NCBI GenBank assembly: GCA_028279725.1
Contig: JANQNE010000011.1
Location: forward strand, 25,872-89,871
Direction: 5' to 3'
Origin: Candidatus Nanoarchaeia archaeon
Lineage (GTDB): Archaea > Nanobdellota > Nanobdellia > Woesearchaeales > JANQNE01
Length of the DNA: 64,000 nucleotides
Shown here: one piece after another, positions 1-64,000 of the stretch
Layout: each line of letters begins with the position of its first letter
How positions within the stretch are numbered: position 1 is the stretch's first letter
Program-made: the position numbers and the translations under genes
The notes under the pieces: model-generated
What the model was told of the DNA's origin: nothing
The model's database searches: none
The model's input: the letters and a program-made list of their open reading frames with translations, nothing else

Positions 1-253
1 TGTAAAGGAACAGATATCCCAGAAAATTAAGGAATGCCCCGAGTAATAATACGATAACAAAGACCTTTGTAAGAGCAATATCTTGGGGATAGAAAAAAGA
101 CCAAATAACCAAAGGAATCACTCCGATAATATAACTGTAAATAAAAGCTCTAAAAGCTCCAATCTTTTCAACAAGATTTTTTGCAAGAAAATCAGAAATT
201 CCCCAGGAAAACATGGTCAAGATCCCAAAGATAATACCTGTTGAAAGTACCAT
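1..253 (-). CDS. Partial (N-terminal) membrane protein, EamA/DMT-transporter-like; gene runs off the window start
   Basis: Reverse-complement translation from ATG at 251-253 gives MVLSTGIIFGILTMFSWGISDFLAKNLVEKIGAFRAFIYSYIIGVIPLVIWSFF... with hydrophobic helices typical of EamA-like carriers. The ORF track omits it because it is truncated by the window edge. Confidence 0.45.
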   Translation of the reverse strand, partial: MVLSTGIIFGILTMFSWGISDFLAKNLVEKIGAFRAFIYSYIIGVIPLVIWSFFYPQDIALTKVFVIVLLLGAFLNFLGYLFLY

Positions 254-418
254 TATTGTTTATATTTGGATTCTATTTATATATTTAACTGAATTTTATA
301 AATCAGAAATAAGTAATTATAAAGAACCCCTTTTTAATTAAATTTGATACTGTTTCATTAAATTTGTTGTCAATACTTAAGGACAAATCTTTTAAGTAAC
401 TTACTGATCCCAAAGGAT

Positions 419-733
419 ATGCCGGAATTAGAAAAAATAGCAAAAAAAGGATGTCCCAGGAAAGGGGATTGTAATTATTTAGATACTTTATCAGAACTAC
501 TCAGCAAAGCAGACCATGAAGCTAAGTATTGCAACAATGGACATCATCCAGAATGCGAAGGGAATCTGAAGAAGACTGAAAATCAAACTCTGAATTTGGC
601 TCCTTTACCTGAAGAACAAAGTCCTTTTCCCTACGAGAGAAGAAGGGAAGGATTAAGGAATTATATCTGGAGAGGCGTTCGTAATGCAGTGGATGAGTTT
701 CAAAGGTATGGAGCTTTTTTCTTTAGTAGATAG
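419..733 (+). CDS. Small hypothetical protein, Cys/His-containing
   Basis: 104-aa ORF with no recognisable motifs; several Cys/His (GCPRKGDC, HHPEC). Confidence 0.3.
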   Translation: MPELEKIAKKGCPRKGDCNYLDTLSELLSKADHEAKYCNNGHHPECEGNLKKTENQTLNLAPLPEEQSPFPYERRREGLRNYIWRGVRNAVDEFQRYGAFFFSR

Positions 734-765
734 ATTTATATATAAATTTCTTCTATAGCCGTAAT

Positions 766-1881
766 ATGAAGAGGGTTACGCTTGATAAGAGGCTATTCAG
801 GGCAGTTATCATAATAGTTGTTATAGCTGGAATAATGCCTTTCTTTTTTAGAAGCTGGGATAACCTGTTTATCCTTGAAAATCTTACAAATGAGTCTGGA
901 TTAAAGAATATTTCTGCTGGGAACAATACGTGTGAGTTTGAATGCTGTGAAAGCGGTCCTGTTATAAAATATTGTAAGGGAAACATGAAGTGTGAAGGAA
1001 ATAAATGTGTAAAGAAGAAATGTCCTTTTGAATGCTGTCCTGGAACAGATTTTATCAGAAAAGACTGCAATAAAGGATTTGCATGCGTAAACAATGTATG
1101 CAGATATGCGAAAGAGCTTTGCGGCAATGGAGAATGTGATGAAGATCATCTTGAATGTGAGTATTGTAAAGATGAATGCATGTTTGACCATCCAGATGGG
1201 ACTTCTGCTGCATTGAACTATTATTGGAACGAGACAGGAACATGCAGGCCGTATATAAATCCTGAAAATGTAGAATGGTTTATAGACCCTGATGATAAAC
1301 TAGTTGAAGTTACTGTTGACAGCAATATATTGTCACTGCCAGGGCATATGTGGAGCTATTTTGAGCTTGCACAGCAATGGGTTATAGAGAATATCGAAGA
1401 TAATGAATCTGATGTTCCTTATCCTACTCCTACAGAAACATTGGTGAAAAGGAAAGGAGGAGATAGGGAAAGAGCATTTTTGATGACATCTATGTTTTTG
1501 GATATAGTGCAGAAGGCCGGATTATTCCAGTATGAGAACTCAACAAATACAACTTATGAGATAAAAGCGATTTCTTTTCCAACTGAGGATGGAGAGCATT
1601 ATTTTGTTGTTGTCCAGTTTGACGGATTCCAGAGCATATATGATACAAATGAAGTATTTACAAAGATGGCTTATACAAATCAAGAGGTTGTCGAAGTGTG
1701 GGATGAGCTATTTATGAAGTATGGTGTTATCTCTCCAAAAGCTGAGAAACAGATGAGCCATGATTATCTTGTCTATCAGAAGAGCTATGGCGGAAAGTAT
1801 ATGCTTCCTTTTATCTACATAGGAAATCCTGTAGATATCGAGCTTACACAGCAAAGAAATTCAACTGCTGAAGAAATTTAG
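766..1881 (+). CDS. Membrane-anchored protein with two tandem Cys-rich modules (extracellular?)
   Basis: N-terminal hydrophobic segment (AVIIIVVIAGIMPFFF). Two ~30-aa modules repeat a Cys spacing: CEFECCESGPVIKYCKGNMKCEGNKC and CPFECCPGTDFIRKDCNKGFACVNNVC. A third Cys cluster follows (CGNGECDEDHLECEYCKDEC). Confidence 0.55.
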   Translation: MKRVTLDKRLFRAVIIIVVIAGIMPFFFRSWDNLFILENLTNESGLKNISAGNNTCEFECCESGPVIKYCKGNMKCEGNKCVKKKCPFECCPGTDFIRKDCNKGFACVNNVCRYAKELCGNGECDEDHLECEYCKDECMFDHPDGTSAALNYYWNETGTCRPYINPENVEWFIDPDDKLVEVTVDSNILSLPGHMWSYFELAQQWVIENIEDNESDVPYPTPTETLVKRKGGDRERAFLMTSMFLDIVQKAGLFQYENSTNTTYEIKAISFPTEDGEHYFVVVQFDGFQSIYDTNEVFTKMAYTNQEVVEVWDELFMKYGVISPKAEKQMSHDYLVYQKSYGGKYMLPFIYIGNPVDIELTQQRNSTAEEI

Positions 1882-2432
1882 AAAATATAGTCTTTTTTTC
1901 TCTTTTTGTCCCCTTTAATCGATACATGGACATTAAGGCTTCTTTGTAGTGCGTCTTTAATGATCTTTTTTGACTCTCTGAACAGTTCTGCCCTGTGGGA
2001 TTTGCTTATATCTGAGAATTTCCTGCTTAGCTTGTCTTGCAGAGCTGCAAAATCTTTTTCAAATTCCTTTTTTACTAATTTTTGCTTTTCTGCAAAGTAT
2101 TTCTTGACTTCATCCATGATCTCTTTCTTTATCTTGGATAGGTTGGCTGTCTTTTTTATGACTTCAGCCTCTTTTTTCATTGCTCTTAGCATTATTGCAA
2201 GCTCTTTCTTTGTCTCTGAGAAATTTGTGTAGTGCTTTTCAACATCCTGGCTAACTTTTTCTGCTTTATCAAATACCTTATCAACCGTCTCTTTTGTCTT
2301 CCTTAATTTGGATTGTATGTATCCTTCCTCAGTCATTTTATGGTGTTTTAAGGCAGGATGGTATTTAAATGTTGGTTTTTGACAGCAATCTTTATAAATA
2401 GCCAGTTTTTCTGCTCTAGCTATGAAATTCAC
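1878..2432 (-). CDS. Hypothetical K/E-rich coiled-coil protein
   Basis: 184-aa ORF overlapping neighbours by 4 nt at both ends; charged heptad-like composition, no catalytic motifs. Confidence 0.4.
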   Translation of the reverse strand: MNFIARAEKLAIYKDCCQKPTFKYHPALKHHKMTEEGYIQSKLRKTKETVDKVFDKAEKVSQDVEKHYTNFSETKKELAIMLRAMKKEAEVIKKTANLSKIKKEIMDEVKKYFAEKQKLVKKEFEKDFAALQDKLSRKFSDISKSHRAELFRESKKIIKDALQRSLNVHVSIKGDKKRKKDYIF

Positions 2433-3240
2433 GAAGATGAATGCTCTGGGAAACGATATTATAGTGATAAATGGGATAGAAGAGAAGATTGAGAAGGATT
2501 ATTCTGAGCTAGCTATAGACCTCTGCAGAAGAAAATATGGGATAGGTGGAGATGGGATAGTGATAATAGAGAAAAGCGATAAGGCTGATGTCAAGATGAG
2601 AGTGTTTAATCCTGATGGTTCTGAAGGAGGGATAAGCATCAATGGAGCCAGGTGTGCTGCAAAATATGCTTTTGATCATGGGATGGCCAATAAGAAAGGC
2701 ATGACTATAGAGGCACAGAAAAGAGTTATGAATGCAGCACTGGAAGATGAGATGGTAGTTGATGTTGGAGAGCCTATATTAGATAGGAAAGAGATACCTA
2801 TGCTTGGAGAAGGAGAGAAAGTTGTTAATGAGCAGCTAGTTTTAAGTGACAGGATAGTAAGGATCACTGCATTATCCCTGGATAACCCTCATTGCGTTAT
2901 ATTTGTAGATGATCTGGCTGAATATGCTTTTGAAGAAGAGGGAAAGATCATAGAGAATCATGAGAGTTTTCCAAAGAGGACAAATGTTGAATTTGTTCAA
3001 GTGAATAATGAAGATGAGATCACTATACGAGTCTGGGAAAGAGGAGTTGGAACAACATTGAGCTGCGGAACCGGAGCTTGTGCATCAGTTGTTGCTGGTG
3101 TTTTGAATGAAAAGACAAATAGGAATGTTACAGTCCACATGGCTGGTGGGAATGTTAAGGTTGAATGGGATGAAAAGACAAACCATATAAAGATCACTGG
3201 CTCAGTTGAATATAATTTTGAAGGAGAAGTGAAAAGATAA
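2422..3240 (+). CDS. dapF: Diaminopimelate epimerase
   Basis: N-terminal MKFTKMNALGNDIIV matches the DapF signature (MxFxKMHGxGNDF). NPDGSEGGISINGARCAAKY and GTGACASVVAG correspond to the two catalytic-Cys regions. Length 272 aa. Confidence 0.8.
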   Translation: MKFTKMNALGNDIIVINGIEEKIEKDYSELAIDLCRRKYGIGGDGIVIIEKSDKADVKMRVFNPDGSEGGISINGARCAAKYAFDHGMANKKGMTIEAQKRVMNAALEDEMVVDVGEPILDRKEIPMLGEGEKVVNEQLVLSDRIVRITALSLDNPHCVIFVDDLAEYAFEEEGKIIENHESFPKRTNVEFVQVNNEDEITIRVWERGVGTTLSCGTGACASVVAGVLNEKTNRNVTVHMAGGNVKVEWDEKTNHIKITGSVEYNFEGEVKR

Positions 3241-4889
3241 TGGCAGAAGAAAATATCCATTGGGCAGACCAGATCGCTAAGGAAGTTAAGGAAAGGGTTG
3301 AGAAAGATCCTGTTCTTAAGAAGATTGTTGAAGAGAAGGGATTTATCGTATATGATGAGAAGACGCCATCTGGCACGATACATATAGGGTCTGGAAGAGG
3401 ATGGATAATACATGATGTTATCGCTAAGGCTATGAGAGATTTGGGGTTGAAAGCTAAGTTTATATTGAGTTCAGATGATATTGATCCTTATGACAAGCCG
3501 AACAAAGAACTGCCTAAGAGTTATGATAAATATCTAGGGATGCCTTTTAGGAATATTCCTTCACCTTTTGAAGGATATAAGAGCTTTGCAGACTATTATT
3601 TTATGCAGGTTGTTGAGAAGTTTGAAGAGATAGGCATAGAATGTGAGATACAGAGCACTGGTGAGCAGTATGAAAAGGGAACTTTTAATGCAGCGATAAA
3701 GAAAGTTTTGGATAATTCTGATACAATAAAGGAGATTTTTGAGGAAACTTATAGTAAAGAGTATAATAAGATCCCTTTTAATGTGATATGTGAGAAATGC
3801 GGAAAGATAGCAACTACAAAAGCGACAAAATGGGATAAAGAGAATGAGCTTTTGACATATAAGTGTGAGAAGAATCTTGTTGACTGGGCTGAAGGATGCG
3901 GTCATGAAGGACAGATAAGCCCTTATGATGGAAACGGGAAGCTTCCCTGGAAAGTTGAGTGGGCTGCTAAATGGCCTTCAGTCGGTGTTGTATGTGAGTT
4001 TGCCGGCAAAGATCATTTTACTGCTGGAGGTTCAAGAACTATTTCTATAGCAATAGCTGATCAGGTGTTAGATTTTCCACCACCTTATCCATCTACAAGA
4101 GAGGAGACAGGAAAAGGTTATGAGTTCTTTAATGTTGGCGGAAAGAAGATGAGCACTTCTAAAGGAAAGGGTTTTGGATTTGCTGAGATGTTCAATTATA
4201 TTCCTGCGCAGATTATTAGATATTTGTTGGTTAAGACTAGGCCGCATGCTGTGCTTGATTTTGATCCTGAAGGAAGAAATGATATGATACTTCTTTATGA
4301 AAGGTTTGATAGGGCAGAGAGGATGTATTTTGGAGAAGAGACTGATGATAACAAGAATGAAGTTGCAAACCAGAAGAGAATATATGAGTTAGCGCATGTT
4401 GGGGATATTCCTGACAGGATGCCTAAGCAGATACCATTTACTTTAGCTGCAACAGTTATACAAGTTGGATTAAGTGAGGAGAAAGCCATAGAGATATTGA
4501 AGAAAACAGGACATGTTGATGAAAATATTGAAGGGATGGATCTTCATTATGTACTGCAGAGATTAAGGGATGCAAAGAGATGGATAGAAAGGTTTGCTCC
4601 AGAGCAATATAAGTTTCAGGTGCAGGATAAATTAGCTGAAGGTATTGAGATTGATGATAAAGAGAAAGAAGTTCTTAAGAAGGTTATTGCTGAGCTTGAT
4701 AATGAGCTGGGTGAGGAAGAATTGCATAATAAATTCTGGGAATTATGCCAGGAAAATGATGTTAAACCAAAGGATTTTTTTAAAGCAGCGTATCAAGTGC
4801 TTATCAATAAAGATAGGGGACCAAAGTTAGCAGGTTTTATGCTTTCTATTGACAAAGATAAGGTTAAGAAACTTATTGAGAGTTTGTAA
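3240..4889 (+). CDS. lysK: Lysyl-tRNA synthetase, class I (archaeal type)
   Basis: N-terminus ENIHWADQIAKEV...PSGTIHIGSGRGW resembles class I LysRS (xHWAD...PSGxxHxGN). KMSKS-type motif KMSTSKGKG is present. Start ATG overlaps the dapF stop (ATAATGG). Confidence 0.85.
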   Translation: MAEENIHWADQIAKEVKERVEKDPVLKKIVEEKGFIVYDEKTPSGTIHIGSGRGWIIHDVIAKAMRDLGLKAKFILSSDDIDPYDKPNKELPKSYDKYLGMPFRNIPSPFEGYKSFADYYFMQVVEKFEEIGIECEIQSTGEQYEKGTFNAAIKKVLDNSDTIKEIFEETYSKEYNKIPFNVICEKCGKIATTKATKWDKENELLTYKCEKNLVDWAEGCGHEGQISPYDGNGKLPWKVEWAAKWPSVGVVCEFAGKDHFTAGGSRTISIAIADQVLDFPPPYPSTREETGKGYEFFNVGGKKMSTSKGKGFGFAEMFNYIPAQIIRYLLVKTRPHAVLDFDPEGRNDMILLYERFDRAERMYFGEETDDNKNEVANQKRIYELAHVGDIPDRMPKQIPFTLAATVIQVGLSEEKAIEILKKTGHVDENIEGMDLHYVLQRLRDAKRWIERFAPEQYKFQVQDKLAEGIEIDDKEKEVLKKVIAELDNELGEEELHNKFWELCQENDVKPKDFFKAAYQVLINKDRGPKLAGFMLSIDKDKVKKLIESL

Positions 4890-5294
4890 ATGACTTCTGA
4901 ATTTAGTGCTTTAGGAAAGAAGGTTGATTATAAGTATGATAAGCCAGATGCTTCTTTATTGGAAAGTTTTGATAATAAGCATCCTGAGAATAATTATGTG
5001 GTTAAGTTAGAATGCAATGAATTTACAGCAATATGTCCTGTAACTGGACAGCCTGATTTTGCTAAGATCGATATTGAATATATTCCTGATTCTAAGTTAG
5101 TTGAGAGTAAGTCACTAAAATTGTATCTTTTTTCTTTCAGAAATCATGGAGAGTTCCATGAAGACTGTGTGAACAGGATCGCTAATGATATTTGGAGTTT
5201 ATTAGAGCCAAAATGGATAAAAGTTACAGGAAATTTCAATTCTAGAGGAGGAATCGCTATAGTTCCTGTTGTAGAAAAAGGAAAAAAAGATTAA
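4890..5294 (+). CDS. queF: NADPH-dependent 7-cyano-7-deazaguanine (preQ0) reductase QueF, unimodular type
   Basis: Catalytic-Cys motif CPVTGQPDF and QueF motif [15 protein letters not shown] (E(S/L)K(S/A)hK(L/Y)(Y/F/W)) are both present; C-terminal [11 protein letters not shown] sits directly after the lysK stop. Confidence 0.8.
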
Positions 5295-5647
5295 GGCCTG
5301 TCAAATCCGAAAGAATAATATTCTCCATCTTTGGTCCTTAATTTAACTCCACCTGAATTTATCTTATATCCTTCAAGATGTTTTTCAAGAGTTCCCTGGA
5401 TCACTATCTCTTTTCCTTTTGATTCTGATTCTTTCATATAACTCAGAGCAGATGTATCTCCAAACCAAAAATCTCTCTGGACTCTTATAGGTATCTGGTT
5501 TCCATTGTCATGTAAAACAGCATTATACCAGAAGAACTTATGCGGTGTTATGTCTTTAACAACTCCTGGAACTTCAACCCTGATATCTTTCCTTATCAGG
5601 TGATCTCCTAATTCATCTATTCTGCACTCATGATACTGTTTTTTCAT
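5291..5647 (-). CDS. Hypothetical protein
   Basis: 118-aa ORF packed between queF and serA; no recognisable motifs. Confidence 0.4.
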
Positions 5648-5659
5648 TTGTATTCCCCC

Positions 5660-7354
5660 TTATCTGAAGCTTACATGTTTCTGTAAATATACCTGAATAC
5701 CTTTATGGTTTAGATCTTGTTTCATCTCTTTCATCGCTTCTTCCGACAGTGGTTTGTCTGTTGAGAATGTTGCAAGAGATATTGATTTATCTTGTCTTTC
5801 TGTAATGTTCATGAACCCTATATTTACACCATATTTTTCTATTATTTTACCAACTGTAGCAACCATTCCTGGTTTGTTATCATATTCTATCAAGAATTTG
5901 TCTCCTTCGGGGATAATGTTGACCCTACTATACCCATCTATCCTCTGTATTAATGAACCTTCGTCCCCAATTGTTCCTCTGACGCTGTGTTTTTTTCTTT
6001 GACCGCCTTCTTCTTCAGTTATTATGTCAACAGTTATTGCGTTGTAATCTTTTGATTCGTATGGTTTTCTTCCTTTTACATCAATTCCTTGTTCGTCAGC
6101 AATTTCCATTGCGTTGACAGTGCTTGTCTGAGGTACTCTTGTCCTTAGGACTCCTTTTGTTATAAAGTTTCCAAATAATTCTGTGTGTTTGTTAAGTTCA
6201 TTATAGCATGTATATTCAATCGCTACAACATGCTTGTTTCCTTCTTCAACCTGCGCTATATTTGCACACAAGTAACCGATCCTATCTGCAAGATCTAAAT
6301 ATCTCGCATCTATATCATCGGGAATCCTTGCAAAGTTAACAGCGTTTTTTAATCTTCCATTTACTAATAGTTCTGCGATATTAGATGCTGTCTCTTTTGC
6401 AACTCTTTCAGAAGCTCCAGGTGTTGATGCTCCTAGATGCGGAGATAATTTTAATCTATTTAAATATTTTTTCTGTAAAAATTTATATTTTCCTTCTTCA
6501 TAGTTCTCTTCAAACTTTTTCTCCCCTTTGAATACATCTAAACAAACCCTGCTTTTTGATTTATTATCTAAGAGATACCCTATAGCTCCTTCTTCAATTA
6601 TGTCTCCTCTTGAAGTATTTATCAATGTAAGATTATCTTTTGCTCTGGAAAGCACTTCTTTGTTTATGCTGTCTTTAGTCTTGTCTGTCAAAGGAGCGTG
6701 TATAGTCATATAATCTGATTTTTCTACTAATTCATTCAAAGAAACTAGCTTGACACCCATCTTTTCTGCCATCTCTTTGCTTGCAAATGGATCATATGCA
6801 AGTATTTCCATGCCAAATGCTTTTGCTCTTGTTGCAACACCTTTTCCGATATTGCCTAAACCATATATTCCCATTGTTTTTCCATAGACTTCCGTTGGCT
6901 TTGGCTTTTCCCCAATATCTTTGTCAGTCTTTTTAGCCCAAATTCCTAATTTTGATGTATTATCATAGAAATCTAGTTCAGCAGCTGAATTTAATGTGAA
7001 AGCCATAACTCTTTCAGCAACTGATATTATATTTGCTTCTGGTGTATTACATACTGCAACCCCATGTTTCTTTGCAGCTTCTAAATCTATATTATCAACA
7101 CCAACACCACCTCTGACTATAATTTCAAGATTTTTAGATGGAGCAGCTGCTTCTATTATATCAGCAGTCACTTTTGGATTAGAACGAACTGCAAGAGCGT
7201 TAGCTCCTTTTAATTTTGATATAAGATCTTCTTTGTCGATCTTTGGGTCAACTCTTTCTACAGAGTCTCTAGAAATTCCAAGAGCTTCAAGCTCCGATTC
7301 AAATGATTTGTTGAAATCGCTTGAGATGACAACTTTATAGTTTGTTTCCATCAA
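5660..7354 (-). CDS. serA: D-3-phosphoglycerate dehydrogenase (long form with ASB/ACT C-terminus)
   Basis: 2-hydroxyacid dehydrogenase NAD-binding motif GIYGLGNIGKGVATRAKAFGM and catalytic region HLGASTPGASE; a C-terminal ~200 aa is consistent with ASB+ACT regulatory domains. Confidence 0.8.
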   Translation of the reverse strand: MMETNYKVVISSDFNKSFESELEALGISRDSVERVDPKIDKEDLISKLKGANALAVRSNPKVTADIIEAAAPSKNLEIIVRGGVGVDNIDLEAAKKHGVAVCNTPEANIISVAERVMAFTLNSAAELDFYDNTSKLGIWAKKTDKDIGEKPKPTEVYGKTMGIYGLGNIGKGVATRAKAFGMEILAYDPFASKEMAEKMGVKLVSLNELVEKSDYMTIHAPLTDKTKDSINKEVLSRAKDNLTLINTSRGDIIEEGAIGYLLDNKSKSRVCLDVFKGEKKFEENYEEGKYKFLQKKYLNRLKLSPHLGASTPGASERVAKETASNIAELLVNGRLKNAVNFARIPDDIDARYLDLADRIGYLCANIAQVEEGNKHVVAIEYTCYNELNKHTELFGNFITKGVLRTRVPQTSTVNAMEIADEQGIDVKGRKPYESKDYNAITVDIITEEEGGQRKKHSVRGTIGDEGSLIQRIDGYSRVNIIPEGDKFLIEYDNKPGMVATVGKIIEKYGVNIGFMNITERQDKSISLATFSTDKPLSEEAMKEMKQDLNHKGIQVYLQKHVSFR

Positions 7355-7446
7355 AATCCCCCTTTATTCTCTGAGAAAGCCCAGAGGTGTGTCTTATCAC
7401 CTCTTTGTCTGGATATTTGATGAGGTATTATATAAACCTTACCAAT

Positions 7447-7722
7447 TTACTTAGAAAGCTTTGCTTTTATGCTGTCTCTTTCTGCTTCAATCTTTTTTAG
7501 TTCTGCTTTTTTCCCTTCCAGGTATTTTATCATCTCTTCTCTTCCTTCTCTTAGCTCCTGTATCTTTAATTGAGCCTGTTCAGCAGCATCTCTTGCATCA
7601 ATAAGGAGTTCAAGCTCACTTTTTGGAGCTTTTGTAGTATCAGCTTTTATCTGAGTGGAGTCTCCACCGTAAGTCATGGAGTAAATAAAATAAGGTATGA
7701 TCAATAGATATTTTCCGTACAT
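7447..7722 (-). CDS. Small membrane-anchored coiled-coil protein (hypothetical)
   Basis: N-terminal hydrophobic stretch YLLIIPYFIYSM followed by a charged coiled-coil region. Confidence 0.35.
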   Translation of the reverse strand: MYGKYLLIIPYFIYSMTYGGDSTQIKADTTKAPKSELELLIDARDAAEQAQLKIQELREGREEMIKYLEGKKAELKKIEAERDSIKAKLSK

Positions 7723-7747
7723 GAAAGGTAGAAAGCAAGTAAAATAT

Positions 7748-8314
7748 TTAAATCTTTTTGAGGCTTTTTAAAACCTCGGAAGGAGATTTTTCCTCGAATT
7801 CTTTTGAATATTCTTTATATTCATCTGTCTCTTTTAGGAATTGGTTTATGAGATGGAGTGCCTGTGCACTTGTATAGTTAAGACAGTTTAGGATGTGTTT
7901 CATGCAGTTCTTTTCTGTGAATTTGCAGTATTTATCTTCTGGCTCTATGAAGATCTTCAGTTCTCCGTCAATCCTTCTGAAACCAATAGGAAAGATCTTG
8001 CATATCAGTGGTCTGACTGGATAGACAATGCATTTTTTGTCTTCTAAGAAGATGCATTCTTTGTTTTCTTTGCTTTTTAGCTGGAGGACTTTTCCATTGT
8101 CACAGTATTCAAAATAAGAATGGTCGCGGTCTTCCATAACTTCTTTCTGCTCTTCTGGATCCTGGCATATCGGGCCATAGAAACAGAATTCTTCTATCTT
8201 TTTTCCAGTATGCTTTGATATCCTGTCTGCATCTCTTAGTGTAAGAAATGTCCCGTAATCTCCAATACAGCAATGTTCTTTGCATGTCTCACAAGGATGC
8301 TTATTCTGGCTCAA
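7748..8314 (-). CDS. Cys-cluster protein, YkgJ/UPF0153-like (putative Fe-S or Zn binding)
   Basis: N-terminal CETCKEHCC (CxxCxxxCC) plus further Cys pairs, as in YkgJ-family proteins. Confidence 0.45.
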   Translation of the reverse strand: MSQNKHPCETCKEHCCIGDYGTFLTLRDADRISKHTGKKIEEFCFYGPICQDPEEQKEVMEDRDHSYFEYCDNGKVLQLKSKENKECIFLEDKKCIVYPVRPLICKIFPIGFRRIDGELKIFIEPEDKYCKFTEKNCMKHILNCLNYTSAQALHLINQFLKETDEYKEYSKEFEEKSPSEVLKSLKKI

Positions 8315-9194
8315 AGTTGATCCACTCCCATTGTTTTGTCTCTTCTAAATTCCAAAGTTTCTTCCAGCCTGAATCACCCGACATAAAATCAATCTTTTTT
8401 GCTTTTAATTTTATTGCATTCTTTATATGTTCTGCTATAAGAAGCTTTCCTAAGTTCTTGATATCTGTGTTTGTTCCTCCGTCAAGGACATAGTAGACGT
8501 TATTGTAGAATATGGCTATTTCAGCAGCTTCTGTCTTGTTGCTGATCTTTATCGATAACATGTGAAGCATATCTTTTTCTTTTGCTGTTTCAACAAGTTT
8601 TTTCATGCTTTCTTCAAATCCATCCTGAAGATAGTTTGAATCTTCCCTAAATCTTTGTTTGTTAAGCTCTACAAGTGTCTTAAAGTCGTCTATGTTGTTC
8701 CATACTGTGCTGTAGTTCAGCTCTTCAAGATGCCTTAGGTCATATTTTATGTTTTTTCTGTGTTTTTTGCTGAAAGATGCAAAATAAGAGTCTATATCTG
8801 GAAAGTCCTCTATATTTAGTGAGAAGGATACATCGCATTCTTTTGGATCAGGAAAATATTCTTTCTCAGAATCATCTATGTATTCTATATTCATGTCTTC
8901 TGGGAATGAGTTAAGGAAATCTTTGATATGTTCTTTGTTTTTTATGAAGAATCTCCTTCTTTCAGGATAGTTTCCACCAAAGAATGCATGGAAATCATTA
9001 TCTCCTTCGTACTGTAATGGGAGCAGACCTATCTCTTTTCCTTCCTGGTAACCTACTACGAAAAAGAACTGATTAATCTTTGGATTGAAGAAGCAATGGT
9101 TGAACTCCCAAAGATCCCATAGTATCTCTTTTGGGCTGTATTTATCCCAAAGCTTCTTACAGTCTTCAAGTTTTGTGAAGGATTTAAATTCCAT
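8301..9194 (-). CDS. FemAB/CelD-like GNAT-fold protein (putative aminoacyl/acyl transferase), paralog A
   Basis: C-terminal region YYVLDGGTNTDIKNLGKLLIAEHIKNAIKLKAKKIDFMSGDSGWKKLW aligns with the C-termini of the two downstream paralogs (YY..G...LG......K..F.GS) and has the FemAB/CelD/BioF2-like (Acetyltransf_6-type) pattern. Function is inferred. Confidence 0.5.
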   Translation of the reverse strand: MEFKSFTKLEDCKKLWDKYSPKEILWDLWEFNHCFFNPKINQFFFVVGYQEGKEIGLLPLQYEGDNDFHAFFGGNYPERRRFFIKNKEHIKDFLNSFPEDMNIEYIDDSEKEYFPDPKECDVSFSLNIEDFPDIDSYFASFSKKHRKNIKYDLRHLEELNYSTVWNNIDDFKTLVELNKQRFREDSNYLQDGFEESMKKLVETAKEKDMLHMLSIKISNKTEAAEIAIFYNNVYYVLDGGTNTDIKNLGKLLIAEHIKNAIKLKAKKIDFMSGDSGWKKLWNLEETKQWEWINFEPE

Positions 9195-10107
9195 CCTTGT
9201 TTTTCCTCATTATCGAGAAAGTATATGTGTTGTATGTGCTTACTGGTTTAAATTTGTTCTTAAATTCAAGCAGGTCATCATCTGAACCGCCGAAATTGGC
9301 TTTATCGAAGCCCATCTTCTTTATCTCTATGAGGTCATATAGGTTTGTTATCTCTCCGAGTCCTTCAAATTTGTAGTTAAGCACACCTATGCCTGAATAA
9401 TATGTATTTGTGTTTGGAACTCTCCATCCTGCTGTTATCGAGCATGGAATTCCATCAACTATCAGTGTTTTTGCCATGTCACAGCCTGCGAAATCTGAAT
9501 CAACCATCCTAAAATAGCATTCTTTATAGGCAAAATCTTCTGCTCCTCTTTTATCTATCCAGTCTGTGATGATTTTCTTTAGTTCTTCTTTTGGAAGATC
9601 CAATGAATCTATTAGTTCAACTTTATGTTCTTCAAGGAATCTGTTCTTTATATTTCTTATCTTCTTCCATTTCTTTCCTTCAAGCTTATCTCCATCCCAT
9701 GTTTTCATATCATACATCGGCCATTCAAGCCTAAAGTTAAGCTGTCCTGATCTGAAGTCTGTGTTTTCAAGTTTTTCTTTCAGTTCTTTCCTGAATTTCT
9801 TGTCAACTTCTATCTGAAGCCTGTTAGCTTCGTCTTTGTTGAAAACATGATCTACAAACTTCATGAATGTTTCAAATTTCTCTTCTTTTGGAGCAAGGAC
9901 TTCAGATATCATATACCAAAGCTTGCCTGTCTTTGATTTTTGTGCAAGAACACCTTTGCTGTTATCAAAGCCTACAAATATAGGCATCTTTGCGCTTGTT
10001 GTCTGGTTCATATAGTGATGATAGTTATGTTCAGCATCATGGCCATGTATTTCAACAGCTTTTATTGCTTTTTCTTCAAATTCTTTCTTATCTGTCAATA
10101 CTTCCAA
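9184..10107 (-). CDS. FemAB-like GNAT-fold protein, paralog B
   Basis: Shares long identical motifs with paralog C: VLAPKE, GKKWKKIRNIKNRF, GCDM, ITAGWRVPNTNTYYSGIG, FGGSDDD. 307 aa. Confidence 0.5.
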   Translation of the reverse strand: MEVLTDKKEFEEKAIKAVEIHGHDAEHNYHHYMNQTTSAKMPIFVGFDNSKGVLAQKSKTGKLWYMISEVLAPKEEKFETFMKFVDHVFNKDEANRLQIEVDKKFRKELKEKLENTDFRSGQLNFRLEWPMYDMKTWDGDKLEGKKWKKIRNIKNRFLEEHKVELIDSLDLPKEELKKIITDWIDKRGAEDFAYKECYFRMVDSDFAGCDMAKTLIVDGIPCSITAGWRVPNTNTYYSGIGVLNYKFEGLGEITNLYDLIEIKKMGFDKANFGGSDDDLLEFKNKFKPVSTYNTYTFSIMRKNKDGI

Positions 10108-10119
10108 ACAAAAACACCC

Positions 10120-11034
10120 CTATTTCTTTGAGATTTTGAAAAAATAATACTTTTCCATACTATGTGGATTAAATTTCAGCTTGAAATTTAATAAGTTTTT
10201 CTTTTCAGAGCCTCCAAAATCGACAAAATCATATTTTTTTTCTTTTAACTGCTTTAGATCATCCACGTAAGCAACTTCTCCAAGTCCTTTGTGTTTGTAA
10301 TTGTGGATTCCTATGGATGAATAGTATGTGTTTGTATTGGGAATTCTCCATCCTGCTGTTATTGCACATGGTTCATCATTAACATAGATTATTCTTGTCA
10401 TATCACATCCTTTGAAGTCGTTCTCTACAAAGTTGAGGAATGTAGGGGCCCATGCTTTTGCTACAGTGCTTTTTCTTGTCTTTTCCCAGTCTTCGATTAC
10501 TTTTTTTATCAGTTCTTTGTCTTCTTTTTTGTATTCTTTTATCTCTATTCTGTTTTCATTGAAGAATGTGTTTTTGATGTTTCTTATCTTCTTCCAGTCT
10601 TTTCCTGGCAAAGAAGAGTCAAAATCATTCATATTGAATACTGGAGAGTCAAAGATCCTTGAAGGTTTATGGATGTTGTACTTTTCCTGGCTGATCTTGT
10701 TAAGAAATTTTCTTCTGAACTCTTTTTCTAATGTTAGGAATATCTTGTCTGATGATCTTAATGAATGTTCTATGAAGTTCAGCAGAAGGTCTAATTGTTT
10801 TTCTTTTGGAGCTAAAACATCTGAGATGATCTCATATTCATTATCATCTTCATAGTAAAGGGCGAAGACTCCATATTTTTCTTCAAAGATGAAGAAAGTC
10901 GGTATAACTCCTTCTTCTTTCATGTTATAATAATACCAGAAATTGTGTTCAGACATATTACCATAGCTGGAGATAAGCTGTTCAATAAGTTCCTTGCTTT
11001 CTAATATATTATTTATGACCCTCACGTTGATCAA
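10120..11034 (-). CDS. FemAB-like GNAT-fold protein, paralog C
   Basis: Tandem paralog of 9184-10107 (VLAPKE, GKDWKKIRNIKNTF, GCDM, ITAGWRIPNTNTYYSSIG, FGGSEKK). 304 aa. Confidence 0.5.
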   Translation of the reverse strand: MINVRVINNILESKELIEQLISSYGNMSEHNFWYYYNMKEEGVIPTFFIFEEKYGVFALYYEDDNEYEIISDVLAPKEKQLDLLLNFIEHSLRSSDKIFLTLEKEFRRKFLNKISQEKYNIHKPSRIFDSPVFNMNDFDSSLPGKDWKKIRNIKNTFFNENRIEIKEYKKEDKELIKKVIEDWEKTRKSTVAKAWAPTFLNFVENDFKGCDMTRIIYVNDEPCAITAGWRIPNTNTYYSSIGIHNYKHKGLGEVAYVDDLKQLKEKKYDFVDFGGSEKKNLLNFKLKFNPHSMEKYYFFKISKK

Positions 11035-11070
11035 GAAGAAGTTGTTATATTTAAATTATTAGATTCTCAA

Positions 11071-11163
11071 TGTATAACACGCTACGTTCTATTCTGGAAT
11101 GGATCTGTTTCAGATTCTAGTATTTTTATAACTCTGTCCGAGAACTTCGCTTGGTGTTATGCA
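11071..11163 (+). repeat. Copy 1 of a ~94-nt structured hairpin element (candidate ncRNA family)
   Basis: Terminal inverted repeat tgtataacac/gtgttatgca (10 bp, one G-U). Conserved internal GCTACGT..., CAGATTCTAG and ...ACTTCGCTTG shared with the copies at 48763-48857 and 59005-59097; inner 4-bp helix GTTC/GAAC. Confidence 0.55.
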
Positions 11164-11171
11164 CTTTAGGA

Positions 11172-12215
11172 TTAAGAATAACTGGTTTCTTCAGCTTTCT
11201 GCTGAGCTTCTATCAAAGGACCAAGTTTTTCTCTTAGGTTATGTCTTTCTATTGCACAATCAAGGATCTTCTGTATCATCTCATGATATTCTAATCCTAT
11301 TGACTGGGCTGCCATCGGTGTTGAGCAATCACAAGAGATTCCTGGATTTGGATTCATCTCTAAAACATAAGGGATGTTGTTTTCGCTTAATCTTATGTCA
11401 ACTCTTCCGTAATCCCTTACATCTAATAACCTGTATAGTTCTGCTGCAACTCTTTTGATCTTTGATTCTACATATTTAGGGATATCATCTGGCTGCCTGT
11501 AGTCTGCATTCTTGTATAATTCACTTTTTTCATCCCATTTAGCTTCATAAGAGAAGATTCTCATAGGGTCTGGAGTTAAGTTCTTGAAAGAAACTTCCAT
11601 AATTGGCAAGCTTATGAGGTTGCTTCCATTTCCAAGGACTCCAACATCAAGATCTCTTCCTCTGATATATTCTTCAACCAATGCAGGCTGATTGTATACT
11701 CTGTTTATGAATCCAACTCTTGACTGCAGCTCTTTTTCATTTCTTACTATTGCATCTGAGCTGATACCTATGCTGTTGTCCATCCTTGATGGCTTTACTA
11801 TCAAAGGAAAATGCAGATCAGGATCAAGTTTCTTGTTTCTTGAGTAAAATATCTGCCATTTTGGTGTTGGAATGCCATGATGCATCATTATCTCTTTTAC
11901 CCTAGCCTTATTCATACAAAGAGCCAGGCTTAAAGGACCAGAACCAGTATATGGTATATCTAACAGTTCAAGCATAGCTGCAACATGAGGCTCATGGAAC
12001 GAGTTTCCGTTGAATCTTTCGCAAACATTGAAAGCTATGTCAACATTTGCTCTTGACAGCTTACCAAATGTCTGTTCATTGACATCAAAGAACTCAACAT
12101 CATGGTTATTCTTCTTCAATGCTTCATGAACAAGGTTTCCAACCTTGAAAAGATCATTCTCAACTTCCTTATTTGAATATTCTTTAAAGATGTTAGAAAG
12201 AACAGCTACTTTCAT
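11172..12215 (-). CDS. ATP-grasp ligase of the D-alanine--D-alanine ligase family
   Basis: Ddl-like blocks: EPHVAAMLELLDIPYTGSG (cf. EDGxxQGxLExxxxPYVG), PLIVKPSRMDNSIGIS, ALVEEYIRGRDLDVGVLGN, RVDIRL...IPYVLEMNPNPGI. 347 aa. Confidence 0.7.
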   Translation of the reverse strand: MKVAVLSNIFKEYSNKEVENDLFKVGNLVHEALKKNNHDVEFFDVNEQTFGKLSRANVDIAFNVCERFNGNSFHEPHVAAMLELLDIPYTGSGPLSLALCMNKARVKEIMMHHGIPTPKWQIFYSRNKKLDPDLHFPLIVKPSRMDNSIGISSDAIVRNEKELQSRVGFINRVYNQPALVEEYIRGRDLDVGVLGNGSNLISLPIMEVSFKNLTPDPMRIFSYEAKWDEKSELYKNADYRQPDDIPKYVESKIKRVAAELYRLLDVRDYGRVDIRLSENNIPYVLEMNPNPGISCDCSTPMAAQSIGLEYHEMIQKILDCAIERHNLREKLGPLIEAQQKAEETSYS

Positions 12216-12866
12216 TTAGCACTGCACCCCTGTAGAAAACAACAACACACCATCTTTTTTTTGTTTTAGGTAAAAAAACATTCGGTTTATCACCAGTTTT
12301 TTATTTTTTTTATTTGTTAATGCAATTATATACTTTTTTATTTATAAATGTTATGTTTTTTGTTATTTTTTTAGAAATTTTTCTATAAAAAAGTTTTTTT
12401 AGTCTTATTCTTTTGTTTTTTATTTTGTTTTTTATCGTCGAGAAAATAACTTTTTTATGTTTTTGCTTTATTTTTTTACTTAATCTTGTTTTTTTGTTAG
12501 TTTTTGTAAAAAATTGCAAAAAAAGAAATTTTTAGTTTACTTTTTTTGGTAAAAATTTTTGTTTTATTTTTATCGTCGATAAAAAGTTTAGGAATTTTTT
12601 AGAAAAAATTTATTTTTTTAATTTTTGTTTAATTTTTTAGATTTTGTGATTATTTTTTCATCTTTTATTTTCTTTTTATTTTTTTCAAAGAATAGTTTGA
12701 TTTTACTTATTGGATGTTGTTTTTTTGTTTGATTTCTGATGATTAGAAAACATTGGGTTTTCTAGCGTTTATTTGCTAAACTTTCAGAAAAAATTATACA
12801 TTATCAGAAAAGTTTATAAAGAGATTTAGGATATATTTCGCTATAAAACCAAAAAGGGGTATTACT
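12216..12866. other. 650-bp T-rich low-complexity divergent intergenic region with repeated TTTTATCGTCGA(G/T)AAAA motif
   Basis: Non-coding (the only ORF is a K-rich artefact). tatcgtcgagaaaa at 12433-12446 and tatcgtcgataaaaa at 12571-12585. Separates the minus-strand Ddl/Fem operon from the plus-strand retropepsin/RimK/AsnB operon. Confidence 0.5.
12813..12820 (+). promoter_or_regulatory. Putative archaeal TATA box for the 12867-16424 operon
   Basis: tttataaa lies ~50 bp upstream of the ATG at 12867, with an aaaggggt RBS at -14 to -7; positional inference only. Confidence 0.25.
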
Positions 12867-13211
12867 ATGGCTGCAAAACAAAAAATAATAGGGCTTACTG
12901 AAAAAGTACTGGTCTATGGCCAGAATAAAAAGAAAAATGTTGTCGCTAGGATAGATACTGGAGCGACAAAGTCTTCTATCGATGTAAAATTAGCTGCTGA
13001 GCTGCAGTTAGGTCCTATATACAGGACTAAATTAGTCAAGTCTACCCATGGTAATACATTAAGGCCTGTTGTTGAGATGAACATAAGACTTTCTGGGGTG
13101 GAATTAAGGTCAGATTTTACGATAGCTGACAGAACTGATATGAAATATCAGATATTGGTCGGCCAGAATATATTGAAAGAGGGAAATTTTTTGGTTAATC
13201 CTAAAAAATGA
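12867..13211 (+). CDS. RimK-associated retropepsin-like aspartic-protease-fold protein ('putative ATP-dependent zinc protease' family)
   Basis: DTGATKSSID (D-T/S-G-A) motif in a ~115-aa protein; its stop overlaps the start of the downstream RimK-like gene (ATGA), as in the conserved bacterial pair. Confidence 0.6.
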   Translation: MAAKQKIIGLTEKVLVYGQNKKKNVVARIDTGATKSSIDVKLAAELQLGPIYRTKLVKSTHGNTLRPVVEMNIRLSGVELRSDFTIADRTDMKYQILVGQNILKEGNFLVNPKK

Positions 13212-14311
13212 AAGCTGCATTAATCAGTCTAGGAAGCAAGAGCTCTCAATTTACAGCTGAAGCTATGAAGAATTACTTTGATGAAGTTGATGATCTTGAT
13301 ATAAAGAATATAGAAGTTAATTTTGGTGTTAAGGAGCTTGAACTATTATATAATGGAGAGCCTTTGAAGGATTATGACTGTGTCTATGCAAAAGGATCTT
13401 TCAGATATTCACCTTTGCTTGCGTCAATAACATCTGTATTGGCTAAGAAAGATATATATCTGCCGATAAGCGCAGATTCTTTTACTATAAGCCATGATAA
13501 GCTGCTTACACAGATAGAGCTTCAGAAGAACAAGATACCTATGCCTAAAACATATCTTTCTTCTACACCTGAAGCTGCAAGGGAGCTGTTAGAGAAGGTC
13601 AATTATCCTATAATCATGAAGTTTCCGCAGGGAACACAAGGGAAAGGGGTGATGGTCGCTGATTCTTTTGCTTCAGCATCTTCAATGCTTGATGCTTTGT
13701 CAGCTTTGAGACAGCCTTTTTTGATACAGGAATATATAGAGACAGGCGGAATCGATATAAGAGCGATAGTTGTGGGAAAGAAAGTTGTTGCAGCGATGAA
13801 AAGAAAGGCAGAAGGGGAAGAGAAGAGAGCAAATATACATGCAGGCGGTAAAGCAGAGCCTTGCCAGCTGGATGCTCACACTAAAAAGATCGCTATAGAT
13901 ACTGCAAAGGCAGTTGGTGCAGAGATATGCGGTGTTGATATATTAGAAAGTGCTAAGGGTCCTGTTGTCATTGAGGTGAATATATCTCCTGGGCTGCAGG
14001 GAATAATGGCTGCAACTAAGGTTAATGTTGCTGACAAGATAGCAAAATATCTTTATGAAGTTTCCAAGAAGAGATCTGAAGGGGATAAAAAAGAGTCAGC
14101 ATCAAAGATACTGAGCGATCTTGGTGTTGAAGAGGCAACAAAGACATCAAAAGATATAATGACGACCCTTGATTTCAGAGGAAAGAGGGTGTTGCTGCCT
14201 GAAGTTGTAACCAATCTTACTAAGTTTGATGATACGCAGGATGTTGTGATAAGTGCTGACAAAGGAAAGCTTGAGATAAAGAAGCTTATCATCGGCGCTA
14301 AGAAGAAATAA
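13208..14311 (+). CDS. RimK-family ATP-grasp ligase (alpha-L-glutamate ligase-like; LysX/ArgX/CofF/MptN relatives)
   Basis: ATP-grasp blocks PIIMKFPQGTQGKGV, LIQEYIETGGIDIRAIVVG, ICGVDILESAKGPVVIEVNISPG; a ~75-aa charged C-terminal tail lies beyond the grasp fold. Confidence 0.7.
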   Translation: MKAALISLGSKSSQFTAEAMKNYFDEVDDLDIKNIEVNFGVKELELLYNGEPLKDYDCVYAKGSFRYSPLLASITSVLAKKDIYLPISADSFTISHDKLLTQIELQKNKIPMPKTYLSSTPEAARELLEKVNYPIIMKFPQGTQGKGVMVADSFASASSMLDALSALRQPFLIQEYIETGGIDIRAIVVGKKVVAAMKRKAEGEEKRANIHAGGKAEPCQLDAHTKKIAIDTAKAVGAEICGVDILESAKGPVVIEVNISPGLQGIMAATKVNVADKIAKYLYEVSKKRSEGDKKESASKILSDLGVEEATKTSKDIMTTLDFRGKRVLLPEVVTNLTKFDDTQDVVISADKGKLEIKKLIIGAKKK

Positions 14312-14342
14312 CTTTTTAAATAGAGAGTTCTTGTTTTGTCCT

Positions 14343-16424
14343 ATGTGTGGGATTATAGGGATATTTAACCATAAGGATGCTAAGAAGCTAGCTAAGAAGG
14401 GGCTGTCTAAGATATTATACAGGGGAAAGGACAGTAATGGCCTCTTTAGTTCTGAGAATTGCTGTATCGGACATTGCCTGCATTCTGTAGTTAATTTTGT
14501 TGAACAGCCTTTCAAAGGAAAAGGTGTGCTGATCGTAAATTGCGAGCTGTATAATTGGGAAGAGCTTAACGATAAATATAAGTTTAAGGCAAGGAATGAT
14601 TCTGAATTACTTTTTATGTTGTTGGAGAAGAAAGGAGTTTCAAAGATCAAAGAGATATTAGATGAGCTGGATGGTGTTTATTCTTTCTGCTATTGGATTG
14701 ATGATAAAGTTTATGTTGCGAGAGATATAATCGGTGTAAAGCCATTATGGTTCTCTAAGTATGAGCATCTTGGTTTTGCTTCTGAGAAAAAGGCATTGAA
14801 AGAGATAGGAATGTTTGATGCTGAGGAACTAAATCCCAGGAAGATATTAGTTTATGATGTGAAGAAGAATAAGGTTGAATTTATCGAGAGGGATTTTTTA
14901 AAGATAACACCTGAATTGAAGTGTAAATATGAAAAGATAAAGAAAGAGCTGACTGGGCTTGTTGTTAATTCTATCTCTAAAAGGATACCTGATCAGAAGT
15001 TTGGGATATTGTTTTCCGGAGGGATTGACTCTGGTCTGATCGCACATGCATGTAAAGAATTAGGTGTTGATTTTACATGCTATACTGCTGCTTTGAAAGA
15101 AAAAGGGATGGGAGAAGCAGAAGATATGGTCTATGCTAAGAAAGTTGCTGATAAATTAGGATTCAGGCTAAAGACAAAGACAATTTCTCTTAAAGAAACT
15201 GAAAAGTATCTGAAAAAAGTAGTTCCTTTGATAGAAGATTCCAATGTTGTTAAAGTTGGAGTGGGATTGACTTTCTATGTTGCATGTGAGATGGCTAAGA
15301 AAGATGGGATCAAAGTTATATTTTCCGGACTTGGATCTGAGGAGCTGTTTGCCGGCTATGAAAGGCATAGGAAAAGTGATCTGATAAACAAAGAATGCCT
15401 TTCTGGAGTCATTAAGATATATGAAAGGGATCTTTATAGGGATGATGTTATTGCGATGGCAAACAATCTTGAGCTTAGGCTTCCTTTTCTGGATAAGAAG
15501 CTTACTAGTTATGCACTGAAGATTCCTGCTAAATACAAGATAAAAGATGGGTTGACTAAAGTTGTTCTCCGTGATGTTGCTGTTGGTCTTGGTTATGATA
15601 AAGAATTTGCATCTAGAAGGAAGAAAGCTGCGCAGTATGGAAGCAAGTTTGACAGAGCGATAGCTAAACTTGCTAAGAGAAAAGGATTTAACCTTAAATC
15701 AGAATATTTGAGGACCTTTTATCCGGAAGTTAATCTTAAGCTAGGTGTGTTGTTCAGTTCTGGGAAAGACAGCTGCTATGCGATGCATGTTATGAAAAGA
15801 CAGAATTATGAGATAAGCTGCCTGATAACATTAAAGAGCAAAAATAAAGATTCTTATATGTTTCATACGCCTGCTATCGAGCTTGCTGAAGTGCAGGCGA
15901 AGGCGATGGAATTACCTATAATAGAACAGGAGACTGCAGGTGTTAAGGAAAAAGAGCTTGCTGATCTGAAGAAGGCATTAGCTGCTGCAAAGAAAGAGCA
16001 TAAGATAGAAGGTGTTGTGACCGGAGCATTATTTTCTAAATATCAGCGTGAAAGGATAGAGAAGGTTGCTGATAGTCTTGGGTTAAAGATATTTTCTCCT
16101 TTGTGGCATATGGATCAGGAGACTGAGCTTAAAAGTTTGGTGAGAGAAGGATTTGATGTTATTATCAGCTCTATAGCTGGTTATGGCATGGAAACAAAAG
16201 ATATAGGAAAGAGGATTGATGATAAGATGATCTCGAAATTGAGAAGGTTAAAAGATAAGATCGGGTTTAATGTAGCTGGAGAAGGCGGAGAGTTTGAGAG
16301 CTTTGTCCTTGATGGGCCTATGTTTAAGAAGAGATTGGAGATTGTTGATAGCCAGAGAGCTATAGAGAATGAATGTACTGGCAGGATGCTGATCAAGAAG
16401 ATTAAATTAGTCGACAAGAAATAG
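14343..16424 (+). CDS. Fusion: glutamine-dependent asparagine-synthetase-like amidotransferase (Ntn-GATase + PP-loop) + Dph6/MJ0570-like ATP pyrophosphatase domain
   Basis: MCGIIGI (Cys1 nucleophile), LYRGKD, NCELYNW, NDSELLF and RDIIGVKPLWF match AsnB N-domain motifs. SGGIDSG is the AsnB PP-loop. A second PP-loop FSSGKDSCYAMHVM and EGGEFESF (cf. EGGEYET) match the diphthine-ammonia-ligase family. The ORF-track start at 14331 is a TTG; the ATG at 14343 puts Cys at position 2. Confidence 0.7.
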   Translation: MCGIIGIFNHKDAKKLAKKGLSKILYRGKDSNGLFSSENCCIGHCLHSVVNFVEQPFKGKGVLIVNCELYNWEELNDKYKFKARNDSELLFMLLEKKGVSKIKEILDELDGVYSFCYWIDDKVYVARDIIGVKPLWFSKYEHLGFASEKKALKEIGMFDAEELNPRKILVYDVKKNKVEFIERDFLKITPELKCKYEKIKKELTGLVVNSISKRIPDQKFGILFSGGIDSGLIAHACKELGVDFTCYTAALKEKGMGEAEDMVYAKKVADKLGFRLKTKTISLKETEKYLKKVVPLIEDSNVVKVGVGLTFYVACEMAKKDGIKVIFSGLGSEELFAGYERHRKSDLINKECLSGVIKIYERDLYRDDVIAMANNLELRLPFLDKKLTSYALKIPAKYKIKDGLTKVVLRDVAVGLGYDKEFASRRKKAAQYGSKFDRAIAKLAKRKGFNLKSEYLRTFYPEVNLKLGVLFSSGKDSCYAMHVMKRQNYEISCLITLKSKNKDSYMFHTPAIELAEVQAKAMELPIIEQETAGVKEKELADLKKALAAAKKEHKIEGVVTGALFSKYQRERIEKVADSLGLKIFSPLWHMDQETELKSLVREGFDVIISSIAGYGMETKDIGKRIDDKMISKLRRLKDKIGFNVAGEGGEFESFVLDGPMFKKRLEIVDSQRAIENECTGRMLIKKIKLVDKK

Positions 16425-16478
16425 TTACCAACTCGAGACGAAGTATACATTTCCTAGATATTATACAACAGAAACATA

Positions 16479-16486
16479 TTTAAATA
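16479..16486 (+). promoter_or_regulatory. Putative TATA box upstream of guaB
   Basis: tttaaata lies ~54 bp upstream of the guaB ATG (16540); a strong RBS gaggggg sits 4-10 nt before the ATG. Confidence 0.25.
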
Positions 16487-16539
16487 ACTTGCAATTTTGT
16501 TTTTTATGGTATACATGCTAAATTTTGAGGGGGTTTTGA

Positions 16540-18120
16540 ATGGCAAAAGAGATAATCAATGATCCTTCTAGGACTTTTATGGAGTATAGATTCCTGCCAG
16601 GAGAGACTCCTCGGGATTGTACACCTGATAAGATCTCTTTAAGAACTCCACTGACAAAGTTTACTAAAGAGAGCGGTATGGAGAGTGCTAAAATCATACT
16701 TAATCTTCCTTTTATGTCTGCTGCTATGCAGTCTGTGACAGGGTCTGGACTTGCGATCGCTTTGGCCCAGAACGGTGGCATTGGTGTGCATTATTGCTCA
16801 CAGCCTGTTGAAGATGAAGCAAGAAAGGTTGCTGAAGTTAAGGGTGCTAAGGCTGGATTTGTAAAGCCAAAGACATTGTCTCCTAATGATACTGTTGAAG
16901 ATGCTTTTGAAAAAGCTGTCAAGGAAGGGTATTCGATATATCCTGTAATAGATGAGAATGGAGTATTGTTGGGTTCTGTAAATGTTAATTATCTTAAGAA
17001 CAGGATGGGAGATGAAAAGATATCTGATGTTATGAGGAAATTTATCCCGAAGGGCCTTGATGAGATAACATCTGAGATGAAAGCTAATAATGCGACAGAT
17101 GAAGAGATAATAAAGACAATAAGAGAATATATCACATTTGCTAAAGTGGGTATTGATTTAGAGGAAGCAAACAGGATCGTGGAGGAGAATAACTCTAAGT
17201 TTATCGCTATTGTCGGAGAGGATAATAAATTACATTCTTTAGTATTCAGAAAAGATATCTATAAGCATATAAGCCATCCTAAGGAGCTTATTGATGCTAA
17301 TAAGAGATATATCTGTGCAGCTGCTATCAATACACATGATTACAAAGAAAGAGTTCCTGCTTTAGTGAAAGCTGGAGTTGATATGATAGTTGTAGATTCG
17401 TCAGACGGCTATACTGAGTGGCAGAAAGAGGCTGTCCAGTTCTGCAAAGGAGAGTATCCGACAATACCTGTTATGGGAGGCAATATAATAACTGCTGAAG
17501 GATTCAGATATCTTGCAGATGCAGGTGTTGATGCTGTAAAGGTTGGAATGGGTGGCGGTTCTATATGTATAACTCAAGAACAAAAGGGGACTGGAAGAGG
17601 ACAGGCTGATGTTGTTGAAGAAGTCTGTGCTGAGAGAGATAAATATTATGAAGAAACAGGTGTTTATATTCCAATTATTTCTGATGGAGGCCATAGTTTT
17701 GCGAAAGATATGACTATGGCTTTGGCTTTTGGTGCTGATGCAATAATGTGCGGAAGGATGTTTGTTGGATGTGAGGAAAGCAATGCTCCGTTCCATCCAG
17801 AAGACAGGAAGTTCAAGCAGTATTGGGGAGAAGGACATTCAAGAGCTAAGGCCTGGAGACAGCAAAGATATGGCCAGGTAAGTTTTGATGAAGGGGTTGA
17901 TGGATTTGTTCCTTTTGTCGGAAAACTTAAGGAAAATGTTCTCGATGATATCACAAAGAAGATGATATCAACGATGGTTACGTGCGGATGCAAGAATCTG
18001 GATGAGCTTCATAAGAAAGCAAGAGTTAAGCTTATCTCTGAGCTTTCTATGAGAGAAGGCAAGCCGCATGATATCATATTACCAGAGAACATGACATATA
18101 AAGCCAGAAGGTGGGGTTGA
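16540..18120 (+). CDS. guaB: IMP dehydrogenase (with CBS pair)
   Basis: LPFMSAAMQSVTGSGLAIALAQNGGIGV (cf. IPLVSAAMDTVTE...GGIGV), catalytic loop GGGSICITQE, and an internal CBS-domain insert. Confidence 0.85.
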   Translation: MAKEIINDPSRTFMEYRFLPGETPRDCTPDKISLRTPLTKFTKESGMESAKIILNLPFMSAAMQSVTGSGLAIALAQNGGIGVHYCSQPVEDEARKVAEVKGAKAGFVKPKTLSPNDTVEDAFEKAVKEGYSIYPVIDENGVLLGSVNVNYLKNRMGDEKISDVMRKFIPKGLDEITSEMKANNATDEEIIKTIREYITFAKVGIDLEEANRIVEENNSKFIAIVGEDNKLHSLVFRKDIYKHISHPKELIDANKRYICAAAINTHDYKERVPALVKAGVDMIVVDSSDGYTEWQKEAVQFCKGEYPTIPVMGGNIITAEGFRYLADAGVDAVKVGMGGGSICITQEQKGTGRGQADVVEEVCAERDKYYEETGVYIPIISDGGHSFAKDMTMALAFGADAIMCGRMFVGCEESNAPFHPEDRKFKQYWGEGHSRAKAWRQQRYGQVSFDEGVDGFVPFVGKLKENVLDDITKKMISTMVTCGCKNLDELHKKARVKLISELSMREGKPHDIILPENMTYKARRWG

Positions 18121-18124
18121 TCTT

Positions 18125-19855
18125 ATGATAACCAAAGAAGCACACCAACATATGAAGGATATCGGTGTTATTGAAGGATTAAATCGTGATATTTCTCAAG
18201 AATATGAGGTAACTTCTTTTGATGAGGCCTTGCTTCCTCTGATAGACAAGAATGATGTTTTGGTTGTAGCAGGCGGTTTTTTTGGTGATGAAGGGAAGGG
18301 AAAGATAACAGATGCTGTTGCTAATCACTCAAAGATCAAACTGATAATGAGATCAAATTCAGGAGAAAATGCAGGCCATACAGTCTATCATGATGGAGTA
18401 AAATATGTTTTCCATGTAGTTCCTTCAGGAATATTAGTTCCAGGCAAGTTAAATCTTATCGGTTCTGAGTGTGTTGTGGATCCTGTAAATCTTATGGGGG
18501 AGCTTTCCCAGCTTACTGAAAGAAATATAGATTACTCTGAAAAACTTTTTATAGCAAATCCACATATTGTCGCTCCATATCATAAGCTGATGGATCTTAT
18601 CCAGACTGCTTCAAATTCCTCCACATTAAGAGGCATATCTCCTATACATGCTTCAAAGGCGAAGAAAAGAGGGTTGAGGCTTGATGACATATACATGCCG
18701 GAAGAACATCAGAAGAAGATCATTGAGAAAGATATGGGAGATTATATCGGATTGATGGAAGTATTGGGAAAAAATCAAGAACAACTGCTGAAGTTTTGTG
18801 AAGAAGTGAATTCTGATGATAATGTTGTCATTCCGGAGCATGTAGTTGGTTTTCTTAAAGCAGATGATAAAGTAAGATATATTGTTGATCTTTTCAGAAA
18901 GACTGTTGTAGAAAATAAGCTCTTTCCTGAAAGGACGAAGAATATGGATCTAGTTGACGATACTTTGGAGAAGGGAGATAAGATGCTTGTTGAAGCAGCA
19001 CAAAGTTTTTTTCTTTCAAATAAGATAAAGACTCATTTCAGATCTGCTACTTCAGCTGATACAAGCGCAAGCGGGACTATCTCTGCAGCTAATTATAATA
19101 TTGCCAAATACAATACAGCAGTCATAAATGTAATCAAATTTGTATCTTCAAGAGTTGGCAGAGGAGAGAATCCTGTCGGTTTTGTGCCGCAGACCTTCTT
19201 TTCAGATCAGGGGATAACCACGTTAAATGAACTGAAAGGTGTGTGTGAAGATTTTGATGAGATACAAAAGCAGTTTATGGATTCTGTTGGAGAGAACGGA
19301 ATCTTGGATCCTACAACCTACAAAGATAAGGATGGAAAAGAGTATCCTATAGTTGTTGCTATGGCTATCGCTTCTTCAAAACACTATGGGGAAAGAGGAG
19401 CTACTACTAAAAAACCAAGGATTACTGGATTTATAGATTGTGTTGCTCATCACCTTGTCAATAAGAAGCAAGGTCCATATCTTTCTATATCTGCTATGGA
19501 TAGAGGAGATGACCTTGATAAAGTGGGATTGGTTATCGCTTATGTTATCTATGTTCCAGAAGGGAAGAGTAATCCTGAGTCTGAAGGAAAAGAATATAAG
19601 ACAGGAGATTTGATAAAAACAGGAGATCCTATGCCTAATGAACAGGTCTTGAAGTATGCTATCCCTATAATAAAAGTTATGAATGGGTGGAAGGACAGCC
19701 CTATTGCTGTTGATAAAAGAAGTGTGGATGACCCATTACCTAAATCAGTCCAGGATTATATTGCTGCATTAGAGCATTTTACTGGAGCTGAAGTTATATC
19801 TATTGGGAATGGAGCTGACACAAAGAACCTGATATACTTGAAAAAGAAAGCTTAA
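18125..19855 (+). CDS. purA: Adenylosuccinate synthetase (unusually long, 576 aa)
   Basis: GDEGKGKITD P-loop-like PurA signature near the N-terminus; the remainder aligns loosely and suggests large insertions relative to ~430-aa (bacterial) or ~340-aa (archaeal) PurA. Confidence 0.7.
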   Translation: MITKEAHQHMKDIGVIEGLNRDISQEYEVTSFDEALLPLIDKNDVLVVAGGFFGDEGKGKITDAVANHSKIKLIMRSNSGENAGHTVYHDGVKYVFHVVPSGILVPGKLNLIGSECVVDPVNLMGELSQLTERNIDYSEKLFIANPHIVAPYHKLMDLIQTASNSSTLRGISPIHASKAKKRGLRLDDIYMPEEHQKKIIEKDMGDYIGLMEVLGKNQEQLLKFCEEVNSDDNVVIPEHVVGFLKADDKVRYIVDLFRKTVVENKLFPERTKNMDLVDDTLEKGDKMLVEAAQSFFLSNKIKTHFRSATSADTSASGTISAANYNIAKYNTAVINVIKFVSSRVGRGENPVGFVPQTFFSDQGITTLNELKGVCEDFDEIQKQFMDSVGENGILDPTTYKDKDGKEYPIVVAMAIASSKHYGERGATTKKPRITGFIDCVAHHLVNKKQGPYLSISAMDRGDDLDKVGLVIAYVIYVPEGKSNPESEGKEYKTGDLIKTGDPMPNEQVLKYAIPIIKVMNGWKDSPIAVDKRSVDDPLPKSVQDYIAALEHFTGAEVISIGNGADTKNLIYLKKKA

Positions 19856-19865
19856 TGGTGAAAAG

Positions 19866-21701
19866 ATGAGTGCTGAAAAGATCCTTGTTTTAGATTTTGG
19901 AGGACAGTACACTCAGCTTATTGCCAAGATTGTGAGGCAGTGCAATGTTTTTTCTGAGATAAAGCCTCATGATTATCATTCTGAAGATATTGTAGGAGAT
20001 AATCCTAAAGGAATTATCTTATCTGGTGGGCCTGACAGTGTTTATGGTGATGGAGCTCCACAAATTGATAGGGAAATTCTTGAGTTAGGTATTCCTGTGC
20101 TAGGAATATGCTATGGCATGCAATTGATCAACTATACTCTGGGTGGTGGGATGATAAGAGGTGGAGATTCTATCAAAGAGTATGGGGAAAGTAGTGTGAT
20201 GGTGGAGAATGAGCATGATCTTTATTCTGGACTTAAAGAAAAGATAACTACCTGGATGAGCCATGGAGACAGTGTTGACGGAGGAGATCTTGCAAAAGGT
20301 TTTAGAGTTATAGGAAGGACTGACAATCATGTAGCTTCTATAGCGAATGATGATAAGAAGATTTATGGTGTACAGTTCCATCCTGAAGTTACTCATACTG
20401 TAAATGGAAAGGATATTGTCTCTAATTTTGTTCATAATATCTGCGGCTGTGGTGATGACTGGAATATGGGGAACTATATCGAGCAGTGCAAGAAATATGT
20501 CCAGAAAACAGTGGGGAAGAATGATGTAATCAATTTTGTAAGTGGTGGAGTTGATTCTACTTTTGTTGCTGCTGTTCTTTCTAAGACTGAGAACATCGGG
20601 AATGTGTATAATGTTTATATCGGAGCTTTGATGAGAAAGAATGAGAATAAAGAAGTTGTTAAAAGTATGGAGAAGGCTGGTGTGAAGAATCTTATTTTTA
20701 AAGAGTGTGAAGACAGGTTTATAGAAGCTGTCAGTAAGATGAGCGATCCTGAAGAGAAAAGGAAAGCTATAGGTGATCTTTTTGGGAAGATAATGCAGGA
20801 AGTGTGTGAAGAACTGAAATTAGATGCTGATAAGACTTTCTTAGGACAGGGGACATTGTATACAGATCAGATAGAAAGTGGCAAAGGTGTTGGTGATAAG
20901 GCTGATAATATCAAGTCTCATCATAATGTGGGATGTCCTTTTATAGAAGATATGAAGAAAAAGGGAAGGCTAGTTGAGCCGAATAATATGATATTCAAGG
21001 ATGAAGTTAGGAAGGCAGCAAAAGAGATAGGATTGCCTGAGTCGATATATGCAAGACAGCCATTTCCTGGTCCTGGAATAGGAATAAGGATTGTTGATGG
21101 TGTTGAGAATGTTGATCTGAGTGAAGTTAATGATAAAGTTAATGAAATTGCTAAGCAAGAGGGGTTGATCGGAGGAGTTGTTCCTGTGAAGACTGTTGGT
21201 GTACAGGGAGATGGAAGAACCTATACTTATCTTGCTGTCTTGAGGGGGGAGAGAAACTGGGATAAGATAAGGAAAGCTGCTAAAAGAATACCTCAGGAAG
21301 TAAGAGAAGTTAACAGGATTGTCTATGACCTGGGTAAGGAAGGAGATATTGATTTCAAAAGTACAGTTTCTACTAAAGTTAGCAGAGAGACTGTCGATCT
21401 GCTTAAGGATGTTGATCTTGAAGGAAGAAAGATAATTGATGAAAATGGTTTTAAGGATATAAGCCAGACAATATTTGTGTTGTTTGGATCTGACATGAAT
21501 AGTAAAGGGAAAAGAAGTGTTGCGTTGAGGGCTGTATCAACAGATGATTTTATGACAGTCAGACCAGTAAAAGTGGGTGATGGGTTCTTATCATGGGAAT
21601 GTCTTCAGCAGATCCATGATGTTCTATTGGATAAGTATAATGTCGGAGCGTTTGTCTATGATGTTACAGACAAGCCTCCTGCAACAACATGCTGGGAGTG
21701 A
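19866..21701 (+). CDS. guaA: GMP synthase (glutamine-hydrolysing), fused GATase + ATP-PPase, bacterial-type
   Basis: ILVLDFGGQYTQLIAKIVRQ (GATase start), catalytic GICYGMQL, PP-loop SGGVDST and a C-terminal dimerisation domain; 611 aa. Confidence 0.85.
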   Translation: MSAEKILVLDFGGQYTQLIAKIVRQCNVFSEIKPHDYHSEDIVGDNPKGIILSGGPDSVYGDGAPQIDREILELGIPVLGICYGMQLINYTLGGGMIRGGDSIKEYGESSVMVENEHDLYSGLKEKITTWMSHGDSVDGGDLAKGFRVIGRTDNHVASIANDDKKIYGVQFHPEVTHTVNGKDIVSNFVHNICGCGDDWNMGNYIEQCKKYVQKTVGKNDVINFVSGGVDSTFVAAVLSKTENIGNVYNVYIGALMRKNENKEVVKSMEKAGVKNLIFKECEDRFIEAVSKMSDPEEKRKAIGDLFGKIMQEVCEELKLDADKTFLGQGTLYTDQIESGKGVGDKADNIKSHHNVGCPFIEDMKKKGRLVEPNNMIFKDEVRKAAKEIGLPESIYARQPFPGPGIGIRIVDGVENVDLSEVNDKVNEIAKQEGLIGGVVPVKTVGVQGDGRTYTYLAVLRGERNWDKIRKAAKRIPQEVREVNRIVYDLGKEGDIDFKSTVSTKVSRETVDLLKDVDLEGRKIIDENGFKDISQTIFVLFGSDMNSKGKRSVALRAVSTDDFMTVRPVKVGDGFLSWECLQQIHDVLLDKYNVGAFVYDVTDKPPATTCWE

Positions 21702-22183
21702 AAATGGGAAAGAAAAAACTAGAATCTATGGTTAAGAGTAGTGTTAAGTATCTGATAGAAGGGGCAGTCTTGGCTGCGAAAGAAAGATATGACGGTGCGT
21801 TAGAACATAGGGCAGCTGAATATGCTGTTGAGAGAGAAGGAAAGCTGACAAAGGACCAATATGAATTCTTATTTCATTGCATACATTGGTTTCTATATTC
21901 AAGCCCTGGAGAATATGGACAAAAGAAGAGGCTTGATCGTACAGATGCAAGGAGAAGTGGTGATAAGCAGTATTGGAAATTGTTGAATCCACGTGAGTTC
22001 TTCAATAATGGCGATGGTCCTAGGAAGGATTTTGATAGGACAATGAACAGATTAGCTGAATGTGCGTATAGGCAGGAGAAAGACTGGTTTGACGGAAGAT
22101 ATGCCAGTTATATGGATAAAGGCGGAGAAATCAACAGAACAGAAAGAGTTAAATTGTTAAAATCACTCGATATCAAAGAGTAG
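21689..22183 (+). CDS. Hypothetical protein
   Basis: 164-aa ORF overlapping the guaA stop by 13 nt and convergently overlapping purM by 21 nt; no recognised motifs. Confidence 0.35.
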   Translation: MLGVKMGKKKLESMVKSSVKYLIEGAVLAAKERYDGALEHRAAEYAVEREGKLTKDQYEFLFHCIHWFLYSSPGEYGQKKRLDRTDARRSGDKQYWKLLNPREFFNNGDGPRKDFDRTMNRLAECAYRQEKDWFDGRYASYMDKGGEINRTERVKLLKSLDIKE

Positions 22184-23281
22184 ATCTTCTTTATCTTTTC
22201 CTTTACTTTTTATTTTTATTTTGTTTTCTTCGATGACTTTGCCTGCAATCTGGGCTTTTATGTTGAACTTTGCTGCTTCCTGGATAACTTTTTCTGGCTC
22301 TGGTGTTATTATTGCTAAGCCTTGGCCCATGTTCCATGTCCTGTATGCTTCTTTGTCTGCTATGTTTCCTAGTTCCTGGCAATATTGCATAGCTTTGCAT
22401 GGTTCGAAAAGATTGTCTAGTTCAGCTCCATAACCTGATGGTTTTAGGACTCTGCCAAGTTTTCCTGGCAATCCGCCTCCTGTGATATGAGAGACACCAT
22501 GGATCTTACAGCATCCTTCTGTCTTGAAACCACCATGCATATGAATAACAGCTTTTGAATATATTGTTGAAGGTATGAGGACTAAATTTCCTAATTTTTC
22601 TCCTTCAAATTCAAAATTGTGCCATTCTGGACCATGTTTTTGTTCAAAAACCTTTCTTGTAAGAGATAATCCGTTTGATCTGAAGCCTTTTTCTTCAAGA
22701 ACAACAACAGAATCTCCTAGCTGAACTTCTTTTCCTGTGAAAAGCTTGTTTTTGTTTGCAAACCATGCTATGCTGGAGCACCAATTGTACTTGAACTTTC
22801 CATAACCACCAACACCATCTCCAAGTTCAGCTAATTCTCCGTTGATTACTGCAACATTTGCTGCATCAGCAGCTTTTACATAGCCTTCTGCAAGTTGTTT
22901 TAGCTGTTCTATGTGTGATTCGTTTTCTTTTCCTAAAGAATTAACGTCAAGAACACTTCCGATAAGGACTGGTTCTGCTCCTCTTACTATTGCATCATCA
23001 CAGACCATTGCAAAAAGATCAAAGGCTATTGTCTTATGGTTGTTCATCCTCTGTGCAATCTCTACTTTTGTTCCGACTCCGTCAAAACCTATGCACATAA
23101 GGCTTCCTTCAGGAAGATTTCCGATGTTAATGGCTCTGACTCCTGAGAAATCATCAAATGGAACGATGATCTCTCCGATATTGCCTTTTCTGTTATCAAA
23201 GGTAAGCTTTGCAGCTTTGTACAATATCTTTGATGCATCATCTCCAAGTTCGATGTTAACTCCTGAGTCTTTATAGTCCAT
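22163..23281 (-). CDS. purM: Phosphoribosylformylglycinamidine cyclo-ligase (AIR synthetase)
   Basis: IGFDGVGTKVEIAQ (DGVGTK) and the PurM-N/PurM-C layout; 372 aa. Confidence 0.85.
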   Translation of the reverse strand: MDYKDSGVNIELGDDASKILYKAAKLTFDNRKGNIGEIIVPFDDFSGVRAINIGNLPEGSLMCIGFDGVGTKVEIAQRMNNHKTIAFDLFAMVCDDAIVRGAEPVLIGSVLDVNSLGKENESHIEQLKQLAEGYVKAADAANVAVINGELAELGDGVGGYGKFKYNWCSSIAWFANKNKLFTGKEVQLGDSVVVLEEKGFRSNGLSLTRKVFEQKHGPEWHNFEFEGEKLGNLVLIPSTIYSKAVIHMHGGFKTEGCCKIHGVSHITGGGLPGKLGRVLKPSGYGAELDNLFEPCKAMQYCQELGNIADKEAYRTWNMGQGLAIITPEPEKVIQEAAKFNIKAQIAGKVIEENKIKIKSKGKDKEDLLFDIE

Positions 23282-23282
23282 A

Positions 23283-24782
23283 TTAACCTCTGTCAGCTTT
23301 CTCCAGCTTTTCTATCTTTTCTTTGTTTTTCTTTTTTATCGCTTTCTGGATCTTCTCATTTGAGAGTCCTAAGATCTGTGCTGCATGTCTTGCTGCATTA
23401 GCAGGTCTTAAGATCAATGAGTTAGAGCTTCCTGGTGGATTCTCTAAGCAAGAAAAGCAATCATCTGCATCAGGAGGACAGCTGATCACTGGGTGAACGC
23501 TGTGGAATGATACAACTCCTGAAAGAGCATCTGTTCCTCCTGCAACAGAGATAAATACAACTGGTTCTTCAGACTGGTTGTATTTGTTTATGATCTCTTC
23601 ACATCTTCTTGGTTGTTTGTGTGCTGAGCAGATTCTTATGACTGATGCCAGTCCGTATTTGTTCAACTCTTCCTGGATCTTTTTCAGATGAGGCATGTCA
23701 CTGTCTGATCCTGCTATGATAACTACTAAGCCACCTTTGATGTATCCTTCTTTTCTTAGCTTTTGGATCATATCTGTGCTTACATCTGACTGAGGGAAAT
23801 TGAACTTATTTCCTGTCAGGCTTTCATATAAACTGATATATCTGTAAGCAACTTCTATTACATCTTTGTCTTCAAGTTCTGGCGGCTTTTCTGTTGATCC
23901 GTAAGCACCATATCCTTTTTCAACAAGAACATCTCTAACGAACTGTTTTGACAGCTCTTTTATCTTTAGCTGTGGTTTTTTCTTAAGAAGTTCTGTTACA
24001 TCTTTGTATCTTCCTGTATCCATCTCTTTCTTTATTCCTGTGTATTTGTTGTATTCTTCTATTGTACAGTATCTTGATGAATCTGGTGTGTTTGCTTCGT
24101 CAATCAGGTTGATCTTTCCTTTTTCGTCGATACCAAACTCATACTTTGTGTCAATGAAGATAAATCCTTTCTGTTCTGCCAGTTTTGATGCACGCTTAAA
24201 TAGTCTTATTGAGATATCTCTGAGCTGTGTTGCCAGTTTTTTTCCAAGCTTATCTGCCATGTATTCAAAGCTTACATTAACATCATGATCTCCATCTTCT
24301 GCTTTTGTAGCTGGAGTAAATAATGGTTCTCTAAGCTTTTGGTATCTTAGCAATGAATCTGAAAGCTTTATTCCGCAGAACTCTCTTTTTCCATCTTCGT
24401 AGTCTGCAGCCATGCTTCCCCAAACATATCCTCTTACAACGAATTCGAATGCAATCTTATTCATCTTTTTCTGGACAATAACATTTCCATGAGGGCTTCT
24501 TATGACAGCGTTTGGAACAATATCTGTTGTGTTGTCAAATGCCCATTGTGCGAAGAGGTTTAATGTTAATCCTTTGAAAGGGATCTGCCTGCTAAGTACA
24601 TGGTCAAAGCAAGATATCCTATCTGATGCCACCATCACTATAGGTTTTCCAACTTTTGGTGATGTAAAATGTACTTCTCTTACTTTTCCTGATTTATGTG
24701 TTCCAAGTTCTGGGATGTATCCTGAGAACAGGGTATTGTCTAAGTTTTCTTTGATTATTTTTTTGTATTTTTGTTCTTCCAT
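23283..24782 (-). CDS. Bifunctional SAICAR synthetase (PurC, long/ADE1-type) + PurE class II (AIR carboxylase) fusion, PAICS-like
   Basis: N-terminal half has SGKVREVH, TKAEDGDHDVNVS and FIDTKYEFG (PurC). C-terminal half has VVIIAGSDSDMPH and CSAHKQP (PurE; SAHK indicates class II). Confidence 0.8.
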   Translation of the reverse strand: MEEQKYKKIIKENLDNTLFSGYIPELGTHKSGKVREVHFTSPKVGKPIVMVASDRISCFDHVLSRQIPFKGLTLNLFAQWAFDNTTDIVPNAVIRSPHGNVIVQKKMNKIAFEFVVRGYVWGSMAADYEDGKREFCGIKLSDSLLRYQKLREPLFTPATKAEDGDHDVNVSFEYMADKLGKKLATQLRDISIRLFKRASKLAEQKGFIFIDTKYEFGIDEKGKINLIDEANTPDSSRYCTIEEYNKYTGIKKEMDTGRYKDVTELLKKKPQLKIKELSKQFVRDVLVEKGYGAYGSTEKPPELEDKDVIEVAYRYISLYESLTGNKFNFPQSDVSTDMIQKLRKEGYIKGGLVVIIAGSDSDMPHLKKIQEELNKYGLASVIRICSAHKQPRRCEEIINKYNQSEEPVVFISVAGGTDALSGVVSFHSVHPVISCPPDADDCFSCLENPPGSSNSLILRPANAARHAAQILGLSNEKIQKAIKKKNKEKIEKLEKADRG

Positions 24783-24806
24783 TTTTTCCTCCCCTATCCC
24801 TCTTTT

Positions 24807-25421
24807 TTATTTTTTGACTATAACTTTTCTTCCTTCAACCTTTATCTTTCCTTCTCCAAAAAGCTGTATAGCTTTAGGGTAAAGCTCTTTTTCTAATGTC
24901 TGGACCTTTTCTTTCAATGAATCTACTGTCTCGTCGTTCTCTATGTCTACTGTTCCCTGCATTATTATAGGTCCTGTGTCCATTCCTTCGTCAACAAAGT
25001 GGATTGTGCATCCGCTGACCTTACATCCATAGTTAAGGATGTCTTCATGTACTGACCTGTCCATTCCTGGGAATGAAGGCAGTAGTGAAGGATGAATGTT
25101 CATTATCCTGTCTTTATATTTGTTTGCAAACCATGGGCTAAAAAGACGCATATAGCCTACAAGGACTAAAAGTTCTACTTCTTCCTGGTCTAAGATCTCT
25201 GCAACTCTTTTGTCGTAGCTTTCTCTTGTGTCTTCATCTTTTTTGTACAATTCTATTCTTGTCTTGAATCCCTGGTTTTGTGCTCTTTCGATAGCATAGC
25301 ATTCTTTGTTTGCTAGGACAATCTTTAATTCTGCATCAAGCTCTTTGTTCTTTATAGCATCCATTATAGCCTGAAGATCTGTTCCGTTTGTTGATGCCAT
25401 TACAGCTATTTTTATCGTCAT
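24807..25421 (-). CDS. purN: Phosphoribosylglycinamide formyltransferase
   Basis: [13 protein letters not shown] and [13 protein letters not shown] (NxHPSLLPxF) motifs; 204 aa. Confidence 0.85.
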
Positions 25422-26287
25422 TTTAGATTATTTTGCATCTTGTATGCAGTTAATGTGTTTTCTAGTAATGATGCTATTGTCATAGGGCCAACTCCACCTG
25501 GAACAGGTGTTATGTGTGAGCATTTGCCTTTTACGTTTTCAAAGTCAACATCGCCTTCAAGATGATATCCTTTTTCTGAGTCATCATCAACTCTGTTAAC
25601 TCCTACATCAATTACTACTGCTCCTTCTTTTACCATATCTGCTGTTACTAGTTTTGGTCTTCCTACTGCTGCAACTAATATATCTGCTGTCTTGCAGATC
25701 TCTGCCATATTTTGTGTTCTTGAATGGCAGATGGTTACTGTTGCGTTTTTTTGGAGTAGTAATGTCGATACTGGTTTTCCTACGATATTGCTTCTTCCTA
25801 TCACAACAGCATGTTTTCCGCTTATGTCTGTTCCAGTTGATTCTATAAGTGTTATTATCCCTTTTGGTGTGCATGAGACAAGGCTATTGTTTCCTGTGAA
25901 TAGATTTCCCATATTTACAGGATGAAATCCATCAACATCTTTCTCTGGGATTATTGTGTTTATGACTTTAGTGTCTGAGATCTGTTTTGGAACAGGCATC
26001 TGGACTAAAATTCCATTGACTGTTTCGTCGTTGTTAAGCTTTTCTATGAGTTTTAGCAGCTCTTCTTCTGGAATGTCTTTATCTAATTCATATTTGAATG
26101 ACTGAATGCCTACTTCTCTGCATTTCACTTCTTTCATGTTGACATATACTTTTGAAGCTGGATTTTCCCCTACTAAAACAACTGCTAATCCTGGCTTTTT
26201 TTCCAGTTGTGAAACTTCTTCTTTGATCTTTTCTCTTATCTCAGCTGAGATCTTGTTTCCGTCTATCAATTCCATTTTATCTATCAC
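25418..26287 (-). CDS. folD: Bifunctional methylene-THF dehydrogenase / methenyl-THF cyclohydrolase
   Basis: [29 protein letters not shown] and [10 protein letters not shown] blocks typical of FolD; overlaps purN by 4 nt. Confidence 0.85.
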
Positions 26288-27445
26288 CTAAAAATGTGCA
26301 AAGCATCTTTCTGTAGTATAGACCATTGCCATATCATGATCATTTGCTGCTTCAACAACCTCTAGGTCTTTTACAGAACCTCCTGGCTGTATTATTGCAG
26401 TTATACCTTGATTTGCTATAAGGTCAACTGAATCTCTGAAAGGAAAGAATCCATCTGATGAGATGACTGCTCCTTTTAGGGGATTTTCTGACAGTTTTTC
26501 TTTTGATGCTATGACATTTAATGAATCATATTCAATATTTTCCCTATCCATTGCTTTTTGGTATGCTTTTAGGATAGCCTGCTCAACAGCTCCAACTCTT
26601 TCTTGCTGTCCTGAGCCTATTGATAGGGAAACACCATTCTTAACAATAACAACACCATTACTTCTTACACCTAGGTTGATGTACCATGATGTTAGCAGGT
26701 CTTGGAGTTCCTGTATTGAAGGCTCTCTTTTTACTGAAACTTCTTTTTCATCTGTGTTTATTGTCGGATGTGTTATAAGATCTGATGGATCTTTTATCTT
26801 GCATAAGTAAGGTTTTTGGATGATTAATCTTCCTGCACCCATTATTTTGACGTCGAAGAGTCCTGTTGTGTCATCTCCAGCAAATTTTGGAACTTTGTCT
26901 AGGTTTTCGAATGTGAGCAGTCTCATGTTTTTCTTTTCGCTCAGGATATCTTCTGCTTCTTTCTGGAATCCAGGAGCTGCAACAGCTTCAACATAGCTTG
27001 TCATTATCTCTTCTGCTGTTTCTTTGTCAACTTCTCTGTTGAAAACTACTACTGAGCCGAATGCACTTCTTGCATCAGCATCTCTTGCATTTTTGTAGAT
27101 GTCTTTCAATGAGTTGTCCTGATATTGAGTTGCAAACCCCGAAGGTATTATGTGTTTCATAACGCAAACTGAAGGATGATTGAAGAACTTCAGTATTTCC
27201 ATAGCTCTTATTACATCCATTACATTTGTTGCTGATAATCCACCTTTTCCTGATTTTAGAAGCTGAATATTTGTAAGGTCAGCTATTGTTGATCCTTTGA
27301 ACTTGTATTCTGCTCCTGGCTGATTTGGATTTTCTCCATATCTTAGATCCATCTCTTTGACTAATTCTAACGGCAGTTCATCCGGATAGTCTCCAGCATT
27401 TACTGTCTTGTACATATTTTTTAGGTCGCTTAAGTTTTCTCCCAT
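26288..27445 (-). CDS. purH: AICAR transformylase domain of PurH, encoded as a separate gene
   Basis: LRYGENPNQ and downstream AICARFT blocks; begins 1 nt after the stop of the IMPCH gene, with its own RBS (GAGGGA). Confidence 0.8.
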   Translation of the reverse strand: MGENLSDLKNMYKTVNAGDYPDELPLELVKEMDLRYGENPNQPGAEYKFKGSTIADLTNIQLLKSGKGGLSATNVMDVIRAMEILKFFNHPSVCVMKHIIPSGFATQYQDNSLKDIYKNARDADARSAFGSVVVFNREVDKETAEEIMTSYVEAVAAPGFQKEAEDILSEKKNMRLLTFENLDKVPKFAGDDTTGLFDVKIMGAGRLIIQKPYLCKIKDPSDLITHPTINTDEKEVSVKREPSIQELQDLLTSWYINLGVRSNGVVIVKNGVSLSIGSGQQERVGAVEQAILKAYQKAMDRENIEYDSLNVIASKEKLSENPLKGAVISSDGFFPFRDSVDLIANQGITAIIQPGGSVKDLEVVEAANDHDMAMVYTTERCFAHF

Positions 27446-27446
27446 T

Positions 27447-28169
27447 CTAATCCCTCTTTATTTCATAGCATTTCTCAAGATCTGCTATCTCTGTTTTTTG
27501 TATCAGCTTATTGACTGATGCCATATAATCTGTTATCATGCTTGATGCTTTTTTTGCCAAGTTAAGGCGAGTTGCAAGTGAGATCGCTCCGTTGTTTGTG
27601 TCTAGTTCTTCAATTAGTGTTTTGTATTCTGACGGATCTGTTATCAATGCAGTGCTTACTAATGCTTTTCTTGCATTATGACTCATGCTTGGCCCTCCTA
27701 CGTCTATATTTTGCCTTAGGATCTCAAAAGTTGAGTCAGGCTTTGCCATCATCTCATCCAATGGATAAAAGTTGACTATTAATGCATTGATGTAGTTGAT
27801 GTTATGTTCTTTCATGAATTCATCGTCTGATTCTGTATGATTGTGTGCTAAAAGTCCTGCATGTATAACTGGATGTAGTGATTTAACTAATCCTGTCTTC
27901 ATCTCAGGGTATTTTGTAACTTCTGAGACTTCTACAACATTAAGCCCTGCTTCTTTTACTATCTTGTATGTTCCTCCTGTTGATATGAACTGGACATCTG
28001 GGTTTTTTTCTGCTATAAAACCTAAAAGTCCGTTTTCTGGAATTCCTTCTATTATTGGTCCATCTTTTCTTTTGTTGGAAACTAATCCTTCTTTGTTTGT
28101 ACAGCTGACCAATACATGCTTTAGCTGTATAAGGTCATCAACTTTTTTTACAAATTCAATTTCAGCCAT
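27447..28169 (-). CDS. purH: IMP cyclohydrolase (MGS-like) domain of PurH, encoded as a separate gene
   Basis: ISTGGT, VSEVTKYPEMKTGLVKSLHPVIHAG and VNFYPL match the PurH N-domain; 240 aa. Confidence 0.8.
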   Translation of the reverse strand: MAEIEFVKKVDDLIQLKHVLVSCTNKEGLVSNKRKDGPIIEGIPENGLLGFIAEKNPDVQFISTGGTYKIVKEAGLNVVEVSEVTKYPEMKTGLVKSLHPVIHAGLLAHNHTESDDEFMKEHNINYINALIVNFYPLDEMMAKPDSTFEILRQNIDVGGPSMSHNARKALVSTALITDPSEYKTLIEELDTNNGAISLATRLNLAKKASSMITDYMASVNKLIQKTEIADLEKCYEIKRD

Positions 28170-28738
28170 TATTTACACCTTATCACTCTTTTTTCGGTAA
28201 TTATCATATCCATCGGGATGTCATAATCTTCTGTTGGTATATTTTTTGTTATCTGTTCTTCAAATGCAAGCCCTATTTTTAGGGAGTTTCTGTCTTTCAG
28301 GAATCTGTCGTAAAAACCTTTTCCGAATCCTATCCTTGCTCCGCTTTGGTCAAAAGCGATGCCTGGGACGAGGACGATGTCCAGGTTTTCTTTGTATTCC
28401 TCTTTTTTGATTGGTTCGAGTACTCCGAAGTTCCCTTCTTTTAGGTCATTGAAGTCAGATAATTTTGATATCTTTATGTTGTTTTCTTCGACAAATGGGA
28501 TGATTACTGTCTTTTGCTGCAGTTGTTCTTTGATTAATTCTATTGTGTTTACCTCACTTTTTAGTGAAAGGTAAGACATCACTATGTTTGCTTTTTTGAA
28601 CTCATCCAGATCTTTTAGATGTTGGATGATTGTCTTGCTTTTTTCTGAGATCTGTTCTTCCGGTATGTTATCTCTTATGGACCTTATGGTGTTTCTGATC
28701 TCTTGTTTGTTTATTCTGTTCATAGTGCGATTCTTCAC
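28169..28738 (-). CDS. 5-formyltetrahydrofolate cyclo-ligase (MTHFS)
   Basis: GARIGFGKGFYDRF (GxGxGyYDR) family signature; 189 aa; overlaps neighbours on both sides. Confidence 0.75.
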   Translation of the reverse strand: MKNRTMNRINKQEIRNTIRSIRDNIPEEQISEKSKTIIQHLKDLDEFKKANIVMSYLSLKSEVNTIELIKEQLQQKTVIIPFVEENNIKISKLSDFNDLKEGNFGVLEPIKKEEYKENLDIVLVPGIAFDQSGARIGFGKGFYDRFLKDRNSLKIGLAFEEQITKNIPTEDYDIPMDMIITEKRVIRCK

Positions 28739-31404
28739 TTTTGCCTATCAAGCTCTTTTTTTGCAATATCTTTTCTAAAAAACATGCCGTCGAAGTTTAT
28801 GTCATTTATTTTTGTGTATGCTGTATCGACGGCATCTTTAAGGGTTGATCCTAATGTGATTACATTTAATACTCTTCCTCCATTTGTGAGGATCTTTCCG
28901 TTATCTTTCTTTGTTCCAGCGTGAATCACCTGTGCTCCACTTATGTTATCTAAACCTTTTATCTCTTTTCCCTTTTCATATGAACCAGGATAACCTCCTG
29001 ATGCTAGTACTATGCTTACGCAGTGTTTTTCAGACCAGTCTAGTTTCATAGCTCCTAGTTTCTTGTCTATTACTGCGTTCATTACGTCAAGTATATCATT
29101 GTTTAATCTTGGAAGGATAACCTGTGTTTCCGGATCTCCAAATCTGCAGTTGAATTCTAAGATCTTTAGGCCGTCTTTTGTTTTCATAAGTCCGACGTAG
29201 AGGACTCCTTTGTATTCTATGCCTTCTGCTTTTGTTCCAGCTATGAATGGCTTAATTATCTTTTCTTCCATCTCTTTTTCAAGTCCGTCTAATATTGGTG
29301 CTGGTGAGTAAGCTCCCATCCCTCCTGTATTAGGGCCTTTGTCTCCTTCATAGATTGGTTTGTGATCCTGTGAATATACCATTGGCTTGAATGTTTCTGA
29401 GTCTACGAAGACTAAGTAGGACCCTTCTTCACCTACAAGACATTCTTCTACAACTATTGATGAAGATGCATCTCCGAATTTGTTTGCTTTTAGGCATTCT
29501 TCTGCAAACTTTACTGCTTCTTCTACTGTGTTTGCGACAAGAACTCCTTTTCCAGCAGCTAGTCCGTCTGCTTTTACGACAATTGGTGCTCCCTGCTTTT
29601 CGATGTATGCTTTTGCTTTTTCAAAATCAGTGAATTCATCAAATTCAACTGTTGGAAGATTATATTTTTTCATGAATCTTCTTGCAAATGCTTTTGATCC
29701 TTCAAACTGTGATGCTTTTTTGTTAGGGCCGAAGACTCTTATCCCTGCTTTTTCAAGTTCGTCAGCTGCTCCGTTAACTAGCGGAGCTTCTGGACCTATG
29801 ATTGCAAGATCTATCTTCTTTTCTTTTGCAAACTTGACTAAAGCTTCATTATCATTTTGGTCGATATCATGACAGCAAGCTACCTGGCCAATACCTGGAT
29901 TTCCCGGGACTGCGTATAGTTTGTTTAATCTGTCAGATTCTGTGACTTTTAATGCAATAGCATGCTCTCTTCCGCCTGAACCAACTATCATTACGTTAAG
30001 TTTGGTGTCTAATGTTGTCTGCTCTTCTGTTCTCTGGCAACCAAGGCATTGCTGCTGTGATTCTGATACTGGTTCTGGGTATTCTCCTGTTAAACATGCC
30101 ATACATACATCCCTCCTTGTAGCATTCTTGATATTATCAACTGTTGCATATACTAAATTATCTGCTTCAAGATATTCTCTTATCTGTTCTATTGATTTAT
30201 CTGAAGCTATAAGCTCTTTTTTTGTCGCCATGTCTATCCCATAGAAGCATGGGAATTTTATAGGAGGACAAGCAGAAACAAATGTAACTTTTCTAACTCC
30301 TCCATCTTTTAATGTTCTTACTATCCTTTTTGATGTTGTTCCCCTTACAATGCTGTCATCAACTACAGCAACACTCTTGTTTTCAAGTATACTTATTACA
30401 GGCCTTAGTTTTCTTCTTACTGAGTCATGCCTTGTCTTTTGTGATGACATTATGAATGTTCTTTGTATATATTTATCTTTGATCAGACCTTCCCTATATT
30501 TTACAGCAAGATCTTCACTTAATTTTATAGCAGCTGTCCTTCCTGAATCTGGAACTGGGACTACAACATCGATGTCTTTTTGGTCCATCTGCTCGCTCAT
30601 CAGTTTTCCAAGAGCTAATCTTGTCTTGTATACTGATCTGTTCTCTATCATGCTGTTCGGGCTTGCAAAATATATCCATTCAAACATACAATGAGCTTTT
30701 TTCTCCTGTTTTAGGATCTTGCTTTCTATAACCAAGTCTTTTGAGATAAAAACAGCTTCTCCTGGCTCTATATCTCTGACATAATCATGATCAATAACCT
30801 GAAATGCTACAGTTTCTGAAGCAAATATGTATGAATCTCCTCTCTTTCCGAGAACTAAAGGCCTTATGCCTCTTGGATCTCTTATCGCGAATATACCTTT
30901 GTCTGCTATCATTCCAACAATTGAGTAAGCTCCTCTTACCTTATCCATGAAGTGCTTTGCAGCTGCAAAGAAATCTCCATGCTGTTCGTAATGCTCTGCG
31001 AATATTCTTAGAAGAACTTCACCGTCAACAGAGGTTTCAAGATGTTTTCCTTTTTTTTGGAATTCTTCTTTTAGGTCGAAGTAGTTTATTGTGTTTCCGT
31101 TCTGAGCCATAGCAACTTTTGGGTTGATCTTTGTTGTAAGAGGTTGTGCGTCGCACAACATTCCTTTTCCCTGTGTTGCATATCTTGTGTGGCCGATGCC
31201 CATCTTCCCTTGTAATAGGTTTGCGTCTCTTGCCTTGAATACTCTGTGAACAGCATCCATCTCTTTTTTTGTGAAGAATTCGTCTTTTACGTTTGTTACT
31301 ATGCCGCATGCATCCTGGCCTCTATGCTGCAATGACATCAAGCTAGTTACTGCATCCTCAAAAACTTCATCATCTTTTGAAACAATACCAATAATTCCGC
31401 ACAT
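28735..31404 (-). CDS. Fusion of amidophosphoribosyltransferase (PurF, Fe-S type) and phosphoribosylamine--glycine ligase (PurD)
   Basis: N-terminus MCGIIGIV (Ntn Cys1), PRTase VVDDSIVRGTTS, Fe-S ligand regions CMFEWIYFASP and CMACLTGEYP. After a short linker comes LNVMIVGSGGREHAIALKV (PurD start) and the ATP-grasp C-terminal half. 889 aa. Confidence 0.85.
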   Translation of the reverse strand: MCGIIGIVSKDDEVFEDAVTSLMSLQHRGQDACGIVTNVKDEFFTKKEMDAVHRVFKARDANLLQGKMGIGHTRYATQGKGMLCDAQPLTTKINPKVAMAQNGNTINYFDLKEEFQKKGKHLETSVDGEVLLRIFAEHYEQHGDFFAAAKHFMDKVRGAYSIVGMIADKGIFAIRDPRGIRPLVLGKRGDSYIFASETVAFQVIDHDYVRDIEPGEAVFISKDLVIESKILKQEKKAHCMFEWIYFASPNSMIENRSVYKTRLALGKLMSEQMDQKDIDVVVPVPDSGRTAAIKLSEDLAVKYREGLIKDKYIQRTFIMSSQKTRHDSVRRKLRPVISILENKSVAVVDDSIVRGTTSKRIVRTLKDGGVRKVTFVSACPPIKFPCFYGIDMATKKELIASDKSIEQIREYLEADNLVYATVDNIKNATRRDVCMACLTGEYPEPVSESQQQCLGCQRTEEQTTLDTKLNVMIVGSGGREHAIALKVTESDRLNKLYAVPGNPGIGQVACCHDIDQNDNEALVKFAKEKKIDLAIIGPEAPLVNGAADELEKAGIRVFGPNKKASQFEGSKAFARRFMKKYNLPTVEFDEFTDFEKAKAYIEKQGAPIVVKADGLAAGKGVLVANTVEEAVKFAEECLKANKFGDASSSIVVEECLVGEEGSYLVFVDSETFKPMVYSQDHKPIYEGDKGPNTGGMGAYSPAPILDGLEKEMEEKIIKPFIAGTKAEGIEYKGVLYVGLMKTKDGLKILEFNCRFGDPETQVILPRLNNDILDVMNAVIDKKLGAMKLDWSEKHCVSIVLASGGYPGSYEKGKEIKGLDNISGAQVIHAGTKKDNGKILTNGGRVLNVITLGSTLKDAVDTAYTKINDINFDGMFFRKDIAKKELDRQK

Positions 31405-31406
31405 TT

Positions 31407-32231
31407 TTATCTATCCTTAAAATAGTCAACAGCATTCTGGAAAATCCTGAAGTTTGAGCTAATTAAATCAGGGATCTCTTTGTTTTCTCTTTTAGCGATC
31501 TCTTTTTTCAGATGGAATTCCGGCTCGCTGATTGAGTATATTGCTCTTTCTGGATGAGGCATCATTCCCATTAGCCTTCCAGTCTTGTCGCAGATAGCTG
31601 CTATATCATTTAAAGCTCCATTAGGGTTGATAGGGTAAACATTTTCTGCATCATCTCCTGCTTCATTGCAGTACGTGAAAACTATCTGGTTGTTCTTTTT
31701 TAATTCTTCAAGTGTGTTTTTATCGCATGTGAATCTTCCTTCTCCATGAGCTATAGGGAGATGTGTCTGTTCTATTCCTTTTGTGAATATACAATTAGAA
31801 TTGTTGTTTTTTATGTTTACCCATAAGCATTCATATCTGTTGCTTGTGTTTGATTCTAATGAGCTGATTCTTTTTCCGTAGTCTCCATCTGTAGCGAATA
31901 ATCCTAAATGGGTCATGACCTGGAATCCGTTGCAGACTCCGAGTATCAATTTTCCTGAGTTTATGAACTCTAAAAGATCTTCCCAAAGGTTGTTTTTTAT
32001 CTTGTTTGCAAAAGCATTTCCTGAACCTGTGTCATCTCCATACGAGAATCCTCCTGGAAACATAATTATATTGTAGTCAGACATCTTTTTCTTTTTTGAG
32101 ATAAGGTCGTTTATGTGGACAATTTCGCATTCAGCTCCTGCTTTTTCAAAAGCATGAGCACTTTCTTTCTCGCAGTTGATCCCATATCCTGACATAATCA
32201 ATACTTTTGGTATCATATTAATAGTCCTCAA
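31407..32231 (-). CDS. purQ: FGAM synthase glutaminase subunit
   Basis: Class I GATase catalytic GVCNGFQ and HGEGRF; 274 aa; overlaps the purL stop. Confidence 0.85.
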   Translation of the reverse strand: MRTINMIPKVLIMSGYGINCEKESAHAFEKAGAECEIVHINDLISKKKKMSDYNIIMFPGGFSYGDDTGSGNAFANKIKNNLWEDLLEFINSGKLILGVCNGFQVMTHLGLFATDGDYGKRISSLESNTSNRYECLWVNIKNNNSNCIFTKGIEQTHLPIAHGEGRFTCDKNTLEELKKNNQIVFTYCNEAGDDAENVYPINPNGALNDIAAICDKTGRLMGMMPHPERAIYSISEPEFHLKKEIAKRENKEIPDLISSNFRIFQNAVDYFKDR

Positions 32232-35214
32232 ACCTTTTTTTGTATATTTTTTCTAATTTTTCAATGTCTGTCTTGATTACTTGTTCTTCTTTGTTGTTTA
32301 TTATGAACTCATTGTCTTCTTTTACTGTTCCTATCTTTGCTATGTCGAAGTCGCTCATTGCTTTTACAAATTCATCCTGGTCTTTAGGGTTGATCGTTAC
32401 GATGAATCTGGACTGTGATTCTGAATAGAATATCTTTTCTATTGGCAGGTTATCGTTTGGTGCTTTGCTTAAGTCTGTTTCCGCTCCAAGCTGTCCTGCG
32501 ATTGCCATCTTTGCTAATGTGATCAGTAGTCCGCCTTGATTGACTGGAGCACATGCACTGAACATTCCTTTTTTGTTTAACTGGAACATTGTTTCGTAAA
32601 GTTTTCTTGCTTTTTGTGCATCTACTTTTGGTGACTTTGCTCCGAACTTATCGAATGCTCTATAGAACTCGCTTCCACCACATTCGTCTTTCGTCATTCC
32701 TATGGTGTATATCAGATCTCCCGGAAGCTTGAAGTCCATCGTTATTGTATCTTTTGCATTGTCGATTATGCTTATGCTTGAGATCATCAATGTTGGAAGT
32801 ACTGAAATCTTTATTGAGTTATCTTTTTCGTCAAATCCTTTGAAATCGTTGAACATGCTGTCTTTTCCTGAGATAAATGGTGTTTTGTAGATGGTTGCAT
32901 AATCATAGCATGCTTGTGCTGCGTCTTTTAGCTGGCCCATACGTTCTGGCTCGTTTGAACTGCACCAGCAGAAGTTGTCCATGAGTGCAAGATGGTCTAT
33001 GTTTCCGCCGACAGCAACACAGTTTCTTATTGAAGTGTCTATAGCACATGCTGCCATATCATAGCAGTTTATCTCGCTTAGTCTTGGATAAAGGCATTGT
33101 GACATAACAGCTGCTTTATTGCTGCTGAACAAAGGCTTTACAACTGAAGCTGCTCCGTTGACTCTGCCTTTTCCCTGTAATGGTTTTATGACTGAGTTAT
33201 TCTGAACTTCATGATCATACTGTTTTGATATAAATTCAAAGCTGCAGTTGTTGTGATTTCCCAGGATCTTTTCGAACAGTGCTTTTTGGTTGTCTATTGT
33301 TATTTTTGGCTCTTCTGTCCTGTAAGGATAAGGTTTTGTGATAAGTTTTCTTTTTGGAAGTCCGTCATGTAAGAATTCCATGTCTAAGTTGAATATTTCT
33401 TTTCCGTTGAAATTCACTATAGCTTTTTTTGTGTCGTTGAAATTTCCAATTACTGTTGATTCAACTCCTCTGCTTTCCATAAGGTCCATGAATTCTTTTA
33501 GCTTGTTGTCTGGAACTGATAATGTCATACGTTCCTGTGATTCTGAAATCCATGTTTCCCAAGGCGGAAGTCCTGGATATTTTAGAGGAACTTTTTCTAA
33601 GTCTACTATGAAACCACCACATTCTCTTGCCATCTCTGCAACTGAACAGGATAATCCTCCTGCTCCATTGTCTGTTATGCTATTGTAAAGTTCTTTATCT
33701 CTTGCTTCTTTTACAATTGCATCCGAGAGTTTCTTTTGAGTGATCGGATCTCCTATCTGAACAGCTGTTGCTGGTGAGCCTTCATCCATCTCTTCTGATG
33801 AGAATGTTGCTCCGTGAATACCATCTTTTCCAACTCTTCCGCCGATCATGACAATGTTGTCTCCTGGCTGAGCCTGTTTGTCCTGGCTTGGATTTCCGTT
33901 AGGAAGTTTTCTTGGTAAAAGTCCTACAGTTCCTACGAATATGAGAGGTTTTCCCTTGTAGCAATCGTCGAAGTATACAAATCCTGTTGGTGTTGGAATA
34001 CCTGAGCAGTTTCCTCCTACATTTACTCCATGTATTACTCCATCCATGATCTTTCTTGGTGTTAAAGCTGGGTTTGTCTTGTTCTTTCCTCTGTAAATGA
34101 ATGTCTTGTCTTCTGGTCTTCCTAAGCAGAAGCCGTATTTGTTAACTATTGGAAGTGCGCCCATACCGAAGCCGATAGTGTCTCTGTTAACTCCTACAAT
34201 TCCAGTTATAGCTCCTCCAAATGGATCTAATGCTGAAGGACTATTATGTGTTTCAGCTTTGTCTGTGATCATCCAGTCGTCATTGAATATTATTCCTCCT
34301 GAATTGTCTTTGAATACTGATAAGCAGAAATCTTTATCTCCTAAGTCTTCTCTTACTTTTATTGTCGCTGCTTTGATGAACTTTTTGTATATTCCTTCTT
34401 TTATGTCATCTATCTCTCCTGCAAATAAAGTGTGTTTGCAGTGTTCTGACCATGTTTGTGCGATTGATTCCAGCTCAATATCAGTTGCTTTTCTTCCTTC
34501 TTTTTTGTAATAAGCCTGTATTGCGTGTAAGTAGTCTAAGTCTAAAGCTAAAGGGCCTCTTCTTGTGTTTGTTACAGGATCAGGAATTCCTTTTTTTCCA
34601 AGTTCTGTAAGAATTTCATCACTGACATTCAGATCAATTGCAATTACGTTTTGTTCTTCTTTTATGTTTACTTTTGGAACAATATAATCCATGCCGTTGT
34701 CTTCAGTGTATTGTTCTGCTGATTTGATGTGGAAACGTTCTATTAAAGTGTTGATTAGTTCTTTTGCAATTATTTCTATGTCTTCTTTCTTTAGGTTGTC
34801 TGATTTTATTAAGATCAGTTTAGAAGTGAATACTTTGTTTCTTCCAATGTTGATCTTGAATAGGTCGTTTATGATTTCTGTAGTTGTGTTTGCTACATTG
34901 TCTGTAACTCCTGGCAAGAATCCCAGTTCTAATGCCCAGCTAAACTCTTTTTTTGATGGTGAGTTGATCCTTGGAGTTTCTACGATAGGATTGTGTAATG
35001 CGTTAGCTATTGCTGTTATTTGTTCTGCTGAGAAATCATACTGGATAGTGTATACTTTGCTTACTTCAATAGAGGTTTCGAAGCCCAGCGAGAACAGCTT
35101 TTTCTCTAATATTTTGGCTTCAGAGCCCTTCTCCTTGGAATCTATAGAAATCCTAAATATCTGTCCATTTTCTTGCATGATCAACCCCCTATAGTTAGCT
35201 GAAAAATGACTCAT
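32218..35214 (-). CDS. purL: FGAM synthase II (PurL) with ~215-aa N-terminal PurS-like extension
   Basis: SEHCKH motif at ~aa 250 marks the canonical smPurL start, followed by PurM-like repeats. The upstream segment LGFLPGVTDNVANTTTEIINDL resembles the PurS core; no separate purS in the operon. 998 aa. Confidence 0.8.
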   Translation of the reverse strand: MSHFSANYRGLIMQENGQIFRISIDSKEKGSEAKILEKKLFSLGFETSIEVSKVYTIQYDFSAEQITAIANALHNPIVETPRINSPSKKEFSWALELGFLPGVTDNVANTTTEIINDLFKINIGRNKVFTSKLILIKSDNLKKEDIEIIAKELINTLIERFHIKSAEQYTEDNGMDYIVPKVNIKEEQNVIAIDLNVSDEILTELGKKGIPDPVTNTRRGPLALDLDYLHAIQAYYKKEGRKATDIELESIAQTWSEHCKHTLFAGEIDDIKEGIYKKFIKAATIKVREDLGDKDFCLSVFKDNSGGIIFNDDWMITDKAETHNSPSALDPFGGAITGIVGVNRDTIGFGMGALPIVNKYGFCLGRPEDKTFIYRGKNKTNPALTPRKIMDGVIHGVNVGGNCSGIPTPTGFVYFDDCYKGKPLIFVGTVGLLPRKLPNGNPSQDKQAQPGDNIVMIGGRVGKDGIHGATFSSEEMDEGSPATAVQIGDPITQKKLSDAIVKEARDKELYNSITDNGAGGLSCSVAEMARECGGFIVDLEKVPLKYPGLPPWETWISESQERMTLSVPDNKLKEFMDLMESRGVESTVIGNFNDTKKAIVNFNGKEIFNLDMEFLHDGLPKRKLITKPYPYRTEEPKITIDNQKALFEKILGNHNNCSFEFISKQYDHEVQNNSVIKPLQGKGRVNGAASVVKPLFSSNKAAVMSQCLYPRLSEINCYDMAACAIDTSIRNCVAVGGNIDHLALMDNFCWCSSNEPERMGQLKDAAQACYDYATIYKTPFISGKDSMFNDFKGFDEKDNSIKISVLPTLMISSISIIDNAKDTITMDFKLPGDLIYTIGMTKDECGGSEFYRAFDKFGAKSPKVDAQKARKLYETMFQLNKKGMFSACAPVNQGGLLITLAKMAIAGQLGAETDLSKAPNDNLPIEKIFYSESQSRFIVTINPKDQDEFVKAMSDFDIAKIGTVKEDNEFIINNKEEQVIKTDIEKLEKIYKKRFEDY

Positions 35215-35269
35215 ATATAAATATTATGGCTACCAGCCAGTACTAAAGATATACTCAAGAATATAGTTT

Positions 35270-35704
35270 TTACCCTCTAAGTGAAGGATGTAATGGGTAA
35301 GAAGGTGTTATGTATGTGTCTCCTCTTGATTCTACTTTTATCAATGTGTTATCAGCTACCCTAAAATCTAACGGGTCTTTGATTGCATTATCCCTGGCTT
35401 CGAATTTTCCAAGATAACATTCTTGAACTGCTTGTTTTAAGTGCGGTTCACAAGCAAAGATTTCAGCATAAGGTGTTGCTTCCATGATTGCCTTTGCAAC
35501 ATCAAGACTTGAGCTTCCTTCTTTTACAATGTTTGCCAGATCAACCATATCATAGAGCTTAATTGTTCCTGCTGGTTCTTTTTCACACTTCTTACATTCT
35601 CCATAAGGAAGATGCATAGTCTCGGTCAACCTATTTCTATCCATCGCTTTTCTAAGTGGAATGGATTTTTCCAAACCTTTTATGAATTCTCCTAAATCTG
35701 ACAT
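35270..35704 (-). CDS. Hypothetical protein within the purine operon
   Basis: 144-aa ORF between purB and purL; CKKCEKE pair; no family assigned. Confidence 0.4.
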   Translation of the reverse strand: MSDLGEFIKGLEKSIPLRKAMDRNRLTETMHLPYGECKKCEKEPAGTIKLYDMVDLANIVKEGSSSLDVAKAIMEATPYAEIFACEPHLKQAVQECYLGKFEARDNAIKDPLDFRVADNTLIKVESRGDTYITPSYPLHPSLRG

Positions 35705-35787
35705 AGAACAAAAGGATTACTAAGTTGTATATAAATATTATTGTTTTTGAGTATTCTAGAATGGTAACGTTACGTTAATCGTAAGAA

Positions 35788-37227
35788 CTAAACATTAATT
35801 GATGTGTTTGATTTTCCGACCAATTCTTTGTATTTTTCCAGAACTGGTTTGACTTCTTTCTGGATGAATTCTTCTGTCTGTTCTTTTGCTGCTCCTGTGA
35901 ACCTTACTGGGTTGTCTAATAGTGAGTTTAGGTAGTTTTCATCTACTGGTATTGACTGGTCTTCTGCTAATCTTTTGAATAAGTCATTCGGTTTTCCTTC
36001 TAGTTTTACTGATTTTGCTGCATCTACTGAATGTTTCTTTATTATTTCGTGCATCTCTTGTCTGTCATGTCCTTGTTTTGCCAATTCCATCAGTATAACT
36101 TCTGTTGACATGAACGGCAGTTCTGCATCAAGATGTTTTTTGATCTGAGCTGGATAGACAACCATGCCGTCTGTTATGTTTTGATATAGTTTTAAGATTG
36201 CGTTTGCTAGAAGGAAAGACTGAGGTATACTGATCCTTCTTATGGATGAATCATCTAGTGTTCTTTCAAACCACTGGTTAGCGTGAATATGTGAGAAATC
36301 TATTTGAAGATTGATGAGTTTTCTTGCCAATGCAGTCATACGTTCAGAACGCATTGGGTTCCTTTTGTATGCCATAGCTGAAGATCCTGTCTGTGATTTT
36401 GCAAATGGCTCTTCCATTATCTTAAGATTTGACATAAGTCTCATGTCAACTGCGAATTTATGCGCTGATTCTGCGATTCCTGACAGAATTTTTGCAACTA
36501 TAGTGTCGAATTTTCTTGTGTAAGTCTGTCCTGTAGTTGGATATGATTCTTCAAAACCTAATTTTTTGCTTACTAAGCTGTCTAATTGCTTAACTTTTTC
36601 ATAATTGTCGTTGAAAAGTTCTGTGTATGATGCCTGAGTTCCTACTGTTCCTTTTGCTCCTCTTGCTTTTAATTCTATCTGTTCTAATTGTTTTAGGTCT
36701 AGTAAAAGATCTTGAATGTAAAGTGTGATTCTTTTTCCTATGGTTGTCGGCTGTGCTGGCTGGTAATGTGTGTATCCTAGTGTTGCTAATGATTTGTTTT
36801 CTTCAGCAAATTTGGATAAGTTGTTTATTGTGTTTATTAATCCTGCTTTTATGATCTTCAGTGCTTCTCTTATTTGGATTAGATCTGTGTTGCAGCAGAC
36901 GAACTGAGAAGTTGCTCCTAAATGGATTATTCCTTTTGCTTTTGGGCAGTGTGTTCCGTATTCAAACACATGAGCCATGACGTCGTGTCTGATTTCTTTT
37001 TCTTTTTCTTTTGCGATGTCATAGTTGATTGTGTTCTGAGCAGCTTTTAGCTCTTCGATCATCTCTGGAGTGATCTGGGAGAGTCCTAGTTCCATCTGAG
37101 ATTCAGCTAAAGCTATCCAGCACTTTCTCCATGTTGAGAACTTGAAATTATCTGAGAATATCTGCTGCATCTCTTTGTCAGTATATCTTCCTACTAACGG
37201 ATCCTGGTAAACTTCGTGATTGCTCAT
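35788..37227 (-). CDS. purB: Adenylosuccinate lyase
   Basis: Fumarate-lyase signature GSSAMAYKRNPMRSE and the PurB-specific C-terminal domain; 479 aa. Confidence 0.85.
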   Translation of the reverse strand: MSNHEVYQDPLVGRYTDKEMQQIFSDNFKFSTWRKCWIALAESQMELGLSQITPEMIEELKAAQNTINYDIAKEKEKEIRHDVMAHVFEYGTHCPKAKGIIHLGATSQFVCCNTDLIQIREALKIIKAGLINTINNLSKFAEENKSLATLGYTHYQPAQPTTIGKRITLYIQDLLLDLKQLEQIELKARGAKGTVGTQASYTELFNDNYEKVKQLDSLVSKKLGFEESYPTTGQTYTRKFDTIVAKILSGIAESAHKFAVDMRLMSNLKIMEEPFAKSQTGSSAMAYKRNPMRSERMTALARKLINLQIDFSHIHANQWFERTLDDSSIRRISIPQSFLLANAILKLYQNITDGMVVYPAQIKKHLDAELPFMSTEVILMELAKQGHDRQEMHEIIKKHSVDAAKSVKLEGKPNDLFKRLAEDQSIPVDENYLNSLLDNPVRFTGAAKEQTEEFIQKEVKPVLEKYKELVGKSNTSINV

Positions 37228-37287
37228 TTTACCCCCTATGTCTGAAGAGTAGATGGTTGATATTTAAATGTTTTGAGAAAAATAAGG

Positions 37288-38244
37288 CTATGACACCTTA
37301 AATCTATTCTTAGTAATAGAAGTTATGTCTTCTCCAACTGCCTTATTTACAATATCTCTTAGAAAGTTTATTGACTCATCTTCCCCAATATCTTTTAATT
37401 CATTTAATATGACTCTAATCTTATTTTTTCCATATGTTTCTTCAATATATTTCCAAAAACAATATCCTGTGTAATACCAGTAAATACGTGGATTTTCAGG
37501 AGCTTTTGATAAATCTGAATAATCATGTACTCTTTTTATTTGAGGATCCCCAAAGTCTGATCCATACCACCCATCACTTCTACACTCAATTCCTATGGCT
37601 CTTCTTTCCTGCTCATCTATATAAGTTGCTATCCCTTCGTTCGCCCACCCAGGAATAATGGTATCTGAAACAAATACATGGGTCATTTCATGTAAGTTTA
37701 AACAAACTTGTTCTTCATAGATTTTCTCTTTAAAATAACCCTCATTATCAACTCGTCTTTTATAAGCTTCCATATTAAGAAAAGTCGTTACCCCACTAGA
37801 TGTAGCTCCTGAGAATGTGTTCTCATCATCTCCGACCAAAACTAGATAATAAATAAATTCAGACTTTGTAGAATTGGGCAAATCAATTCCTAATTCTTTC
37901 TTCAGGAATTTGATACAAGTTAAAGAATCTTGCAAATAATCTTCAGCTAACCACTTACCAAATTCCTTGTTGTAAACTATAGTTACATTCTCTCTAGAGA
38001 TTATATCTTCATCTTCACCAGGAACCCCTTCGCAATCTATATAACATCTTTGCCAAGTCTCTTTACCATTGCATATTCCATCACCACAAAAAGGAGGTCT
38101 TTCTTCTTTGACTTTCTCATACTCATTAATAACAGCTGGTGCTTCTTCCTCAATAATTATGATGGGGGTGTCTTTCTCCTTAGTTTCCTGATAAGCACAA
38201 CCAGTAATCAATAAAACAAAAACTATGAAAACGACTTTTATCAT
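37288..38244 (-). CDS. Putative lipoprotein, gluzincin-like zinc metalloprotease
   Basis: Signal/lipobox-like N-terminus MIKVVFIVFVLLITGCAY; HEMTH zinc motif with a downstream Glu (NEGIATY) at gluzincin spacing. Confidence 0.45.
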   Translation of the reverse strand: MIKVVFIVFVLLITGCAYQETKEKDTPIIIIEEEAPAVINEYEKVKEERPPFCGDGICNGKETWQRCYIDCEGVPGEDEDIISRENVTIVYNKEFGKWLAEDYLQDSLTCIKFLKKELGIDLPNSTKSEFIYYLVLVGDDENTFSGATSSGVTTFLNMEAYKRRVDNEGYFKEKIYEEQVCLNLHEMTHVFVSDTIIPGWANEGIATYIDEQERRAIGIECRSDGWYGSDFGDPQIKRVHDYSDLSKAPENPRIYWYYTGYCFWKYIEETYGKNKIRVILNELKDIGEDESINFLRDIVNKAVGEDITSITKNRFKVS

Positions 38245-38317
38245 AGAGGTGGTAAAACAACTACATTATTTATATTTTTTGATAAAAAAATGAAAAAATA
38301 AAAATAAAGAACTAAGC

Positions 38318-38755
38318 TTATTCCTGTTTTGGCTCTTCCTCTGCAGGTTCTTCTGCAACTTGCTCTTCAGCTGGAGCTTCTTCTTCACCGAAGTCTTCTG
38401 TGTCTTCTGGTGCAGGTTCGTCTGCAACTGGTTCTGGCTGAACCTCAGGTTCTGCTTGTGGAGCAGGAGCTGGTGAGTCTTCGATTGGTCCTTGTGCATC
38501 GCCGATCTTGTCTGCGAATCCAACTTTCTTAAGGACTCTAGTTACTTTTACTCTGCATTCTTCTCCTTCCTTTACGCCAGGAACAAAAAGAACAAATCCT
38601 TTTACCTTTGCTATACCGTCGCCTTTTTCTCCGACAGCCTCTATCCTTACATCTATCTCTTCATCTACTTTAACTGGAGCAAAACTTCTTCTTCCGCCGA
38701 AGCCTCCTCCGCCAAATCCGCCACGGCCTCTGCCGCCGCCTTCGCCATATGTCAT
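38318..38755 (-). CDS. TRAM-domain RNA-binding protein with N-terminal RGG box and acidic P/E/A-rich tail
   Basis: GGGRGRGGFGGGGFGGRR, then a TRAM-like beta barrel IDVRIEAVGEKGDGIAKVKGFVLFVPGVKEGEECRVKVTRV, then ~50 aa of acidic low complexity. Confidence 0.6.
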   Translation of the reverse strand: MTYGEGGGRGRGGFGGGGFGGRRSFAPVKVDEEIDVRIEAVGEKGDGIAKVKGFVLFVPGVKEGEECRVKVTRVLKKVGFADKIGDAQGPIEDSPAPAPQAEPEVQPEPVADEPAPEDTEDFGEEEAPAEEQVAEEPAEEEPKQE

Positions 38756-38882
38756 ATTTATTTCACCTATGTACTTTATCTAAATCTTGCAGCGAGCTGC
38801 AATAACCTGCTATTTAAGAAGTTAGTATTTAAATATTGCGGAAAAAGTGCGTAGATTTATATAGGGAGCGCTTTTCTGGGAT

Positions 38883-40670
38883 TTGATGGCAAAATCTAAA
38901 AATATACTGTTTGTTTATCCAAAAACTCCTGAAACTACATACTGGAGCTATGAATATGCTATGCCATTCATAGATAAGAAAGCCACTATTTCTCCTTTAG
39001 GACCAATAACTGTTGCAGCTATGCTTCCAAAAGAGTATTCTGTCAAGCTTATCGATATGAATATTGAGGACCTTAAGGATGAAGATATAAAGAAGGCAGA
39101 TGCTGTCTTCACTTCAACTATGGTTGTTCAGAAGGATTCACTGGAAGAAGTTGTCAATCAGGTAAGAAGATTTGAAAAACCGATTGTTGCAGGAGGGCCT
39201 TTTCCCACACAATTCTATGATAAGATAGAAGGTATTGACCATTTTGTATTAGGGGAAGCGGAATCAGGAGCACTTGATGCTTTTATAAGAGATTTTGAGA
39301 ACGGCAATGCCAAGAAAGCGTATGCCAGGTTTGCTTTTAGAAAAAAAGGTGATGAAAAGGAGGCAGATGAAAGAGAATTTGAAGCACTGAAGAAATTTTT
39401 TGGAGAGAATTCAGATATACAAAAAGTAAGTTCAAGACCAGATATATCAAACAATCCTGTTCCCAGATTTGATCTTCTTAAAATGGATGAGTATGTCTCT
39501 ATTGCGATACAGTATTCCAGAGGATGTCCACATAGCTGTGATTTTTGCAGCGAATCTACATTATATGGTCATAAGATGAGATTAAAAGGATCAAAGAAGA
39601 TAATAAGTGAACTGAAAAAGATATATGATCTGGGATTTAGGGGATCTATATTTGTTGTAGATGATGATTTTATAGGCAATAAAAAACAGGTCAAGGAAGA
39701 TCTTGTAGATATAAAAAAGTTTCAGGAAGACAGAAGATATCCTTTTCCACTTTATACTGAAGCGACCATACTGCTTGCCAAAGATAAAGAACTGATGAGA
39801 AGGATGAGAGATGCTGGCTTCAATATGGTGTTTGTGGGTATAGAAACTCCGGATAAGGAAGTGTTGAAAGACATGGGCAAATCCCAGAATGTTAAGTCTG
39901 ATCTTCTGGAAGATGTTAAGGCTATCCAAAGATATGGTATGGAGGTCAGCGGAGGTTTTATCGTAGGAAATGATAATGATCCTCCTGACATATGTGATAA
40001 GGTCTTTGAGTTCTGTCAGGAAGCAGGGATCCCTACTGCAATGGTCGGATTATTAACTGCATTTAAGGGTTCTCCCCTATTGGACAGGCTGAAAGCAGAA
40101 GGAAGATTACGGAAGGATTCTGAAGGTGATAATACTCATTCTTTTGAACTTAATTTTAAGCCAGTTGAAGGAAAAAATGAAGCAAAGATAATCGGTGATT
40201 ACAAGACTCTTCTGAATAAACTTTATGACAGAACCGGGAAGAACTATTATGCAAGATGTTCTACATTATTAAATAACCTGGGATATAATCCAAAAGGTGC
40301 AAGAGATGTTAATGCCAATGAATTAAGGGCCCTTTTTAGATCAGCCAGAAGAAGTATGTTCAACCCAAACTATTCTAAGTTCATGGCTCATGCTCTTGTA
40401 AGGCATACAAGTGTTTTTCCTGAAGCTGTCAGGATGGCAATAATGGGATATCATCTAAGAAAGATCACTAAACTTTCCTTAAAGGCTGATGAGATAAGCG
40501 GAGTTCTAAAGATGTATGATAATATTGTTCATGAAGGCGGAGAGGTTATAGATTCTATAGGTAAAGTTTTATCTAAGATGAAAAGGAAGATTCAAAGGCT
40601 CCCTGAAGCTTACAGATCAAAGCCTAATGAAATTTACGGAAGAATAATGGAAAAAAATTCAAAAAGATAG
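38883..40670 (+). CDS. B12-binding radical SAM protein (class B rSAM, DUF4070-type C-terminus)
   Basis: N-terminal Rossmann-like B12-binding region; radical SAM cluster motif CPHSCDFC (CxxxCxxC); long helical C-terminal domain. 595 aa. Confidence 0.75.
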   Translation: MMAKSKNILFVYPKTPETTYWSYEYAMPFIDKKATISPLGPITVAAMLPKEYSVKLIDMNIEDLKDEDIKKADAVFTSTMVVQKDSLEEVVNQVRRFEKPIVAGGPFPTQFYDKIEGIDHFVLGEAESGALDAFIRDFENGNAKKAYARFAFRKKGDEKEADEREFEALKKFFGENSDIQKVSSRPDISNNPVPRFDLLKMDEYVSIAIQYSRGCPHSCDFCSESTLYGHKMRLKGSKKIISELKKIYDLGFRGSIFVVDDDFIGNKKQVKEDLVDIKKFQEDRRYPFPLYTEATILLAKDKELMRRMRDAGFNMVFVGIETPDKEVLKDMGKSQNVKSDLLEDVKAIQRYGMEVSGGFIVGNDNDPPDICDKVFEFCQEAGIPTAMVGLLTAFKGSPLLDRLKAEGRLRKDSEGDNTHSFELNFKPVEGKNEAKIIGDYKTLLNKLYDRTGKNYYARCSTLLNNLGYNPKGARDVNANELRALFRSARRSMFNPNYSKFMAHALVRHTSVFPEAVRMAIMGYHLRKITKLSLKADEISGVLKMYDNIVHEGGEVIDSIGKVLSKMKRKIQRLPEAYRSKPNEIYGRIMEKNSKR

Positions 40671-40702
40671 TTTTATATACAACCTGCTTACTAATTTTTG
40701 TC

Positions 40703-41737
40703 ATGGAAAAGAGGGATAAGCTGAGGAAATTAGTCGAGGGGAAGAAGGTTTTTCTTGCAACACACTGGGATGCTGATGGTGTTACATCTGGAGCGTTAGT
40801 GTATCATCTGATAAAGCCATTTGCAAAAGAGATCGAAACTGTCTCTAAAGGAGAGACTTTTTTGGTGAACAAAGAAGATGTTAAAGGAGATCCTGATGTT
40901 ATAATCTGTACAGATATAAAGCCTGGAGATATAGACCATAAGAAGACGATATATATCGATCATCACCCATGGGATAAAGATGGAGTTGAGGAGAACGAAT
41001 ATCTTTATTGCATCTTTGACAAAGATATGCAGTCATGCTCTTTGCTGATATGGCATGAGCTATTGCAGGACACTACAAATCCATATTACATTTTTCTGAC
41101 ATTAGTCGGTTATTTTGGAGATGGAGGAAACAGAGAAGAGATCCCTGTTGAGCTGCAGATGCTGGCTGATAAATATCTTAAGCATCAGACAAGTGTAGGT
41201 GTTCATGATCTAATGGAGAAGAAAAATTCAAGATTCAGTGAAGGCTATTATTATGAGATAGAAAGATATGTATCTGCACTAAATACAGGAAAGAGGATGC
41301 ACTGGAGCGGAGATATTCCGTTTGAGCTTCTGAAAAATATCAGCAGCTATAAGCCATATATCTATAAGATGCATCCGATAGCTCAGCAGCTTAATGATTA
41401 CAGATATCAATTAAGAAATCATTATGATATGCAGATAAAACTCTTTGATAAGAAGAAGATACAGTATGCGATGATAGAGTCTGATAAAAATATACAAGGA
41501 GTTCTTTGTGCAAGATATCTCAAAGATAAGCCGATAATTGTCCTGAACAAAAGGAATGGAAGTATCATAGCTAGCATGAGAGTTCCTGATGATGTTGAAT
41601 TTGATGCTGGAGAATTTCTTGGACAGCTTAACGGAAAGATACCTTCTTTAGTTGGAGGAGGTCATGAGAAGGCTGCTGGTGTCACATTAAAAGAAGAAGA
41701 TCTGGATAAATTCTTGGATTTTTTAGATAATAGCTGA
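40703..41737 (+). CDS. DHH-family phosphoesterase (DHH + DHHA1; NrnA/RecJ-like)
   Basis: DHH motif YIDHHPWD, upstream Asp-rich motifs (HWDADGV) and DHHA1 GGGHEKAAG near the C-terminus; 344 aa. Confidence 0.6.
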   Translation: MEKRDKLRKLVEGKKVFLATHWDADGVTSGALVYHLIKPFAKEIETVSKGETFLVNKEDVKGDPDVIICTDIKPGDIDHKKTIYIDHHPWDKDGVEENEYLYCIFDKDMQSCSLLIWHELLQDTTNPYYIFLTLVGYFGDGGNREEIPVELQMLADKYLKHQTSVGVHDLMEKKNSRFSEGYYYEIERYVSALNTGKRMHWSGDIPFELLKNISSYKPYIYKMHPIAQQLNDYRYQLRNHYDMQIKLFDKKKIQYAMIESDKNIQGVLCARYLKDKPIIVLNKRNGSIIASMRVPDDVEFDAGEFLGQLNGKIPSLVGGGHEKAAGVTLKEEDLDKFLDFLDNS

Positions 41738-41909
41738 TCAAGATATTGGGTTAATCATTTCTAAGTATACAACATATTGTATTATGCAATTCTGGATTTT
41801 ATATAAATTATATATAAACTACTCAGGAGTAGCAATAAAAACGAAACTTTTATAAATGGTTGGAGCCTTATAGAGCTTGATTTAGCTAGTTTGGGGTATA
41901 AACTGAAAA

Positions 41910-44900
41910 ATGAAGGATTTAAGCAGATATCTAGATAAATTTAGAGGCGATTCTGTTAGGTTAGATAGACCTAGCCTTGATGATGATATCCGGACTATAG
42001 TATTCAATTATGAGCCTTTTGTTCTTGATTGGAAAAATTTTAGGAAACTGGAAAGAGATACTGAAAGAGAAGCAGAAGAAGTCTATAAGCAAAGAGCTCT
42101 GAATGGAGACACCTATACTGATATTGAAAAACAGTTTAAAGATGACCCAAAAGGAAGATATGATGCTACGAAAGATAGAGACTGGGTTGAAGGAAAGGTA
42201 AAAGCGTTCAGGCCGGAGATAAAAAGAGCTCTTGAGAGCAAATCAATAATAGGTATTAGACCTGACCAGGAAGATCTTGAGTCTATCTGTATGGATAGGA
42301 ACATCACTTTAGTTGGAAAAGAAGTTGTAGGTATTAATTCTGAATTTATGGTGGGAAATGACATCATACTTTTGGAGACCGAAGTATATGAAAAGGTCTG
42401 TGAGAGGCTAAAAGAAAGCGATGATAAATCAAAAGAGAATGCAGTAGCTACAATCAAGGAAGTTATTGAAGAAGAACTTACTAAAGAGAAACCAAAACTG
42501 CTGATAGTTGATAATGAAATGGGAGAAAGATTGAGGATGACTGAAATAGCTCTAAAATGCGGGTTTAGCACTCGAATAGCTGAAAATCCAGAACAGGCAT
42601 TTCAGATGCTTGAAAAAGAAAAAGACATTGGTACGATAATAACAGGTGATATATTTCCTGGAACTAATGGGCTTGATTTCATAATGGAGCTTAGAAAGAG
42701 AGGAGGAGAACAGCATGCAATACTTGTATCAGATGAGCAGTTCATAGAAAAGGAATATGAAGGAAAAAACCATAAAGAACTGCTTCAGGCAAATGTGAGA
42801 GTTATTGAGAAAGGAGGAAATACAGATCCAGAGATAAGAAGTGAATTTCTTAATGCTAAAGGTAAGATGGATCTTATGGCTGAGAAGACAGATGTACGTA
42901 TAGAGGAGAAAGATTCAAAGATACCAACCTTTGCAGATTTTGAGAATAAGATAAGAGATTACAACAGCAATTCTGGAAAGCTTATAATGCTTGATTCGAA
43001 TGATATCAATGAAGTTATTACATCATTCAAGAGCAAGTTTAAAACACCCGAAGATTATATCACACTTTCAACTTTGAATAATGAAGATATGAAATACATA
43101 TTGACTGTTCCACGTATACTTAAGATTGAAGAGAATGGTGTGGAAGATAAAGCTATCGACCATATGATGGATGTTTTGGATCCTGAGGAAAGAAATCTAG
43201 GAAATGTTCTTGGAAAATTCTATGAAAAGATAAAAGAAGGATGGACTGGAGAAGATGTACAGGAGCTGCTTCGTTCAATCCTACGAAAAGAAGATGTAGG
43301 AGAATCTATCAAGAGTATTTACAGAAATAGAAAGGGTATGGATGATGAAGTAGTCATTGAAAGGAATATGAGAGAAGGTTCTGATTTTAGAACTTCTATA
43401 TTTTTCAGCTATAAGAATGCAGGAAGAGTGGCTGAAAGATACAATCATTATAGTGAGGATAAAAGGATAAAGTATAATCTTGGAATTACAACAGAAAGAG
43501 TAAGCTGGGTTGCAAAGAACAATGCACTGCTTGCCAGGTATCTTGAGATGTTTGGTGCTGCAAAAGGGAAAGTTGAACATGACAGTCTTGTCAATATAAT
43601 AAATCAGGACAGAAAGGATGATGTTGTGAGCATCAAGGAATCAAAGATTACAGTAGATTCAAAATATCATGTTTACGAAGTTACATCAACTTATGGAGAA
43701 AATGAAAAAAGACACAGCATAGTAAAATTCATAACTAATCCAGATTCATTTGAAAGGGAAGTCTATAACTATAATTATTTCAAGAGATTTGACGGAATAA
43801 ATGATGCGAATAGTCTGGTAACTACAACAGTGGAGGATGAAGAAGGAAACAAGAATTATGTTGTTGTACTTAATTTTAAGGAAGGAGTGGAGCCTAGACA
43901 GAATCTTATGACTACTTTTGAAAATATAAGAGAGAGTATCAAGACAGGAGGAGATGATGTTAAGAAAGAGCTTAATGATAAGGCAAATAAAGTAGGGATA
44001 CAGGCTATGTCTGATGTAGGAAGAGTACATGGTGTTGCTCCTGAACTAAAAGGAGATACATACACTTCATTCTATGGTGATTTTAAAAAATACCTTCATT
44101 TCAGGATAGGAGAGTTCCAAGATAATCTTACTGACCTTGTAAAACAGCTTGCTACTGAATTTAAAGATCATATACAAAAGAACTCATCAAGAGTTAAATC
44201 AAACTCTTATTCACTTGTTGAATATCTAGCAAGCATGGATACAACTTTCTATAAGGATACTGTAACAAAGAACATGACTCCTATGGGGGAGGAAGGAGGG
44301 AAGAACTCAGGCAGGTTTGCATCAGTTGATTATGGAGAAGTCAGAAAACTTCCACTGACTTTTGATGTTGCAAATGCAGTACATACTATGTACATACCTG
44401 ATATCAGGGTTGCTGAGGAAGATGGAACAATAGATCAGATGCTGATATCCTATCTTAGTGGATATTGTGAAGGAAGAACATCGTACAATAATGAAGTTAT
44501 GAAGAAGAAAAATGTAAAAAAATATCTTGTAGATAATCTTGAAAGGATGAGAAAAGGGACAGGAAATGAAAGTGTAAGGGAGAATCTATCTGATCTTCTT
44601 AAGATAATAAAGAAGGAAGAGCCAAAACATAAGAGCAGGAAAAAGAAGATGGCATTTTATAAGGATATCATGTCTGGATTTGCTGAGTCAAGCGGATCAG
44701 ATGAGTTAAAAAGAGTTGTAGCGAATGAGATCAAATATTTTGATGAAATAGAAGATAAACCTGACCCATATTTTGGGAAGCTTAAGATCAGGACAAGCAC
44801 TGCGAAAGGAAGAAGAAACAAAAGATATGAGATCATAAGCGATAAATTAAAAGGACCAAGAGATAGGTGGTCAACTAAATTGAATGATGCGTTCGAAAGA

Positions 44901-45212
44901 TTCAAAGCAGATTTCTATGTAAGTATGGCATACAGAGGACAGGTTATAGCAAATACTGTTCCAGTCTATATATTATCAGATCATAATATCAACAAGCAGA
45001 GGAGGGATTATTTTTCATCTGTTATGGGAAATACTACTCAAGCATTAGAGATACTTAGTGAGAAATATATCGGAAAAGAAAAAGGAATGTACTTAAGGAG
45101 AGAGCTAGATGGCGATAAGCTTAATGAAGTTAAGAATGCACTTTCAGATATCAGGAATATATTTGAAAAGATAGATCCGGGGGCTGTTAAGAATGCCGAA
45201 TACAAAGCTTGA
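41910..45212 (+). CDS. Large (1100-aa) multidomain protein with an embedded CheY-like receiver domain; remainder of unknown function
   Basis: Receiver-like segment KLLIVDNE...TGDIFPGTNGLDFIMELRK...HAILVSD...IEKG fits the REC pattern (acidic pocket, DxxxPxxNGxxF, S/T, K). The flanking ~400-aa N-terminal and ~600-aa C-terminal regions have no assignable motifs. Confidence 0.55.
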   Translation: MKDLSRYLDKFRGDSVRLDRPSLDDDIRTIVFNYEPFVLDWKNFRKLERDTEREAEEVYKQRALNGDTYTDIEKQFKDDPKGRYDATKDRDWVEGKVKAFRPEIKRALESKSIIGIRPDQEDLESICMDRNITLVGKEVVGINSEFMVGNDIILLETEVYEKVCERLKESDDKSKENAVATIKEVIEEELTKEKPKLLIVDNEMGERLRMTEIALKCGFSTRIAENPEQAFQMLEKEKDIGTIITGDIFPGTNGLDFIMELRKRGGEQHAILVSDEQFIEKEYEGKNHKELLQANVRVIEKGGNTDPEIRSEFLNAKGKMDLMAEKTDVRIEEKDSKIPTFADFENKIRDYNSNSGKLIMLDSNDINEVITSFKSKFKTPEDYITLSTLNNEDMKYILTVPRILKIEENGVEDKAIDHMMDVLDPEERNLGNVLGKFYEKIKEGWTGEDVQELLRSILRKEDVGESIKSIYRNRKGMDDEVVIERNMREGSDFRTSIFFSYKNAGRVAERYNHYSEDKRIKYNLGITTERVSWVAKNNALLARYLEMFGAAKGKVEHDSLVNIINQDRKDDVVSIKESKITVDSKYHVYEVTSTYGENEKRHSIVKFITNPDSFEREVYNYNYFKRFDGINDANSLVTTTVEDEEGNKNYVVVLNFKEGVEPRQNLMTTFENIRESIKTGGDDVKKELNDKANKVGIQAMSDVGRVHGVAPELKGDTYTSFYGDFKKYLHFRIGEFQDNLTDLVKQLATEFKDHIQKNSSRVKSNSYSLVEYLASMDTTFYKDTVTKNMTPMGEEGGKNSGRFASVDYGEVRKLPLTFDVANAVHTMYIPDIRVAEEDGTIDQMLISYLSGYCEGRTSYNNEVMKKKNVKKYLVDNLERMRKGTGNESVRENLSDLLKIIKKEEPKHKSRKKKMAFYKDIMSGFAESSGSDELKRVVANEIKYFDEIEDKPDPYFGKLKIRTSTAKGRRNKRYEIISDKLKGPRDRWSTKLNDAFERFKADFYVSMAYRGQVIANTVPVYILSDHNINKQRRDYFSSVMGNTTQALEILSEKYIGKEKGMYLRRELDGDKLNEVKNALSDIRNIFEKIDPGAVKNAEYKA

Positions 45213-46617
45213 TAGTCCCAGTATAGATCTTCACCTGCACAGCGGTTTTTCTGTCGATAATGAAAATATCTCTCCTGAGGAATGGGCTGAATTTATCTAT
45301 AAAGTAAAGGAGAGCAGGCTTCCTGGACTGAAAGGGATAGCCTTGACTGACCATAACAACATGGTAGGAGTTGAGCCTAATCTTGATGCACTTAGAAAGC
45401 TAGAGAGAAGGAAAGGAGTTGAGCCTTTAGAGTTTATCCCCGGTGTTGAATGCGCTCTTGAGCATGAGAATGTTTCTGCACATATAATTGCTTATTTTGT
45501 ACCTGGCGAAAATGAGAAGATAGAAGATGCACTGCACAGGGCAACGCAGATAAATCCGCTTCTTGAGATAATCAATACTGAATTTACGAGAAGAAAATAC
45601 GGAGTTCTTGCTCTGGAGACAGCTAATGCACATATGAGAAATAAGCTAGGAGATGCTTTTGAACACCCTATCACTATAAAAGAGATGGATGCTGTGATGA
45701 GAGAAGAGCTTCCTGTTTATGAGCTTGACAACTGGATATTCAAGCCAACCTATGAAGATGGAAGTATGACAAAGAACAGGATAACTGAGCTTAACCACAG
45801 GCAGCTTGAGAAGCTTCTTTGCGGGAATCATGAATCAGGAGATATAAAAAGGAATTGGGTAGATCCAAAAGAGGCTGAGATATTGGTAAAAAGAGGAGGA
45901 GTACTCTATCCTGAAAATTTTCCAGGCTACAGTGTACTCAAAGGGATAGAGCAGATACATGAAGCAGGAGCTTTTGCAAGCTTTGCGCATCCTCAGCTTA
46001 CAATAAGGAGCCTTTGTGAAAAAAAATTAGGAAATAAGATAAAAGATGAAGGAGTTAAAGGTGGTTTGAAGCTTGATAGGGTAAAAGATATACAGATTAA
46101 GTATTCAGCTCTGGATGAGACTCTTGTAGAGTTCCAGGATTTTTTAGAGAAAGAGATGATACCAAGAGGGCTGAATGCTATCGAGCTGACAAACCATTAT
46201 TCATATCTTATGGCTGAGTTTGCATATATGACTATAAGTCTTTTGATGTTTGTTGATAATTATAACAGAAGAAATCCTAACAACAGGCTGTATGTAACTG
46301 GAGGATCTGATTTTCATAAGCCGGTAGGAAACAGAAACATAGGAACAGTAAACACAATGTGTGAGAAAGGTGTCCAGCAGCTTATCGAGATATACAGCAA
46401 GATGGACAGCGGCAGCAGGCCAAGATTTGATGAAGGGACAATAAAACAGCTTCATGAGATAATCATGACAGGAACAAGAGATATCTATACAACAGATAAC
46501 AGTGCAAATGAGTTCACCAGAGTCATACCTTACTATCAGCTAACAAGGATGAAAGAGGCAGAAAAAGATCCAAAATCAGGACTTTATCTGCTTCCAGGTT
46601 CAGTCAAGAGTGAGTGA
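45193..46617 (+). CDS. PHP-family metal-dependent phosphoesterase
   Basis: PHP motifs IDLHLHSGFSVD, ALTDHNNM, ECALEH, SFAHPQ, GGSDFHKP; start overlaps the upstream giant gene by 20 nt; 474 aa with a C-terminal extension. Confidence 0.7.
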   Translation: MPNTKLDSPSIDLHLHSGFSVDNENISPEEWAEFIYKVKESRLPGLKGIALTDHNNMVGVEPNLDALRKLERRKGVEPLEFIPGVECALEHENVSAHIIAYFVPGENEKIEDALHRATQINPLLEIINTEFTRRKYGVLALETANAHMRNKLGDAFEHPITIKEMDAVMREELPVYELDNWIFKPTYEDGSMTKNRITELNHRQLEKLLCGNHESGDIKRNWVDPKEAEILVKRGGVLYPENFPGYSVLKGIEQIHEAGAFASFAHPQLTIRSLCEKKLGNKIKDEGVKGGLKLDRVKDIQIKYSALDETLVEFQDFLEKEMIPRGLNAIELTNHYSYLMAEFAYMTISLLMFVDNYNRRNPNNRLYVTGGSDFHKPVGNRNIGTVNTMCEKGVQQLIEIYSKMDSGSRPRFDEGTIKQLHEIIMTGTRDIYTTDNSANEFTRVIPYYQLTRMKEAEKDPKSGLYLLPGSVKSE

Positions 46618-47523
46618 GATCGTCGATCCCAGCACATCATTTATCCTTTGGGCGATATTTCCAAGATATTCAAGAAGGACTATCTCTTTATCGTTCTTGT
46701 TCTTGTACAGGTCTCTTATCTTTTTTTCTACTTTCTGCCTTACTTCATTTATAGCGACTAACTTATCTTTGTCTCCGCTGTAGAATGCTTTGTAGAATTC
46801 AGAGAACATTCCGTTAACATCATTGTATAGAGTAACTGCTTCTTTGCTTATCTTTGTCTTTGCATCTGCATTTTTTGACAAGAATTCTGCAAGATGGTAG
46901 TATTCATCTCCTATACTTTCGATAGACCAGACGATCACATACATGAATGTTGTCTTCTTATAATCTTTGAAGCCTTTTGTGTTAAGGATCCTTTCACAGA
47001 AGTTTGTAAGCTTGTTAACTGTTACCTCTAAAACTTTTATATCTTTTAGTTTTTCAAAATTATTATTTTTTATAGCTTCAAAGCTGCTTTCAGCCATAGA
47101 CTGTATGACCAAAAATACTCTTCTTAATGTAGGGTCAAATTCGCTTTCAAGATCCTGTGATAAGTTTCTGACTAGGCATCTGTTTCCAGACTGCTCTATG
47201 ATCGCATAGCCCATAAGACCTTCCTGGATAGTTGACTGGATTATCTCCAATATCTTAGGATCTGTGAATTTTATCTCAACTTCGTCGTAGCCGCTTTTAT
47301 GGACAGCGAACAATGACCATCTTACTAAGTGAGGATTTAGGTTAGAAACATCTAATGAGATCTTTTTCATCTCGATCCCTTTTGGAGTTGTGATAGTAAG
47401 ATTACTTCCTTCTTCCTTTATATCTAGCTCATCTCCTTTCTTTATGTTGTGTTTTTGAGCCCATTTTCTAGGCAAGGATACTAGCTGTGTACTGTCTGCG
47501 ATCTGTATAACTTTTCTTTTCAT
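46600..47523 (-). CDS. PhoU-like regulator with N-terminal AbrB/SpoVT swapped-hairpin domain (archaeal type)
   Basis: N-terminus VIQIADSTQLVSLPRKWAQKHNIKKGDELDI is AbrB-like; two helical PhoU-like repeats follow; 307 aa. Confidence 0.5.
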   Translation of the reverse strand: MKRKVIQIADSTQLVSLPRKWAQKHNIKKGDELDIKEEGSNLTITTPKGIEMKKISLDVSNLNPHLVRWSLFAVHKSGYDEVEIKFTDPKILEIIQSTIQEGLMGYAIIEQSGNRCLVRNLSQDLESEFDPTLRRVFLVIQSMAESSFEAIKNNNFEKLKDIKVLEVTVNKLTNFCERILNTKGFKDYKKTTFMYVIVWSIESIGDEYYHLAEFLSKNADAKTKISKEAVTLYNDVNGMFSEFYKAFYSGDKDKLVAINEVRQKVEKKIRDLYKNKNDKEIVLLEYLGNIAQRINDVLGSTISLTLD

Positions 47524-47676
47524 TTTAAAGCACCCCTCTGTTTTTGATAATTTATATGGAGGTTTTGCTACATTTATAAGTCTTTCGGTTTTATATAAAT
47601 TTTATATATTATAAGAATTAATTATAAATAGCACGGAATAACTCCAACGTTTATAAAACCTTTAAGGAGGGATAAA

Positions 47677-47826
47677 ATGGAGATACCTGATGACTGGAAT
47701 GAAGAAAATGAAGATACCATCTATTCAGAGGATGGAAGAGAAAGTTTAGTAGATAGTGAAGCTATGACACCAGAAGAAGCTGCATTTATGCAGGGTTATA
47801 GTGAAGCTGAAGAAGAGCTTGAATAA
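47677..47826 (+). CDS. Small acidic protein (49 aa), member of a 4-gene tandem paralog family (not in ORF track)
   Basis: MEIPDDWNEENEDTIYSEDGRESLVDSEAMTPEEAAFMQGYSEAEEELE; RBS aaggaggg 6 nt upstream; shares YSEDGRE..D...M..EEA.FMQGY with the next ORF. Confidence 0.5.
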   Translation: MEIPDDWNEENEDTIYSEDGRESLVDSEAMTPEEAAFMQGYSEAEEELE

Positions 47827-47942
47827 GTGTTTTTTTATATAATTCTTATACGTTTTATAAAATTTAATGGGTAATTATATATATTTGCTTCTATTACTAC
47901 CTCTTATCCAAGGTTAAAATACTATAAATGGGGTGGGGTTGA

Positions 47943-48092
47943 ATGAAAATAATAAAATCAAATTGGATAGATGAGTTAGAGGGTGAGAACTTAAGCGTTT
48001 ATTCTGAAGACGGCAGAGATATGCTTGTAGACGATGATGAGATGACATTAGAGGAAGCTGGCTTTATGCAAGGCTGGGATGAAGCAGGTTAA
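47943..48092 (+). CDS. Small acidic protein (49 aa), paralog 2
   Basis: MKIIKSNWIDELEGENLSVYSEDGRDMLVDDDEMTLEEAGFMQGWDEAG; RBS ggggtgggg upstream. Confidence 0.5.
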   Translation: MKIIKSNWIDELEGENLSVYSEDGRDMLVDDDEMTLEEAGFMQGWDEAG

Positions 48093-48105
48093 GGGGGTGA
48101 GTGAG

Positions 48106-48225
48106 ATGAGAATAATAGATGATTGGGATGAAGAGCTTAAGGGAGCATTTTTCAAGGAGAAAGGGCTTCATGTAGATGATGAAGATGTGTGGTTTGAGGA
48201 TCTTTTTCCAGAAAAAGCTAGCTGA
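48106..48225 (+). CDS. Small acidic protein (39 aa), divergent paralog 3
   Basis: MRIIDDWDEELKGAFFKEKGLHVDDEDVWFEDLFPEKAS; shares the N-terminal (I/P)DDW(N/D)EE motif with ORF 1; RBS gggggtgagtgag upstream. Confidence 0.35.
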   Translation: MRIIDDWDEELKGAFFKEKGLHVDDEDVWFEDLFPEKAS

Positions 48226-48270
48226 CAGCGCTTAACAAATTTTTTATAGTTTAAAATTTACTAGTTCTAG

Positions 48271-48510
48271 ATGGATAAAGAGGAAAATATGGATATTTCT
48301 GAGCATAAGAGGGTAAAGAGGTATTTTGAGGAAGAGCTGAAGAGAAGGGATAAGATAATCGATAGATTAAAGGAAGAAAAACGTGTTATTCTAGATTCTT
48401 CGTTCAAAAAAGAAGAGGAAAGGGCTAAACTTAGAGAACAGCTGGATAAACTGCATAAAAGCCATCAAAACCTCTTGAATAGGGTAAAGAAGGATAAAGA
48501 AAGGAGATAG
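48271..48510 (+). CDS. Hypothetical K/E/R-rich coiled-coil protein (79 aa)
   Basis: In the ORF track; highly charged helical composition; embedded among the small acidic ORFs. Confidence 0.35.
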   Translation: MDKEENMDISEHKRVKRYFEEELKRRDKIIDRLKEEKRVILDSSFKKEEERAKLREQLDKLHKSHQNLLNRVKKDKERR

Positions 48511-48585
48511 AATTCTATTTTGTTTTTGGTAAAAAGAAAGACTTAAAAATAATATAATCTTTATCGGTGCTCAGAGGGTGAAATA

Positions 48586-48759
48586 ATGAGAGATGATTAT
48601 AAGGAAGAGATTGAGGAAGAGAATGTATATAGTGAAGGCGGTAGAGAGAGCAATCTAGATGATGATGAGATATCGGGCAGTGAAGAAGCATTTATGCGTG
48701 GATATGATGATGCTGAAGAGTATGATGACGGAGATTACTCTGAAAGCGAAGAAGAATAA
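48586..48759 (+). CDS. Small acidic protein (57 aa), paralog 4
   Basis: MRDDYKEEIEEENVYSEGGRESNLDDDEISGSEEAFMRGYDDAEEYDDGDYSESEEE; same YSE(D/G)GRE...EEAFM(Q/R)GY core as ORFs 1 and 2; RBS cagagggtg upstream. Confidence 0.5.
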   Translation: MRDDYKEEIEEENVYSEGGRESNLDDDEISGSEEAFMRGYDDAEEYDDGDYSESEEE

Positions 48760-48762
48760 GAG

Positions 48763-48857
48763 TGCATATTGCGCTACGTACTAATTCTGTTTTTTGACTG
48801 ATTTCAGATTCCAGTGTCATAGATATTTACCTGAGTACTTCGCTTGCCAATATGCAC
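48763..48857 (+). repeat. Copy 2 of the ~94-nt structured hairpin element
   Basis: Perfect 10-bp terminal inverted repeat GTGCATATTG/CAATATGCAC enclosing CGCTACGTAC...TTTCAGATTCCAG...GAGTACTTCGCTTG; inner helix GTAC/GTAC. Confidence 0.55.
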
Positions 48858-48904
48858 CAGAATAAACAAAAGATTTATTAAATAAATAACTAATTCTTTT
48901 AAAT

Positions 48905-49603
48905 ATGAAAATTAATATTCAAAAAGAGGTATTTGATAAGTTAGATGGATTTAGTGTAGGTGTTGTTGTTTCTAAAGGTGTTGACAATAAGGTTGAAGAG
49001 AAAAGGATCGCTAAGCTTGTTTCTGAAGTTGAGAATATGATCAGGATGGATTTTATACCTGAGGAAGTTGCTAAGCATCAGCTGATATCCCCATGGAAAG
49101 CAGCATATTTTGATTTTGATGAAAGACCGAAAGGAATGCATAGCTCTGTTGAGAAGCTTATGAAAGCTGTTCTTGATGGAAAGAATATATTAGTTGTGAA
49201 TAAGCTTAAGGATATTGCAAATTATCTTTCTCTTAAACATATCATACCTGTAAGTATCCATGATTCAAGGATGTTCAACGGAGATATTGCTATTAAGAAA
49301 GCTGCTGCAAGAGAGCATTTCAAAGTTATAGGAAAGGATGTGAAGCATCCTGCTAAAGGAGAGATTATCATCAAAGATAAACTAGAAGTCTTGTGCAGGA
49401 AGTTCGGGCTTGAGAAAGCAGAGAAGACCAGATTGAGAAAAGATACAAAAGATGTTGTTGTATTTGTGTTTGGACTTAAGCCAATATCTGGAAAGAAATT
49501 AGTTGAAGTGTGCAAGGATATGTCTGGAATGCTTGATTCATTTTGTGGTGGAGAGAGCAAGTATTACATATTGAACAAAAATAATTCTGAAGTTGATGTT
49601 TAA
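48905..49603 (+). CDS. Stand-alone B3/4-domain protein (tRNA-binding-like, PheT B3/B4 homolog)
   Basis: 232-aa protein; N-terminal VFDKLDGFSVGVVVSKGVDN and overall size fit solo B3_4 proteins; moderate-confidence family call. Confidence 0.45.
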   Translation: MKINIQKEVFDKLDGFSVGVVVSKGVDNKVEEKRIAKLVSEVENMIRMDFIPEEVAKHQLISPWKAAYFDFDERPKGMHSSVEKLMKAVLDGKNILVVNKLKDIANYLSLKHIIPVSIHDSRMFNGDIAIKKAAAREHFKVIGKDVKHPAKGEIIIKDKLEVLCRKFGLEKAEKTRLRKDTKDVVVFVFGLKPISGKKLVEVCKDMSGMLDSFCGGESKYYILNKNNSEVDV

Positions 49604-51299
49604 AATGGACAAATATGAGAAAGAAGTGCTGGATCTTCTTAAGAAAGAGCTGAAAAAGGAGGTTAGTCTATCTAGACCGCCTGACAGCGCTATGGGAGAT
49701 TATGCTTTTCCGTGCTTTGTTCTTGCTAAAGACATGAAGAAAGCTCCTAATGTAATTGCTGAAGAGCTTGCTGGAAAGCTTAAAGTTTCTGGGAATATAG
49801 AGAGGATAGAATCTAAAGGGCCTTATCTGAATTTTTTTATGAAGAAAGGAAGTGTTGCTTCTGATGCATTGAAGAAGATCTTTAAAGATGGAGCAGAGTT
49901 TGGAAGAGTTTCTGGAAAGAAAAAGGTTGTTATAGAATATCCCGGACCTAATACAAATAAGCCATTGCACTTAGGGCATGTAAGGAATATGGCTTTGGGT
50001 TATTCTATGAGCAGGATACTTTCTGCTGCAGGAAATAATGTTATTACTGTGAATATCAATAATGACAGAGGGATACATATATGTAAATCTATGCTTGCTT
50101 ACAAAAAATGGGGAAAGAATGATTCTCCTGAAAAATCAAAGATGAAGAGTGATTTTTTTGTTGGAAAGTATTATGTCAAGTTTGCTGAAGAGCTTAAGAA
50201 GAATCCTGATCTTGAGAATGAAGCTTTAGAGATGCTGGAGAAGTGGGAGCAAGGTGATAAAGAAGTTGTTGCTCTCTGGAAAAAGATGAACAAATGGGCT
50301 TTTGATGGATTCAAAAAGACGTATAAAACATTTGATGTTAAGTTTGAGAAAGAATATTTTGAAAGCGAGACATATAAGAAAGGAAAAGATATTGTCATGG
50401 ATGGATTGAAGAAAGGAATCTTTGAGAAAGATGAGGATGGAGCTGTTGTAGCTGATCTTGAGAAAGAAGGGTTTGGAAAGAAAGTTTTGTTAAGGGCTAA
50501 TGGAACAACTGTTTATGTTACGCAAGATCTTTTTTTAGCTAAGCAGAAATTTGATGATTTTAAGTATGATAAGTCTATATATGTTGTTGCAACAGAGCAG
50601 AACTATCATTTTAAAGTTCTGTTTACTTTATTGAAGAAGCTTAATTTTCCTTTTGCTGATAAATGCCATCATTTTGCTTATGGAATGGTCAATCTGACTA
50701 CAGGAAAGATGAAGTCCAGAGAGGGAACAGTTGTTGATGCTGATAATCTTGTCGATGAGATGGTTGCAATTGCAAAAGAAGAGACTAAGAAAAGGCATAA
50801 GGATATTTCTGAGAAGGAGTTAGATAAGAGAGCTAAGCAGATCGCTATGGCAGCTATAAGATTTTATTTGCTTAAGAGTGATTCTATCAAAGATATACTG
50901 TTTGACCCTAAGGAATCTATATCTTTTGAAGGAGAGACTGGGCCTTATGTTCAGTATGTTCATGCAAGATGTTGTAGTGTTTTGAAGAAAGCTAAACTGG
51001 AAGTTGATGCTAAGGTTGATTTTGAGCTGTTGAAAGAAAAGCAGGAGCAAGAACTGGTCAGTATGCTGAATGAATTTCCATCAGTTGTTGCAAACAGTGC
51101 AAAGAATTATAAACCTTCATTGATTACAAGATATTTATTGGATCTTTGCCAGTCATTCAACAATTTTTATCATTGTTTTCCTGTGATACAGGATGATAAG
51201 AAATTAGAGAAAGCAAGATTACTGCTTGTTGATTGCGTAAGGTCTGTTGTTGAGAACGGCTTGGATCTTCTGGGGATAGAAGCTCCGAGAACTATGTAA
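49593..51299 (+). CDS. argS: Arginyl-tRNA synthetase
   Basis: Class I HIGH-like PLHLGHVRN, the anticodon-binding C-terminal domain and overall ArgRS layout. The true start is probably the ATG at 49605, right after the upstream stop. Confidence 0.85.
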   Translation: MMFKMDKYEKEVLDLLKKELKKEVSLSRPPDSAMGDYAFPCFVLAKDMKKAPNVIAEELAGKLKVSGNIERIESKGPYLNFFMKKGSVASDALKKIFKDGAEFGRVSGKKKVVIEYPGPNTNKPLHLGHVRNMALGYSMSRILSAAGNNVITVNINNDRGIHICKSMLAYKKWGKNDSPEKSKMKSDFFVGKYYVKFAEELKKNPDLENEALEMLEKWEQGDKEVVALWKKMNKWAFDGFKKTYKTFDVKFEKEYFESETYKKGKDIVMDGLKKGIFEKDEDGAVVADLEKEGFGKKVLLRANGTTVYVTQDLFLAKQKFDDFKYDKSIYVVATEQNYHFKVLFTLLKKLNFPFADKCHHFAYGMVNLTTGKMKSREGTVVDADNLVDEMVAIAKEETKKRHKDISEKELDKRAKQIAMAAIRFYLLKSDSIKDILFDPKESISFEGETGPYVQYVHARCCSVLKKAKLEVDAKVDFELLKEKQEQELVSMLNEFPSVVANSAKNYKPSLITRYLLDLCQSFNNFYHCFPVIQDDKKLEKARLLLVDCVRSVVENGLDLLGIEAPRTM

Positions 51300-51312
51300 A
51301 AAGAGGTGTAAG

Positions 51313-52539
51313 ATGTTTGATCAGATAATAGTATTGGTTATATTGATCTTACTTTCTGGATTCTTTTCTGGAGTAGAGATAGCCCTGTTTTCATTGAGTA
51401 AACTGAAGCTTAGGCATATGGTAGAGAAGAAAGTTATGAATGCGCATATCATCCAGAAGCTTAAAGATAACCCTCAGAGGTTGTTGATCACTATACTTAT
51501 AGGGAATAATGTTGTGAATATATTAGCAAGCGTTTATGCGACAACTGTTGCTATCAGCATGTCTGAAAGCAATGTAGTCGGTATTGTTACTGGAGTTATG
51601 ACTTTCCTGATATTGGTGTTTGGAGAGATAATACCAAAGAGTGTTGCAACAACACACTCACAGATAATATCGCAGATTGTTGCAAAGCCTATTTTATGGA
51701 TGCAATATCTTTTGTTTCCTCTGATAATCGTGTTTGAAGTGATCGCTAAGCTTGGAACTTTGGTTTTTGGGAAGAAGGATATCCCAATTGTTACTGAAGA
51801 AGAGGTTAAGAGCATAATTGCAGCTGGTGAAGAGGAAGGAGAGATCAAGGAAGCAGAGAAAGAGATGATAGAGAGGGTTTTTAAGTTTGATGATGTCAGT
51901 GCAGATGAGATAATGACTCCAAGGAATGATATGATTGTTGTCAGCAGGAAGGCAAGCTTAAGTGAAGCTGTGAAGAAGATGATGAGGAGCGGATTTTCAA
52001 GGCTGCCAGTATATGAAAAGACAAGAGATAAAATCGTAGGAATCGTCCATCTTAAGGATGTTGTTGATGTTATGAAGAACAAGAAGAAAAAGGTTGAGAC
52101 TATAATGAAAGAACCTGATTTTGTCCCTGAATCAAAGAAGACGGATAATCTTTTGAAGCATTTTCAGAGGAAAAAATCACATATGTCGCTTGTTGTTGAT
52201 GAGCATGGTATTGTCCAGGGGTTAGTCACTCTTGAAGATGTTTTGGAAGAGATTGTCGGTGAGATACTGGATGAAAGAGATAAGGTTGAGCCTGATCTTA
52301 CCAAGATAAAAAGGAATGAATGGCTTGTTATGGGGAAGATGGATGTTGATGATTTCTTCAAGAAGTTCAAGATAAGGAAAGTTAAAGAGCCGGATTATGA
52401 GACAGCAGGCGGTTATGTTATAAGCAGGCTTGGATTTATACCTGAGAAAGGGGATGTTTTAGACCTTAAGAATTTCAGGATAACTGTAGAAGAGATGAAG
52501 GCTCAGAGGCTGTGCAGCTTTAAGATTGTGAAGAAGTAG
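51313..52539 (+). CDS. CNNM/HlyC-CorC family transporter (DUF21 + CBS pair + CorC_HlyC)
   Basis: Four N-terminal TM helices, a CBS pair (IMTPRNDMIVV..., HMSLVVDEHGIVQGLVTLEDVLEEIVGEI) and a C-terminal transporter-associated domain. Confidence 0.8.
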   Translation: MFDQIIVLVILILLSGFFSGVEIALFSLSKLKLRHMVEKKVMNAHIIQKLKDNPQRLLITILIGNNVVNILASVYATTVAISMSESNVVGIVTGVMTFLILVFGEIIPKSVATTHSQIISQIVAKPILWMQYLLFPLIIVFEVIAKLGTLVFGKKDIPIVTEEEVKSIIAAGEEEGEIKEAEKEMIERVFKFDDVSADEIMTPRNDMIVVSRKASLSEAVKKMMRSGFSRLPVYEKTRDKIVGIVHLKDVVDVMKNKKKKVETIMKEPDFVPESKKTDNLLKHFQRKKSHMSLVVDEHGIVQGLVTLEDVLEEIVGEILDERDKVEPDLTKIKRNEWLVMGKMDVDDFFKKFKIRKVKEPDYETAGGYVISRLGFIPEKGDVLDLKNFRITVEEMKAQRLCSFKIVKK

Positions 52540-53023
52540 CAAAACAAAGCAAAGCATAGAACCCTTCCTTGTTCTGCAATAATATATTCTCAGTTGATTG
52601 TCTTGTTGATTTTTCTCTTTTTATCTCTCTGAAATGTTTTTCCGCTATCTTTGATAGATCGTTAAATGTCTTTAGGCTTCCACTCCTTTTCTTAAAGAGC
52701 AATGCATTGGTAAGATCGTCAGGGCTGTTAAAGTCCTTTATAGTTGGACTGTTGTATTCTTCAGAGTGTATGAATTTCATATAAGGATATTCTGGGTTGG
52801 AGATGTTCGGGGTTATTCTGTTGCCTATCTTTGTAGTATGGACAAAATGCCCGTCCTTCCTGGATAAAGTCCTTATGCAGAGGTTGTTTCCTGAATCAAC
52901 CATATAAGCACAGGAGATCATACCTTCACATAATGCAGTTGCATGCGATTCAGAAGAAGAATATATGTGGAAGTGATCTGTCCTTCTATCCCTCGCCGGA
53001 AGCTTAAGTAATCTGTATCTCAT
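52520..53023 (-). CDS. Hypothetical protein
   Basis: 167-aa ORF convergent with the transporter gene; no confident motifs. Confidence 0.3.
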   Translation of the reverse strand: MRYRLLKLPARDRRTDHFHIYSSSESHATALCEGMISCAYMVDSGNNLCIRTLSRKDGHFVHTTKIGNRITPNISNPEYPYMKFIHSEEYNSPTIKDFNSPDDLTNALLFKKRSGSLKTFNDLSKIAEKHFREIKREKSTRQSTENILLQNKEGFYALLCFATSSQS

Positions 53024-53075
53024 CTTTGCTTTTAGTGTGTTTTTCTTTAAAAAAGTAACTATTTTAAAATGCTAA

Positions 53076-54496
<1,421 letters not shown>

Positions 54497-54503
54497 TTCT
54501 TGT

Positions 54504-55877
54504 TTATATAATATTTAATTGTAATCTTCTTTCTATCTCTTTACCAATCAACCTGTAATATTCTTTTAATGTAATTTCTCCATAATCTTTTCTTGCAGCC
54601 CTGTCGATGTAATAACACAGAGTGGTATTTAAGTAGTGATCATACATTCCTGTTGTTCCTAACAGGCTATCAAGTTTTCTAACACCTATATCAATCACTT
54701 CGATATAACGCGGAATTGGCATCTTATTATGCCTTACTAAGATGCTAGGGTCCTTACCATAGATATATTTCTTCATTTTCTTTGCATAAAAATCAAGCAG
54801 TTCTCTTCTGTCAACCGGAACTTTAACATTCAGATGGTGGGATTTAACACATATGCATCTTTCTTCTAATCTTTGCCCAGTCCTGTAATCATAAACATGT
54901 TTTAATGCGATAACTTCATAGTTTTTTTCTCTTTTTCTGATTGCAGCAAGTTCATCATCTGTTAGTTTTATAGCAACAGCATTAAATTTATGACCTATGG
55001 AAGCAGAAATGTTCAGTACAGCAACTCTATTTGCCTTAATATCTTCATCTGTTTCCCATTTCTTTCTGGTGGCGATCTTGTTAAATACTCTTTTATAACC
55101 TACCACCCACACAGGTGTTAATCTGGCTTTGAATTCTGCAGCTAAATCCTTTATAGGAGTTCCTGCTTTTTCTAAAGTTGATCTTAGTTCATCTATAGTT
55201 TCATCTGCATTCATCAGGCTGCCATAGCCAACCAAAGAATATGTGAAATTTCTTGGGTATTCTTCTTCAATATTTTTGGTCTCTTCTTTAGCAATCTCTG
55301 CTAATTCCTTTTCTTTTCCCAGGATTATCCCTTCTTGTCTGATGAGGGTCTCAAATTCATGAAAGTTCTTGATGAAAGAAGGGGGATTATCTAGGTGTTT
55401 TTTTAACCACCCCATCTGTTTTTGTAATACTGAAACCAGATTCCTTAGACTTTCGTGAAGGATATTAAGATCTGAATATTCCCGAAGAGTTAATTTAAAC
55501 AACTTCCTATTAGTTTTCCATCTAACCAGCAGGTCCTTTAAGATGTTTAATGCCTTACTTGAATATTTTTCCTCTGTTTTCTCATAATTTTCTTCAAGCC
55601 CAATAACCCGTAGAAGTTTCCTTGTTTCATTAAAGATGGCCTTTCCACCAAATGCAGTGATTTTACCTTTTTTCTGCTCGTCTCTACATCTTTTGATAAA
55701 AGCCAGTTTTCTCCTGTACCTGTCTTCCAAAGAATAAAATACCTTTAGCATGTCCTTTAAATTATCATCCAGTTTGTTTAACATATTAGAACTTTTTTTT
55801 GAGATGAATATGTCAAATATCATATAGGTGGGAAATATGTGGGTGAGGTATATAAAATTTTCTACTCGTCTGATCAA
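54504..55877 (-). CDS. Protein with gamma-glutamylcyclotransferase (AIG2/GGCT-like) domain plus N-terminal helical region
   Basis: YSLVGYGSLMN (cf. YFAYGSNM) and VVGYKRVF (GYRL/F) with downstream ...ELAAIRKREKNYEV (EG..Y.R-like), in residues ~205-330 of a 457-aa protein. Confidence 0.45.
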   Translation of the reverse strand: MIRRVENFIYLTHIFPTYMIFDIFISKKSSNMLNKLDDNLKDMLKVFYSLEDRYRRKLAFIKRCRDEQKKGKITAFGGKAIFNETRKLLRVIGLEENYEKTEEKYSSKALNILKDLLVRWKTNRKLFKLTLREYSDLNILHESLRNLVSVLQKQMGWLKKHLDNPPSFIKNFHEFETLIRQEGIILGKEKELAEIAKEETKNIEEEYPRNFTYSLVGYGSLMNADETIDELRSTLEKAGTPIKDLAAEFKARLTPVWVVGYKRVFNKIATRKKWETDEDIKANRVAVLNISASIGHKFNAVAIKLTDDELAAIRKREKNYEVIALKHVYDYRTGQRLEERCICVKSHHLNVKVPVDRRELLDFYAKKMKKYIYGKDPSILVRHNKMPIPRYIEVIDIGVRKLDSLLGTTGMYDHYLNTTLCYYIDRAARKDYGEITLKEYYRLIGKEIERRLQLNII

Positions 55878-55917
55878 AAGAAAAAATATTTAAACCCCTG
55901 TTACTTTAGCCTTATAA

Positions 55918-56928
55918 ATGGAAAAACGAAAAAGAGGAAGGAAAGACAAAAAGCTAGTTCTGTTCAGGAAGTTGAAAAAGATAGAGAGTGAGGTATTTAA
56001 TGACGGGTTTACATACCTGGTAAGCTTATTGAGATATCCAAATCACAGGAGTTTCCAGTACGGGACTTTAGAGCATATATACAAGAAAAGGAATGAGGGT
56101 TCTTTCAAGAATTTCTTTTTTGATAAGAAGTTGTATCAGCTTGTTAAGAAGGAGATTGAAATTCTTTATCCAAAATATAAAAGGATAAGGATAATCATAA
56201 CAAGGTATGGTATAATGGTGTGTGATAATTATAGGCCTAATAACTTTAATGTGTTGCTTCTGACTATCCATGCCGGAAGGTGGGCTCCTGAGAATATCGA
56301 AAAGAAGATGAGATTGACCAGGACAGGAAGGTTTAGGGAGGAAGATATCGACTCTGACAGGATATATTCTAATATTGTTCTTGAGAGAGGAGGTATATGG
56401 ATCAACTCTAAACTTTCAAGATATGTCTGTGACCTTAACAGGCCACAGAACAGGTGCATATATTTCAAGAAAGATGAGAAATGGATAGATAACGATATCT
56501 GGGATGATGATCTTACAAATAAAGAGATAACACAGATAAACAGGTGGCATCAGGATTTTTATGTTACACTACATAAAGTGTTGGAGACGTATAAGTTCAA
56601 TATAATATTTGACGGGCATACTATGAAAGACAGGCCTGGAAGACCAACGATAAGTTTTGGTACAAAGCATATATCTCCATTCTATATGCCTGTTGTGAGA
56701 GCGATGAAAAACAGGCTTAAGAAAGTGGGGTATAAAGATACTTTTTTCAACAGGCCTTATGGCGGTGGTTTCATTTTGAAATGGCTGAAGACCAAATTCC
56801 AGGATAAGTTTATATTCTCTATGGAGATAAACAAGAAAGAATATATGAATAAAGACAGGACTAAGACAAAGAAGGATAAGGTTGAAAGGTTAAGCCATGA
56901 GATAACACAGATATTTGATATAAAATGA
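55918..56928 (+). CDS. N-formylglutamate amidohydrolase (FGase/HutG-like) family protein
   Basis: LLTIHAGRWAPE (HxGxxxP), CDLNRPQN (DxNR) and a later FDGHTM His motif, typical of the FGase fold. Confidence 0.45.
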   Translation: MEKRKRGRKDKKLVLFRKLKKIESEVFNDGFTYLVSLLRYPNHRSFQYGTLEHIYKKRNEGSFKNFFFDKKLYQLVKKEIEILYPKYKRIRIIITRYGIMVCDNYRPNNFNVLLLTIHAGRWAPENIEKKMRLTRTGRFREEDIDSDRIYSNIVLERGGIWINSKLSRYVCDLNRPQNRCIYFKKDEKWIDNDIWDDDLTNKEITQINRWHQDFYVTLHKVLETYKFNIIFDGHTMKDRPGRPTISFGTKHISPFYMPVVRAMKNRLKKVGYKDTFFNRPYGGGFILKWLKTKFQDKFIFSMEINKKEYMNKDRTKTKKDKVERLSHEITQIFDIK

Positions 56929-58325
56929 AGATAATAAACACGACAAAGAAGCAGAGCAATAAAAGGCCTTTGAAAAAGGCAAAGACCGGGCTGGAAGTAG
57001 AGATGTTTGTCATAGATAAAAAAGGAGATATGACACAGAAAGGATATTCTCTTGTGAAAAATGTCAAGAAAATAGAGGGAGAAGTTGAGATTGTAAAAGA
57101 AGTCGGAATGAATATGATCGAGTTCGGGTGTTATCCTAGTGTTAATACATACAACCCCGCGTTGGAACTGATCGAGTCTATAGAGAAGACAATAAAGATT
57201 GCAAAGAAAGATGGATTATTGCTATATCCTTTTGGAACTTATCCTGGAACCTCTGAATCAAAGCTTACTCCAGACACAAGAGGGCACTATAAGATCAAGA
57301 AGAAGATATTTGGAGATAAGAAATTTCCATTAGCAACAAAAGCGATAGGATTTCATCATCACTATGCTCTTCCTAAAGGGGTGTTTAATTACGAGAAGAA
57401 GGAATTAAAATTATTGATTGACAGTAAGTTGAAGAGAAGTTTGTTGAATTGCTATAATTTTGAGATCGCTATAGATCCTATATTGACGTTATTGACGCAA
57501 TCATCTCCATTTTTTGAAGGAGAACAGCTTGCTAAGGATTCGAGGATGCTGATATATAGGGGAGGAAAGAAACTAAAGTATAAGAAAGGGCTGTATCATA
57601 AGTTCCAGATATTAGGTGGGCTTCCTCCATATAAGCAGACTGAGACTGACCTGATAAGAAGTATCAAGAGGAGACAGCAGAAATGGAAGAGGCTTATAAG
57701 AAAGGCTGACAAGACTGTGAAGTTCAGGAAGATGTATCCGTTCAAGATGGATATAGGATGGAATCCTATAAAGATCAACAAGCATGGAACTTTGGAGGAA
57801 AGAGGGATGGACATGAACTACATGTCTATACTTCTTGGAGTCTCTGCTTTGATCAAGTTCTGTCTTAAGAAGATACAGAGAGATTTTATCGAGGTCATAC
57901 CTTCTGATATCGGGATAAAGGAGCCTTTCAAGATAAGGAAAGGTGTGATGTTTATCCCGCCGCATACACATATCAGGGAAAACTTACAGAAAGCCAGCGC
58001 TTATGAAGGATTTGATAATGATGAGCTTTACGAATATACAAAAGCATTCTATAAGCTTGCAAAGAGCTTGTCAAGAAAGATCTATTATCCTTTGTTTGAA
58101 AGGATCGAAGGGATGATAGAGAAAAGAAAGTCTGTCTCTGATGAGATCATCGATTATGCTAAGAGGAAGAAATTAATCAATGGTGATGGAAAGATATCAA
58201 ACAAGAATGCAAAAGTTCTTGCATTGTATCTGTCTAAGAAGTTTGAGAGGGACCTTAAGGAGACAAAGAAGATAGTAAAGGAGATAATGACGAAGCATAA
58301 AAGACAGATCAAGACTAAAAGATGA
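56925..58325 (+). CDS. Carboxylate-amine ligase, glutamate-cysteine-ligase family 2 (GCS2/YbdK-like)
   Basis: N-terminal TGLEVEMFVIDKKGD (cf. TxGxEEEFxLVD) and size (466 aa) consistent with the GCS2 family; start overlaps the upstream stop. Confidence 0.5.
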   Translation: MKIINTTKKQSNKRPLKKAKTGLEVEMFVIDKKGDMTQKGYSLVKNVKKIEGEVEIVKEVGMNMIEFGCYPSVNTYNPALELIESIEKTIKIAKKDGLLLYPFGTYPGTSESKLTPDTRGHYKIKKKIFGDKKFPLATKAIGFHHHYALPKGVFNYEKKELKLLIDSKLKRSLLNCYNFEIAIDPILTLLTQSSPFFEGEQLAKDSRMLIYRGGKKLKYKKGLYHKFQILGGLPPYKQTETDLIRSIKRRQQKWKRLIRKADKTVKFRKMYPFKMDIGWNPIKINKHGTLEERGMDMNYMSILLGVSALIKFCLKKIQRDFIEVIPSDIGIKEPFKIRKGVMFIPPHTHIRENLQKASAYEGFDNDELYEYTKAFYKLAKSLSRKIYYPLFERIEGMIEKRKSVSDEIIDYAKRKKLINGDGKISNKNAKVLALYLSKKFERDLKETKKIVKEIMTKHKRQIKTKR

Positions 58326-58969
58326 TAAAGGCTATCGTATTTGATATGGACGGAGTAATAGTTGATTCTGAGAAGTTGCACTTTCAGGCCTGGAAAATTC
58401 TTTTTAAGCAGGAGAAAGGTATTGAGATCGATGAAAAATATTTTAAGAAGATGGTCGGAACTACAGATCTTTTTACAGTCAGACATTTTTTCAGGAAATA
58501 TAAGATAAGGGGAAATATCCAGGAATGGAGGATGAAGAAGAAAAGAATCATACTCAAGATGTTTAGGGAGAAAGGGAAGATCTTTCCAGGGGTTAAACAT
58601 ATTATCAGGAAGCTGAGCGCTAAGTATAAGATGGGATTAGCTACAGGAGCCTGGAGAGCATCAGCTAATGTTGTGATGAAGAAGTTTGATCTTAAGCAGT
58701 ATATCTCTAAGATGGTCACGAAAGAAGATGTCAGGAATCATAAGCCGCATCCTCAGGCTTATCAGAAGATGGCAAATCTTTTAGGGGTTGATGAGAAAGA
58801 GTGTGTTGTATTTGAGGATTCTGTGCCTGGAATATTGGCTGCAAAAAGAGCTAAATGCAAATGTATCGCTGTTACAAACAGCCATCCTGCAGCAAAGCTG
58901 AAGAAAGCTGACCTGGTTGTGAAGGATCTTAGGGATAAGAGGATAGGAAAGTTTATTAGTTCTTTATAG
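58322..58969 (+). CDS. HAD-superfamily hydrolase, subfamily IA (beta-phosphoglucomutase/phosphatase-like)
   Basis: Motif I AIVFDMDGVIVDSE (DxDGV), motif II in LATGAW, motif IV VVFEDSVPGILAAKRA; 215 aa. Confidence 0.8.
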   Translation: MIKAIVFDMDGVIVDSEKLHFQAWKILFKQEKGIEIDEKYFKKMVGTTDLFTVRHFFRKYKIRGNIQEWRMKKKRIILKMFREKGKIFPGVKHIIRKLSAKYKMGLATGAWRASANVVMKKFDLKQYISKMVTKEDVRNHKPHPQAYQKMANLLGVDEKECVVFEDSVPGILAAKRAKCKCIAVTNSHPAAKLKKADLVVKDLRDKRIGKFISSL

Positions 58970-59004
58970 TATACTGGTATACGTTTTTGTATATTATGTT
59001 GATG

Positions 59005-59097
59005 GTATAGCACGCTTTGTCTGCTTCTGAAATGGCTGGAGAAGCAGATTTTAGTCAATACAGAAGCTGTATCTGAAGACTGCGCTTGGTGCTATAC
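59005..59097 (+). repeat. Copy 3 of the ~94-nt structured hairpin element
   Basis: 9-bp terminal inverted repeat GTATAGCAC/GTGCTATAC enclosing GCTTTGTCT...AGCAGATTTTAG...GAAGACTGCGCTTG; inner helix GTCT/AGAC. Confidence 0.5.
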
Positions 59098-59163
59098 TTT
59101 ATATCCGAAATATTTAAATAAAGAATCGAGATTTCTATCGCTACAAATAACAAGAGTGATAAC

Positions 59164-59355
59164 ATGGGAAGAATAAAAACAAAACTGGTAAAAAGAATAA
59201 CAAACGAACTGATAAAACAGTACGGAGAAAACTTCAAGAAGGAGTTTGAAGAGAACAAGAAATTAGTAGAGAAATATTCCAGTGTTCCATCTGTAAAGAT
59301 GAGGAACATTATAGCTGGATATGTAACAAGACAGATGAAGAATAACGAAGAGTGA
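59164..59355 (+). CDS. rps17e: Ribosomal protein eS17
   Basis: MGRIKTKLVKRITNELIKQYGENF... is the conserved eS17 N-terminus; 63 aa. Confidence 0.8.
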   Translation: MGRIKTKLVKRITNELIKQYGENFKKEFEENKKLVEKYSSVPSVKMRNIIAGYVTRQMKNNEE

Positions 59356-59367
59356 GGTTGAGAGAAA

Positions 59368-59649
59368 ATGGCAGAAGACAATTCAATATTTGTGGGCGGA
59401 AAGCCGTTCATGAACTATGTGACAGCAGTGGTTATGCAGTTTACGACAAAGAATGCAGACGAAGTTTTGATAAAAGCAAGAGGAAAGTTTATTTCAAGAG
59501 CTGTAGATGTAGCGGAAGTCGCTGCAAAGAGATTCTTAGACGGGCAGATCGAGCCTAAAGAGATCAGAGTAGACAGTGAAGAGTTCCAGAATAAGGAAGG
59601 AAAACAGGTCAGAGTCTCTACAATCGAAATAATACTAGGAAGGAAGTGA
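59368..59649 (+). CDS. albA: Alba (Sso10b) DNA/RNA-binding protein
   Basis: NSIFVGGKPFMNYVTAVVMQF...EVLIKARGKFISRAVDVAEVAAKRF...IEIILGRK matches the Alba fold; 93 aa. Confidence 0.85.
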   Translation: MAEDNSIFVGGKPFMNYVTAVVMQFTTKNADEVLIKARGKFISRAVDVAEVAAKRFLDGQIEPKEIRVDSEEFQNKEGKQVRVSTIEIILGRK

Positions 59650-59834
59650 TCTAATTGATAGGGATAATTTTTATTTTATTACTTTTGGCAGTCTGTACAG
59701 CTGCACCGATATATTACTATAAGAAGAAAAATGAAAAGCCGGCTGTATATGTCTGGGTTGGCGAAGGAAAGAATCCTTTGGATGAGATTTCTGAATAAGT
59801 AGTTTTTTATATGATTAATTTAATTCTTGTAGTT

Positions 59835-59936
59835 GGGCCTATAGTCTAATGGATAGAACAACCGGCTTCGGTAAGTGGGGTCAAAAGCTTCGCTTGTGGG
59901 TACCGGTTAGTGGGGGTTCGAATCCTCCTAGGCCCA
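59835..59936 (+). tRNA. tRNA-Arg (anticodon TCG) with a 30-nt intron at the canonical 37/38 position
   Basis: Acceptor GGGCCTA/TAGGCCC, T-arm GGGGG-TTCGAAT-CCTCC, anticodon stem ACCGG/CCGGT, loop C-T-TCG-G with U33 and G37. A 30-nt insert TAAGTGGGGTCAAAAGCTTCGCTTGTGGGT lies between G37 and A38. CCA is not encoded. Confidence 0.8.
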
Positions 59937-60014
59937 TATTTTCTTCATTCTCCTTGTTGGGTGGATAAACCGTAAACTTTATATACTACACTTATAAAGA
60001 TTAGGTTAAAAGAG

Positions 60015-60275
60015 GTGATTTCAGTGGCTAAGAAAGCTATCAAAAAGATCAAAGAAATCTCTGAGGAAAGTTTCTTCAAAAAACACATCAGAAGATTTGG
60101 TATGGGTATTCTTGTTCTTTGTCAAGCTCTTGCATTCGGTATTGTAGGAGGAATAATATATTATGCGCTTGTATTTTACAGACTCATATTTCCAGCAGTC
60201 ATATTTGTACTGATCCTGATATATTTCGCAGGAGCATATGAGGAACTGAAGAGAGAAAAGTTGTATAAGAAATGA
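60015..60275 (+). CDS. Small membrane protein (2 TM helices), hypothetical
   Basis: Hydrophobic stretches GMGILVLCQALAFGIVGGIIYYALVF and PAVIFVLILIYFAGAY. The ORF-track start is GTG; the GTG at 60024 with RBS gaggtga is an alternative. Confidence 0.4.
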   Translation: MISVAKKAIKKIKEISEESFFKKHIRRFGMGILVLCQALAFGIVGGIIYYALVFYRLIFPAVIFVLILIYFAGAYEELKREKLYKK

Positions 60276-60505
60276 TCGAAGAGATAACAACAACAATCGG
60301 CTTTCAGGAGCTGAGTAAGGAAATTTTTGTTTACCAGCAAGCAACTTTGTTATTTTGCTTGCTAATCTCTGTTTCTATCTACCTGTTATTGCCTAAAAGA
60401 GTTGAGAACAGCAGAAGGATCGCTGCATCAGCATTGATCTTTATGGGCTTGTTCGGATTGTTCTCTATATTATTGAAAACATTAGTGAGAATCTTCACAA
60501 GATAA
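60272..60505 (+). CDS. Small membrane protein, hypothetical
   Basis: 77 aa with two hydrophobic segments (LLFCLLISVSIYLLL; ALIFMGLFGLFSILL); overlaps the upstream ORF by 4 nt. Confidence 0.4.
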   Translation: MIEEITTTIGFQELSKEIFVYQQATLLFCLLISVSIYLLLPKRVENSRRIAASALIFMGLFGLFSILLKTLVRIFTR

Positions 60506-60507
60506 GA

Positions 60508-61404
60508 TCATATCTTCTTCAATAATTCCTTGAATTGCTGATCAGATCCTGATAGGTTTCTTGGATCATTTAAAATCTCATGTAGCTGTATCTGAGCGTC
60601 AGTCCAGTCTTTAATCACCTGTCTGTCTTTTAACAGGGTTTTAGGCTCAGATTTTTTCAATCTCTCCATGCCATTCATGCTGACCACTCCTAATCCATCT
60701 ACTTTGATACTGTATCTTATCCCATTCCCATCTAATACTCTGGAGAAATAATTTATGGCACTTCCTGCAGAACCATCAGGGATAGAGAATAATCCTCCAC
60801 TAGACTGAGCATTCTTTATCAAAAGATAAGACAATGCTGGTGCTGATGAGTTAACCTCTTCAACGATCTTCTTAGTGTCAGCTCCAGTACCAGACAGATG
60901 GTTTATCCTGTTGGCTATATTGATTATCCTTTTAGTGGAAAAGCTCTCAAAATTATAAGGACTGTATCCTTCTGGAAGATCTACACTTCCATAAACTTTT
61001 ATCAATGTGTCTAAACCTTCTTTGAATGTTTCTGCTGCTTCTTTTGCGATCCCAGCACCATATTTTCCAAATGTAAGATTTGAAGCAAGACCTATGTACT
61101 TGTGGGCGTTTTCTATATCCTGTGCCTTATCAAATTTCTCTACAAAGAAATCCATATCTTTTATCCTGTCATGCATCCCTGCCCTGTATGCATAATCCAT
61201 CCCAAGAGATATGCAGCCTTCATAAGAAGGAGACTTGTCTACCTTATGCTGATAGTGTTCTGGAATACTGAAATTGCCCAACAATGAGGTATGGACTACA
61301 GAACGTAATGCTTCGTTAAATAATAGAGCTTTAGCTGATGGATCATGCTTTGCAAAACTCTCTACTGTGCTGAAATAAAGGTTATTTATTTCTCTTTCCT
61401 TCAT
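60508..61404 (-). CDS. Hypothetical protein
   Basis: 298-aa ORF, good coding potential, no assignable motifs. Confidence 0.45.
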   Translation of the reverse strand: MKEREINNLYFSTVESFAKHDPSAKALLFNEALRSVVHTSLLGNFSIPEHYQHKVDKSPSYEGCISLGMDYAYRAGMHDRIKDMDFFVEKFDKAQDIENAHKYIGLASNLTFGKYGAGIAKEAAETFKEGLDTLIKVYGSVDLPEGYSPYNFESFSTKRIINIANRINHLSGTGADTKKIVEEVNSSAPALSYLLIKNAQSSGGLFSIPDGSAGSAINYFSRVLDGNGIRYSIKVDGLGVVSMNGMERLKKSEPKTLLKDRQVIKDWTDAQIQLHEILNDPRNLSGSDQQFKELLKKI

Positions 61405-61515
61405 AAACTACACCCTAGAAGTAGTGAGATTTACTGATATATAAATGTTTCGTTTTTTTACCACTAATAGGGAGTAACAGCAAGGTTTATATAGAACTCG
61501 AAATTTCCAGAAAAG

Positions 61516-61839
61516 ATGAATAGAAGCTATATGCAAGAATACAAACTAGAACTGTTTGGAGATGAAGGTTATCAGTTCAGGAAGAGAGCTGAAGACAGAG
61601 GGCTTCCTGATGGTAATGTTGGAGAGGATGGATTCTATCTTCAAGGTGTTAAGAAAACCTCACTCAGAAAATTGTGGAACTATCTTAAGGATCATAACAC
61701 TAAGATAAGAGTATATGTGGGAGACGGAGTTATTGAAAGAGTCGAGAAAGCGAAGAATGGAAGCACTATAGCAAAAAATCAGGTGTTAGGTTATCTTGCT
61801 ATGTATGCTGCTATAGCTCCTGACAAGGAAAAGGTTTAA
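61516..61839 (+). CDS. Hypothetical protein
   Basis: 107-aa ORF directly upstream of proS. Confidence 0.4.
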   Translation: MNRSYMQEYKLELFGDEGYQFRKRAEDRGLPDGNVGEDGFYLQGVKKTSLRKLWNYLKDHNTKIRVYVGDGVIERVEKAKNGSTIAKNQVLGYLAMYAAIAPDKEKV

Positions 61840-61852
61840 ATATAGCTGTTAA

Positions 61853-63301
61853 ATGGTGTTTTGTATGGCTGAGAAAGAGGAGAACATCGGTATAACTGTG
61901 AAAAAAGAGGATGATATGCCAGAATGGTATTCTCAAGTCTGCCAGAAAGCTGAACTGGCTGATACTTCTTCGATAAAAGGATTTATGGTCATAAGGCCAA
62001 ATGGTTATGGCATATGGGAAAATATCCAGGATTATTTTAACAAAGTGATAAGAGAGAGAAAAGTAAGGAATGCTTATTTTCCACTTCTTATTCCTGAGAG
62101 TTTTTTTAAGAAAGAGGCAGAACATGCAGAAGGGTTTGCTCCTGAGCTTGCCTGGGTTGGCGGAGCTGCTGAGGAAGGAGAAGAAAGATTAGCTATAAGG
62201 CCTACATCTGAAACTATAATGTATGATTCTTATTCAAAGTGGATCAGATCATATAGGGACCTTCCTTTGAGGATAAACCAATGGTGTAATGTTCTTAGAT
62301 GGGAAGTTAAGCAGACTAAAGTTTTTTTGAGAACAAGAGAGTTTTTGTGGCAGGAAGGGCATTGTGTATATGAAACAGAGGAAGAATGTGATAAGGAAGT
62401 TTATATGTTCTTAGATGAATATAAGAGATTAGCTGAGGAGCAGCTAGCTGTTCCTGTGCTTACTGGAAAGAAAACTGAGAAAGAGAAGTTTGCTGGTGCG
62501 AAATATACTACTACAATAGAAGCTTTTATGCCGGACGGAAAAGCATTGCAGTGTGGAACTTCACATAATCTTGGGCAAGGGTTTGCTGAAGGTTTTGGAA
62601 TCAGATATATAGGAAAGGATGAGAAAGAACACATACCTTGGCAGAACAGCTGGGGATTTTCTACAAGACTGATCGGAGCTATAATCATGACCCATGGAGA
62701 TAATAAGGGAATGGTCATGCCTCCTAGAATTGCAAAAGATAAGATCGTAATTGTTCCTATATTGTTTGATAAGACAAAGAAAGAAGTTTTGAAAAAGGCT
62801 GATGAGCTTGAGAAGAAATTATCAGAGTATGGAGTTATTGTTGATGACAGAGAAGGATACAGCCCTGGATGGAAGTATAATGAATGGGAGATGAAAGGAG
62901 TTCCTTTGAGATTAGAGGTCGGCCCTAAGGATATCGAGAAAAAGCATGTAGTTGTTGTAAGAAGAGATAATGGAAAGAAGGAATTTGTGAAAGAAGCTGA
63001 TCTTATAAAGAGGATACCTAAGATAATTGATGAGATGCATGGTGATATGTTCGCTAAAGCGAAGAAACATCTTGATGAAAGTATTGTAGAAGTTAAGAGC
63101 TGGGAAGAGTTTGAAAAAGTAGTAAAGGAAAATAAGATCGCTAAAGCACCTTTCTGCGGAGAGGGGGAATGTGAAGACTGGATAAAGGATAAGTCAGGCG
63201 GAATCACTTCAAGATGTGTTGCTGAAGGCAAGCCAAAAGATAAGTGTGTCCAGTGCGGAAAGAAAGCTGAAGAGTTTGTGTATTTCTCAAAGAGTTACTG
63301 A
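61853..63301 (+). CDS. proS: Prolyl-tRNA synthetase, archaeal/eukaryotic type (class II, C-terminal zinc-binding domain)
   Basis: MPEWYSQVCQKAEL...IKGFMVIRPNGYGIWE...FPLLIPESFF matches the archaeal ProRS N-terminus; class II motifs follow; C-terminal CVQCGKKAEEFVYFSKSY. Confidence 0.85.
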   Translation: MVFCMAEKEENIGITVKKEDDMPEWYSQVCQKAELADTSSIKGFMVIRPNGYGIWENIQDYFNKVIRERKVRNAYFPLLIPESFFKKEAEHAEGFAPELAWVGGAAEEGEERLAIRPTSETIMYDSYSKWIRSYRDLPLRINQWCNVLRWEVKQTKVFLRTREFLWQEGHCVYETEEECDKEVYMFLDEYKRLAEEQLAVPVLTGKKTEKEKFAGAKYTTTIEAFMPDGKALQCGTSHNLGQGFAEGFGIRYIGKDEKEHIPWQNSWGFSTRLIGAIIMTHGDNKGMVMPPRIAKDKIVIVPILFDKTKKEVLKKADELEKKLSEYGVIVDDREGYSPGWKYNEWEMKGVPLRLEVGPKDIEKKHVVVVRRDNGKKEFVKEADLIKRIPKIIDEMHGDMFAKAKKHLDESIVEVKSWEEFEKVVKENKIAKAPFCGEGECEDWIKDKSGGITSRCVAEGKPKDKCVQCGKKAEEFVYFSKSY

Positions 63302-63981
63302 ATCAGTTTTTTTGTTTTTTTTCTATAGTCCAGAGTGATATGGTCTCCGTTATATAAGTTCTCTTCTGAAATGTATACTTTATTATCTTTGATCTTTACG
63401 TCTGTAAATTTTTCTCTGCGACATGCATCTATCCTTTTCGCTGTAAACTCATAATTTCTTAAGTCAAAAGGAAACTCAAAAACGCCGTCATATTTATTTG
63501 TCAGTTCAATAAATTTGTGCTCAAAATAATCCTCTTTTATTGTTCCGTGATTTAAGTCACTCATACATGTAGGATGTACAGATAATATCTCAACTTTGTA
63601 TTTTTTCCCCTGTTTTAGCTTGTATTTTATGATGTACTGCACTCTCTTGTCTTCCTCTTCATGGCTTGTTATATCCCTTCCAAATTTCAATAAATAACCA
63701 TCCAGCCTAACTTCTATCTTGTAGTTGCTATTTTCTCCTGTGGGTGTTCCTCTAAAAAAATGATAATGGATATTGTCCTCTAAAGCCTTGATATAAACAG
63801 TGGTTCTTTCTACCACATACATATTGTATTGTTTATCTTTTTTATTCGAGTCATAAACCATCTTGCTTAAGGTGGTCATCCCAAGCACATGATAAGGGTG
63901 CGGCCTCTGTAGATGAATAAGCTGTGAGAGCAGAGTATTCTCTGAGTCCTCTATGCCTAATATCCTTCTGAAACCATTCAT
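63295..63981 (-). CDS. Hypothetical protein (may extend beyond window end)
   Basis: 228-aa ORF convergent with proS; no recognisable motifs. Confidence 0.4.
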   Translation of the reverse strand: MNGFRRILGIEDSENTLLSQLIHLQRPHPYHVLGMTTLSKMVYDSNKKDKQYNMYVVERTTVYIKALEDNIHYHFFRGTPTGENSNYKIEVRLDGYLLKFGRDITSHEEEDKRVQYIIKYKLKQGKKYKVEILSVHPTCMSDLNHGTIKEDYFEHKFIELTNKYDGVFEFPFDLRNYEFTAKRIDACRREKFTDVKIKDNKVYISEENLYNGDHITLDYRKKTKKLIQ

Positions 63982-64000
63982 TATCTGTTCTTTAAGCAGC

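What the first reader, a model, noticed from the sequence alone, without database searches (positions are those of the whole stretch)
23283..24782. PAICS-like bifunctional PurC-PurE with class II PurE signature (SAHK), explaining absence of purK
The N-terminal long-form SAICAR synthetase is fused to a PurE whose active-site loop reads CSAHKQP (class II AIR carboxylase) rather than SAHRTP (class I N5-CAIR mutase). Domain order and class match eukaryotic PAICS. No purK is present in the operon, which is consistent.
Basis: partly seen in the sequence, partly recalled or inferred. Interest (0 to 1): 0.5.

Follow-up and report, generated by a model that had tools for sequence, protein, structure and literature searches.

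The report
Archaeal fused PurC–PurE purine enzyme
A tiny-genome (DPANN) archaeon encodes a single protein that joins two consecutive purine-synthesis enzymes, as animals do, and its carboxylase half looks like the ATP-free animal type, which would explain why the helper gene purK is missing; it is a real but previously uncharacterised variant of a known design.

Summary
Window 23283-24782, on the minus strand, is one 499-aa ORF: an N-terminal long-form SAICAR synthetase (PurC, about residues 1-345) fused to a C-terminal PurE domain (352-499) that reads RICSAHKQP.

The PurE domain is closer to characterised class II AIR carboxylases (T. denticola PurE, human and silkworm PAICS) than to class I mutases in sequence, profile and predicted fold.

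It sits in a 12-gene purine operon that encodes every step to IMP except PurK. No purK occurs in the 64-kb window or in about 190 kb around the same gene in about 10 related genomes. The rest of this genome could not be searched.

- It is not an orthologue of animal PAICS. The PurC half is the mycobacterial/yeast type, and the PurE half lies outside the metazoan clade.
- The PurE belongs to a distinct, uncharacterised class-II-like sub-clade. Its substrate loop is an invariant AGGTDAL, where canonical class II has AGRSN(G/A)L. AIR carboxylase activity is therefore inferred, not shown.

The same fusion occurs in Woesearchaeota/Nanoarchaeota, a Patescibacteria MAG and myzozoan alveolates.

It is a moderately interesting new variant of a known kind.

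The parts
23283..24782 (-). purC-purE fusion gene, 499 aa plus stop
   Evidence: Single ORF. Identical to database protein P0001. More than 100 homologues have the same length and architecture.
23748..24782 (-). SAICAR synthetase (PurC) domain, long form, residues 1-345
   Evidence: PF01259 E 1.6e-51. NF009251 272 bits over residues 18-335. Best PDB sequence matches are M. abscessus PurC at 1.9e-41 and yeast Ade1 at 3e-37. Foldseek TM 0.83 and 35% identity to 3r9r/6yvq.
23958..24047 (-). About 30-aa insertion (residues 246-275) relative to mycobacterial PurC, conserved across the family
   Evidence: The HMMER alignment to 3r9r breaks between residues 245 and 276. K273 is invariant and K246, M254, P270 and L272 are nearly invariant. 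Modelled as helices.
24132..24152 (-). DTKYEFG motif of the PurC active site, residues 211-217
   Evidence: D211, T212, K213, E215, F216 and G217 are invariant in 53 family members. Aligned to DTKFEFG of M. abscessus PurC.
23286..23729 (-). PurE (AIRC) domain, residues 352-499
   Evidence: PF00731 E 6.2e-30. Best PDB matches are T. denticola class II PurE at 3.5e-24 and human PAICS at 9.5e-22, against E. coli class I at 3e-5. Foldseek rmsd 1.4 A to 3rg8.
23697..23711 (-). G358-S-D-S-D362 phosphate/ribose-binding loop
   Evidence: Aligns with human PAICS G273-S-T-S-D277. The human residues are listed as active-site residues in PMC9376930. S359, S361 and D362 are invariant.
23616..23627 (-). S386-A-H388-K389 '40s loop': catalytic His plus the class-II-type Lys
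   Evidence: Invariant in the family. Equivalent to human S301-A-H303-K304. Class I has Arg at this position (PMC10484210).
23523..23543 (-). A414-G-G-T417-D418-A-L420 '70s loop', a variant of class II AGRSN(G/A)L
   Evidence: Motif table. T417 and D418 are invariant and G416 nearly so. These correspond to human R331, S332 and N333.
23472..23489 (-). V-I-S-C435-P-P437 motif, shared with class II and absent from class I
   Evidence: class II has VI(A/S/N)CPP, class I has V(I/L)(A/G)VPV.
23421..23441 (-). N448-P-P-G-S-S-N454 loop, signature of the sub-clade (class I and II have MPxG)
22163..23281 (-). purM, immediately downstream (makes AIR, the PurE substrate)
   Evidence: AIRS and AIRS_C domains; TIGR00878 E 3.8e-58.
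24807..37227 (-). Rest of the co-directional purine operon: purN, folD, purH (AICARFT), purH (IMPCH), MTHFS, purF-purD, purQ, purL, an unknown ORF, purB
   Evidence: purB matches TIGR00928 at 368 bits, above the cut-off of 326.
16540..21701 (+). Convergent guaB-purA-guaA cluster (IMP to GMP and AMP)
   Evidence: IMPDH, Adenylsucc_synt, and GATase plus GMP_synt_C.

Best explanation
The gene encodes a bifunctional enzyme for two consecutive steps of de novo purine synthesis. The C-terminal PurE domain most likely carboxylates AIR, made by the neighbouring purM product, directly with CO2 to give CAIR. This is class-II-type chemistry (EC 4.1.1.21). His388 acts as the proton acceptor, Ser386 holds the imidazole, Asp362 holds the ribose, and Ser359, Ser361 and Lys389 hold the phosphate. 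The N-terminal long-form PurC domain then ligates CAIR to aspartate using ATP to give SAICAR (EC 6.3.2.6). Direct carboxylation needs no N5-CAIR, so no PurK is required, and the operon encodes a complete 10-step route to IMP. Shown: the domains, the conserved catalytic residues, the affinity to class II, the operon context and the local absence of purK. Inferred: the actual substrate (AIR plus CO2 rather than N5-CAIR), an octameric PurE core, and any hand-over of CAIR between the domains.
For: Domain calls. PDB sequence search of the PurE domain gave class II enzymes at 1e-24 to 1e-20 and E. coli, B. anthracis and A. aceti-type class I enzymes at 1e-5 to 1e-2. Profile-profile comparison scored this sub-clade at 264 against class II (43% identity) and 120 against class I (27%); the query averages 36% identity to class II and 27% to class I. 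The predicted fold has pLDDT 92.3 and pTM 0.87. Its C-domain superposes on T. denticola AIR carboxylase at 1.4 A (TM 0.88-0.91), and on class I at 2.2-2.5 A. SAHK, GSxSD and CPP are invariant across 53 family members. The residue roles come from human PAICS (PMC9376930), and the Arg-to-Lys class difference from PMC10484210. Every other step to IMP is encoded in one cluster at 16.5-37.2 kb. No PurK lies in the window. None lies in about 190 kb flanking the same fusion in about 10 other genomes. The probe did find a true PurK beside a class I PurE in control locus L048. There is precedent for class II PurE without PurK in a bacterium (T. denticola) and in Archaeoglobi (PMC3261824).
Against: The 70s loop is AGGTDAL, not the AGRSN(G/A)L of all biochemically characterised class II enzymes. 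The Arg that approaches the AIR phosphate in human PAICS is Gly here, as in class I. No member of this sub-clade was found to have been assayed. The Lys/Arg signature is not a perfect class marker: hybrids with SAHRTP plus a class-II-like remainder exist. Only 64 kb of a contig of at least 240 kb was available, so a distant purK cannot be excluded. The PurE-domain tree is poorly resolved, with the sub-clade at 65% bootstrap.
Confidence: 0.78

Rival explanations
1. The PurE domain works as a class-I-type N5-CAIR mutase. [quoted passage not shown]
For: Gly416 occupies the position of the class II Arg, as in class I AGGAAHL. Many archaea lack PurK whatever their PurE class, so absence of PurK does not prove class II (PMC3261824). 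The genome outside the 64 kb is unseen.
Against: Lys389, the CPP motif, overall sequence, profile and fold all sit with class II. The class I His of the AAH loop is absent, with Asp418-Ala419 in its place. No PurK was found in any of about 10 related loci, whereas it was adjacent to the class I PurE in the control.
Confidence: 0.15
2. The PurE domain is catalytically dead and serves only as an oligomerisation scaffold for PurC. CAIR would be made by another protein.
For: Degenerate PurE' domains do exist in related double-PurE proteins.
Against: All catalytic and ligand-binding residues (S359, S361, D362, S386, H388, K389) are invariant across archaeal, bacterial and eukaryotic members. No other PurE is encoded in the window.
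Confidence: 0.04
3. The fusion is an artefact: an assembly chimera, a lost stop codon between two genes, or eukaryotic contamination.
For: The closest non-prokaryotic relatives are eukaryotic, at about 50% identity.
Against: More than 100 independent clusters from many samples share the same length and architecture. One is in a closed 919-kb archaeal genome, with archaeal-type histone-fold, aIF5A and ribosomal L37e genes next to it. The gene packs tightly into its operon, with an SD-like motif upstream and a 1-nt gap to purM. The fold is modelled confidently as one chain.
Confidence: 0.01

Closest known systems
Metazoan PAICS (human 2h31/6yb8, Bombyx 4ja0)
   Same: Same two activities in one chain and the same order (N-terminal SAICAR synthetase, C-terminal PurE). 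The PurE has the SAHK and CPP motifs. These are the best whole-chain Foldseek hits, at E about 1e-26.
   Different: The PurC domain is a different type: PAICS N-domains match at E = 0.016 or not at all. The protein is about 75 aa longer. The PurE lies outside the 100%-supported metazoan clade. The 70s loop is GTD rather than RSN. The modelled relative domain orientation differs: rmsd about 23 A and TM 0.42-0.52 over the whole chain.
Treponema denticola PurE (3rg8/3rgg), the characterised bacterial class II AIR carboxylase
   Same: The closest solved structure to the C-domain: 37-38% identity, rmsd 1.4 A, TM about 0.9. It shares SAHK, ALSG and CPP, and it comes from an organism without purK.
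   Different: It is a stand-alone 159-aa protein with loop AGRSNAL and MPSG, where this protein has AGGTDAL and NPPGSSN.
Long-form microbial SAICAR synthetases (M. abscessus PurC 3r9r/6yvq; yeast Ade1 1a48)
   Same: The best sequence and fold matches of the N-domain: E 1e-41, 35% identity, TM 0.83. They share the GKVR, SDRISxFD, DTKxEFG and TPDSSR motifs.
   Different: They are stand-alone enzymes. This protein has a conserved insertion of about 30 aa (residues 246-275) and the C-terminal PurE fusion.
Archaeoglobus class-II-like PurE without PurK (Brown et al. 2011, PMC3261824)
   Same: An archaeal precedent for a class-II-like PurE in a genome lacking purK, also suggested to have moved by transfer involving eukaryotes.
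   Different: It is not fused to PurC. That survey found no archaeal PurC-PurE fusion and calls the fusion a eukaryotic feature. I did not compare the sequences directly.
Other prokaryotic PurC-PurE fusions with a canonical class II loop (P0162, P0172, P0192, P0194)
   Same: Same architecture, about 500 aa, alignable full-length. They are the nearest outgroup of this family.
   Different: Loops AG(R/M)S(N/D)xL and MPSG. About 30-35% identity. Source organisms not identified.

Membership tests
PurE superfamily (AIRC, PF00731) | PurE alpha/beta fold with a domain-level HMM match | tested here: met
   PF00731 at 104 bits against a cut-off of 30. Foldseek TM 0.88-0.91 to 3rg8.
Class II PurE (AIR carboxylase, EC 4.1.1.21) | Universally conserved catalytic His and Ser in the S-A-H motif | tested here: met
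   S386 and H388 are invariant. Their roles are described in PMC9376930.
Class II PurE (AIR carboxylase, EC 4.1.1.21) | Lys after the catalytic His (SAHK), where class I has Arg (SAHR) | tested here: met
   K389. The class difference is stated in PMC10484210.
Class II PurE (AIR carboxylase, EC 4.1.1.21) | 70s loop A-G-R-S-N-(G/A)-L, as in all characterised members (human R331, S332, N333) | tested here: not met
   The loop is A-G-G-T-D-A-L, invariant within its own sub-clade.
Class II PurE (AIR carboxylase, EC 4.1.1.21) | V-I-x-C-P-P motif, where class I has V-x-G-V-P-V | tested here: met
   VISCPP at residues 432-437.
Class II PurE (AIR carboxylase, EC 4.1.1.21) | Closer overall to characterised class II than to class I enzymes | tested here: met
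   phmmer 1e-24 against 1e-5. hhalign 264 against 120. Rmsd 1.4 against 2.2-2.5 A.
Class II PurE (AIR carboxylase, EC 4.1.1.21) | No purK in the genome | tested here: inconclusive
   None in the 64-kb window or in about 190 kb of related loci.
Class II PurE (AIR carboxylase, EC 4.1.1.21) | Uses AIR plus CO2 and does not use N5-CAIR | not testable with these tools
   Requires an enzyme assay or complementation.
Metazoan-type PAICS | N-terminal SAICAR synthetase and C-terminal AIR carboxylase in one chain | tested here: met
Metazoan-type PAICS | SAICAR synthetase domain of the PAICS type | tested here: not met
   The N-domain matches 4ja0 only at E = 0.016 and human PAICS not at all, against mycobacterial PurC at 1.9e-41.
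Metazoan-type PAICS | PurE domain within the PAICS clade | tested here: not met
   The metazoan clade has 100% bootstrap support and excludes the query. The query lies in a separate GTD-loop clade.
Metazoan-type PAICS | Octamer built on a PurE core, with a route for CAIR between the active sites | not testable with these tools
   Only a monomer model was made. Its domain orientation differs from PAICS chains.
SAICAR synthetase (PurC, EC 6.3.2.6) | PF01259 domain with conserved nucleotide- and CAIR-binding motifs | tested here: met
   PF01259 at 175.7 bits. GKVR, DRxSxFD, DTKxEFG and TPDSSR are invariant.
SAICAR synthetase (PurC, EC 6.3.2.6) | Reaches the curated score of an NCBIfam equivalog model | tested here: not met
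   The best is NF009251 at 272 bits against a cut-off of 371, then NF010568 at 239 against 251. The domain is divergent, which is probably why public records name it only generically.

The most novel reading that the evidence does not exclude
The AGGTDAL/NPPGSSN PurE domains are a third, mechanistically distinct PurE class. For example, they may bind the substrate phosphate or CO2 differently because the class II Arg-Ser-Asn triad is replaced. In this reading, a single fused purC-purE gene carrying this domain moved between ultra-small prokaryotes (DPANN archaea, Patescibacteria) and the ancestor of myzozoan alveolates, independently of the animal PAICS fusion.
Probability: 0.2. Interest if true: 0.65.

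Novelty: new variant of a known kind. Interest (0 to 1): 0.4.

Why it matters
The AIR-to-CAIR step is the textbook divide between animal and microbial purine synthesis, and class I PurE and PurK are pursued as antimicrobial targets for that reason.

- A large family of fused PurC-PurE enzymes carrying a class-II-like PurE, found in archaea, candidate-phyla bacteria and alveolate protists, blurs that divide.
- The PAICS-style fusion appears to have arisen more than once.
- The family offers a natural variant (Gly-Thr-Asp in place of Arg-Ser-Asn) for asking which residues set the choice between AIR/CO2 and N5-CAIR.
- DPANN archaea are usually described as unable to make purines. Some Woesearchaeota nevertheless carry a complete, compact, ATP-saving pathway.

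Tried and rejected
- **Plus-strand reading:** rejected because the frame is full of stops.
- **Retrieving the window's own 240-kb contig:** The look-up of encoding contigs on P0001 found no record, so a whole-genome purK search was impossible.
- **purK candidates:** the two ATP-grasp proteins in the window are Ddl-like and RimK-family. The weak PurK-probe hit in related locus L010 is PurT (TIGR01142, 515 bits).
- **L048:** tblastn had joined adjacent ORFs into an apparent fused relative. It is separate PurC, class I PurE and PurK genes, and it served as a positive control.
- **PurE-domain NJ tree:** the first run timed out. The re-run resolves only a few clades, so placement rests more on the profile and fold comparisons.
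- **Literature:** the T. denticola PurE paper is not held. No paper was found on the closed relative genome, on PurC-PurE fusions in archaea or bacteria, or on this enzyme in alveolates. One search was swamped by 'Purcell'.
- **RNA elements:** Rfam found no riboswitch or other RNA element in the operon.

Full report
**Observation.** The coordinates delimit a real gene, but on the minus strand. Window 23283..24782(-) is an uninterrupted 499-codon ORF with an ATG start. The plus-strand frame is full of stops. A GGAGG motif lies about 5 nt upstream of the ATG, and the stop codon is 1 nt from the ATG of the next gene, purM. The protein is identical to a public sequence (P0001) from a 240-kb contig.

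**Domains.** Pfam finds SAICAR_synt at residues 30-267 (E 1.6e-51) and AIRC at 353-489 (E 6.2e-30). NCBIfam long-form PurC models align over residues 18-335 but stay below their curated cut-offs (272 bits against 371). Against solved structures, the N-domain matches Mycobacterium abscessus PurC (1.9e-41) and yeast Ade1 (3e-37). It matches the N-domain of insect PAICS only at E = 0.016 and that of human PAICS not at all. So 'long-form SAICAR synthetase' is correct, but it is not the PAICS kind of PurC. A conserved insertion of about 30 residues (246-275) interrupts the alignment to mycobacterial PurC.

**Class of the PurE domain.**
- The PurE domain alone matches T. denticola class II PurE at 3.5e-24, human PAICS at 9.5e-22 and Bombyx PAICS at 1.5e-19.
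- E. coli, B. anthracis and related class I enzymes reach only 1e-5 to 1e-2. M. jannaschii, T. maritima and C. burnetii PurE are intermediate, at 1e-14 to 1e-11.
- In a motif table of 134 PurE domains, it shares VIxCPP with class II, where class I has VxGVPV.
- Mean identity is 36% to 47 canonical class II domains and 27% to 6 class I domains. Profile-profile scores are 264 against class II and 120 against class I.
- An AlphaFold2 model built on 53 homologues is confident (pLDDT 92.3, pTM 0.87). Its C-domain superposes on T. denticola AIR carboxylase at 1.4 A (TM 0.88-0.91) and on class I structures at 2.2-2.5 A.

**What does not fit canonical class II.** Human PAICS active-site residues are G273-S-T-S-D277, S301-A-H303-K304 and V328-A-G-R331-S332-N333-G-L335 (PMC9376930). 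Here the first two segments are conserved, as G358-S-D-S-D362 and S386-A-H-K389. The third reads V-A-G-G416-T417-D418-A-L.

This is not noise. T417 and D418 are invariant, and G416 nearly so, in 53 family members from three domains of life. A search of 1.84 billion cluster representatives, followed by alignment, shows a coherent sub-clade with the motifs AGSDSD / CSAHKQP / AGGTDALSG / V(I/V)SCPP / NPPGSSN. It is distinct from canonical class II (MGSxSD / SAHK / AGRSN(G/A)L / MPSG).

The sub-clade occurs in several architectures:
- stand-alone PurE of about 155-190 aa;
- PurC-PurE of about 500 aa;
- PurE-PurE' doubles;
- larger fusions.

It groups at 65% bootstrap inside the class-II-like radiation in a weakly resolved NJ tree. 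The metazoan PAICS clade sits elsewhere at 100%. I found no report of an assayed member. AIR carboxylase activity is therefore a well-supported inference, not a demonstrated fact.

**purK and pathway context.** The gene is the eleventh of twelve co-directional genes spanning 37227 to 22163: purB, an unknown ORF, purL (998 aa with an N-terminal extension), purQ, a purF-purD fusion, MTHFS, purH-IMPCH, purH-AICARFT, folD, purN, purC-purE and purM. A convergent guaB-purA-guaA cluster lies at 16540-21701. Every step to IMP is present except PurK.

Pfam scans of all 44 remaining ORFs of at least 100 aa revealed only two other ATP-grasp proteins. One is Ddl-like. The other is RimK-family and scores 24 bits on the purK model, whose cut-off is 318.

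It found:
- one true PurK, in L048 beside a class I PurE (411 bits on the PurK model), which serves as a positive control;
- one PurT, in L010;
- nothing in any locus carrying the GTD-type fusion, about 190 kb in about 10 genomes.

The rest of this genome could not be retrieved. Genome-wide absence remains untested.

**Who has it, and relation to PAICS.** Close homologues (60-85% identity) come from Woesearchaeota and Nanoarchaeota MAGs. One lies in a closed 919-kb genome, where it sits in purL-purQ-purCE-purM next to histone, aIF5A and L37e genes. The window's own gene content is consistent with an archaeon of this group: class I LysRS, a diphthamide-synthase domain, and a 102-nt tRNA that ARAGORN misses.

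A 64%-identical copy lies in a Patescibacteria MAG among RF-1, EF-Ts, RRF and MreBC genes. Full-length homologues at about 50% identity are eukaryotic. Every named one is a myzozoan alveolate: Vitrella, Amoebophrya (a tandem double), Heterocapsa, Yihiella and Selenidium.

In a full-length NJ tree (491 columns, 200 bootstraps), rooted on PurC-PurE fusions with canonical class II loops, the eukaryotic clade (93%) and the DPANN/CPR clade (66%) are sisters at a 97% node. The fusion therefore has a single origin within this family. It was exchanged across domains, and it is independent of the animal PAICS fusion, which has a different PurC type and a different PurE clade. The direction of transfer is unresolved.

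**Whole-chain fold.** PAICS chains are the top Foldseek hits (E about 1e-26). The whole-chain rmsd is about 23 A with TM 0.42-0.52. Both domains match, but their modelled relative placement differs. A monomer model cannot address the octamer.

**Mechanism proposed.** PurM makes AIR. The PurE domain adds CO2 at C4. In this scheme His388 removes the C4 proton, backbone amides of the 40s and 70s loops hold the new carboxylate, and Lys389, Ser359 and Ser361 hold the phosphate, by analogy with PMC9376930. The PurC domain then phosphorylates CAIR with ATP and condenses it with aspartate. PurB, encoded upstream in the operon, carries out the next pathway step.

Skipping PurK saves one ATP per purine but needs ample CO2. 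Brown et al. use this argument for PurK-less archaea (PMC3261824).

**Novelty.** Class II PurE in prokaryotes and PurC-PurE fusion in animals are both known. The 2011 archaeal survey found no archaeal fusion and calls it a eukaryotic feature. The proteins are already in public databases under generic names such as 'AIR carboxylase family protein'. I found no paper describing this fusion in archaea, in CPR bacteria or in alveolates, or the GTD-loop sub-clade. The held library is incomplete.

I rate it a new variant of a known kind, of moderate interest. DPANN archaea are usually described as lacking de novo purine synthesis. The compact operon with several fusions is itself worth noting.

Noticed in passing
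window 28735-31404 (-): PurF (amidophosphoribosyltransferase) and PurD (GAR synthetase) are fused in one 889-aa protein, joining steps 1 and 2 of the pathway. The same fusion (891 aa) is in L002/L008, but the genes are separate (461 + 431 aa) in L001.
   Followed up: partly
window 32218-35214 (-): PurL is 998 aa, with an N-terminal extension of about 230 aa plus an FGAR-AT linker domain, as in 'large' PurL. PurQ is still a separate gene and no purS ORF was seen. The same form of about 960-990 aa occurs in L001, L004, L005 and L006.
   Followed up: partly
window 26288-28169 (-): PurH is split into two adjacent ORFs, IMP cyclohydrolase/MGS (240 aa) and AICAR formyltransferase (385 aa), 1 nt apart. 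The same split occurs in L005, so it is probably not a sequencing error.
   Followed up: partly
window 25418-26287 and 28169-28738 (-): FolD and 5-formyl-THF cyclo-ligase are embedded in the purine operon, alongside PurN and a bacterial-type PurH. This gives a folate-dependent C1 supply in a DPANN archaeon.
   Followed up: no
window 14331-16424 (+): A 697-aa protein joins an AsnB-like glutamine amidotransferase/asparagine synthase to a diphthamide-synthase (PF01902) domain. It may be a glutamine-dependent diphthine amidation enzyme.
   Followed up: no
window 18125-19855 (+): Adenylosuccinate synthetase is 576 aa, about 150 aa longer than usual. The HMM match is broken into 2-3 stretches, which implies large insertions.
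   Followed up: no
window 47677-48759 (+): Three small acidic paralogous ORFs (49, 49 and 57 aa) share a YSEDGRE.L.D..EMT.EEA.FMQGY-like motif. They lie in a 1.4-kb stretch with no larger ORF and no Rfam match.
   Followed up: no
window 59835-59936 (+): Rfam calls a tRNA (51.6 bits) that spans 102 nt, and ARAGORN finds no tRNA in the window. It is probably an intron-containing archaeal tRNA.
   Followed up: partly
window 7748-14311: A cluster holds a D-Ala-D-Ala-ligase-like ATP-grasp protein, two paralogous LPG_synthase_C-like proteins, a GNAT, and a RimK-family ligase with its Zn-protease partner. This points to possible peptide or cell-envelope chemistry that is unusual for an archaeon.
   Followed up: no
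window 41910-45212 (+); also 21689-22183 (+) and 35270-35704 (-): A 1100-aa ORF has no Pfam match. Two small unknown ORFs are wedged inside the purine gene cluster.
   Followed up: no
related proteins P0121, P0057, P0065, P0067, P0079: Further fusion variants of the same family exist: a tandem double PurC-PurE-PurC-PurE in Amoebophrya (1068 aa), PurN-PurC-PurE (711 aa), and proteins of about 750-830 aa that add a PurQ-type GATase_5 domain to PurC-PurE (N-terminal, PurQ-PurC-PurE, in the 797-aa P0065).
   Followed up: partly
related proteins P0133, P0136, P0137, P0141, P0151; P0175, P0184, P0197, P0215, P0222: GTD-type PurE also occurs as PurE-PurE' doubles with a degenerate second domain, recalling the Methanobacteria PurE-PurE'. 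A separate group combines a class-I-like SAHRTP with class-II-like GLSDALSG and CPP motifs; one cluster member is from Nitrososphaeria. The Lys/Arg signature alone is therefore not a safe classifier.
   Followed up: no

What the first reader, a model, noticed from the sequence alone, without database searches (positions are those of the whole stretch)
28735..31404. Natural PurF-PurD fusion (steps 1 and 2 of purine synthesis)
A single 889-aa ORF encodes a complete Fe-S-type amidophosphoribosyltransferase (Cys1, PRTase loop, Cys-cluster CMACLTGEYP) joined by a ~25-aa Cys-containing linker (QQQCLGCQRTEEQ) to a complete GAR synthetase. The PurF product, phosphoribosylamine, is extremely labile, and channelling between PurF and PurD has long been proposed. 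A covalent fusion would be a direct natural solution. I am not aware of this fusion being a standard architecture.
Basis: partly seen in the sequence, partly recalled or inferred. Interest (0 to 1): 0.6.

Follow-up and report, generated by a model that had tools for sequence, protein, structure and literature searches.

The report
Natural PurF-PurD fusion enzyme in archaea
A DPANN (Woesearchaeota-type) archaeon encodes the first two enzymes of purine synthesis as one real, conserved 889-residue protein, a rare and apparently undescribed arrangement that gives a natural test case for the long-debated hand-off of the unstable intermediate phosphoribosylamine.

Summary
Window 28735-31404 (-) is one 889-aa ORF. 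Residues 2-443 match the whole purF equivalog model and residues 469-885 match the whole purD model. All catalytic motifs and the four Fe-S cysteines are intact. It is not an assembly artefact: about 33 full-length fused homologs (89% to 40% identity) occur on independent contigs, and one sits in the same operon. The fusion is rare, with five 50%-identity clusters among the top hits from 1.84 billion representatives. It arose at least four times, once as a PurF-PurD-PurN triple. That segment is PurF's own C-terminal tail joined directly to PurD residue 1, and its cysteines are not conserved. The likely origin is stop-codon loss between adjacent purF and purD genes, which lie in frame one stop apart in several archaea. 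The gene lies in a complete purine operon that also holds purC-purE, a long purL and a split purH. Public databases name the protein only as PurD, and no paper in the searchable corpus reports this fusion. PRA channelling is plausible but untested: the AlphaFold pTM of 0.58 gives no confident interface.

The parts
28735..31404 (-). purFD: single 889-aa ORF (stop codon 28735-28737) encoding amidophosphoribosyltransferase fused to GAR synthetase
   Evidence: 100% identical public protein P0001 on a 240-kb contig
30076..31404 (-). PurF part, residues 1-443: Ntn glutaminase domain plus PRTase domain
   Evidence: TIGR01134 full length, 440 bits. Aligns end to end with 6lbp, 1ecb and 1ao0. Fold TM 0.85-0.88 on solved PurF.
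31399..31401 (-). Catalytic N-terminal nucleophile Cys2, which becomes Cys1 after Met removal; no propeptide
   Evidence: MCG start in 30 of 32 fused homologs; the other two are N-terminally truncated. The ATG lies 2 nt after the purQ stop.
30331..30366 (-). PRPP-binding loop VVDDSIVRGTTS, residues 347-358
   Evidence: D349, D350, S351, I352, V353, R354 and T357 are invariant in A1. Residues 348-358 (VDDSIVRGTTS) are identical to E. coli and A. thaliana PurF in the alignments.
30076..30105 (-). C-x-x-C...YP motif (C434, C437). With C239 and C386 these are the four [4Fe-4S] ligand positions.
   Evidence: All four Cys are invariant in 32 of 32 and align with the Cys of Fe-S-type A. thaliana PurF.
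30001..30075 (-). Junction, residues 444-468: native PurF C-terminal tail, predicted as one helix (448-466), joined directly to PurD
   Evidence: Stand-alone archaeal PurFs have 18-29-aa tails with the same motif, and stand-alone PurDs have 6 residues before GxGGRE. AF2 predicts helix 448-466 with pLDDT 62-72.
28738..30000 (-). PurD part, residues 469-889: GARS_N, GARS_A (ATP-grasp) and GARS_C
   Evidence: TIGR00877 full length, 541 bits. 471 bits to G. kaustophilus PurD 2yrw. Fold TM 0.95 and rmsd 1.7 A on 2yw2.
29959..29982 (-). PurD N-terminal GSGGREHA loop, residues 475-482
   Evidence: G475, G477, R479 and E480 are invariant; G478 and H481 are conserved in at least 90%.
29128..29145 (-). 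PurD signature R-F-G-D-P-E, residues 754-759 (Prosite PS00184 motif)
   Evidence: R754, F755, G756, D757, P758 and E759 are invariant. The motif is defined in PMC3261824.
31407..32231 (-). purQ (FGAM synthase glutaminase subunit), immediately upstream
   Evidence: GATase_5, 277 bits
32218..35214 (-). purL, 998 aa, with an N-terminal extension of about 235 aa
35788..37227 (-). purB (adenylosuccinate lyase), first gene of the cluster
28169..28738 (-). 5-formyl-THF cyclo-ligase; its start overlaps the purFD stop by 4 nt
26288..28169 (-). Split purH: IMP cyclohydrolase part (27447-28169) and AICAR formyltransferase part (26288-27445)
   Evidence: The split is conserved in L081 and L082.
22163..26287 (-). 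folD, purN, purC-purE fusion (23283-24782) and purM, completing the pathway
   Evidence: same order in L081

Best explanation
This is a real bifunctional enzyme. One polypeptide carries out step 1 of de novo purine synthesis (glutamine + PRPP to phosphoribosylamine, PurF, [4Fe-4S] type, N-terminal Cys nucleophile) and step 2 (PRA + glycine + ATP to GAR, PurD). It most likely arose when the stop codon was lost between adjacent, tightly packed purF and purD genes. PurF's own C-terminal tail helix now runs straight into the first beta-strand of PurD with essentially no spacer. PurF has to be the N-terminal partner because its catalytic Cys needs a free amino terminus. The likely benefit is that each PurF active site has a PurD held within a few nanometres at fixed 1:1 stoichiometry, so the seconds-lived PRA is captured before it hydrolyses or diffuses away (proximity or directed channelling). 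Shown here: the ORF, the completeness of both enzymes, conservation of catalytic residues, recurrence and rarity of the fusion, its several origins, and its operon context. Inferred: both activities, the stop-loss origin, and above all the channelling benefit.
For: Both halves match full-length equivalog models above their cut-offs. They align end to end with solved enzymes and fold onto them. Catalytic and ligand residues are invariant across 32 fused proteins: Cys2, R74/Y75, N102/G103, D127, the DDSIVRGTT loop, four Fe-S Cys, GxGGRE and RFGDPE. The window has no other purF or purD, and the operon otherwise encodes every remaining step, so both activities are needed. About 33 fused homologs at 40-89% identity come from NCBI, JGI, ENA and Logan assemblies. 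A 63%-identical copy with 57% GC sits in the same operon order. The PurD halves of the 27 core fused proteins form a clade with 100/100 bootstrap support, so the fusion has been kept through deep divergence. Independent fusions exist: P0032, the group P0033/P0121/P0269, and the PurF-PurD-PurN triple P0171. Their PurF halves each group with different unfused PurFs, and all have PurF first. Precursor states exist: purF and purD lie adjacent in the same frame with one stop between them (L001, L015, L025) or overlap (L012, L018). Eleven of 36 fused proteins keep a Met at the ancestral PurD start. Background: PRA lasts seconds (PMC7668255). There is kinetic evidence for PurF-PurD channelling, but no stable complex has been detected (PMC10912719 section 4.2; PMC3261824).
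Against: There is no functional or structural evidence of channelling. AF2 pTM is 0.58 and junction pLDDT is 62-72, so the model does not define an interface, and the coordinates could not be read. The operon and lineage tend to fuse genes in general: purC-purE here and ispDF in Woesearchaeota (PMC8421398). The fusion could therefore be a near-neutral by-product of compact, overlapping genes. The junction length is what simple concatenation of the PurF tail and the PurD N-terminus predicts, so it does not show adaptation. Related Woesearchaeota keep stand-alone purF, and most organisms manage without a fusion. The host looks mesophilic, so heat-accelerated PRA decay is not the driver. PurF is oligomeric and PurD monomeric in studied species; whether the fusion fits that assembly is unknown.
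Confidence: 0.6

Rival explanations
1. Both activities are real, but the fusion is a near-neutral result of genome compaction. Stop-codon loss between overlapping or abutting operon genes gave co-translation and fixed 1:1 stoichiometry, with no kinetic advantage in PRA transfer.
For: Genes in the operon abut or overlap: the purFD stop overlaps the MTHFS start, and purL overlaps purQ. Other fusions are present in the same operon (purC-purE) and possibly in the long purL. ispD/F is fused in Woesearchaeota subgroup J. The junction equals plain concatenation of the native termini. AF2 gives no confident interface. Sister lineages have unfused purF.
Against: The same pair fused at least four times independently, and one case extended to the next step, PurN. 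The core clade has kept the fusion and a narrow junction length (mostly 30-31 aa) down to about 57% identity. The fused partners are exactly the pair for which channelling of an unstable intermediate was proposed on kinetic grounds.
Confidence: 0.3
2. Artefact: two adjacent genes were merged by a sequencing or assembly error (a lost stop codon or a frameshift), or the contig is chimeric.
For: Adjacent in-frame purF and purD separated by a single stop codon do occur in other archaea, so one base error could mimic a fusion. The window comes from a metagenome-type assembly.
Against: About 33 distinct fused proteins at 40-89% identity come from different assemblies and pipelines. Several were seen on more than one contig (P0009 on 3, P0028 on 8). 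Synteny is conserved in L081 at a very different GC content. The junction is alignable and length-conserved. The junction DNA is unremarkable.
Confidence: 0.02
3. One half is a catalytically dead or regulatory module (a pseudo-enzyme), so the protein is monofunctional, as its database name 'phosphoribosylamine--glycine ligase' implies.
For: NCBI and JGI name the fused proteins only as PurD. No activity data exist.
Against: Every known catalytic and ligand position checked in both halves is invariant. Both halves score above the equivalog cut-offs. The window and operon hold no alternative purF or purD. The database name reflects single-best-model naming, not evidence.
Confidence: 0.05

Closest known systems
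Stand-alone PurF and PurD (E. coli, B. subtilis, Aquifex aeolicus) with proposed transient PRA channelling (Rudolph & Stubbe 1995; docking model of Wang et al. 1998, as summarised in PMC10912719)
   Same: Same two enzymes, same chemistry, same folds. Same Fe-S type as B. subtilis and A. thaliana PurF.
   Different: Here the two are covalently joined in one chain. In the model organisms no stable complex could be detected by several methods.
Eukaryotic multifunctional PurD fusions: fungal Ade5,7 (PurD-PurM) and metazoan trifunctional GART (PurD-PurM-PurN)
   Same: PurD is part of a multi-enzyme purine polypeptide (PMC8449271).
   Different: Those enzymes extend PurD at its C-terminus with steps 5 and 3 and never include PurF. 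Here PurD is extended at its N-terminus by step 1, the enzyme that makes its labile substrate.
Francisella PurC-PurD fusion (named in PMC8449271 as a rare prokaryotic exception)
   Same: A rare prokaryotic fusion that involves PurD.
   Different: The partner is SAICAR synthetase, which is not a consecutive step, and no unstable shared intermediate is involved.
PAICS-type PurC-PurE fusion (also present in this operon, 23283-24782)
   Same: A fusion of consecutive purine steps within one polypeptide. It shows the lineage's tendency to fuse pathway neighbours.
   Different: Different enzymes. The arrangement is well known from eukaryotes.
PurF-PurD-PurN triple fusion P0171 (1188 aa, JGI metagenome), found here
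   Same: Same N-terminal PurF then PurD order.
   Different: It adds step 3 (GAR formyltransferase). The junction is only about 5 residues. It is an independent origin with roughly 29-38% identity to the window protein.

Membership tests
PurF, glutamine PRPP amidotransferase (TIGR01134; class II / Ntn amidotransferase) | Full-length match to the equivalog model above its curated cut-off | tested here: met
   Residues 2-443 cover model positions 1-432 of 432; 440.4 bits against a cut-off of 350
PurF, glutamine PRPP amidotransferase (TIGR01134; class II / Ntn amidotransferase) | N-terminal nucleophile Cys directly after the initiator Met, or after a cleavable propeptide | tested here: met
   The protein starts M-C-G-I-I-G. 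The ATG is 2 nt after the purQ stop. This start is conserved in all full-length fused homologs.
PurF, glutamine PRPP amidotransferase (TIGR01134; class II / Ntn amidotransferase) | Glutaminase residues (E. coli R73, Y74, N101, G102, D127) and the PRPP loop DDSIVRGTT | tested here: met
   R74, Y75, N102, G103, D127, D349, D350, S351, I352, V353, R354 and T357 are invariant in A1 and aligned to E. coli PurF. The E. coli numbering is from my own knowledge.
Fe-S subclass of PurF (B. subtilis / plant type) | Four cysteine ligands of the [4Fe-4S] cluster | tested here: met
   C239, C386, C434 and C437 are invariant in 32 of 32 and align with the Cys of A. thaliana ASE2 6lbp. Cluster binding itself was not tested.
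PurD, GAR synthetase (TIGR00877; ATP-grasp) | Full-length match above cut-off with GARS_N, GARS_A and GARS_C | tested here: met
   Residues 469-885 cover model positions 1-424 of 425; 540.8 bits against a cut-off of 288. All three Pfam domains are present. TM 0.95 on 2yw2.
PurD, GAR synthetase (TIGR00877; ATP-grasp) | Signature R[LF]GDPE (PS00184) and the N-terminal GxGGREHA loop | tested here: met
   RFGDPE at 754-759 and GSGGREHA at 475-482; conserved. Motif definition from PMC3261824.
PurF and PurD | Demonstrated enzymatic activities | not testable with these tools
   Needs expression (anaerobic, with Fe-S cluster) and assays
Eukaryote-type multifunctional GART / Ade5,7 | PurD followed C-terminally by AIR synthetase (PurM), with or without PurN | tested here: not met
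   The ORF ends after GARS_C. purM and purN are separate genes.
Substrate-channelling bienzyme (a physical tunnel or defined interface between consecutive active sites) | A defined interdomain interface that connects the PRTase site to the PurD site | tested here: inconclusive
   AF2 mean pLDDT is 88.7 but pTM is 0.58, and junction pLDDT is 62-72. Only a monomer was modelled.
Substrate-channelling bienzyme (a physical tunnel or defined interface between consecutive active sites) | Kinetic signature: no lag, with the intermediate protected from bulk solvent | not testable with these tools
   Requires enzymology

The most novel reading that the evidence does not exclude
The fusion is not just a tether. 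It may fix PurD onto the PurF oligomer so that PurF's known internal ammonia channel continues into a protected path for PRA. Three active sites (glutaminase, PRTase, GAR synthetase) in one chain would then pass two labile intermediates, NH3 and PRA, without release. On this reading, the repeated independent origin of the same N-to-C architecture, including a PurF-PurD-PurN version, reflects selection for that hand-off. The fused enzyme would be a frozen image of the transient PurF:PurD complex that has escaped detection since 1995.
Probability: 0.3. Interest if true: 0.75.

Novelty: new variant of a known kind. Interest (0 to 1): 0.58.

Why it matters
PRA lasts only seconds, and kinetic data from 1995 argued that PurF passes it directly to PurD. 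No stable PurF:PurD complex has ever been isolated, so the geometry of the hand-off is still unknown. A natural, conserved, covalently fused PurF-PurD, with several independent versions and an almost spacer-free junction, is a ready substrate for cryo-EM and transient kinetics. Comparing the fused enzyme with its split halves would make the channelling question directly testable. It also has three further uses. It corrects a systematic annotation gap: these proteins are named only as PurD, so purF looks absent from the genomes, which matters when judging whether DPANN archaea can make purines. It documents a complete, highly fused purine operon in a lineage usually considered dependent on hosts for nucleotides. 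It offers a design template for engineered purine pathways.

Tried and rejected
1. Assembly or frameshift artefact: rejected, because the fusion recurs on many independent contigs with conserved synteny.
2. A metal site formed by the linker cysteines: rejected. Reading the alignment, C453 occurs in 9 of 32 sequences, C456 in 6 of 32, and both together in 3 of 32.
3. A dedicated inserted linker: rejected. The segment is the native PurF tail.
4. Thermophily as the driver (faster PRA decay at high temperature): rejected. The IVYWREL index gives about 34 C for 17.7 k residues of the window. This is a rough proxy.
5. The scan of GTDB representative genomes returned 80 loci and none had a fused ORF. 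Every match spanning both halves was a pair of adjacent but separate genes.
6. Exact look-up of the window protein's contig: not on record.
7. AFDB50 fold search, which would have shown whether UniProt holds this architecture: library unavailable.
8. Model coordinates were not exposed, so the distance between active sites could not be measured.
9. The first bootstrap script timed out. It was rewritten with a vectorised NJ.
10. A single origin for all fused proteins: rejected (0/100 bootstrap for an all-fused clade in either half).
11. Strict monophyly of the core clade's PurF halves: not obtained. Five unfused PurFs nest inside the clade. Two of them were checked and are true stand-alone genes. 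This leaves open secondary fission, replacement, or the limited resolution of NJ.
Full report
**Observation.** The ORF list shows one open reading frame at 28735-31404 on the minus strand: 889 aa, ATG start, no internal stop. NCBIfam places residues 2-443 on the whole purF equivalog model (TIGR01134, positions 1-432 of 432, 440 bits, cut-off 350). It places residues 469-885 on the whole purD model (TIGR00877, positions 1-424 of 425, 541 bits, cut-off 288). Pfam gives GATase_6/7 and Pribosyltran, followed by GARS_N, GARS_A and GARS_C. The start codon lies 2 nt after the purQ stop, so the protein begins M-C-G, as an Ntn amidotransferase requires. The junction DNA is ordinary coding sequence.

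**Are both enzymes intact?**
- The PurF half aligns end to end with solved A. thaliana, E. coli and B. subtilis PurF.
- The PurD half aligns with G. kaustophilus, Aquifex, B. subtilis and E. coli PurD, up to 471 bits.
- An AlphaFold2 model built on 32 fused sequences has mean pLDDT 88.7.
- Its halves superimpose on solved PurD (TM 0.95, 1.7 A on 2yw2) and PurF (TM 0.85-0.88). No solved chain covers both; the best query-normalised TM is 0.49.
- Across the 32 fused proteins the following are invariant or nearly so: Cys2, R74/Y75, N102/G103, D127, the PRPP loop DDSIVRGTT, the four Fe-S cysteines C239/C386/C434/C437, the PurD GxGGRE loop, and the RFGDPE signature.
- The window holds no second purF or purD.

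**Real or artefact?** A search of 5.8 billion proteins returned about 33 full-length fused homologs from 89% down to 40% identity. They come from NCBI, JGI, ENA and Logan assemblies, and some were seen on several contigs. Those that carry a name are 'Candidatus Woesearchaeota archaeon' and are annotated only as 'phosphoribosylamine--glycine ligase'. The 63%-identical homolog P0023 lies on a contig with 57% GC, against 37% for the window. Its gene order matches the window's from purL through purM: purL, purQ, purFD, MTHFS, split purH, folD, purN, purC-purE, purM. The one difference is that purB follows purM there, whereas in the window it precedes purL. An assembly or sequencing artefact is therefore excluded.

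**How rare is it?** An exhaustive HMMER scan of 1.84 billion 50%-identity representatives found 7,718 proteins at E <= 1e-30. Among the 150 best scores, where fused proteins should concentrate because both halves add to the score, only five representatives span both halves:
- P0027, which stands for the Woesearchaeota-type clade
- P0033
- P0121
- P0122 (with cluster mate P0269)
- P0171

P0171 (1188 aa) also carries a C-terminal Formyl_trans_N domain. It is therefore a PurF-PurD-PurN fusion covering steps 1 to 3. More divergent fused proteins scoring below about 370 bits would not have been listed.

**Anatomy of the junction.**
- Stand-alone archaeal PurFs end with an 18-29-aa tail after C-x-x-C...YP that carries the same SEEQ..L..R..ER pattern.
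- Stand-alone PurDs have only six residues (M-K-V-L-V-V) before GxGGRE.
- In the window protein the YP-to-GxGGRE distance is 31 aa, which is tail plus PurD N-terminus with essentially nothing added.
- AlphaFold predicts residues 448-466 as one helix (pLDDT 62-72) that runs into the first PurD strand at 469-475.
- Reading the alignment, the two linker cysteines (C453, C456) occur together in only 3 of 32 homologs. They are not a conserved site.
- Eleven of 36 fused proteins still have Met at the ancestral PurD start position.
- In independent fusions the junction is even shorter: about 8 aa in P0121 and about 5 aa in P0171.
- In the core clade the junction length is narrowly kept, mostly at 30-31 aa.

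**Origin.** None of 80 related loci from GTDB representative genomes has a fused ORF. Many archaeal loci do have purF immediately followed by purD:
- in the same frame with one stop codon between them in L001 and in Bathyarchaeota L015 and L025;
- overlapping in Iainarchaeum L012 and the archaeal SAG L018.

Loss of one stop codon would create the fusion. Bootstrapped NJ trees show the following:
- The PurD halves of the 27 core fused proteins form a clade with 100/100 support.
- An all-fused clade gets 0/100 support in either half.
- The PurF halves of P0032, P0033, P0121, P0269 and P0171 each group with different unfused PurFs.

I count at least four origins. In the PurF tree five unfused sequences nest within the core fused clade. 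Two of them were checked and are true stand-alone purF genes in Woesearchaeota-type genomes, with no purD nearby. The history on the PurF side is therefore not fully resolved. Every fusion has PurF first. That fits both the purF-then-purD gene order and PurF's need for a free N-terminal Cys. One locus has purD followed by purF in the same frame, and there the two are not fused (L024).

**Context and host.** On the minus strand the window encodes purB, a 144-aa ORF with no family match, purL (998 aa), purQ, purFD, 5-formyl-THF cyclo-ligase, the IMP cyclohydrolase part of purH, the AICAR formyltransferase part of purH, folD, purN, a purC-purE fusion and purM. That is every step to IMP. guaB, purA and guaA converge on this operon from the plus strand. 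Four features point to an archaeon:
- class I LysRS
- archaeal-type ProRS
- an archaeal Dph6 domain
- a 102-nt tRNA found by Rfam but not by ARAGORN, probably because it contains an intron

The named homologs point to Woesearchaeota (DPANN). A comparative study reports near-complete purine pathways in Woesearchaeota subgroups D and J. It mentions an ispD/F fusion but no purF/purD fusion (PMC8421398).

**Mechanism.** It is shown here that the gene encodes two complete enzymes in one chain and that this state is conserved. Everything else is inferred. PRA has a half-life of seconds (PMC7668255). Rudolph and Stubbe's kinetics suggested direct PurF-to-PurD transfer, Wang et al. proposed a docking model, and no stable complex could be found by many methods (PMC10912719; PMC3261824). 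A spacer-free covalent junction holds PurD beside PurF at 1:1 stoichiometry. The most likely benefit is efficient capture of PRA.

The main rival is a near-neutral fusion produced by compact operon architecture. Supporting it are the other fusions in the operon, a junction that equals plain concatenation, and the lack of a confident predicted interface (pTM 0.58). Against it are the repeated independent origin of this same pair, the extension to PurN in one lineage, and long retention of the fusion. Thermophily is not the driver: a composition proxy gives about 34 C.

**Novelty.** Six full-text searches and four papers were checked: the 2011 curated survey of archaeal purine synthesis, a 2024 review of the pathway, a paper that summarises the Chua and Fraser survey of fusions, and the Woesearchaeota comparative study. 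None mentions a natural PurF-PurD fusion. The survey-based statement is that prokaryotic PurD is almost always stand-alone, with Francisella PurC-PurD as the rare exception. The sequences are public but under-annotated. This is a new architecture built from two well-known enzymes, so I rate it a new variant of a known kind. The corpus is open-access only, and InterPro and UniProt architectures could not be queried, so an earlier mention elsewhere cannot be excluded.

**Limits.**
- There is no enzymology.
- The trees are NJ trees built on top-hit samples.
- Host taxonomy is inferred from named homologs and marker genes, not from a genome classification.

Noticed in passing
window 14331-16424 (+): A 697-aa ORF fuses an AsnB-like glutamine amidotransferase plus asparagine-synthase domain (residues 5-437) to an archaeal diphthine--ammonia ligase Dph6 (TIGR03679, 274.6 bits against a cut-off of 197.3, residues 473-690). 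Dph6 uses ammonia, so a fused glutamine-hydrolysing module may supply it.
   Followed up: partly
window 23283-24782 (-): A purC-purE fusion of 499 aa (SAICAR_synt at 30-267, AIRC at 353-489), in the same domain order as eukaryotic PAICS. A gene with the same architecture is present in L081.
   Followed up: partly
window 26288-28169 (-): purH is split into two genes: the IMP cyclohydrolase/MGS part (240 aa) and the AICAR formyltransferase part (385 aa). One nucleotide lies between the stop of the first and the start of the second. The split is conserved in L081 and L082, so it is real and not a frameshift.
   Followed up: partly
window 32218-35214 (-): PurL is 998 aa, with an N-terminal extension of about 235 aa before the PurL model begins. 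It may be a fused PurS-like module: the PurL of the P0033 locus shows a faint PurS hit. The adjacent 144-aa ORF at 35270-35704 has no family match.
   Followed up: partly
window 28169-28738 and 25418-26287 (-): 5-formyl-THF cyclo-ligase and folD sit inside the purine operon, so one-carbon supply is co-encoded with the two formyltransferase steps. The P0033 locus also includes glyA.
   Followed up: no
window 18125-19855 (+): purA is unusually long at 576 aa. It matches the adenylosuccinate synthase models in fragments and below their cut-offs, which suggests large insertions.
   Followed up: no
window 59835-59936 (+): A 102-nt tRNA was detected by Rfam (51.6 bits) but missed by ARAGORN. It probably contains an intron, which fits an archaeal host.
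   Followed up: partly
window 41910-45212 (+): A 1100-aa ORF has no Pfam match. Several other ORFs of 300-470 aa also have none (766-1881, 54504-55877, 56925-58325, 60508-61404).
   Followed up: no
P0171 (JGI metagenome protein, 1188 aa; not in the window): A triple fusion PurF-PurD-PurN covering steps 1 to 3 of purine synthesis, with a PurF-PurD junction of only about 5 residues. It lies on a 122-kb contig.
   Followed up: partly
L084/L085 6001-7470; L086 6001-7638: Woesearchaeota-type genomes, one of them a 978-kb chromosome, carry a stand-alone purF with no purine genes within 6 kb on either side. What a lone PurF does there is unclear.
   Followed up: no
L024 9968-12904: In an SAG labelled Elusimicrobiota, purD is directly followed by purF in the same frame, with one stop codon between them. 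This is the reverse order, and the two are not fused.
   Followed up: no

Follow-up and report, generated by a model that had tools for sequence, protein, structure and literature searches.

A receiver-fused giant protein with a predicted kinase-like module and its conserved PHP and AbrB-PhoU neighbours in an archaeal genome

Gene content of the locus

The window analysed here is a 64-kb stretch of archaeal DNA. Four plus-strand ORFs, encoding a B12-binding radical SAM enzyme (rSAM), a DHH phosphoesterase, a giant protein and a PHP-family phosphoesterase, were all present at the coordinates assigned to them (Table 1). Their description in the initial annotation as co-directional genes with short spacers was borne out: spacers of 32 nt (rSAM/DHH) and 172 nt (DHH/giant) are followed by a 20-nt overlap between the giant and PHP genes. 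The listed rSAM ORF (38883-40670) opens with a TTG, directly followed by an ATG at 38886 that is the likelier start. The giant ORF represents a real gene rather than a chance reading frame because it runs for 1100 codons in DNA of 36% GC and has remote homologues.

The domains first assigned to the four proteins (B12-rSAM, DHH, receiver and PHP) were likewise correct according to Pfam. The rSAM protein matched the B12-binding, Radical_SAM and DUF4070 models and fell into no curated subfamily, with a top match of 80 bits where the cut-off is 600. The DHH protein matched DHH and DHHA1, with weak RecJ-like matches; in the PDB it weakly matched GAN and a DHH-type PAP phosphatase (8a8k, E 0.01). 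Beyond the block, an AbrB-PhoU gene (Pfam MazE_antitoxin/AbrB plus PhoU) is convergent with the PHP gene and overlaps it by 18 nt. Divergent from AbrB-PhoU lie three small acidic ORFs with the common motif YSExGRE...EAxFM(Q/R)GY and no match in Pfam or NCBIfam.

Table 1. Positions of the genes, domains and elements discussed in the text.
Feature	Coordinates	Strand	Basis or remark
B12-binding radical SAM enzyme with DUF4070	38886..40670	+	neighbour, judged outside module
DHH/DHHA1 phosphoesterase, 344 aa	40703..41737	+	neighbour, judged outside module
TATA-like AT-rich elements in 172-nt spacer	41798..41856	+	read from sequence
Giant protein, 1100 aa	41910-45212	+	ORF
Giant N-terminal region, aa 1-190	41910..42479	+	orphan, mostly helical
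Giant receiver (REC) domain, aa ~195-300	42492..42809	+	Pfam PF00072, AF2, Foldseek
Giant family-X module, aa ~396-1100	43095..45209	+	alignment with stand-alone homologues
Predicted catalytic residues of kinase core	43725..44330	+	invariance in family X and fold context
PHP-family phosphoesterase, 474 aa	45193..46617	+	Pfam PHP, orthologues after X
AbrB(SpoVT)-PhoU regulator gene	46600..47523	-	Pfam MazE_antitoxin/AbrB and PhoU
Three tandem paralogous small acidic ORFs	47677-47826, 47943-48092, 48586-48759	+	shared motif

A TTTATATA box precedes the rSAM gene (38856-38863) and another the DHH gene (40672-40679, 24-31 nt before the ATG). Both boxes lie 23-31 nt 5' of the ATG, and the motif recurs at this spacing before other genes of the window. 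Across the window, TTTATATA was observed 21 times against 5.3 expected, mainly upstream of genes. The 172-nt spacer contains a further TTTATATA (41798-41805) together with TTTTATAAA (41848-41856), and these TATA-like elements are a candidate promoter of a giant-PHP transcription unit.

The window is housekeeping sequence of even GC content, with genes for the biosynthesis of purines and pyrimidines and for tRNA synthetases; no mobile-element genes were found around the block within these 64 kb. Where defence-island neighbours had been looked for across the window, the flanks of the block proved to hold purine/pyrimidine biosynthesis and aminoacyl-tRNA synthetase genes instead. Searches of PADLOC-DB 2.0 returned no match for the DHH, giant or PHP proteins and one weak rSAM match over 70 residues of the radical-SAM core (E 1.6e-4). 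Neither a nucleotide cyclase nor an effector is present at the locus. Together with the surroundings and the uniform GC, the PADLOC result argues against the phage-defence reading initially put forward.

Architecture of the giant protein

The giant protein begins with an orphan N-terminus (residues 1-190), continues with a receiver (REC) domain (residues ~195-300) and ends in a ~700-residue C-terminal module, whose family we name family X. Residues 1-190 had no homologues among 1.84 billion representatives, and hhalign comparison of this region with the upstream protein 'U' of relatives was negative. Its AF2 model is of low confidence, with pLDDT <50 across most of residues 1-145.

Response_reg (PF00072) was the sole Pfam match in the giant protein (residues 198-276, E 3.4e-5), its 24.4 bits missing the gathering score of 30.2 bits and its alignment covering profile positions 2-79 of 111. 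A phmmer search of the PDB matched the Spo0F and HupR receivers. When the AF2 model of REC was compared with the PDB by Foldseek, all 50 matches listed were structures of receiver domains, three being fusion or REC-like entries, with TM scores normalised to target of ~0.6; the best had an E-value of 6e-5 and a probability of 1.00. The model resolves β1-α1-β2-α2-β3-α3-β4 at pLDDT 85-97; the α4-β5-α5 part (pLDDT ~50) is modelled as helices and is uncertain. The acidic pocket is formed by D201-N202, i.e. D-N in place of D-D, and the putative acceptor aspartate in TGDIFPG is shifted by one residue towards the P-G motif relative to 11 aligned receivers. A serine is present in AILVSD, and the lysine in VIEKGG could not be aligned with receivers. 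The CheY-like core reported initially is upheld in its fold over β1-β4 and by Foldseek; its Pfam score is below the cut-off, and its pocket and the position of its aspartate are atypical. Because of these departures and the unmodelled β5 region, the domain may be a pseudo-receiver. No histidine kinase is encoded within the 64 kb.

Family X is very rare, with seven other representatives among 1.84 billion proteins. All seven lack REC, and the fusion of a receiver to family X is seen in this genome only; they are stand-alone proteins of 690-810 residues that align with giant residues ~396-1100. The module is laid out as a helical N-subdomain, a kinase-like core (residues ~570-860) and a helical C-subdomain that contains the best-conserved motif of the family, ADxYVSMxYRxxxIANTVPxY (residues ~1000-1020). 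Its AF2 model adopts a bilobal, APH/choline-kinase-like kinase fold, with the corramycin phosphotransferase (8agy), APH (3csv), choline kinase (6yxs), homoserine kinase II (2ppq) and NahK (4ocj) as structural neighbours. Those that are strong are all small-molecule or peptide kinases, and Foldseek E-values for the kinase matches were 0.03 or worse.

The predicted catalytic residues are K606 (β3), E617 (αC), D783 and N788 (FYKDTVTKN) and D807 (SVDYGE). Among the family-X sequences covering each site they are invariant (6/6 for the lysine and glutamate; 8/8 for D783, the asparagine and D807), and their order and secondary-structure context fit the protein-kinase-like fold. The histidine of the HxDxxxxN loop is replaced in the family by tyrosine or another residue, and the loop at the DFG-like aspartate is modelled at pLDDT <50. 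No Pfam kinase-family model matched any of the eight members at E up to 5; a profile search of the PDB with the family, and hhalign against NPTII, gave no match either.

From one AF2 model (mean pLDDT 70) and an eight-sequence alignment, family X is likely to be a highly divergent, APH/choline-kinase-like form of the protein-kinase-like fold that retains an intact active site. Judged by this model, it is a rare, previously unmodelled kinase-like enzyme family. The ~600 C-terminal residues initially held to match nothing thus belong to ~700 that model as such a kinase; AF2 and Foldseek gave this part of the protein a predicted fold and left the N-terminus an orphan of low model confidence.

Conserved neighbourhood of family X

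The neighbourhood was compared across 14 related loci (L001-L014). Only six archaeal lineages are known for X, two of them mutually close. In each of the six archaeal lineages with a contig long enough to tell, an orthologous PHP gene comes directly after X, with a junction of 0-20 nt, which makes five lineages besides the present one; given these junctions and the 20-nt overlap seen here, the proposed coupling of giant and PHP is real. The order and orientation of an X-PHP-AbrB/PhoU triad are kept in the window, L004/L005, L001/L008/L009, L010/L011, L013 (AbrB-PhoU partial) and L014. At the corresponding position, AbrB-PhoU orthologues (48-72% identity) are found in L001/L008, L004/L005, L010/L011 and L014, and L013 has a partial copy. 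Two paralogues nearby in L008 reach 32% and 27%, and the adjacent copy, at 47.5%, matches best. Part of this adjacency could be inherited gene order because the family is multi-paralogue.

The outer flanks of the triad vary by lineage, being DHH and ArgRS here and eIF2γ or LeuA-like elsewhere. Using tblastn, no homologue of rSAM or DHH was found in the 14 loci at E up to 0.01, the contigs of the closest relative (L004/L005) ending short upstream of X. The four genes, whose shared conservation had been set as a test of the block, are accordingly not co-conserved in these loci; with their own TATA-like boxes, rSAM and DHH are judged from sequence to lie outside the module. The functional unit is most likely the archaeal triad of X, PHP and convergent AbrB-PhoU, and not rSAM-DHH-giant-PHP; the block as initially drawn had left AbrB-PhoU, a conserved partner, beyond its boundary. 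The triad neighbourhood itself gives no clue to the substrate of X or PHP. A 40-residue member of the small acidic family was found at the same relative place in a Methanosarcinales MAG (L008:12367-12489; 54-66% identity) and none was seen in L010 or L014; these ORFs are possibly associated with the triad.

The 474-residue PHP protein scored 32.1 bits against Pfam PHP (PF02811), above the gathering cut-off of 26.4. Its metal-ligand-type residues D12, H14, H16, H54, E86, H97, H266, D373 and H375 are invariant in the six lineages, and both the score and the ligand pattern (HxH, H, E, H, H, DxH) place it in the PHP family. The best NCBIfam matches (TrlF N-terminus, 3',5'-nucleoside bisphosphate phosphatase and RNase RNM) were weak, at 30-40 bits against cut-offs of 350-400, and no curated subfamily was matched. 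Assignment as an equivalog of TrpH/RNase AM or of the 3',5'-nucleoside bisphosphate phosphatase was rejected at 30.5 and 33.2 bits against 375 and 400, respectively; the equivalog alignments span the N-terminal ~110 residues only. The best PDB matches were 3e0f and 7ug9. The protein further possesses a ~150-residue insertion and a ~90-residue C-terminal extension whose tail, GLYLLP, is semi-conserved.

Proposed function and comparison with known systems

From the observed gene structure, domains, predicted fold, residue conservation and synteny, we infer that a kinase and a phosphoesterase form a couple linked to a PhoU-type regulator and, in this genome only, placed under two-component control, a reading to which we give slightly better than an even chance. 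X would phosphorylate a hydroxyl group of its substrate with ATP as the donor; this substrate is more probably a small molecule, a nucleotide-like metabolite or a peptide than a folded protein, given that small-molecule and peptide kinases make up all the structural neighbours of X. The PHP protein, which has a complete metal site and among curated families comes closest to nucleotide phosphoesterases (pAp phosphatase, RNase AM/RNM), would act on the substrate or product of X as an opposing or next step. AbrB-PhoU would probably serve as a transcriptional or phosphate-linked regulator of the couple, or be its target. In this genome X would have gained an N-terminal extension with a receiver, through which a histidine kinase encoded elsewhere would switch its kinase activity by phosphorylation. 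Such switching would be in line with the enzyme-fused receivers already known, fusions that a survey describes as a trend in archaea (PMC5847659). The initial idea of an uncharacterised signalling-type unit is reasonable, whereas its extension to four genes and to defence is not supported.

Alternatively, X could be a protein kinase and PHP its protein phosphatase, with AbrB-PhoU or the small acidic Y-S-E-motif proteins as target. The kinase-like fold with its intact predicted site would suit this, as would PHP and AbrB-PhoU always adjoining X and, in two distant lineages, small acidic proteins with an invariant Tyr-Ser beside AbrB-PhoU; in Gram-positive bacteria, BY-kinases are counteracted by PHP-type phosphatases such as CpsB/YwqE. 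We nevertheless regard this as unlikely, protein kinases being absent from the strong structural neighbours of X, nucleotide phosphoesterases rather than CpsB-type phosphatases being nearest to PHP, and the small proteins missing in L010 and L014. More doubtful is the proposal that X and PHP are maker and breaker of a new phosphorylated second-messenger-like metabolite read by AbrB-PhoU, with the fused receiver setting its level; if true, an undescribed kinase family would here underlie a new signalling circuit of archaea.

Improbable, too, is a non-enzymatic X (a scaffold or pseudokinase, or a kinase fold produced as a modelling artefact) that would make the giant a protein-interaction-type response regulator. 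Consistent with it, X shows no sequence-level link to any kinase family, its alignment is shallow and its model confidence moderate, and most archaeal response regulators act via protein-protein interaction according to the survey (PMC5847659). A single defence or cyclic-nucleotide signalling module of rSAM, DHH, giant and PHP was suggested by co-directional genes with short spacers, by two phosphoesterases beside a large, poorly annotated protein, and by the weak likeness of both DHH and PHP to pAp phosphatase or nanoRNase-type enzymes. It is largely refuted, and very improbable, given rSAM/DHH homologues near X in 0/14 loci, the promoter-like boxes, the PADLOC result and a housekeeping setting of uniform GC that lacks mobile-element, nucleotide cyclase and effector genes. 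Just as improbable is a RiPP-like locus whose small acidic peptides would be modified by the B12-rSAM together with an enzyme resembling LxmK or the corramycin kinase, as rSAM is not kept with X, the locus has no lyase, cyclase, protease or exporter, and the small proteins are missing from L010 and L014 and, being highly acidic and 54-66% identical across very distant archaea, are unlike hypervariable RiPP cores.

Among known systems, the BY-kinase pairs CpsD-CpsB and YwqD-YwqE keep kinase and PHP-family phosphoesterase genes together, as do X and PHP. BY-kinases are P-loop proteins rather than members of the PKL fold, CpsB-type PHPs comprise ~250 residues, and the pairs belong to bacterial capsule loci; CpsB-type proteins were not among the PDB and NCBIfam matches of the PHP protein. 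TrpH/YciV-type PHP phosphoesterases, which include RNase AM 5'-3' exoribonuclease/diribonuclease and 3',5'-nucleoside bisphosphate phosphatase activities (PMC7261194, PMC11528712, PMC9410882), share with it a PHP domain bearing the full His/Asp/Glu ligand set and provide its best PDB and NCBIfam matches. It differs from them in scoring 10-fold under the family cut-offs, in its insertion and extension, and in its genetic coupling to a kinase-like gene.

For several output domains, the archaeal response-regulator census describes both stand-alone and REC-fused forms (Galperin et al. 2018, PMC5847659), and the giant resembles response regulators with enzymatic output in that its REC is N-terminal to an enzyme-like module found alone in relatives. 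A term search of the main text of the census turned up no kinase-like, phosphotransferase or APH output domains. The giant is set apart from the response regulators of the census by the 190-residue orphan region before REC, the sub-cut-off Pfam score and an atypical acidic pocket and C-terminal part of the domain. The APH/choline-kinase-like kinases, to which X is likened by its AF2 model, have no detectable sequence similarity to it, and X carries a tyrosine for their loop histidine. X is also twice their size, with a ~170-residue helical N-subdomain and a ~240-residue helical C-subdomain bearing its strongest motif and, unlike these kinases, is always paired with a PHP gene.

Architecture of the 1100-residue protein

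Pfam upheld the domain calls of the initial annotation for the B12-binding radical SAM (rSAM), DHH and PHP genes, and the coordinates of the four plus-strand ORFs stand as first drawn, although the true start of rSAM is probably the ATG at 38886. The spacers measure 32 nt (rSAM/DHH) and 172 nt (DHH to the gene of the 1100-aa protein, hereafter the giant), while the giant and PHP ORFs overlap by 20 nt.

HMMER, run in full over 1.84 billion representatives with the giant as query, returned receiver-domain matches at residues ~190 to 290 and only seven other homologues (P0004-P0011), all of which align with residues ~396 to 1100. These are stand-alone proteins of 690 to 810 aa, or fragments, without a receiver (REC) domain. 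Because the seven cover this region only, the giant can be divided into an orphan N-terminus (residues 1-190), a REC domain (~195-300), a linker and a C-terminal module termed family X. Word-indexed homology searches with the giant or the family-X alignment matched nothing but the query itself, and exact-sequence look-ups found no contigs holding the window's own giant or PHP. No usable AF2 model was obtained for the N-terminus. Within the linker, residues 340 to 389 match PAS_10 weakly (E 0.014, under the cut-off); this region is of low confidence in the AF2 model.

The receiver had been described initially as unmistakable. Its β1 to β4 fold is modelled well (pLDDT 85-97 in the AF2 model), receiver-domain structures account for 50/50 among the Foldseek PDB matches listed, and a PDB sequence search with the giant returned receiver domains only. 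Against this, the Pfam match is sub-threshold, the acidic pair is D-N and the candidate acceptor aspartate lies one residue off relative to 11 aligned receivers. The α4-β5-α5 part is of low confidence. The domain may work as a receiver or be a pseudo-receiver.

Predicted kinase fold of family X

The C-terminal region had been thought to match nothing recognisable; indeed no Pfam or NCBIfam model captures family X, but a kinase-like fold is predicted for it. A possible kinase signature (VVK, EV.EY, Y.D.VTKN, VD[YR][GC]) can be read from the sequence. In an AF2 model built from the 8-sequence alignment (pLDDT 70, pTM 0.61), K606 falls in β3, E617 in αC, D783 and N788 after a short strand and D807 ~20 residues further on, so that in the model the motifs sit where the kinase fold demands. 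All X sequences that cover these positions keep the five residues unchanged, at pairwise identities of 14 to 42%. Choline kinases ranked top for the model in Foldseek, with non-significant E-values. No kinase link emerged from Pfam on all eight members or from a profile search of the PDB, and hhalign against NPTII was negative. Since sequence-only methods miss the kinase relationship, X is by sequence a new family, with a kinase fold that is predicted rather than proven.

Conservation of X, PHP and AbrB-PhoU

Related loci were drawn from genome and metagenome scans and contig look-ups; the genome scan was queried with a C-terminal sub-alignment of X, the whole-X alignment having no conserved stretch. 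A viral contig scan gave no matches. Besides the window, the lineages carrying X comprise L004/L005 (Logan DRR203540 / DRR204260; the closest relative), L001 = L008 = L009 (uncultured Methanosarcinales MAG GCA_964510025.1), L010/L011/L012, L013 and L014 (all JGI). Wherever the contig reaches, X is followed within a few nucleotides of its stop codon by the start of a gene for a 420-460-aa protein, and then by a convergent ~305-aa gene.

The second gene encodes a PHP protein orthologous to that of the window (49% identity in L004; 30% in L001, E 4e-34), upheld by tblastn in L010 and L013 and by a precomputed Pfam PHP match in L014, with H14, H16, H54, E86, H97, H266, D373 and H375 invariant among orthologues. 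The proposed coupling of the giant to PHP is borne out by this consistent placement. Orthologues of the window's AbrB-PhoU gene form the third member (72%, 48%, 50% and 48% identity), and in L008 the triad copy is clearly the best match of three paralogues. The outer flanks differ: DHH and small ORFs/B3_4/ArgRS in the window, a small protein 'U' and eIF2γ in L008 and L010, and LeuA-like and pyridine-nucleotide oxidoreductase genes in L014. That the triad is kept across such divergence speaks for a functional connection and against leftover synteny.

Directly 5' of X, five lineages encode the conserved, uncharacterised protein U (147-189 aa), which lacks any family match, is absent from the window and L014, and is unrelated to the giant's N-terminus by BLASTP and hhalign. 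A more distant 502-aa PHP protein (P0043) adjoins an AbrB-PhoU-like gene (28% identical to that of the window) on L006, a 4-kb contig on which no X gene is visible; the pair gives a second hint that PHP and AbrB-PhoU are linked.

Divergent from AbrB-PhoU, an apparently 'empty' 1.4-kb stretch of the window holds three tandem paralogous small acidic ORFs sharing the motif YSExGRE...EAxFM(Q/R)GY. A 40-aa member of this family occupies the same relative place in the Methanosarcinales MAG. The ORFs have no Pfam or NCBIfam match, and a literature search on the motif found nothing relevant.

The four-gene module first proposed finds no support in the neighbourhood comparison: none of the 14 related loci carries a homologue of rSAM or DHH, the L004/L005 contigs being too short to reach 5' of X. 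A TTTATATA box ends 23-24 nt before the ATG of both rSAM and DHH and recurs at a like distance in at least two other window genes; 21 copies occur in the window against 5.3 expected, a four-fold enrichment. That TTTATATA often ends at this distance suggests leaderless transcripts with TTTATATA TATA boxes. Further TATA-like elements lie in the 172-nt spacer. From these sequence features we infer three transcription units: rSAM, DHH and giant-PHP.

Coordinates of features in the window and in related loci
Feature	Sequence	Coordinates	Strand	Remarks
rSAM ORF	window	38883-40670	+	B12-binding, Radical_SAM, DUF4070 (Pfam)
DHH ORF	window	40703-41737	+	DHH, DHHA1 (Pfam)
Giant ORF	window	41910-45212	+	1100 aa; Pfam: sub-threshold Response_reg only, aa 198-276
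PAS_10 match	window	42927-43076		linker between REC and X
PHP ORF	window	45193-46617	+	PHP (Pfam)
AbrB-PhoU gene	window	46600-47523	-
Small acidic ORFs	window	47677-47826, 47943-48092, 48586-48759	+	49, 49, 57 aa
Small acidic ORF	L008	12367-12489		40 aa
TTTATATA copies, examples	window	735-742, 38856-38863, 40672-40679
TTTATATA copy, example	window	35728-35735	-
Protein U	L001	7462-7965
Protein U	L002	2348-2830
Protein U	L010	195-641
Protein U	L013	424-864
Protein U	L003	5199-5765
PHP/AbrB-PhoU-like pair	L006	897-1865	-
PHP/AbrB-PhoU-like pair	L006	2341-3849	+
tRNA	window	59835-59936	+	102 nt; Rfam 51.6 bits; missed by ARAGORN
DapF	window	2422-3240
D-Ala-D-Ala-ligase-like cluster with nearby genes	window	2422-3240 and 8301-14311
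RimK-like ATP-grasp gene	window	13208-14311
Asn-synthase-like/diphthamide synthase fusion	window	14331-16424		697 aa
SAICAR synthetase/AIR carboxylase fusion	window	23283-24782		499 aa
PurF/PurD fusion	window	28735-31404		889 aa
Long PurL	window	32218-35214		998 aa

Genomic setting and interpretation

The window is dominated by housekeeping genes at a uniform GC of 0.35-0.39. Purine biosynthesis is represented by a very large cluster (purF-purD, purL, purB, purM-like, purC-purE, purN, folD, purH, IMPDH, purA, guaA); pyrBI and Lys-, Arg- and Pro-tRNA synthetases are present as well. The purine pathway is of the folate type (folD, purN and purH are present), and three unusual gene fusions lie in this supercluster. 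The window is archaeal, with a presumably intron-containing tRNA that points to this origin, a class-I LysRS and a diphthamide synthase. All 10 window proteins found in a ~15-billion-protein collection, namely three of the four locus proteins and housekeeping enzymes such as IMPDH, PurA, GuaA, PyrB and LysRS, are singletons at 90% identity, which indicates an isolated lineage for which that collection contains no close sequenced relative. One further cluster is unusual for an archaeon: a D-Ala-D-Ala-ligase-like gene is grouped with two LPG_synthase_C/FemAB-like genes and one GNAT gene, and RimK-like ATP-grasp and DapF genes lie nearby. This cluster may represent a peptide-ligation or cell-wall-type pathway.

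In the best-supported reading, X and PHP would form a kinase/phosphoesterase couple sharing one substrate, tied genetically to the PhoU-type regulator and, in the window's lineage only, placed under receiver-domain control. A small, possibly nucleotide-like substrate appears likelier than a protein, because small-molecule and peptide kinases are the structural neighbours of X, and PHP is most closely related to pAp phosphatase and RNase AM/RNM. A protein kinase and its phosphatase, with AbrB-PhoU or the small acidic proteins as targets, are nonetheless a live alternative. The RiPP and four-gene-operon readings were rejected, as was the tempting 'defence module', which is unsupported: PADLOC gave no match for DHH, giant or PHP and one weak match spanning 70 residues within the rSAM core, and neither a mobile-element nor a defence gene was seen in the 64-kb window. 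No histidine kinase was seen there either.

Most archaeal response regulators have no recognisable output, and how archaea regulate through phosphate or PhoU is, to our knowledge, poorly understood. The locus defines a rare kinase-like family whose PHP partner is strictly conserved and which has a PhoU-type neighbour; one natural REC fusion ties X to two-component signalling, and X with PHP offers a concrete enzyme pair open to testing. Neither family X, its PHP partner nor the AbrB-PhoU linkage was matched by any curated model or paper found, and a literature search on PHP, kinase and PhoU together returned nothing relevant. REC-enzyme fusions are described as an established theme in archaea (PMC5847659); a term search of the main text of that census turned up neither kinase-like nor phosphotransferase nor APH output domains. 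The locus is neither a categorically new system nor a defence system: PKL-fold kinases, PHP esterases and REC-enzyme response regulators are all known.

What the first reader, a model, noticed from the sequence alone, without database searches (positions are those of the whole stretch)
48763..48857. Three-copy family of ~94-nt hairpin elements with conserved internal motifs and fully covarying terminal stems: candidate novel structured ncRNA (not MITE-like)
Copies at 11071-11163, 48763-48857 and 59005-59097 (all intergenic, same orientation on the + strand) share the architecture [9-10-bp outer stem]-(C)GCT(A/T)(C/T)-[4-bp inner helix strand]-~55 nt containing CAGATTYYAG-[inner helix partner]-(T)(T/G)CGCTTG-[outer stem partner]. 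The outer stems are entirely different in sequence but perfectly complementary within each copy (tgtataacac/gtgttatgca; GTGCATATTG/CAATATGCAC; GTATAGCAC/GTGCTATAC). The inner 4-bp helix also covaries (GTTC/GAAC, GTAC/GTAC, GTCT/AGAC). Compensatory change in two helices while the loop strands stay conserved is the classic signature of a selected RNA structure. A transposable MITE would have conserved TIRs instead. The asymmetric internal loop next to a 4-bp helix, and the 9-nt string CTTCGCTTG shared with the 3' end of the tRNA-Arg intron (59888-59897), make me suspect a bulge-helix-bulge-like processing motif, for example excised or circular RNAs made by the tRNA splicing endonuclease. That is speculative.
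Basis: seen in the sequence. Interest (0 to 1): 0.72.

Follow-up and report, generated by a model that had tools for sequence, protein, structure and literature searches.

The report
Structure-conserved hairpin repeat in DPANN archaeon
A roughly 95-base hairpin-forming element occurs three times in this Woesearchaeota genome piece and in two other sediment contigs; its stems stay paired while their sequence drifts and its loops stay fixed, so it is a real, undescribed structured element, more likely an insertion-derived hairpin repeat than a splicing-type RNA, and its function is unknown.

Summary
Three copies (11071-11163, 48763-48857, 59004-59098, all on the + strand) share one architecture. 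Three more copies lie on two sediment-metagenome contigs. The architecture is a 10-16-bp terminal stem, an invariant UUG bulge, a 2-bp GC helix, a 3x3 loop, a 3-4-bp helix, and a fixed-length interior of 55-60 nt carrying CAGATTYYAGT. Eleven of 16 pairs show changes on both sides, and 96% of cells pair (0 of 500 shuffles reach this). No Rfam family matches. The splicing-endonuclease idea fails: there is only one 3-nt bulge, and the helix next to it is 2 bp, not 4. There is no K-turn, C/D or H/ACA signature. The 9-mer shared with the tRNA-Arg intron lies in a helix there. "Not MITE-like" is not secure. Two hairpins and one foldback are bounded by flush 5-7-bp direct repeats. The family is also patchy: no copies in GTDB representatives or in about 110 kb of related contigs. 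Against recent transposition, termini are not conserved, copies are only 41-71% identical, and all six are intact. My best reading (0.45) is an insertion-derived hairpin repeat read as a folded single strand by an unknown protein. The main rival (0.3) is a small-RNA gene family. The strand, any transcription and the function are all unresolved.

The parts
48760..48858 (+). Copy c2 (the flagged copy): the whole hairpin element. It includes the closing pair G48760:C48858, with A48761 bulged.
   Evidence: Covariance model hit at 85 bits; sequence read.
48762..48771 (+). c2 terminal stem, 5' arm: GTGCATATTG. C48772 faces C48847 as a mismatch.
48848..48857 (+). c2 terminal stem, 3' arm: CAATATGCAC.
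48773..48781 (+). c2 5' strand of the conserved core: GC (2-bp helix), TAC (3x3 loop), GTAC (inner helix).
48805..48815 (+). c2 central conserved motif CAGATTCCAGT. It sits at a fixed distance from both core strands (23-25 nt and 30-32 nt across the copies).
48835..48846 (+). c2 3' strand of the conserved core: GTAC (inner helix), TTC (3x3 loop), GC (2-bp helix), TTG (invariant bulge).
48753..48759 (.). Left copy of the flush direct repeat AGAATAA. It contains the stop codon of ORF 48586-48759.
   Evidence: Under an intergenic null, the chance of a repeat of 7 or more is about 0.005.
48859..48865 (.). Right copy of the flush direct repeat AGAATAA.
11071..11163 (+). Copy c1. Stem TGTATAACAC/GTGTTATGCA with one U:G pair; core at 11081-11089 and 11142-11153; central motif at 11111-11121. 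It lies between two minus-strand genes (a D-Ala-D-Ala-ligase-like gene and an LPG_synthase_C-like gene).
59004..59098 (+). Copy c3. Stem GGTATAGCAC/GTGCTATACT; core at 59014-59022 and 59077-59088; central motif at 59045-59055. It lies between a HAD hydrolase gene and the S17e-Alba genes.

Best explanation
This is a real, undescribed family of self-complementary intergenic elements, about 95-105 nt long, in Woesearchaeota (DPANN archaea).

What is selected is a folded single strand. It has a terminal stem of 10-16 bp whose sequence drifts through compensatory changes. Then come an invariant 3-nt bulge (UUG), a 2-bp G-C helix, a 3x3 loop and a 3-4-bp helix. The interior is 55-60 nt, largely unpaired and of fixed length, and carries CAGAUUYYAGU.

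Most likely the copies are insertion-derived, non-autonomous hairpin repeats. They would work like bacterial REPINs or ERIC elements, or like the MITE-like sRNA modules of Pyrobaculum. In this reading, a trans-acting protein encoded elsewhere reads the conserved unpaired nucleotides on the folded strand (ssDNA or transcript). The stems only have to pair. New copies land in AT-rich spacers at gene ends, with a short target duplication whose boundary is the base of the stem.

Shown: conservation of the fold, the loops and the interior length; flush direct repeats at some copies; a patchy distribution.
Inferred: the protein partner, the single-stranded intermediate, mobility itself, and whether RNA is made and from which strand.
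For: - Six copies are known: three in the window, plus L009 923-1016 and a head-to-head pair on L007 at 126-220 and 232-329.
- 95.8% of cells pair, and 11 of 16 pairs change on both sides. No shuffle out of 500 reaches this, and slid controls reach only 25-53% paired.
- The core loops and short helices are 62-95% identical between copies. The interior is 32-74% identical and the stems 30-80%. Interior length is 55-60 nt in every copy.
- Flush direct repeats sit exactly at the stem base: c2 AGAATAA (7 bp), L007B ATTAGT (6 bp), and the L007 foldback GATTT (5 bp). Under an intergenic null, P(7 or more) = 0.005 and P(6 or more) = 0.011 per site when 9 registers are allowed.
- The distribution is patchy. 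No true hit was found in 185,579 GTDB species representatives. Only two contigs, both from one sample, were found in the metagenome collection. No copy was found in about 110 kb of non-redundant contigs from related Woesearchaeota. These include a relative with 90% proteasome-alpha identity to the window organism.
- The organisms that do carry copies are only about 70% identical in proteasome alpha.
- Copies occur in both orientations relative to flanking genes. The L007 pair is 11 bp apart, head to head.
- Precedents exist. REPINs are hairpins about 100 bp long, with compensatory changes and a length constraint (PMC3116915). Pyrobaculum has MITE-like elements that resemble sRNAs (PMC6009581).
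Against: - Copies are only 41-71% identical, far below typical active MITE or REPIN populations.
- All six copies are structurally intact. No decayed copies appear between 44 and 14 bits. This fits selection acting in place on each copy.
- Four of six hairpins show no direct repeat, and the repeats that exist have different lengths: 5, 6 and 7 bp.
- The terminal bases are not conserved, so no ordinary transposase could recognise them.
- None of the roughly 50 window proteins scanned against Pfam matched a transposase, integrase, HUH or reverse-transcriptase family. About six ORFs at 55.9-64 kb were not scanned.
- No empty site and no presence/absence polymorphism was seen.
Confidence: 0.45

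Rival explanations
1. A family of paralogous small-RNA genes, or RNA elements processed from neighbouring transcripts, that is not mobile. The long terminal stem would protect or define the ends. The bulge, the 3x3 loop and the central single-stranded motif would bind a protein to form an RNP of unknown function.
For: - Covariation includes a U:G pair on the + strand.
- Unpaired nucleotides are conserved across organisms only about 70% identical in a core protein.
- All copies are intact despite deep divergence.
- Interior length is constant.
- Archaeal sRNA genes are typically packed against, or co-transcribed with, protein genes (PMC6009581).
- c1 has a TATA-like TTATATTTAAAT about 25 nt upstream on the + strand.
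Against: - No consistent promoter or oligo-T terminator appears on either strand. c2 has coding sequence directly upstream on the + strand, and c1 has coding sequence directly upstream on the - strand.
- The + strand carries T5-T7 runs inside 4 of 6 copies. By established knowledge these are archaeal termination signals.
- The L007 pair is head to head, 11 bp apart, and lies between the apparent promoters of two divergent genes.
- The distribution is patchy.
- Some copies are bounded by flush direct repeats.
Confidence: 0.3
2. A DNA-level element. It would be a cluster of protein-binding sites, or a cruciform-forming palindrome, placed just upstream of promoters and acting on transcription or chromosome organisation.
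For: - Every copy lies within about 15-50 bp of a TATA-like box of a flanking gene (read by eye).
- The three conserved blocks are spaced by roughly whole helical turns: about 32 bp and 41 bp.
- Stems are almost free of G:U pairs: 1-2 in about 74 pairs.
- All three window copies are on the same strand.
Against: - Double-stranded binding sites do not need the two ends of a copy to be complementary to each other. The strong compensatory pattern needs a folded strand.
- In compact genomes any intergenic element lies near a promoter.
- No partner protein is known.
Confidence: 0.1
3. An ordinary MITE moved by a DDE transposase that recognises terminal inverted repeats.
For: Size, intergenic location, inverted termini, and flush direct repeats at c2 and L007B. 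The L007 foldback has 16-19-bp inverted ends and GATTT on both sides.
Against: - Termini differ between copies, with 30-80% identity and no conserved tips, while the sub-terminal loops are conserved.
- Copies are 41-71% identical.
- Direct-repeat length is not constant.
- No parent IS with these ends was found in the window or the fetched loci.
Confidence: 0.07
4. One reading: RNAs bounded by a bulge-helix-bulge-like motif, which the tRNA splicing endonuclease excises or circularises.
For: The organism has an intron-containing tRNA-Arg, so it has the splicing endonuclease. CTTCGCTTG is shared with that intron. One 3-nt bulge adjoins the terminal stem.
Against: - There is only one 3-nt bulge.
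- The adjoining helix is 2 bp. Extending it to 4 bp gives one or two mismatches in every copy.
- The second unpaired region is a symmetric 3x3 loop, not a bulge on the opposite strand.
- In the intron, the 9-mer pairs with UAAGUGGGG as a helix strand, so the two contexts differ.
Confidence: 0.03

Closest known systems
REPINs (REP doublets forming hairpins) of bacteria, mobilised by RAYT tyrosine transposases (PMC3116915, PMC3337134)
   Same: Both are intergenic elements of about 100 bp that fold into a long hairpin on a single strand. Both show compensatory changes and a length constraint. Both are non-autonomous and occur in either orientation, sometimes in pairs.
   Different: In REPINs the ends (the REP 16-mers, tagged GTAG) are the conserved part and the spacer pairs and varies. 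Here the ends vary and covary, while sub-terminal unpaired nucleotides and a central motif are conserved and the interior is unpaired. No GTAG or CGTC tag is conserved here (GTAG appears on the minus strand in c1 and c2 only). No RAYT was seen. The host is an archaeon. IS200/IS605-type transposition leaves no target duplication.
MITE-like elements resembling C/D box sRNAs in Pyrobaculum calidifontis (PMC6009581)
   Same: Both are archaeal. Both have an sRNA-like core enclosed by inverted repeats, are dispersed and multi-copy, and show only moderate similarity in the internal segments.
   Different: The Pyrobaculum elements have highly conserved flanking inverted repeats and canonical C and D boxes. 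Here there are no C/D boxes and the inverted repeats are not conserved.
ERIC / Rickettsia palindromic elements (old palindromic intergenic repeats; from my own knowledge, not checked here)
   Same: Both are imperfect palindromes of 100-150 bp. Both are co-transcribed with neighbours in either orientation. Both are old, diverged copies that keep hairpin potential.
   Different: ERIC and RPE elements are bacterial, and their consensus sequence is conserved along the whole palindrome. They have no comparable block of invariant unpaired nucleotides.
Integron attC sites (from my own knowledge)
   Same: The logic is the same. A folded single strand is recognised through its structure and a few unpaired or extrahelical bases, while the stem sequence is free to covary. 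The sizes are similar (57-141 nt).
   Different: There is no RYYYAAC/GTTRRRY core and no cassette array. Copies lie among housekeeping genes in mixed orientation. A conserved central motif is present here, and attC recombination makes no target duplication.
Archaeal bulge-helix-bulge introns and processing stems
   Same: Both have a long helix formed by flanking inverted sequences, with a 3-nt bulge next to it.
   Different: The second bulge and the 4-bp central helix are missing here.

Membership tests
Bulge-helix-bulge substrate of the archaeal splicing endonuclease | Two 3-nt bulges on opposite strands | tested here: not met
   The only 3-nt bulge is UUG on the 3' strand. The other unpaired region is a 3x3 internal loop.
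Bulge-helix-bulge substrate of the archaeal splicing endonuclease | Central helix of exactly 4 bp between the bulges | tested here: not met
   The helix is 2 bp (GC/GC, or GU/AC in L007B). Extending it to 4 bp gives U.C plus U.U or U.G mismatches in every copy.
Bulge-helix-bulge substrate of the archaeal splicing endonuclease | Cleavage in the bulges, giving excised or circular RNA | not testable with these tools
   No transcript data were available.
MITE (DDE-type) | Terminal inverted repeats conserved between copies and shared with a parent IS | tested here: not met
   Outer stems are 30-80% identical between copies and their tips are not conserved. No IS with such ends was found in the window or the fetched loci.
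MITE (DDE-type) | Target-site duplication of fixed length at every copy | tested here: inconclusive
   Flush repeats of 7, 6 and 5 bp occur at c2, L007B and the L007 foldback. None occurs at c1, c3, L009 or L007A.
MITE (DDE-type) | Many near-identical copies | tested here: not met
   Pairwise identity is 41-71%.
REP / REPIN | Two inverted short REP palindromes tagged GTAG or CGTC | tested here: not met
   There is no REP-like sub-palindrome. GTAG occurs on the minus strand in c1 and c2 only.
REP / REPIN | Hairpin with compensatory changes and constrained length | tested here: met
REP / REPIN | Cognate RAYT gene in the genome | not testable with these tools
   None of the roughly 50 window proteins scanned against Pfam matched such a family. 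The rest of the genome could not be fetched.
C/D box sRNA | C box RUGAUGA and D box CUGA next to the terminal stem, forming a K-turn | tested here: not met
   The conserved positions next to the stem are GCUWY and UKCGCUUG. CUGA occurs in 2 of 6 copies and at a different place. Rfam C/D models give only noise.
H/ACA sRNA | ACA 3' of the lower stem, a K-turn or K-loop in the upper stem, and variable guide pocket strands | tested here: not met
   No ACA follows the stem. The 'pocket' strands are the conserved part. There is no K-turn.
K-turn (L7Ae site) | A 3-nt bulge followed by tandem sheared G.A pairs | tested here: not met
   On both strands the bulge is followed by two Watson-Crick G-C pairs.
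Integron attC | RYYYAAC / GTTRRRY core sites at the base of the hairpin; a cassette array | tested here: not met
   Stem bases read CAC/GTG or TGC/GCA. Copies are 10-38 kb apart among housekeeping genes.
Any Rfam 15 family | Score at or above the family's gathering threshold | tested here: not met
   The only window hit is the tRNA. E-value scans of c2, c1, L007 and L009 give only unrelated noise.

The most novel reading that the evidence does not exclude
This is a new class of element, in one of two forms. It could be an archaeal mobile element recognised purely as a folded single strand, through a few invariant unpaired nucleotides. That would be attC/REPIN-type logic, but with covarying termini, a short target duplication and an unknown enzyme. 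Or it could be the RNA subunit of an undescribed ribonucleoprotein particle specific to some DPANN archaea.
Probability: 0.3. Interest if true: 0.75.

Novelty: new variant of a known kind. Interest (0 to 1): 0.5.

Why it matters
DPANN archaea are known almost only from metagenomes, and their non-coding repertoire is essentially uncharted. This element has unusually clean evidence of selection on a fold. Its conservation pattern is the reverse of known hairpin repeats: the ends are variable and paired, while the unpaired nucleotides are invariant. If it is mobile, it points to a structure-reading mobilisation enzyme in archaea. If it is an RNA, it defines a new RNP. Either way, the covariance model built here gives a handle for a census and for finding the partner gene by co-occurrence.

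Tried and rejected
- Rfam: a gathering-threshold scan of the window and E-value scans of four copies gave nothing.
- ARAGORN found no tRNA at all, and missed the intron-containing tRNA-Arg.
- Pattern scans. Genome contigs gave 4 chance hits in bacteria. Metagenome contigs gave 2 real and 3 chance hits. Viral contigs gave only chance hits with both the loose and the strict pattern.
- BLAST of c1 against phage and plasmid collections gave no match.
- The source genome could not be extended. Its proteins are not in the contig index.
- Synteny around ArgRS and proteasome-alpha in relatives gave no orthologous spacer and no copy, so no empty site could be examined.
- Insertion into pre-existing palindromes is rejected. 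The stems of different copies are homologous, and the window has few empty perfect palindromes.
- A conserved fold of the interior is rejected. The MFE folds differ between copies, and the one extra RNAalifold helix is broken in a third of cells.
- Small-ORF coding is rejected, because the spacing is not a multiple of 3.
- An IS200/IS605-type conserved target tetranucleotide on either flank is absent.
- A link to ArgRS or tRNA-Arg is rejected. Only c2 and c3 lie near them, and the shared 9-mer is paired in the intron.
- The weak sR3 C/D hit at 48700-48745 is an artefact of GAT/GAA-rich coding sequence.
- The literature searches found no description of this element.

Full report
**1. What is there**

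A gapped pattern built from the shared blocks, CGCTNNGT..CAGATT..CGCTTG, hits exactly these three sites, all on the + strand, with none expected by chance.

MAFFT plus RNAalifold on the three copies already returns three helices. These are a terminal stem, a 2-bp GC/GC helix set off by a 3' UUG bulge, and an inner 4-bp helix beyond a 3x3 loop. Single-sequence folds agree on this, with z-scores of -2.2 to -4.0 on the + strand and similar values on the - strand.

The window belongs to a Woesearchaeota-type DPANN archaeon:
- It has a tRNA with a 30-nt intron.
- Its ArgRS has best named hits in Woesearchaeota, and a 100%-identical protein lies on a 240-kb NCBI contig.
- Its gene content is housekeeping: purine and pyrimidine synthesis, aminoacyl-tRNA synthetases, S17e and Alba.

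**2. More copies**

- A strict 22-position pattern found no true copy in 185,579 GTDB species representatives. The four hits are GC-rich bacterial chance matches with no flanking stem.
- In JGI metagenomes it found two true copies, both from sample Ga0315274: L007 and L009, with perfect stems of 15 and 13 bp that have new sequences.
- A covariance model built from five copies found a sixth, more diverged copy on L007. It sits head to head with the first and 11 bp away.
- It found nothing else in the window, even with filters off: the best other hit scores 11 bits.
- It found nothing in 80 viral loci.
- It found nothing in contigs of related Woesearchaeota fetched around ArgRS and proteasome-alpha homologues, about 110 kb non-redundant.
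- Those contigs include a relative whose proteasome alpha is 90% identical to that of the window organism.
- The window organism and the L007 organism are only about 70% identical in that protein.

**3. Is the structure selected?**

Yes. On the six-copy alignment, 95.8% of cells form standard pairs, against 74% in shuffles (0 of 500 reach the observed value). Eleven of 16 pairs show changes on both sides. Sliding the partner by 1-3 columns drops pairing to 25-53%.

The 2-bp helix is GC/GC in five copies and GU/AC in the sixth.

The stems are homologous between copies: c1/c3 share 15 of 20 positions and L009/L007B share 16 of 20. They drift by compensation rather than being unrelated.

The core (the loops plus the two short helices) is 62-95% identical, while the interior is 32-74% identical. 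Interior length is held at 55-60 nt, and the central CAGATTYYAGT sits 23-25 nt and 30-32 nt from the two core strands. I found no conserved pairing inside the interior.

**4. What it is not**

- No Rfam family matches.
- It is not a bulge-helix-bulge motif. There is one 3-nt bulge only, the adjoining helix is 2 bp, and the other unpaired region is a symmetric 3x3 loop.
- It has no K-turn on either strand. Two G-C pairs follow the bulge, not tandem G.A pairs.
- It has no C/D boxes and no ACA.
- It has no attC core sites.
- The 9-mer shared with the tRNA-Arg intron is real. In the pre-tRNA it pairs with UAAGUGGGG as one strand of the intron helix, whereas in the element it is loop and bulge. I treat the match as probably coincidental.

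**5. RNA gene or inserted repeat?**

Evidence pointing to an inserted repeat:
- At c2, the hairpin (closing pair G48760:C48858) is bounded flush by AGAATAA on both sides. The left copy holds the stop codon of the upstream ORF.
- L007B is bounded by ATTAGT on both sides.
- The whole L007 foldback (91-357) consists of two inverted units inside a 16-19-bp inverted repeat, and is bounded by GATTT on both sides.
- With nine registers allowed and intergenic composition, the chance of a repeat of 7 or more is 0.005, and of 6 or more is 0.011, per site. Two such sites among six hairpins is unlikely (about 0.002).
- The family is patchy and rare (section 2).
- Copies lie in either orientation relative to genes.
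- No consistent promoter or terminator accompanies the copies.
- The L007 pair sits between what look like the promoters of two divergent genes.
- The + strand carries T5-T7 runs inside four of six copies. By established knowledge these terminate archaeal transcription.

Evidence pointing the other way:
- Copies are 41-71% identical.
- All six copies are intact.
- Four hairpins have no flanking repeat.
- The repeat lengths differ.
- The terminal bases are not conserved.
- No mobilisation gene was found among the window proteins scanned.

**6. Strand**

The strand is unresolved. The + strand keeps a U:G pair in c1 that would be an A.C mismatch on the - strand. The - strand has the more RNA-like purine loops (a CAA bulge and a GAA/GAA or GAA/GUA 3x3 loop) and almost no T runs.

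**7. Verdict**

The most likely account (0.45) is an insertion-derived hairpin repeat. A folded single strand would be read through invariant unpaired nucleotides by an unknown protein. It is analogous in working to REPINs (PMC3116915) and to the Pyrobaculum MITE-like sRNA modules (PMC6009581), but it fails the defining tests of both families.

A non-mobile small-RNA family is the main rival (0.3). The splicing-endonuclease reading is not supported.

Six copies are too few to settle function. A census with the model and transcript data are the decisive steps.

Noticed in passing
window 47677-47826, 47943-48092, 48586-48759 (+): Three tandem paralogous acidic ORFs of about 50 aa, 51-56% identical. 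They share YSE[DG]GR...D...E..FM.G[YW]. The one scanned (48586-48759) has no Pfam match. The last one ends 0-2 nt before copy c2.
   Followed up: partly
window 12216-12866: A 650-bp, very T-rich spacer between divergent genes. TTTTATCGTCGA occurs twice, at 12430 and 12568, the second within a palindrome; 0.07 matches are expected by chance. The region also has many AT-rich inverted repeats. It could be a regulatory or origin-like region. No Orc1/Cdc6 gene is adjacent.
   Followed up: partly
window 59835-59936 (+): tRNA-Arg(UCG) with a 30-nt intron. Rfam found it but ARAGORN missed it. The MFE fold of the anticodon arm plus intron does not give a canonical bulge-helix-bulge.
   Followed up: partly
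window about 16.5-37.3 kb: A near-complete set of de novo purine synthesis genes: a PurF-PurD fusion of 889 aa, PurL, PurQ, PurM, a PurC-PurE fusion, PurN, a split PurH, PurB, PurA, GuaA, GuaB and FolD. This is unusual for a DPANN archaeon, a group generally described as lacking nucleotide synthesis (my own knowledge).
   Followed up: no
L007 91-357 (= L134 1425-1691): A 267-bp foldback. Two inverted, roughly 60%-identical units (hairpin plus tail AAAGGGCTTCAG) sit inside the inverted repeat AGCTCTG(CT)GAAGCCCTTT and are flanked by GATTT on both sides. It lies between the divergent Rpp14 and hypA genes.
   Followed up: partly
window 14331-16424 (+): A 697-aa ORF that joins asparagine-synthase-type domains (GATase_7, Asn_synthase) to a Diphthami_syn_2 domain.
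   Followed up: no
window 48700-48745 (+): A weak hit to the archaeal C/D box model sR3 (E = 0.067). The boxes lie inside the acidic coding tail, and the first guide would be 2 nt long. This is a coding-sequence artefact.
   Followed up: yes
window 9184-10107 and 10120-11034 (-): Two adjacent paralogous LPG_synthase_C-like genes, with a 72-nt stretch at 74% identity, next to a GNAT gene and a D-Ala-D-Ala-ligase-like gene. Copy c1 sits inside this cluster.
   Followed up: no
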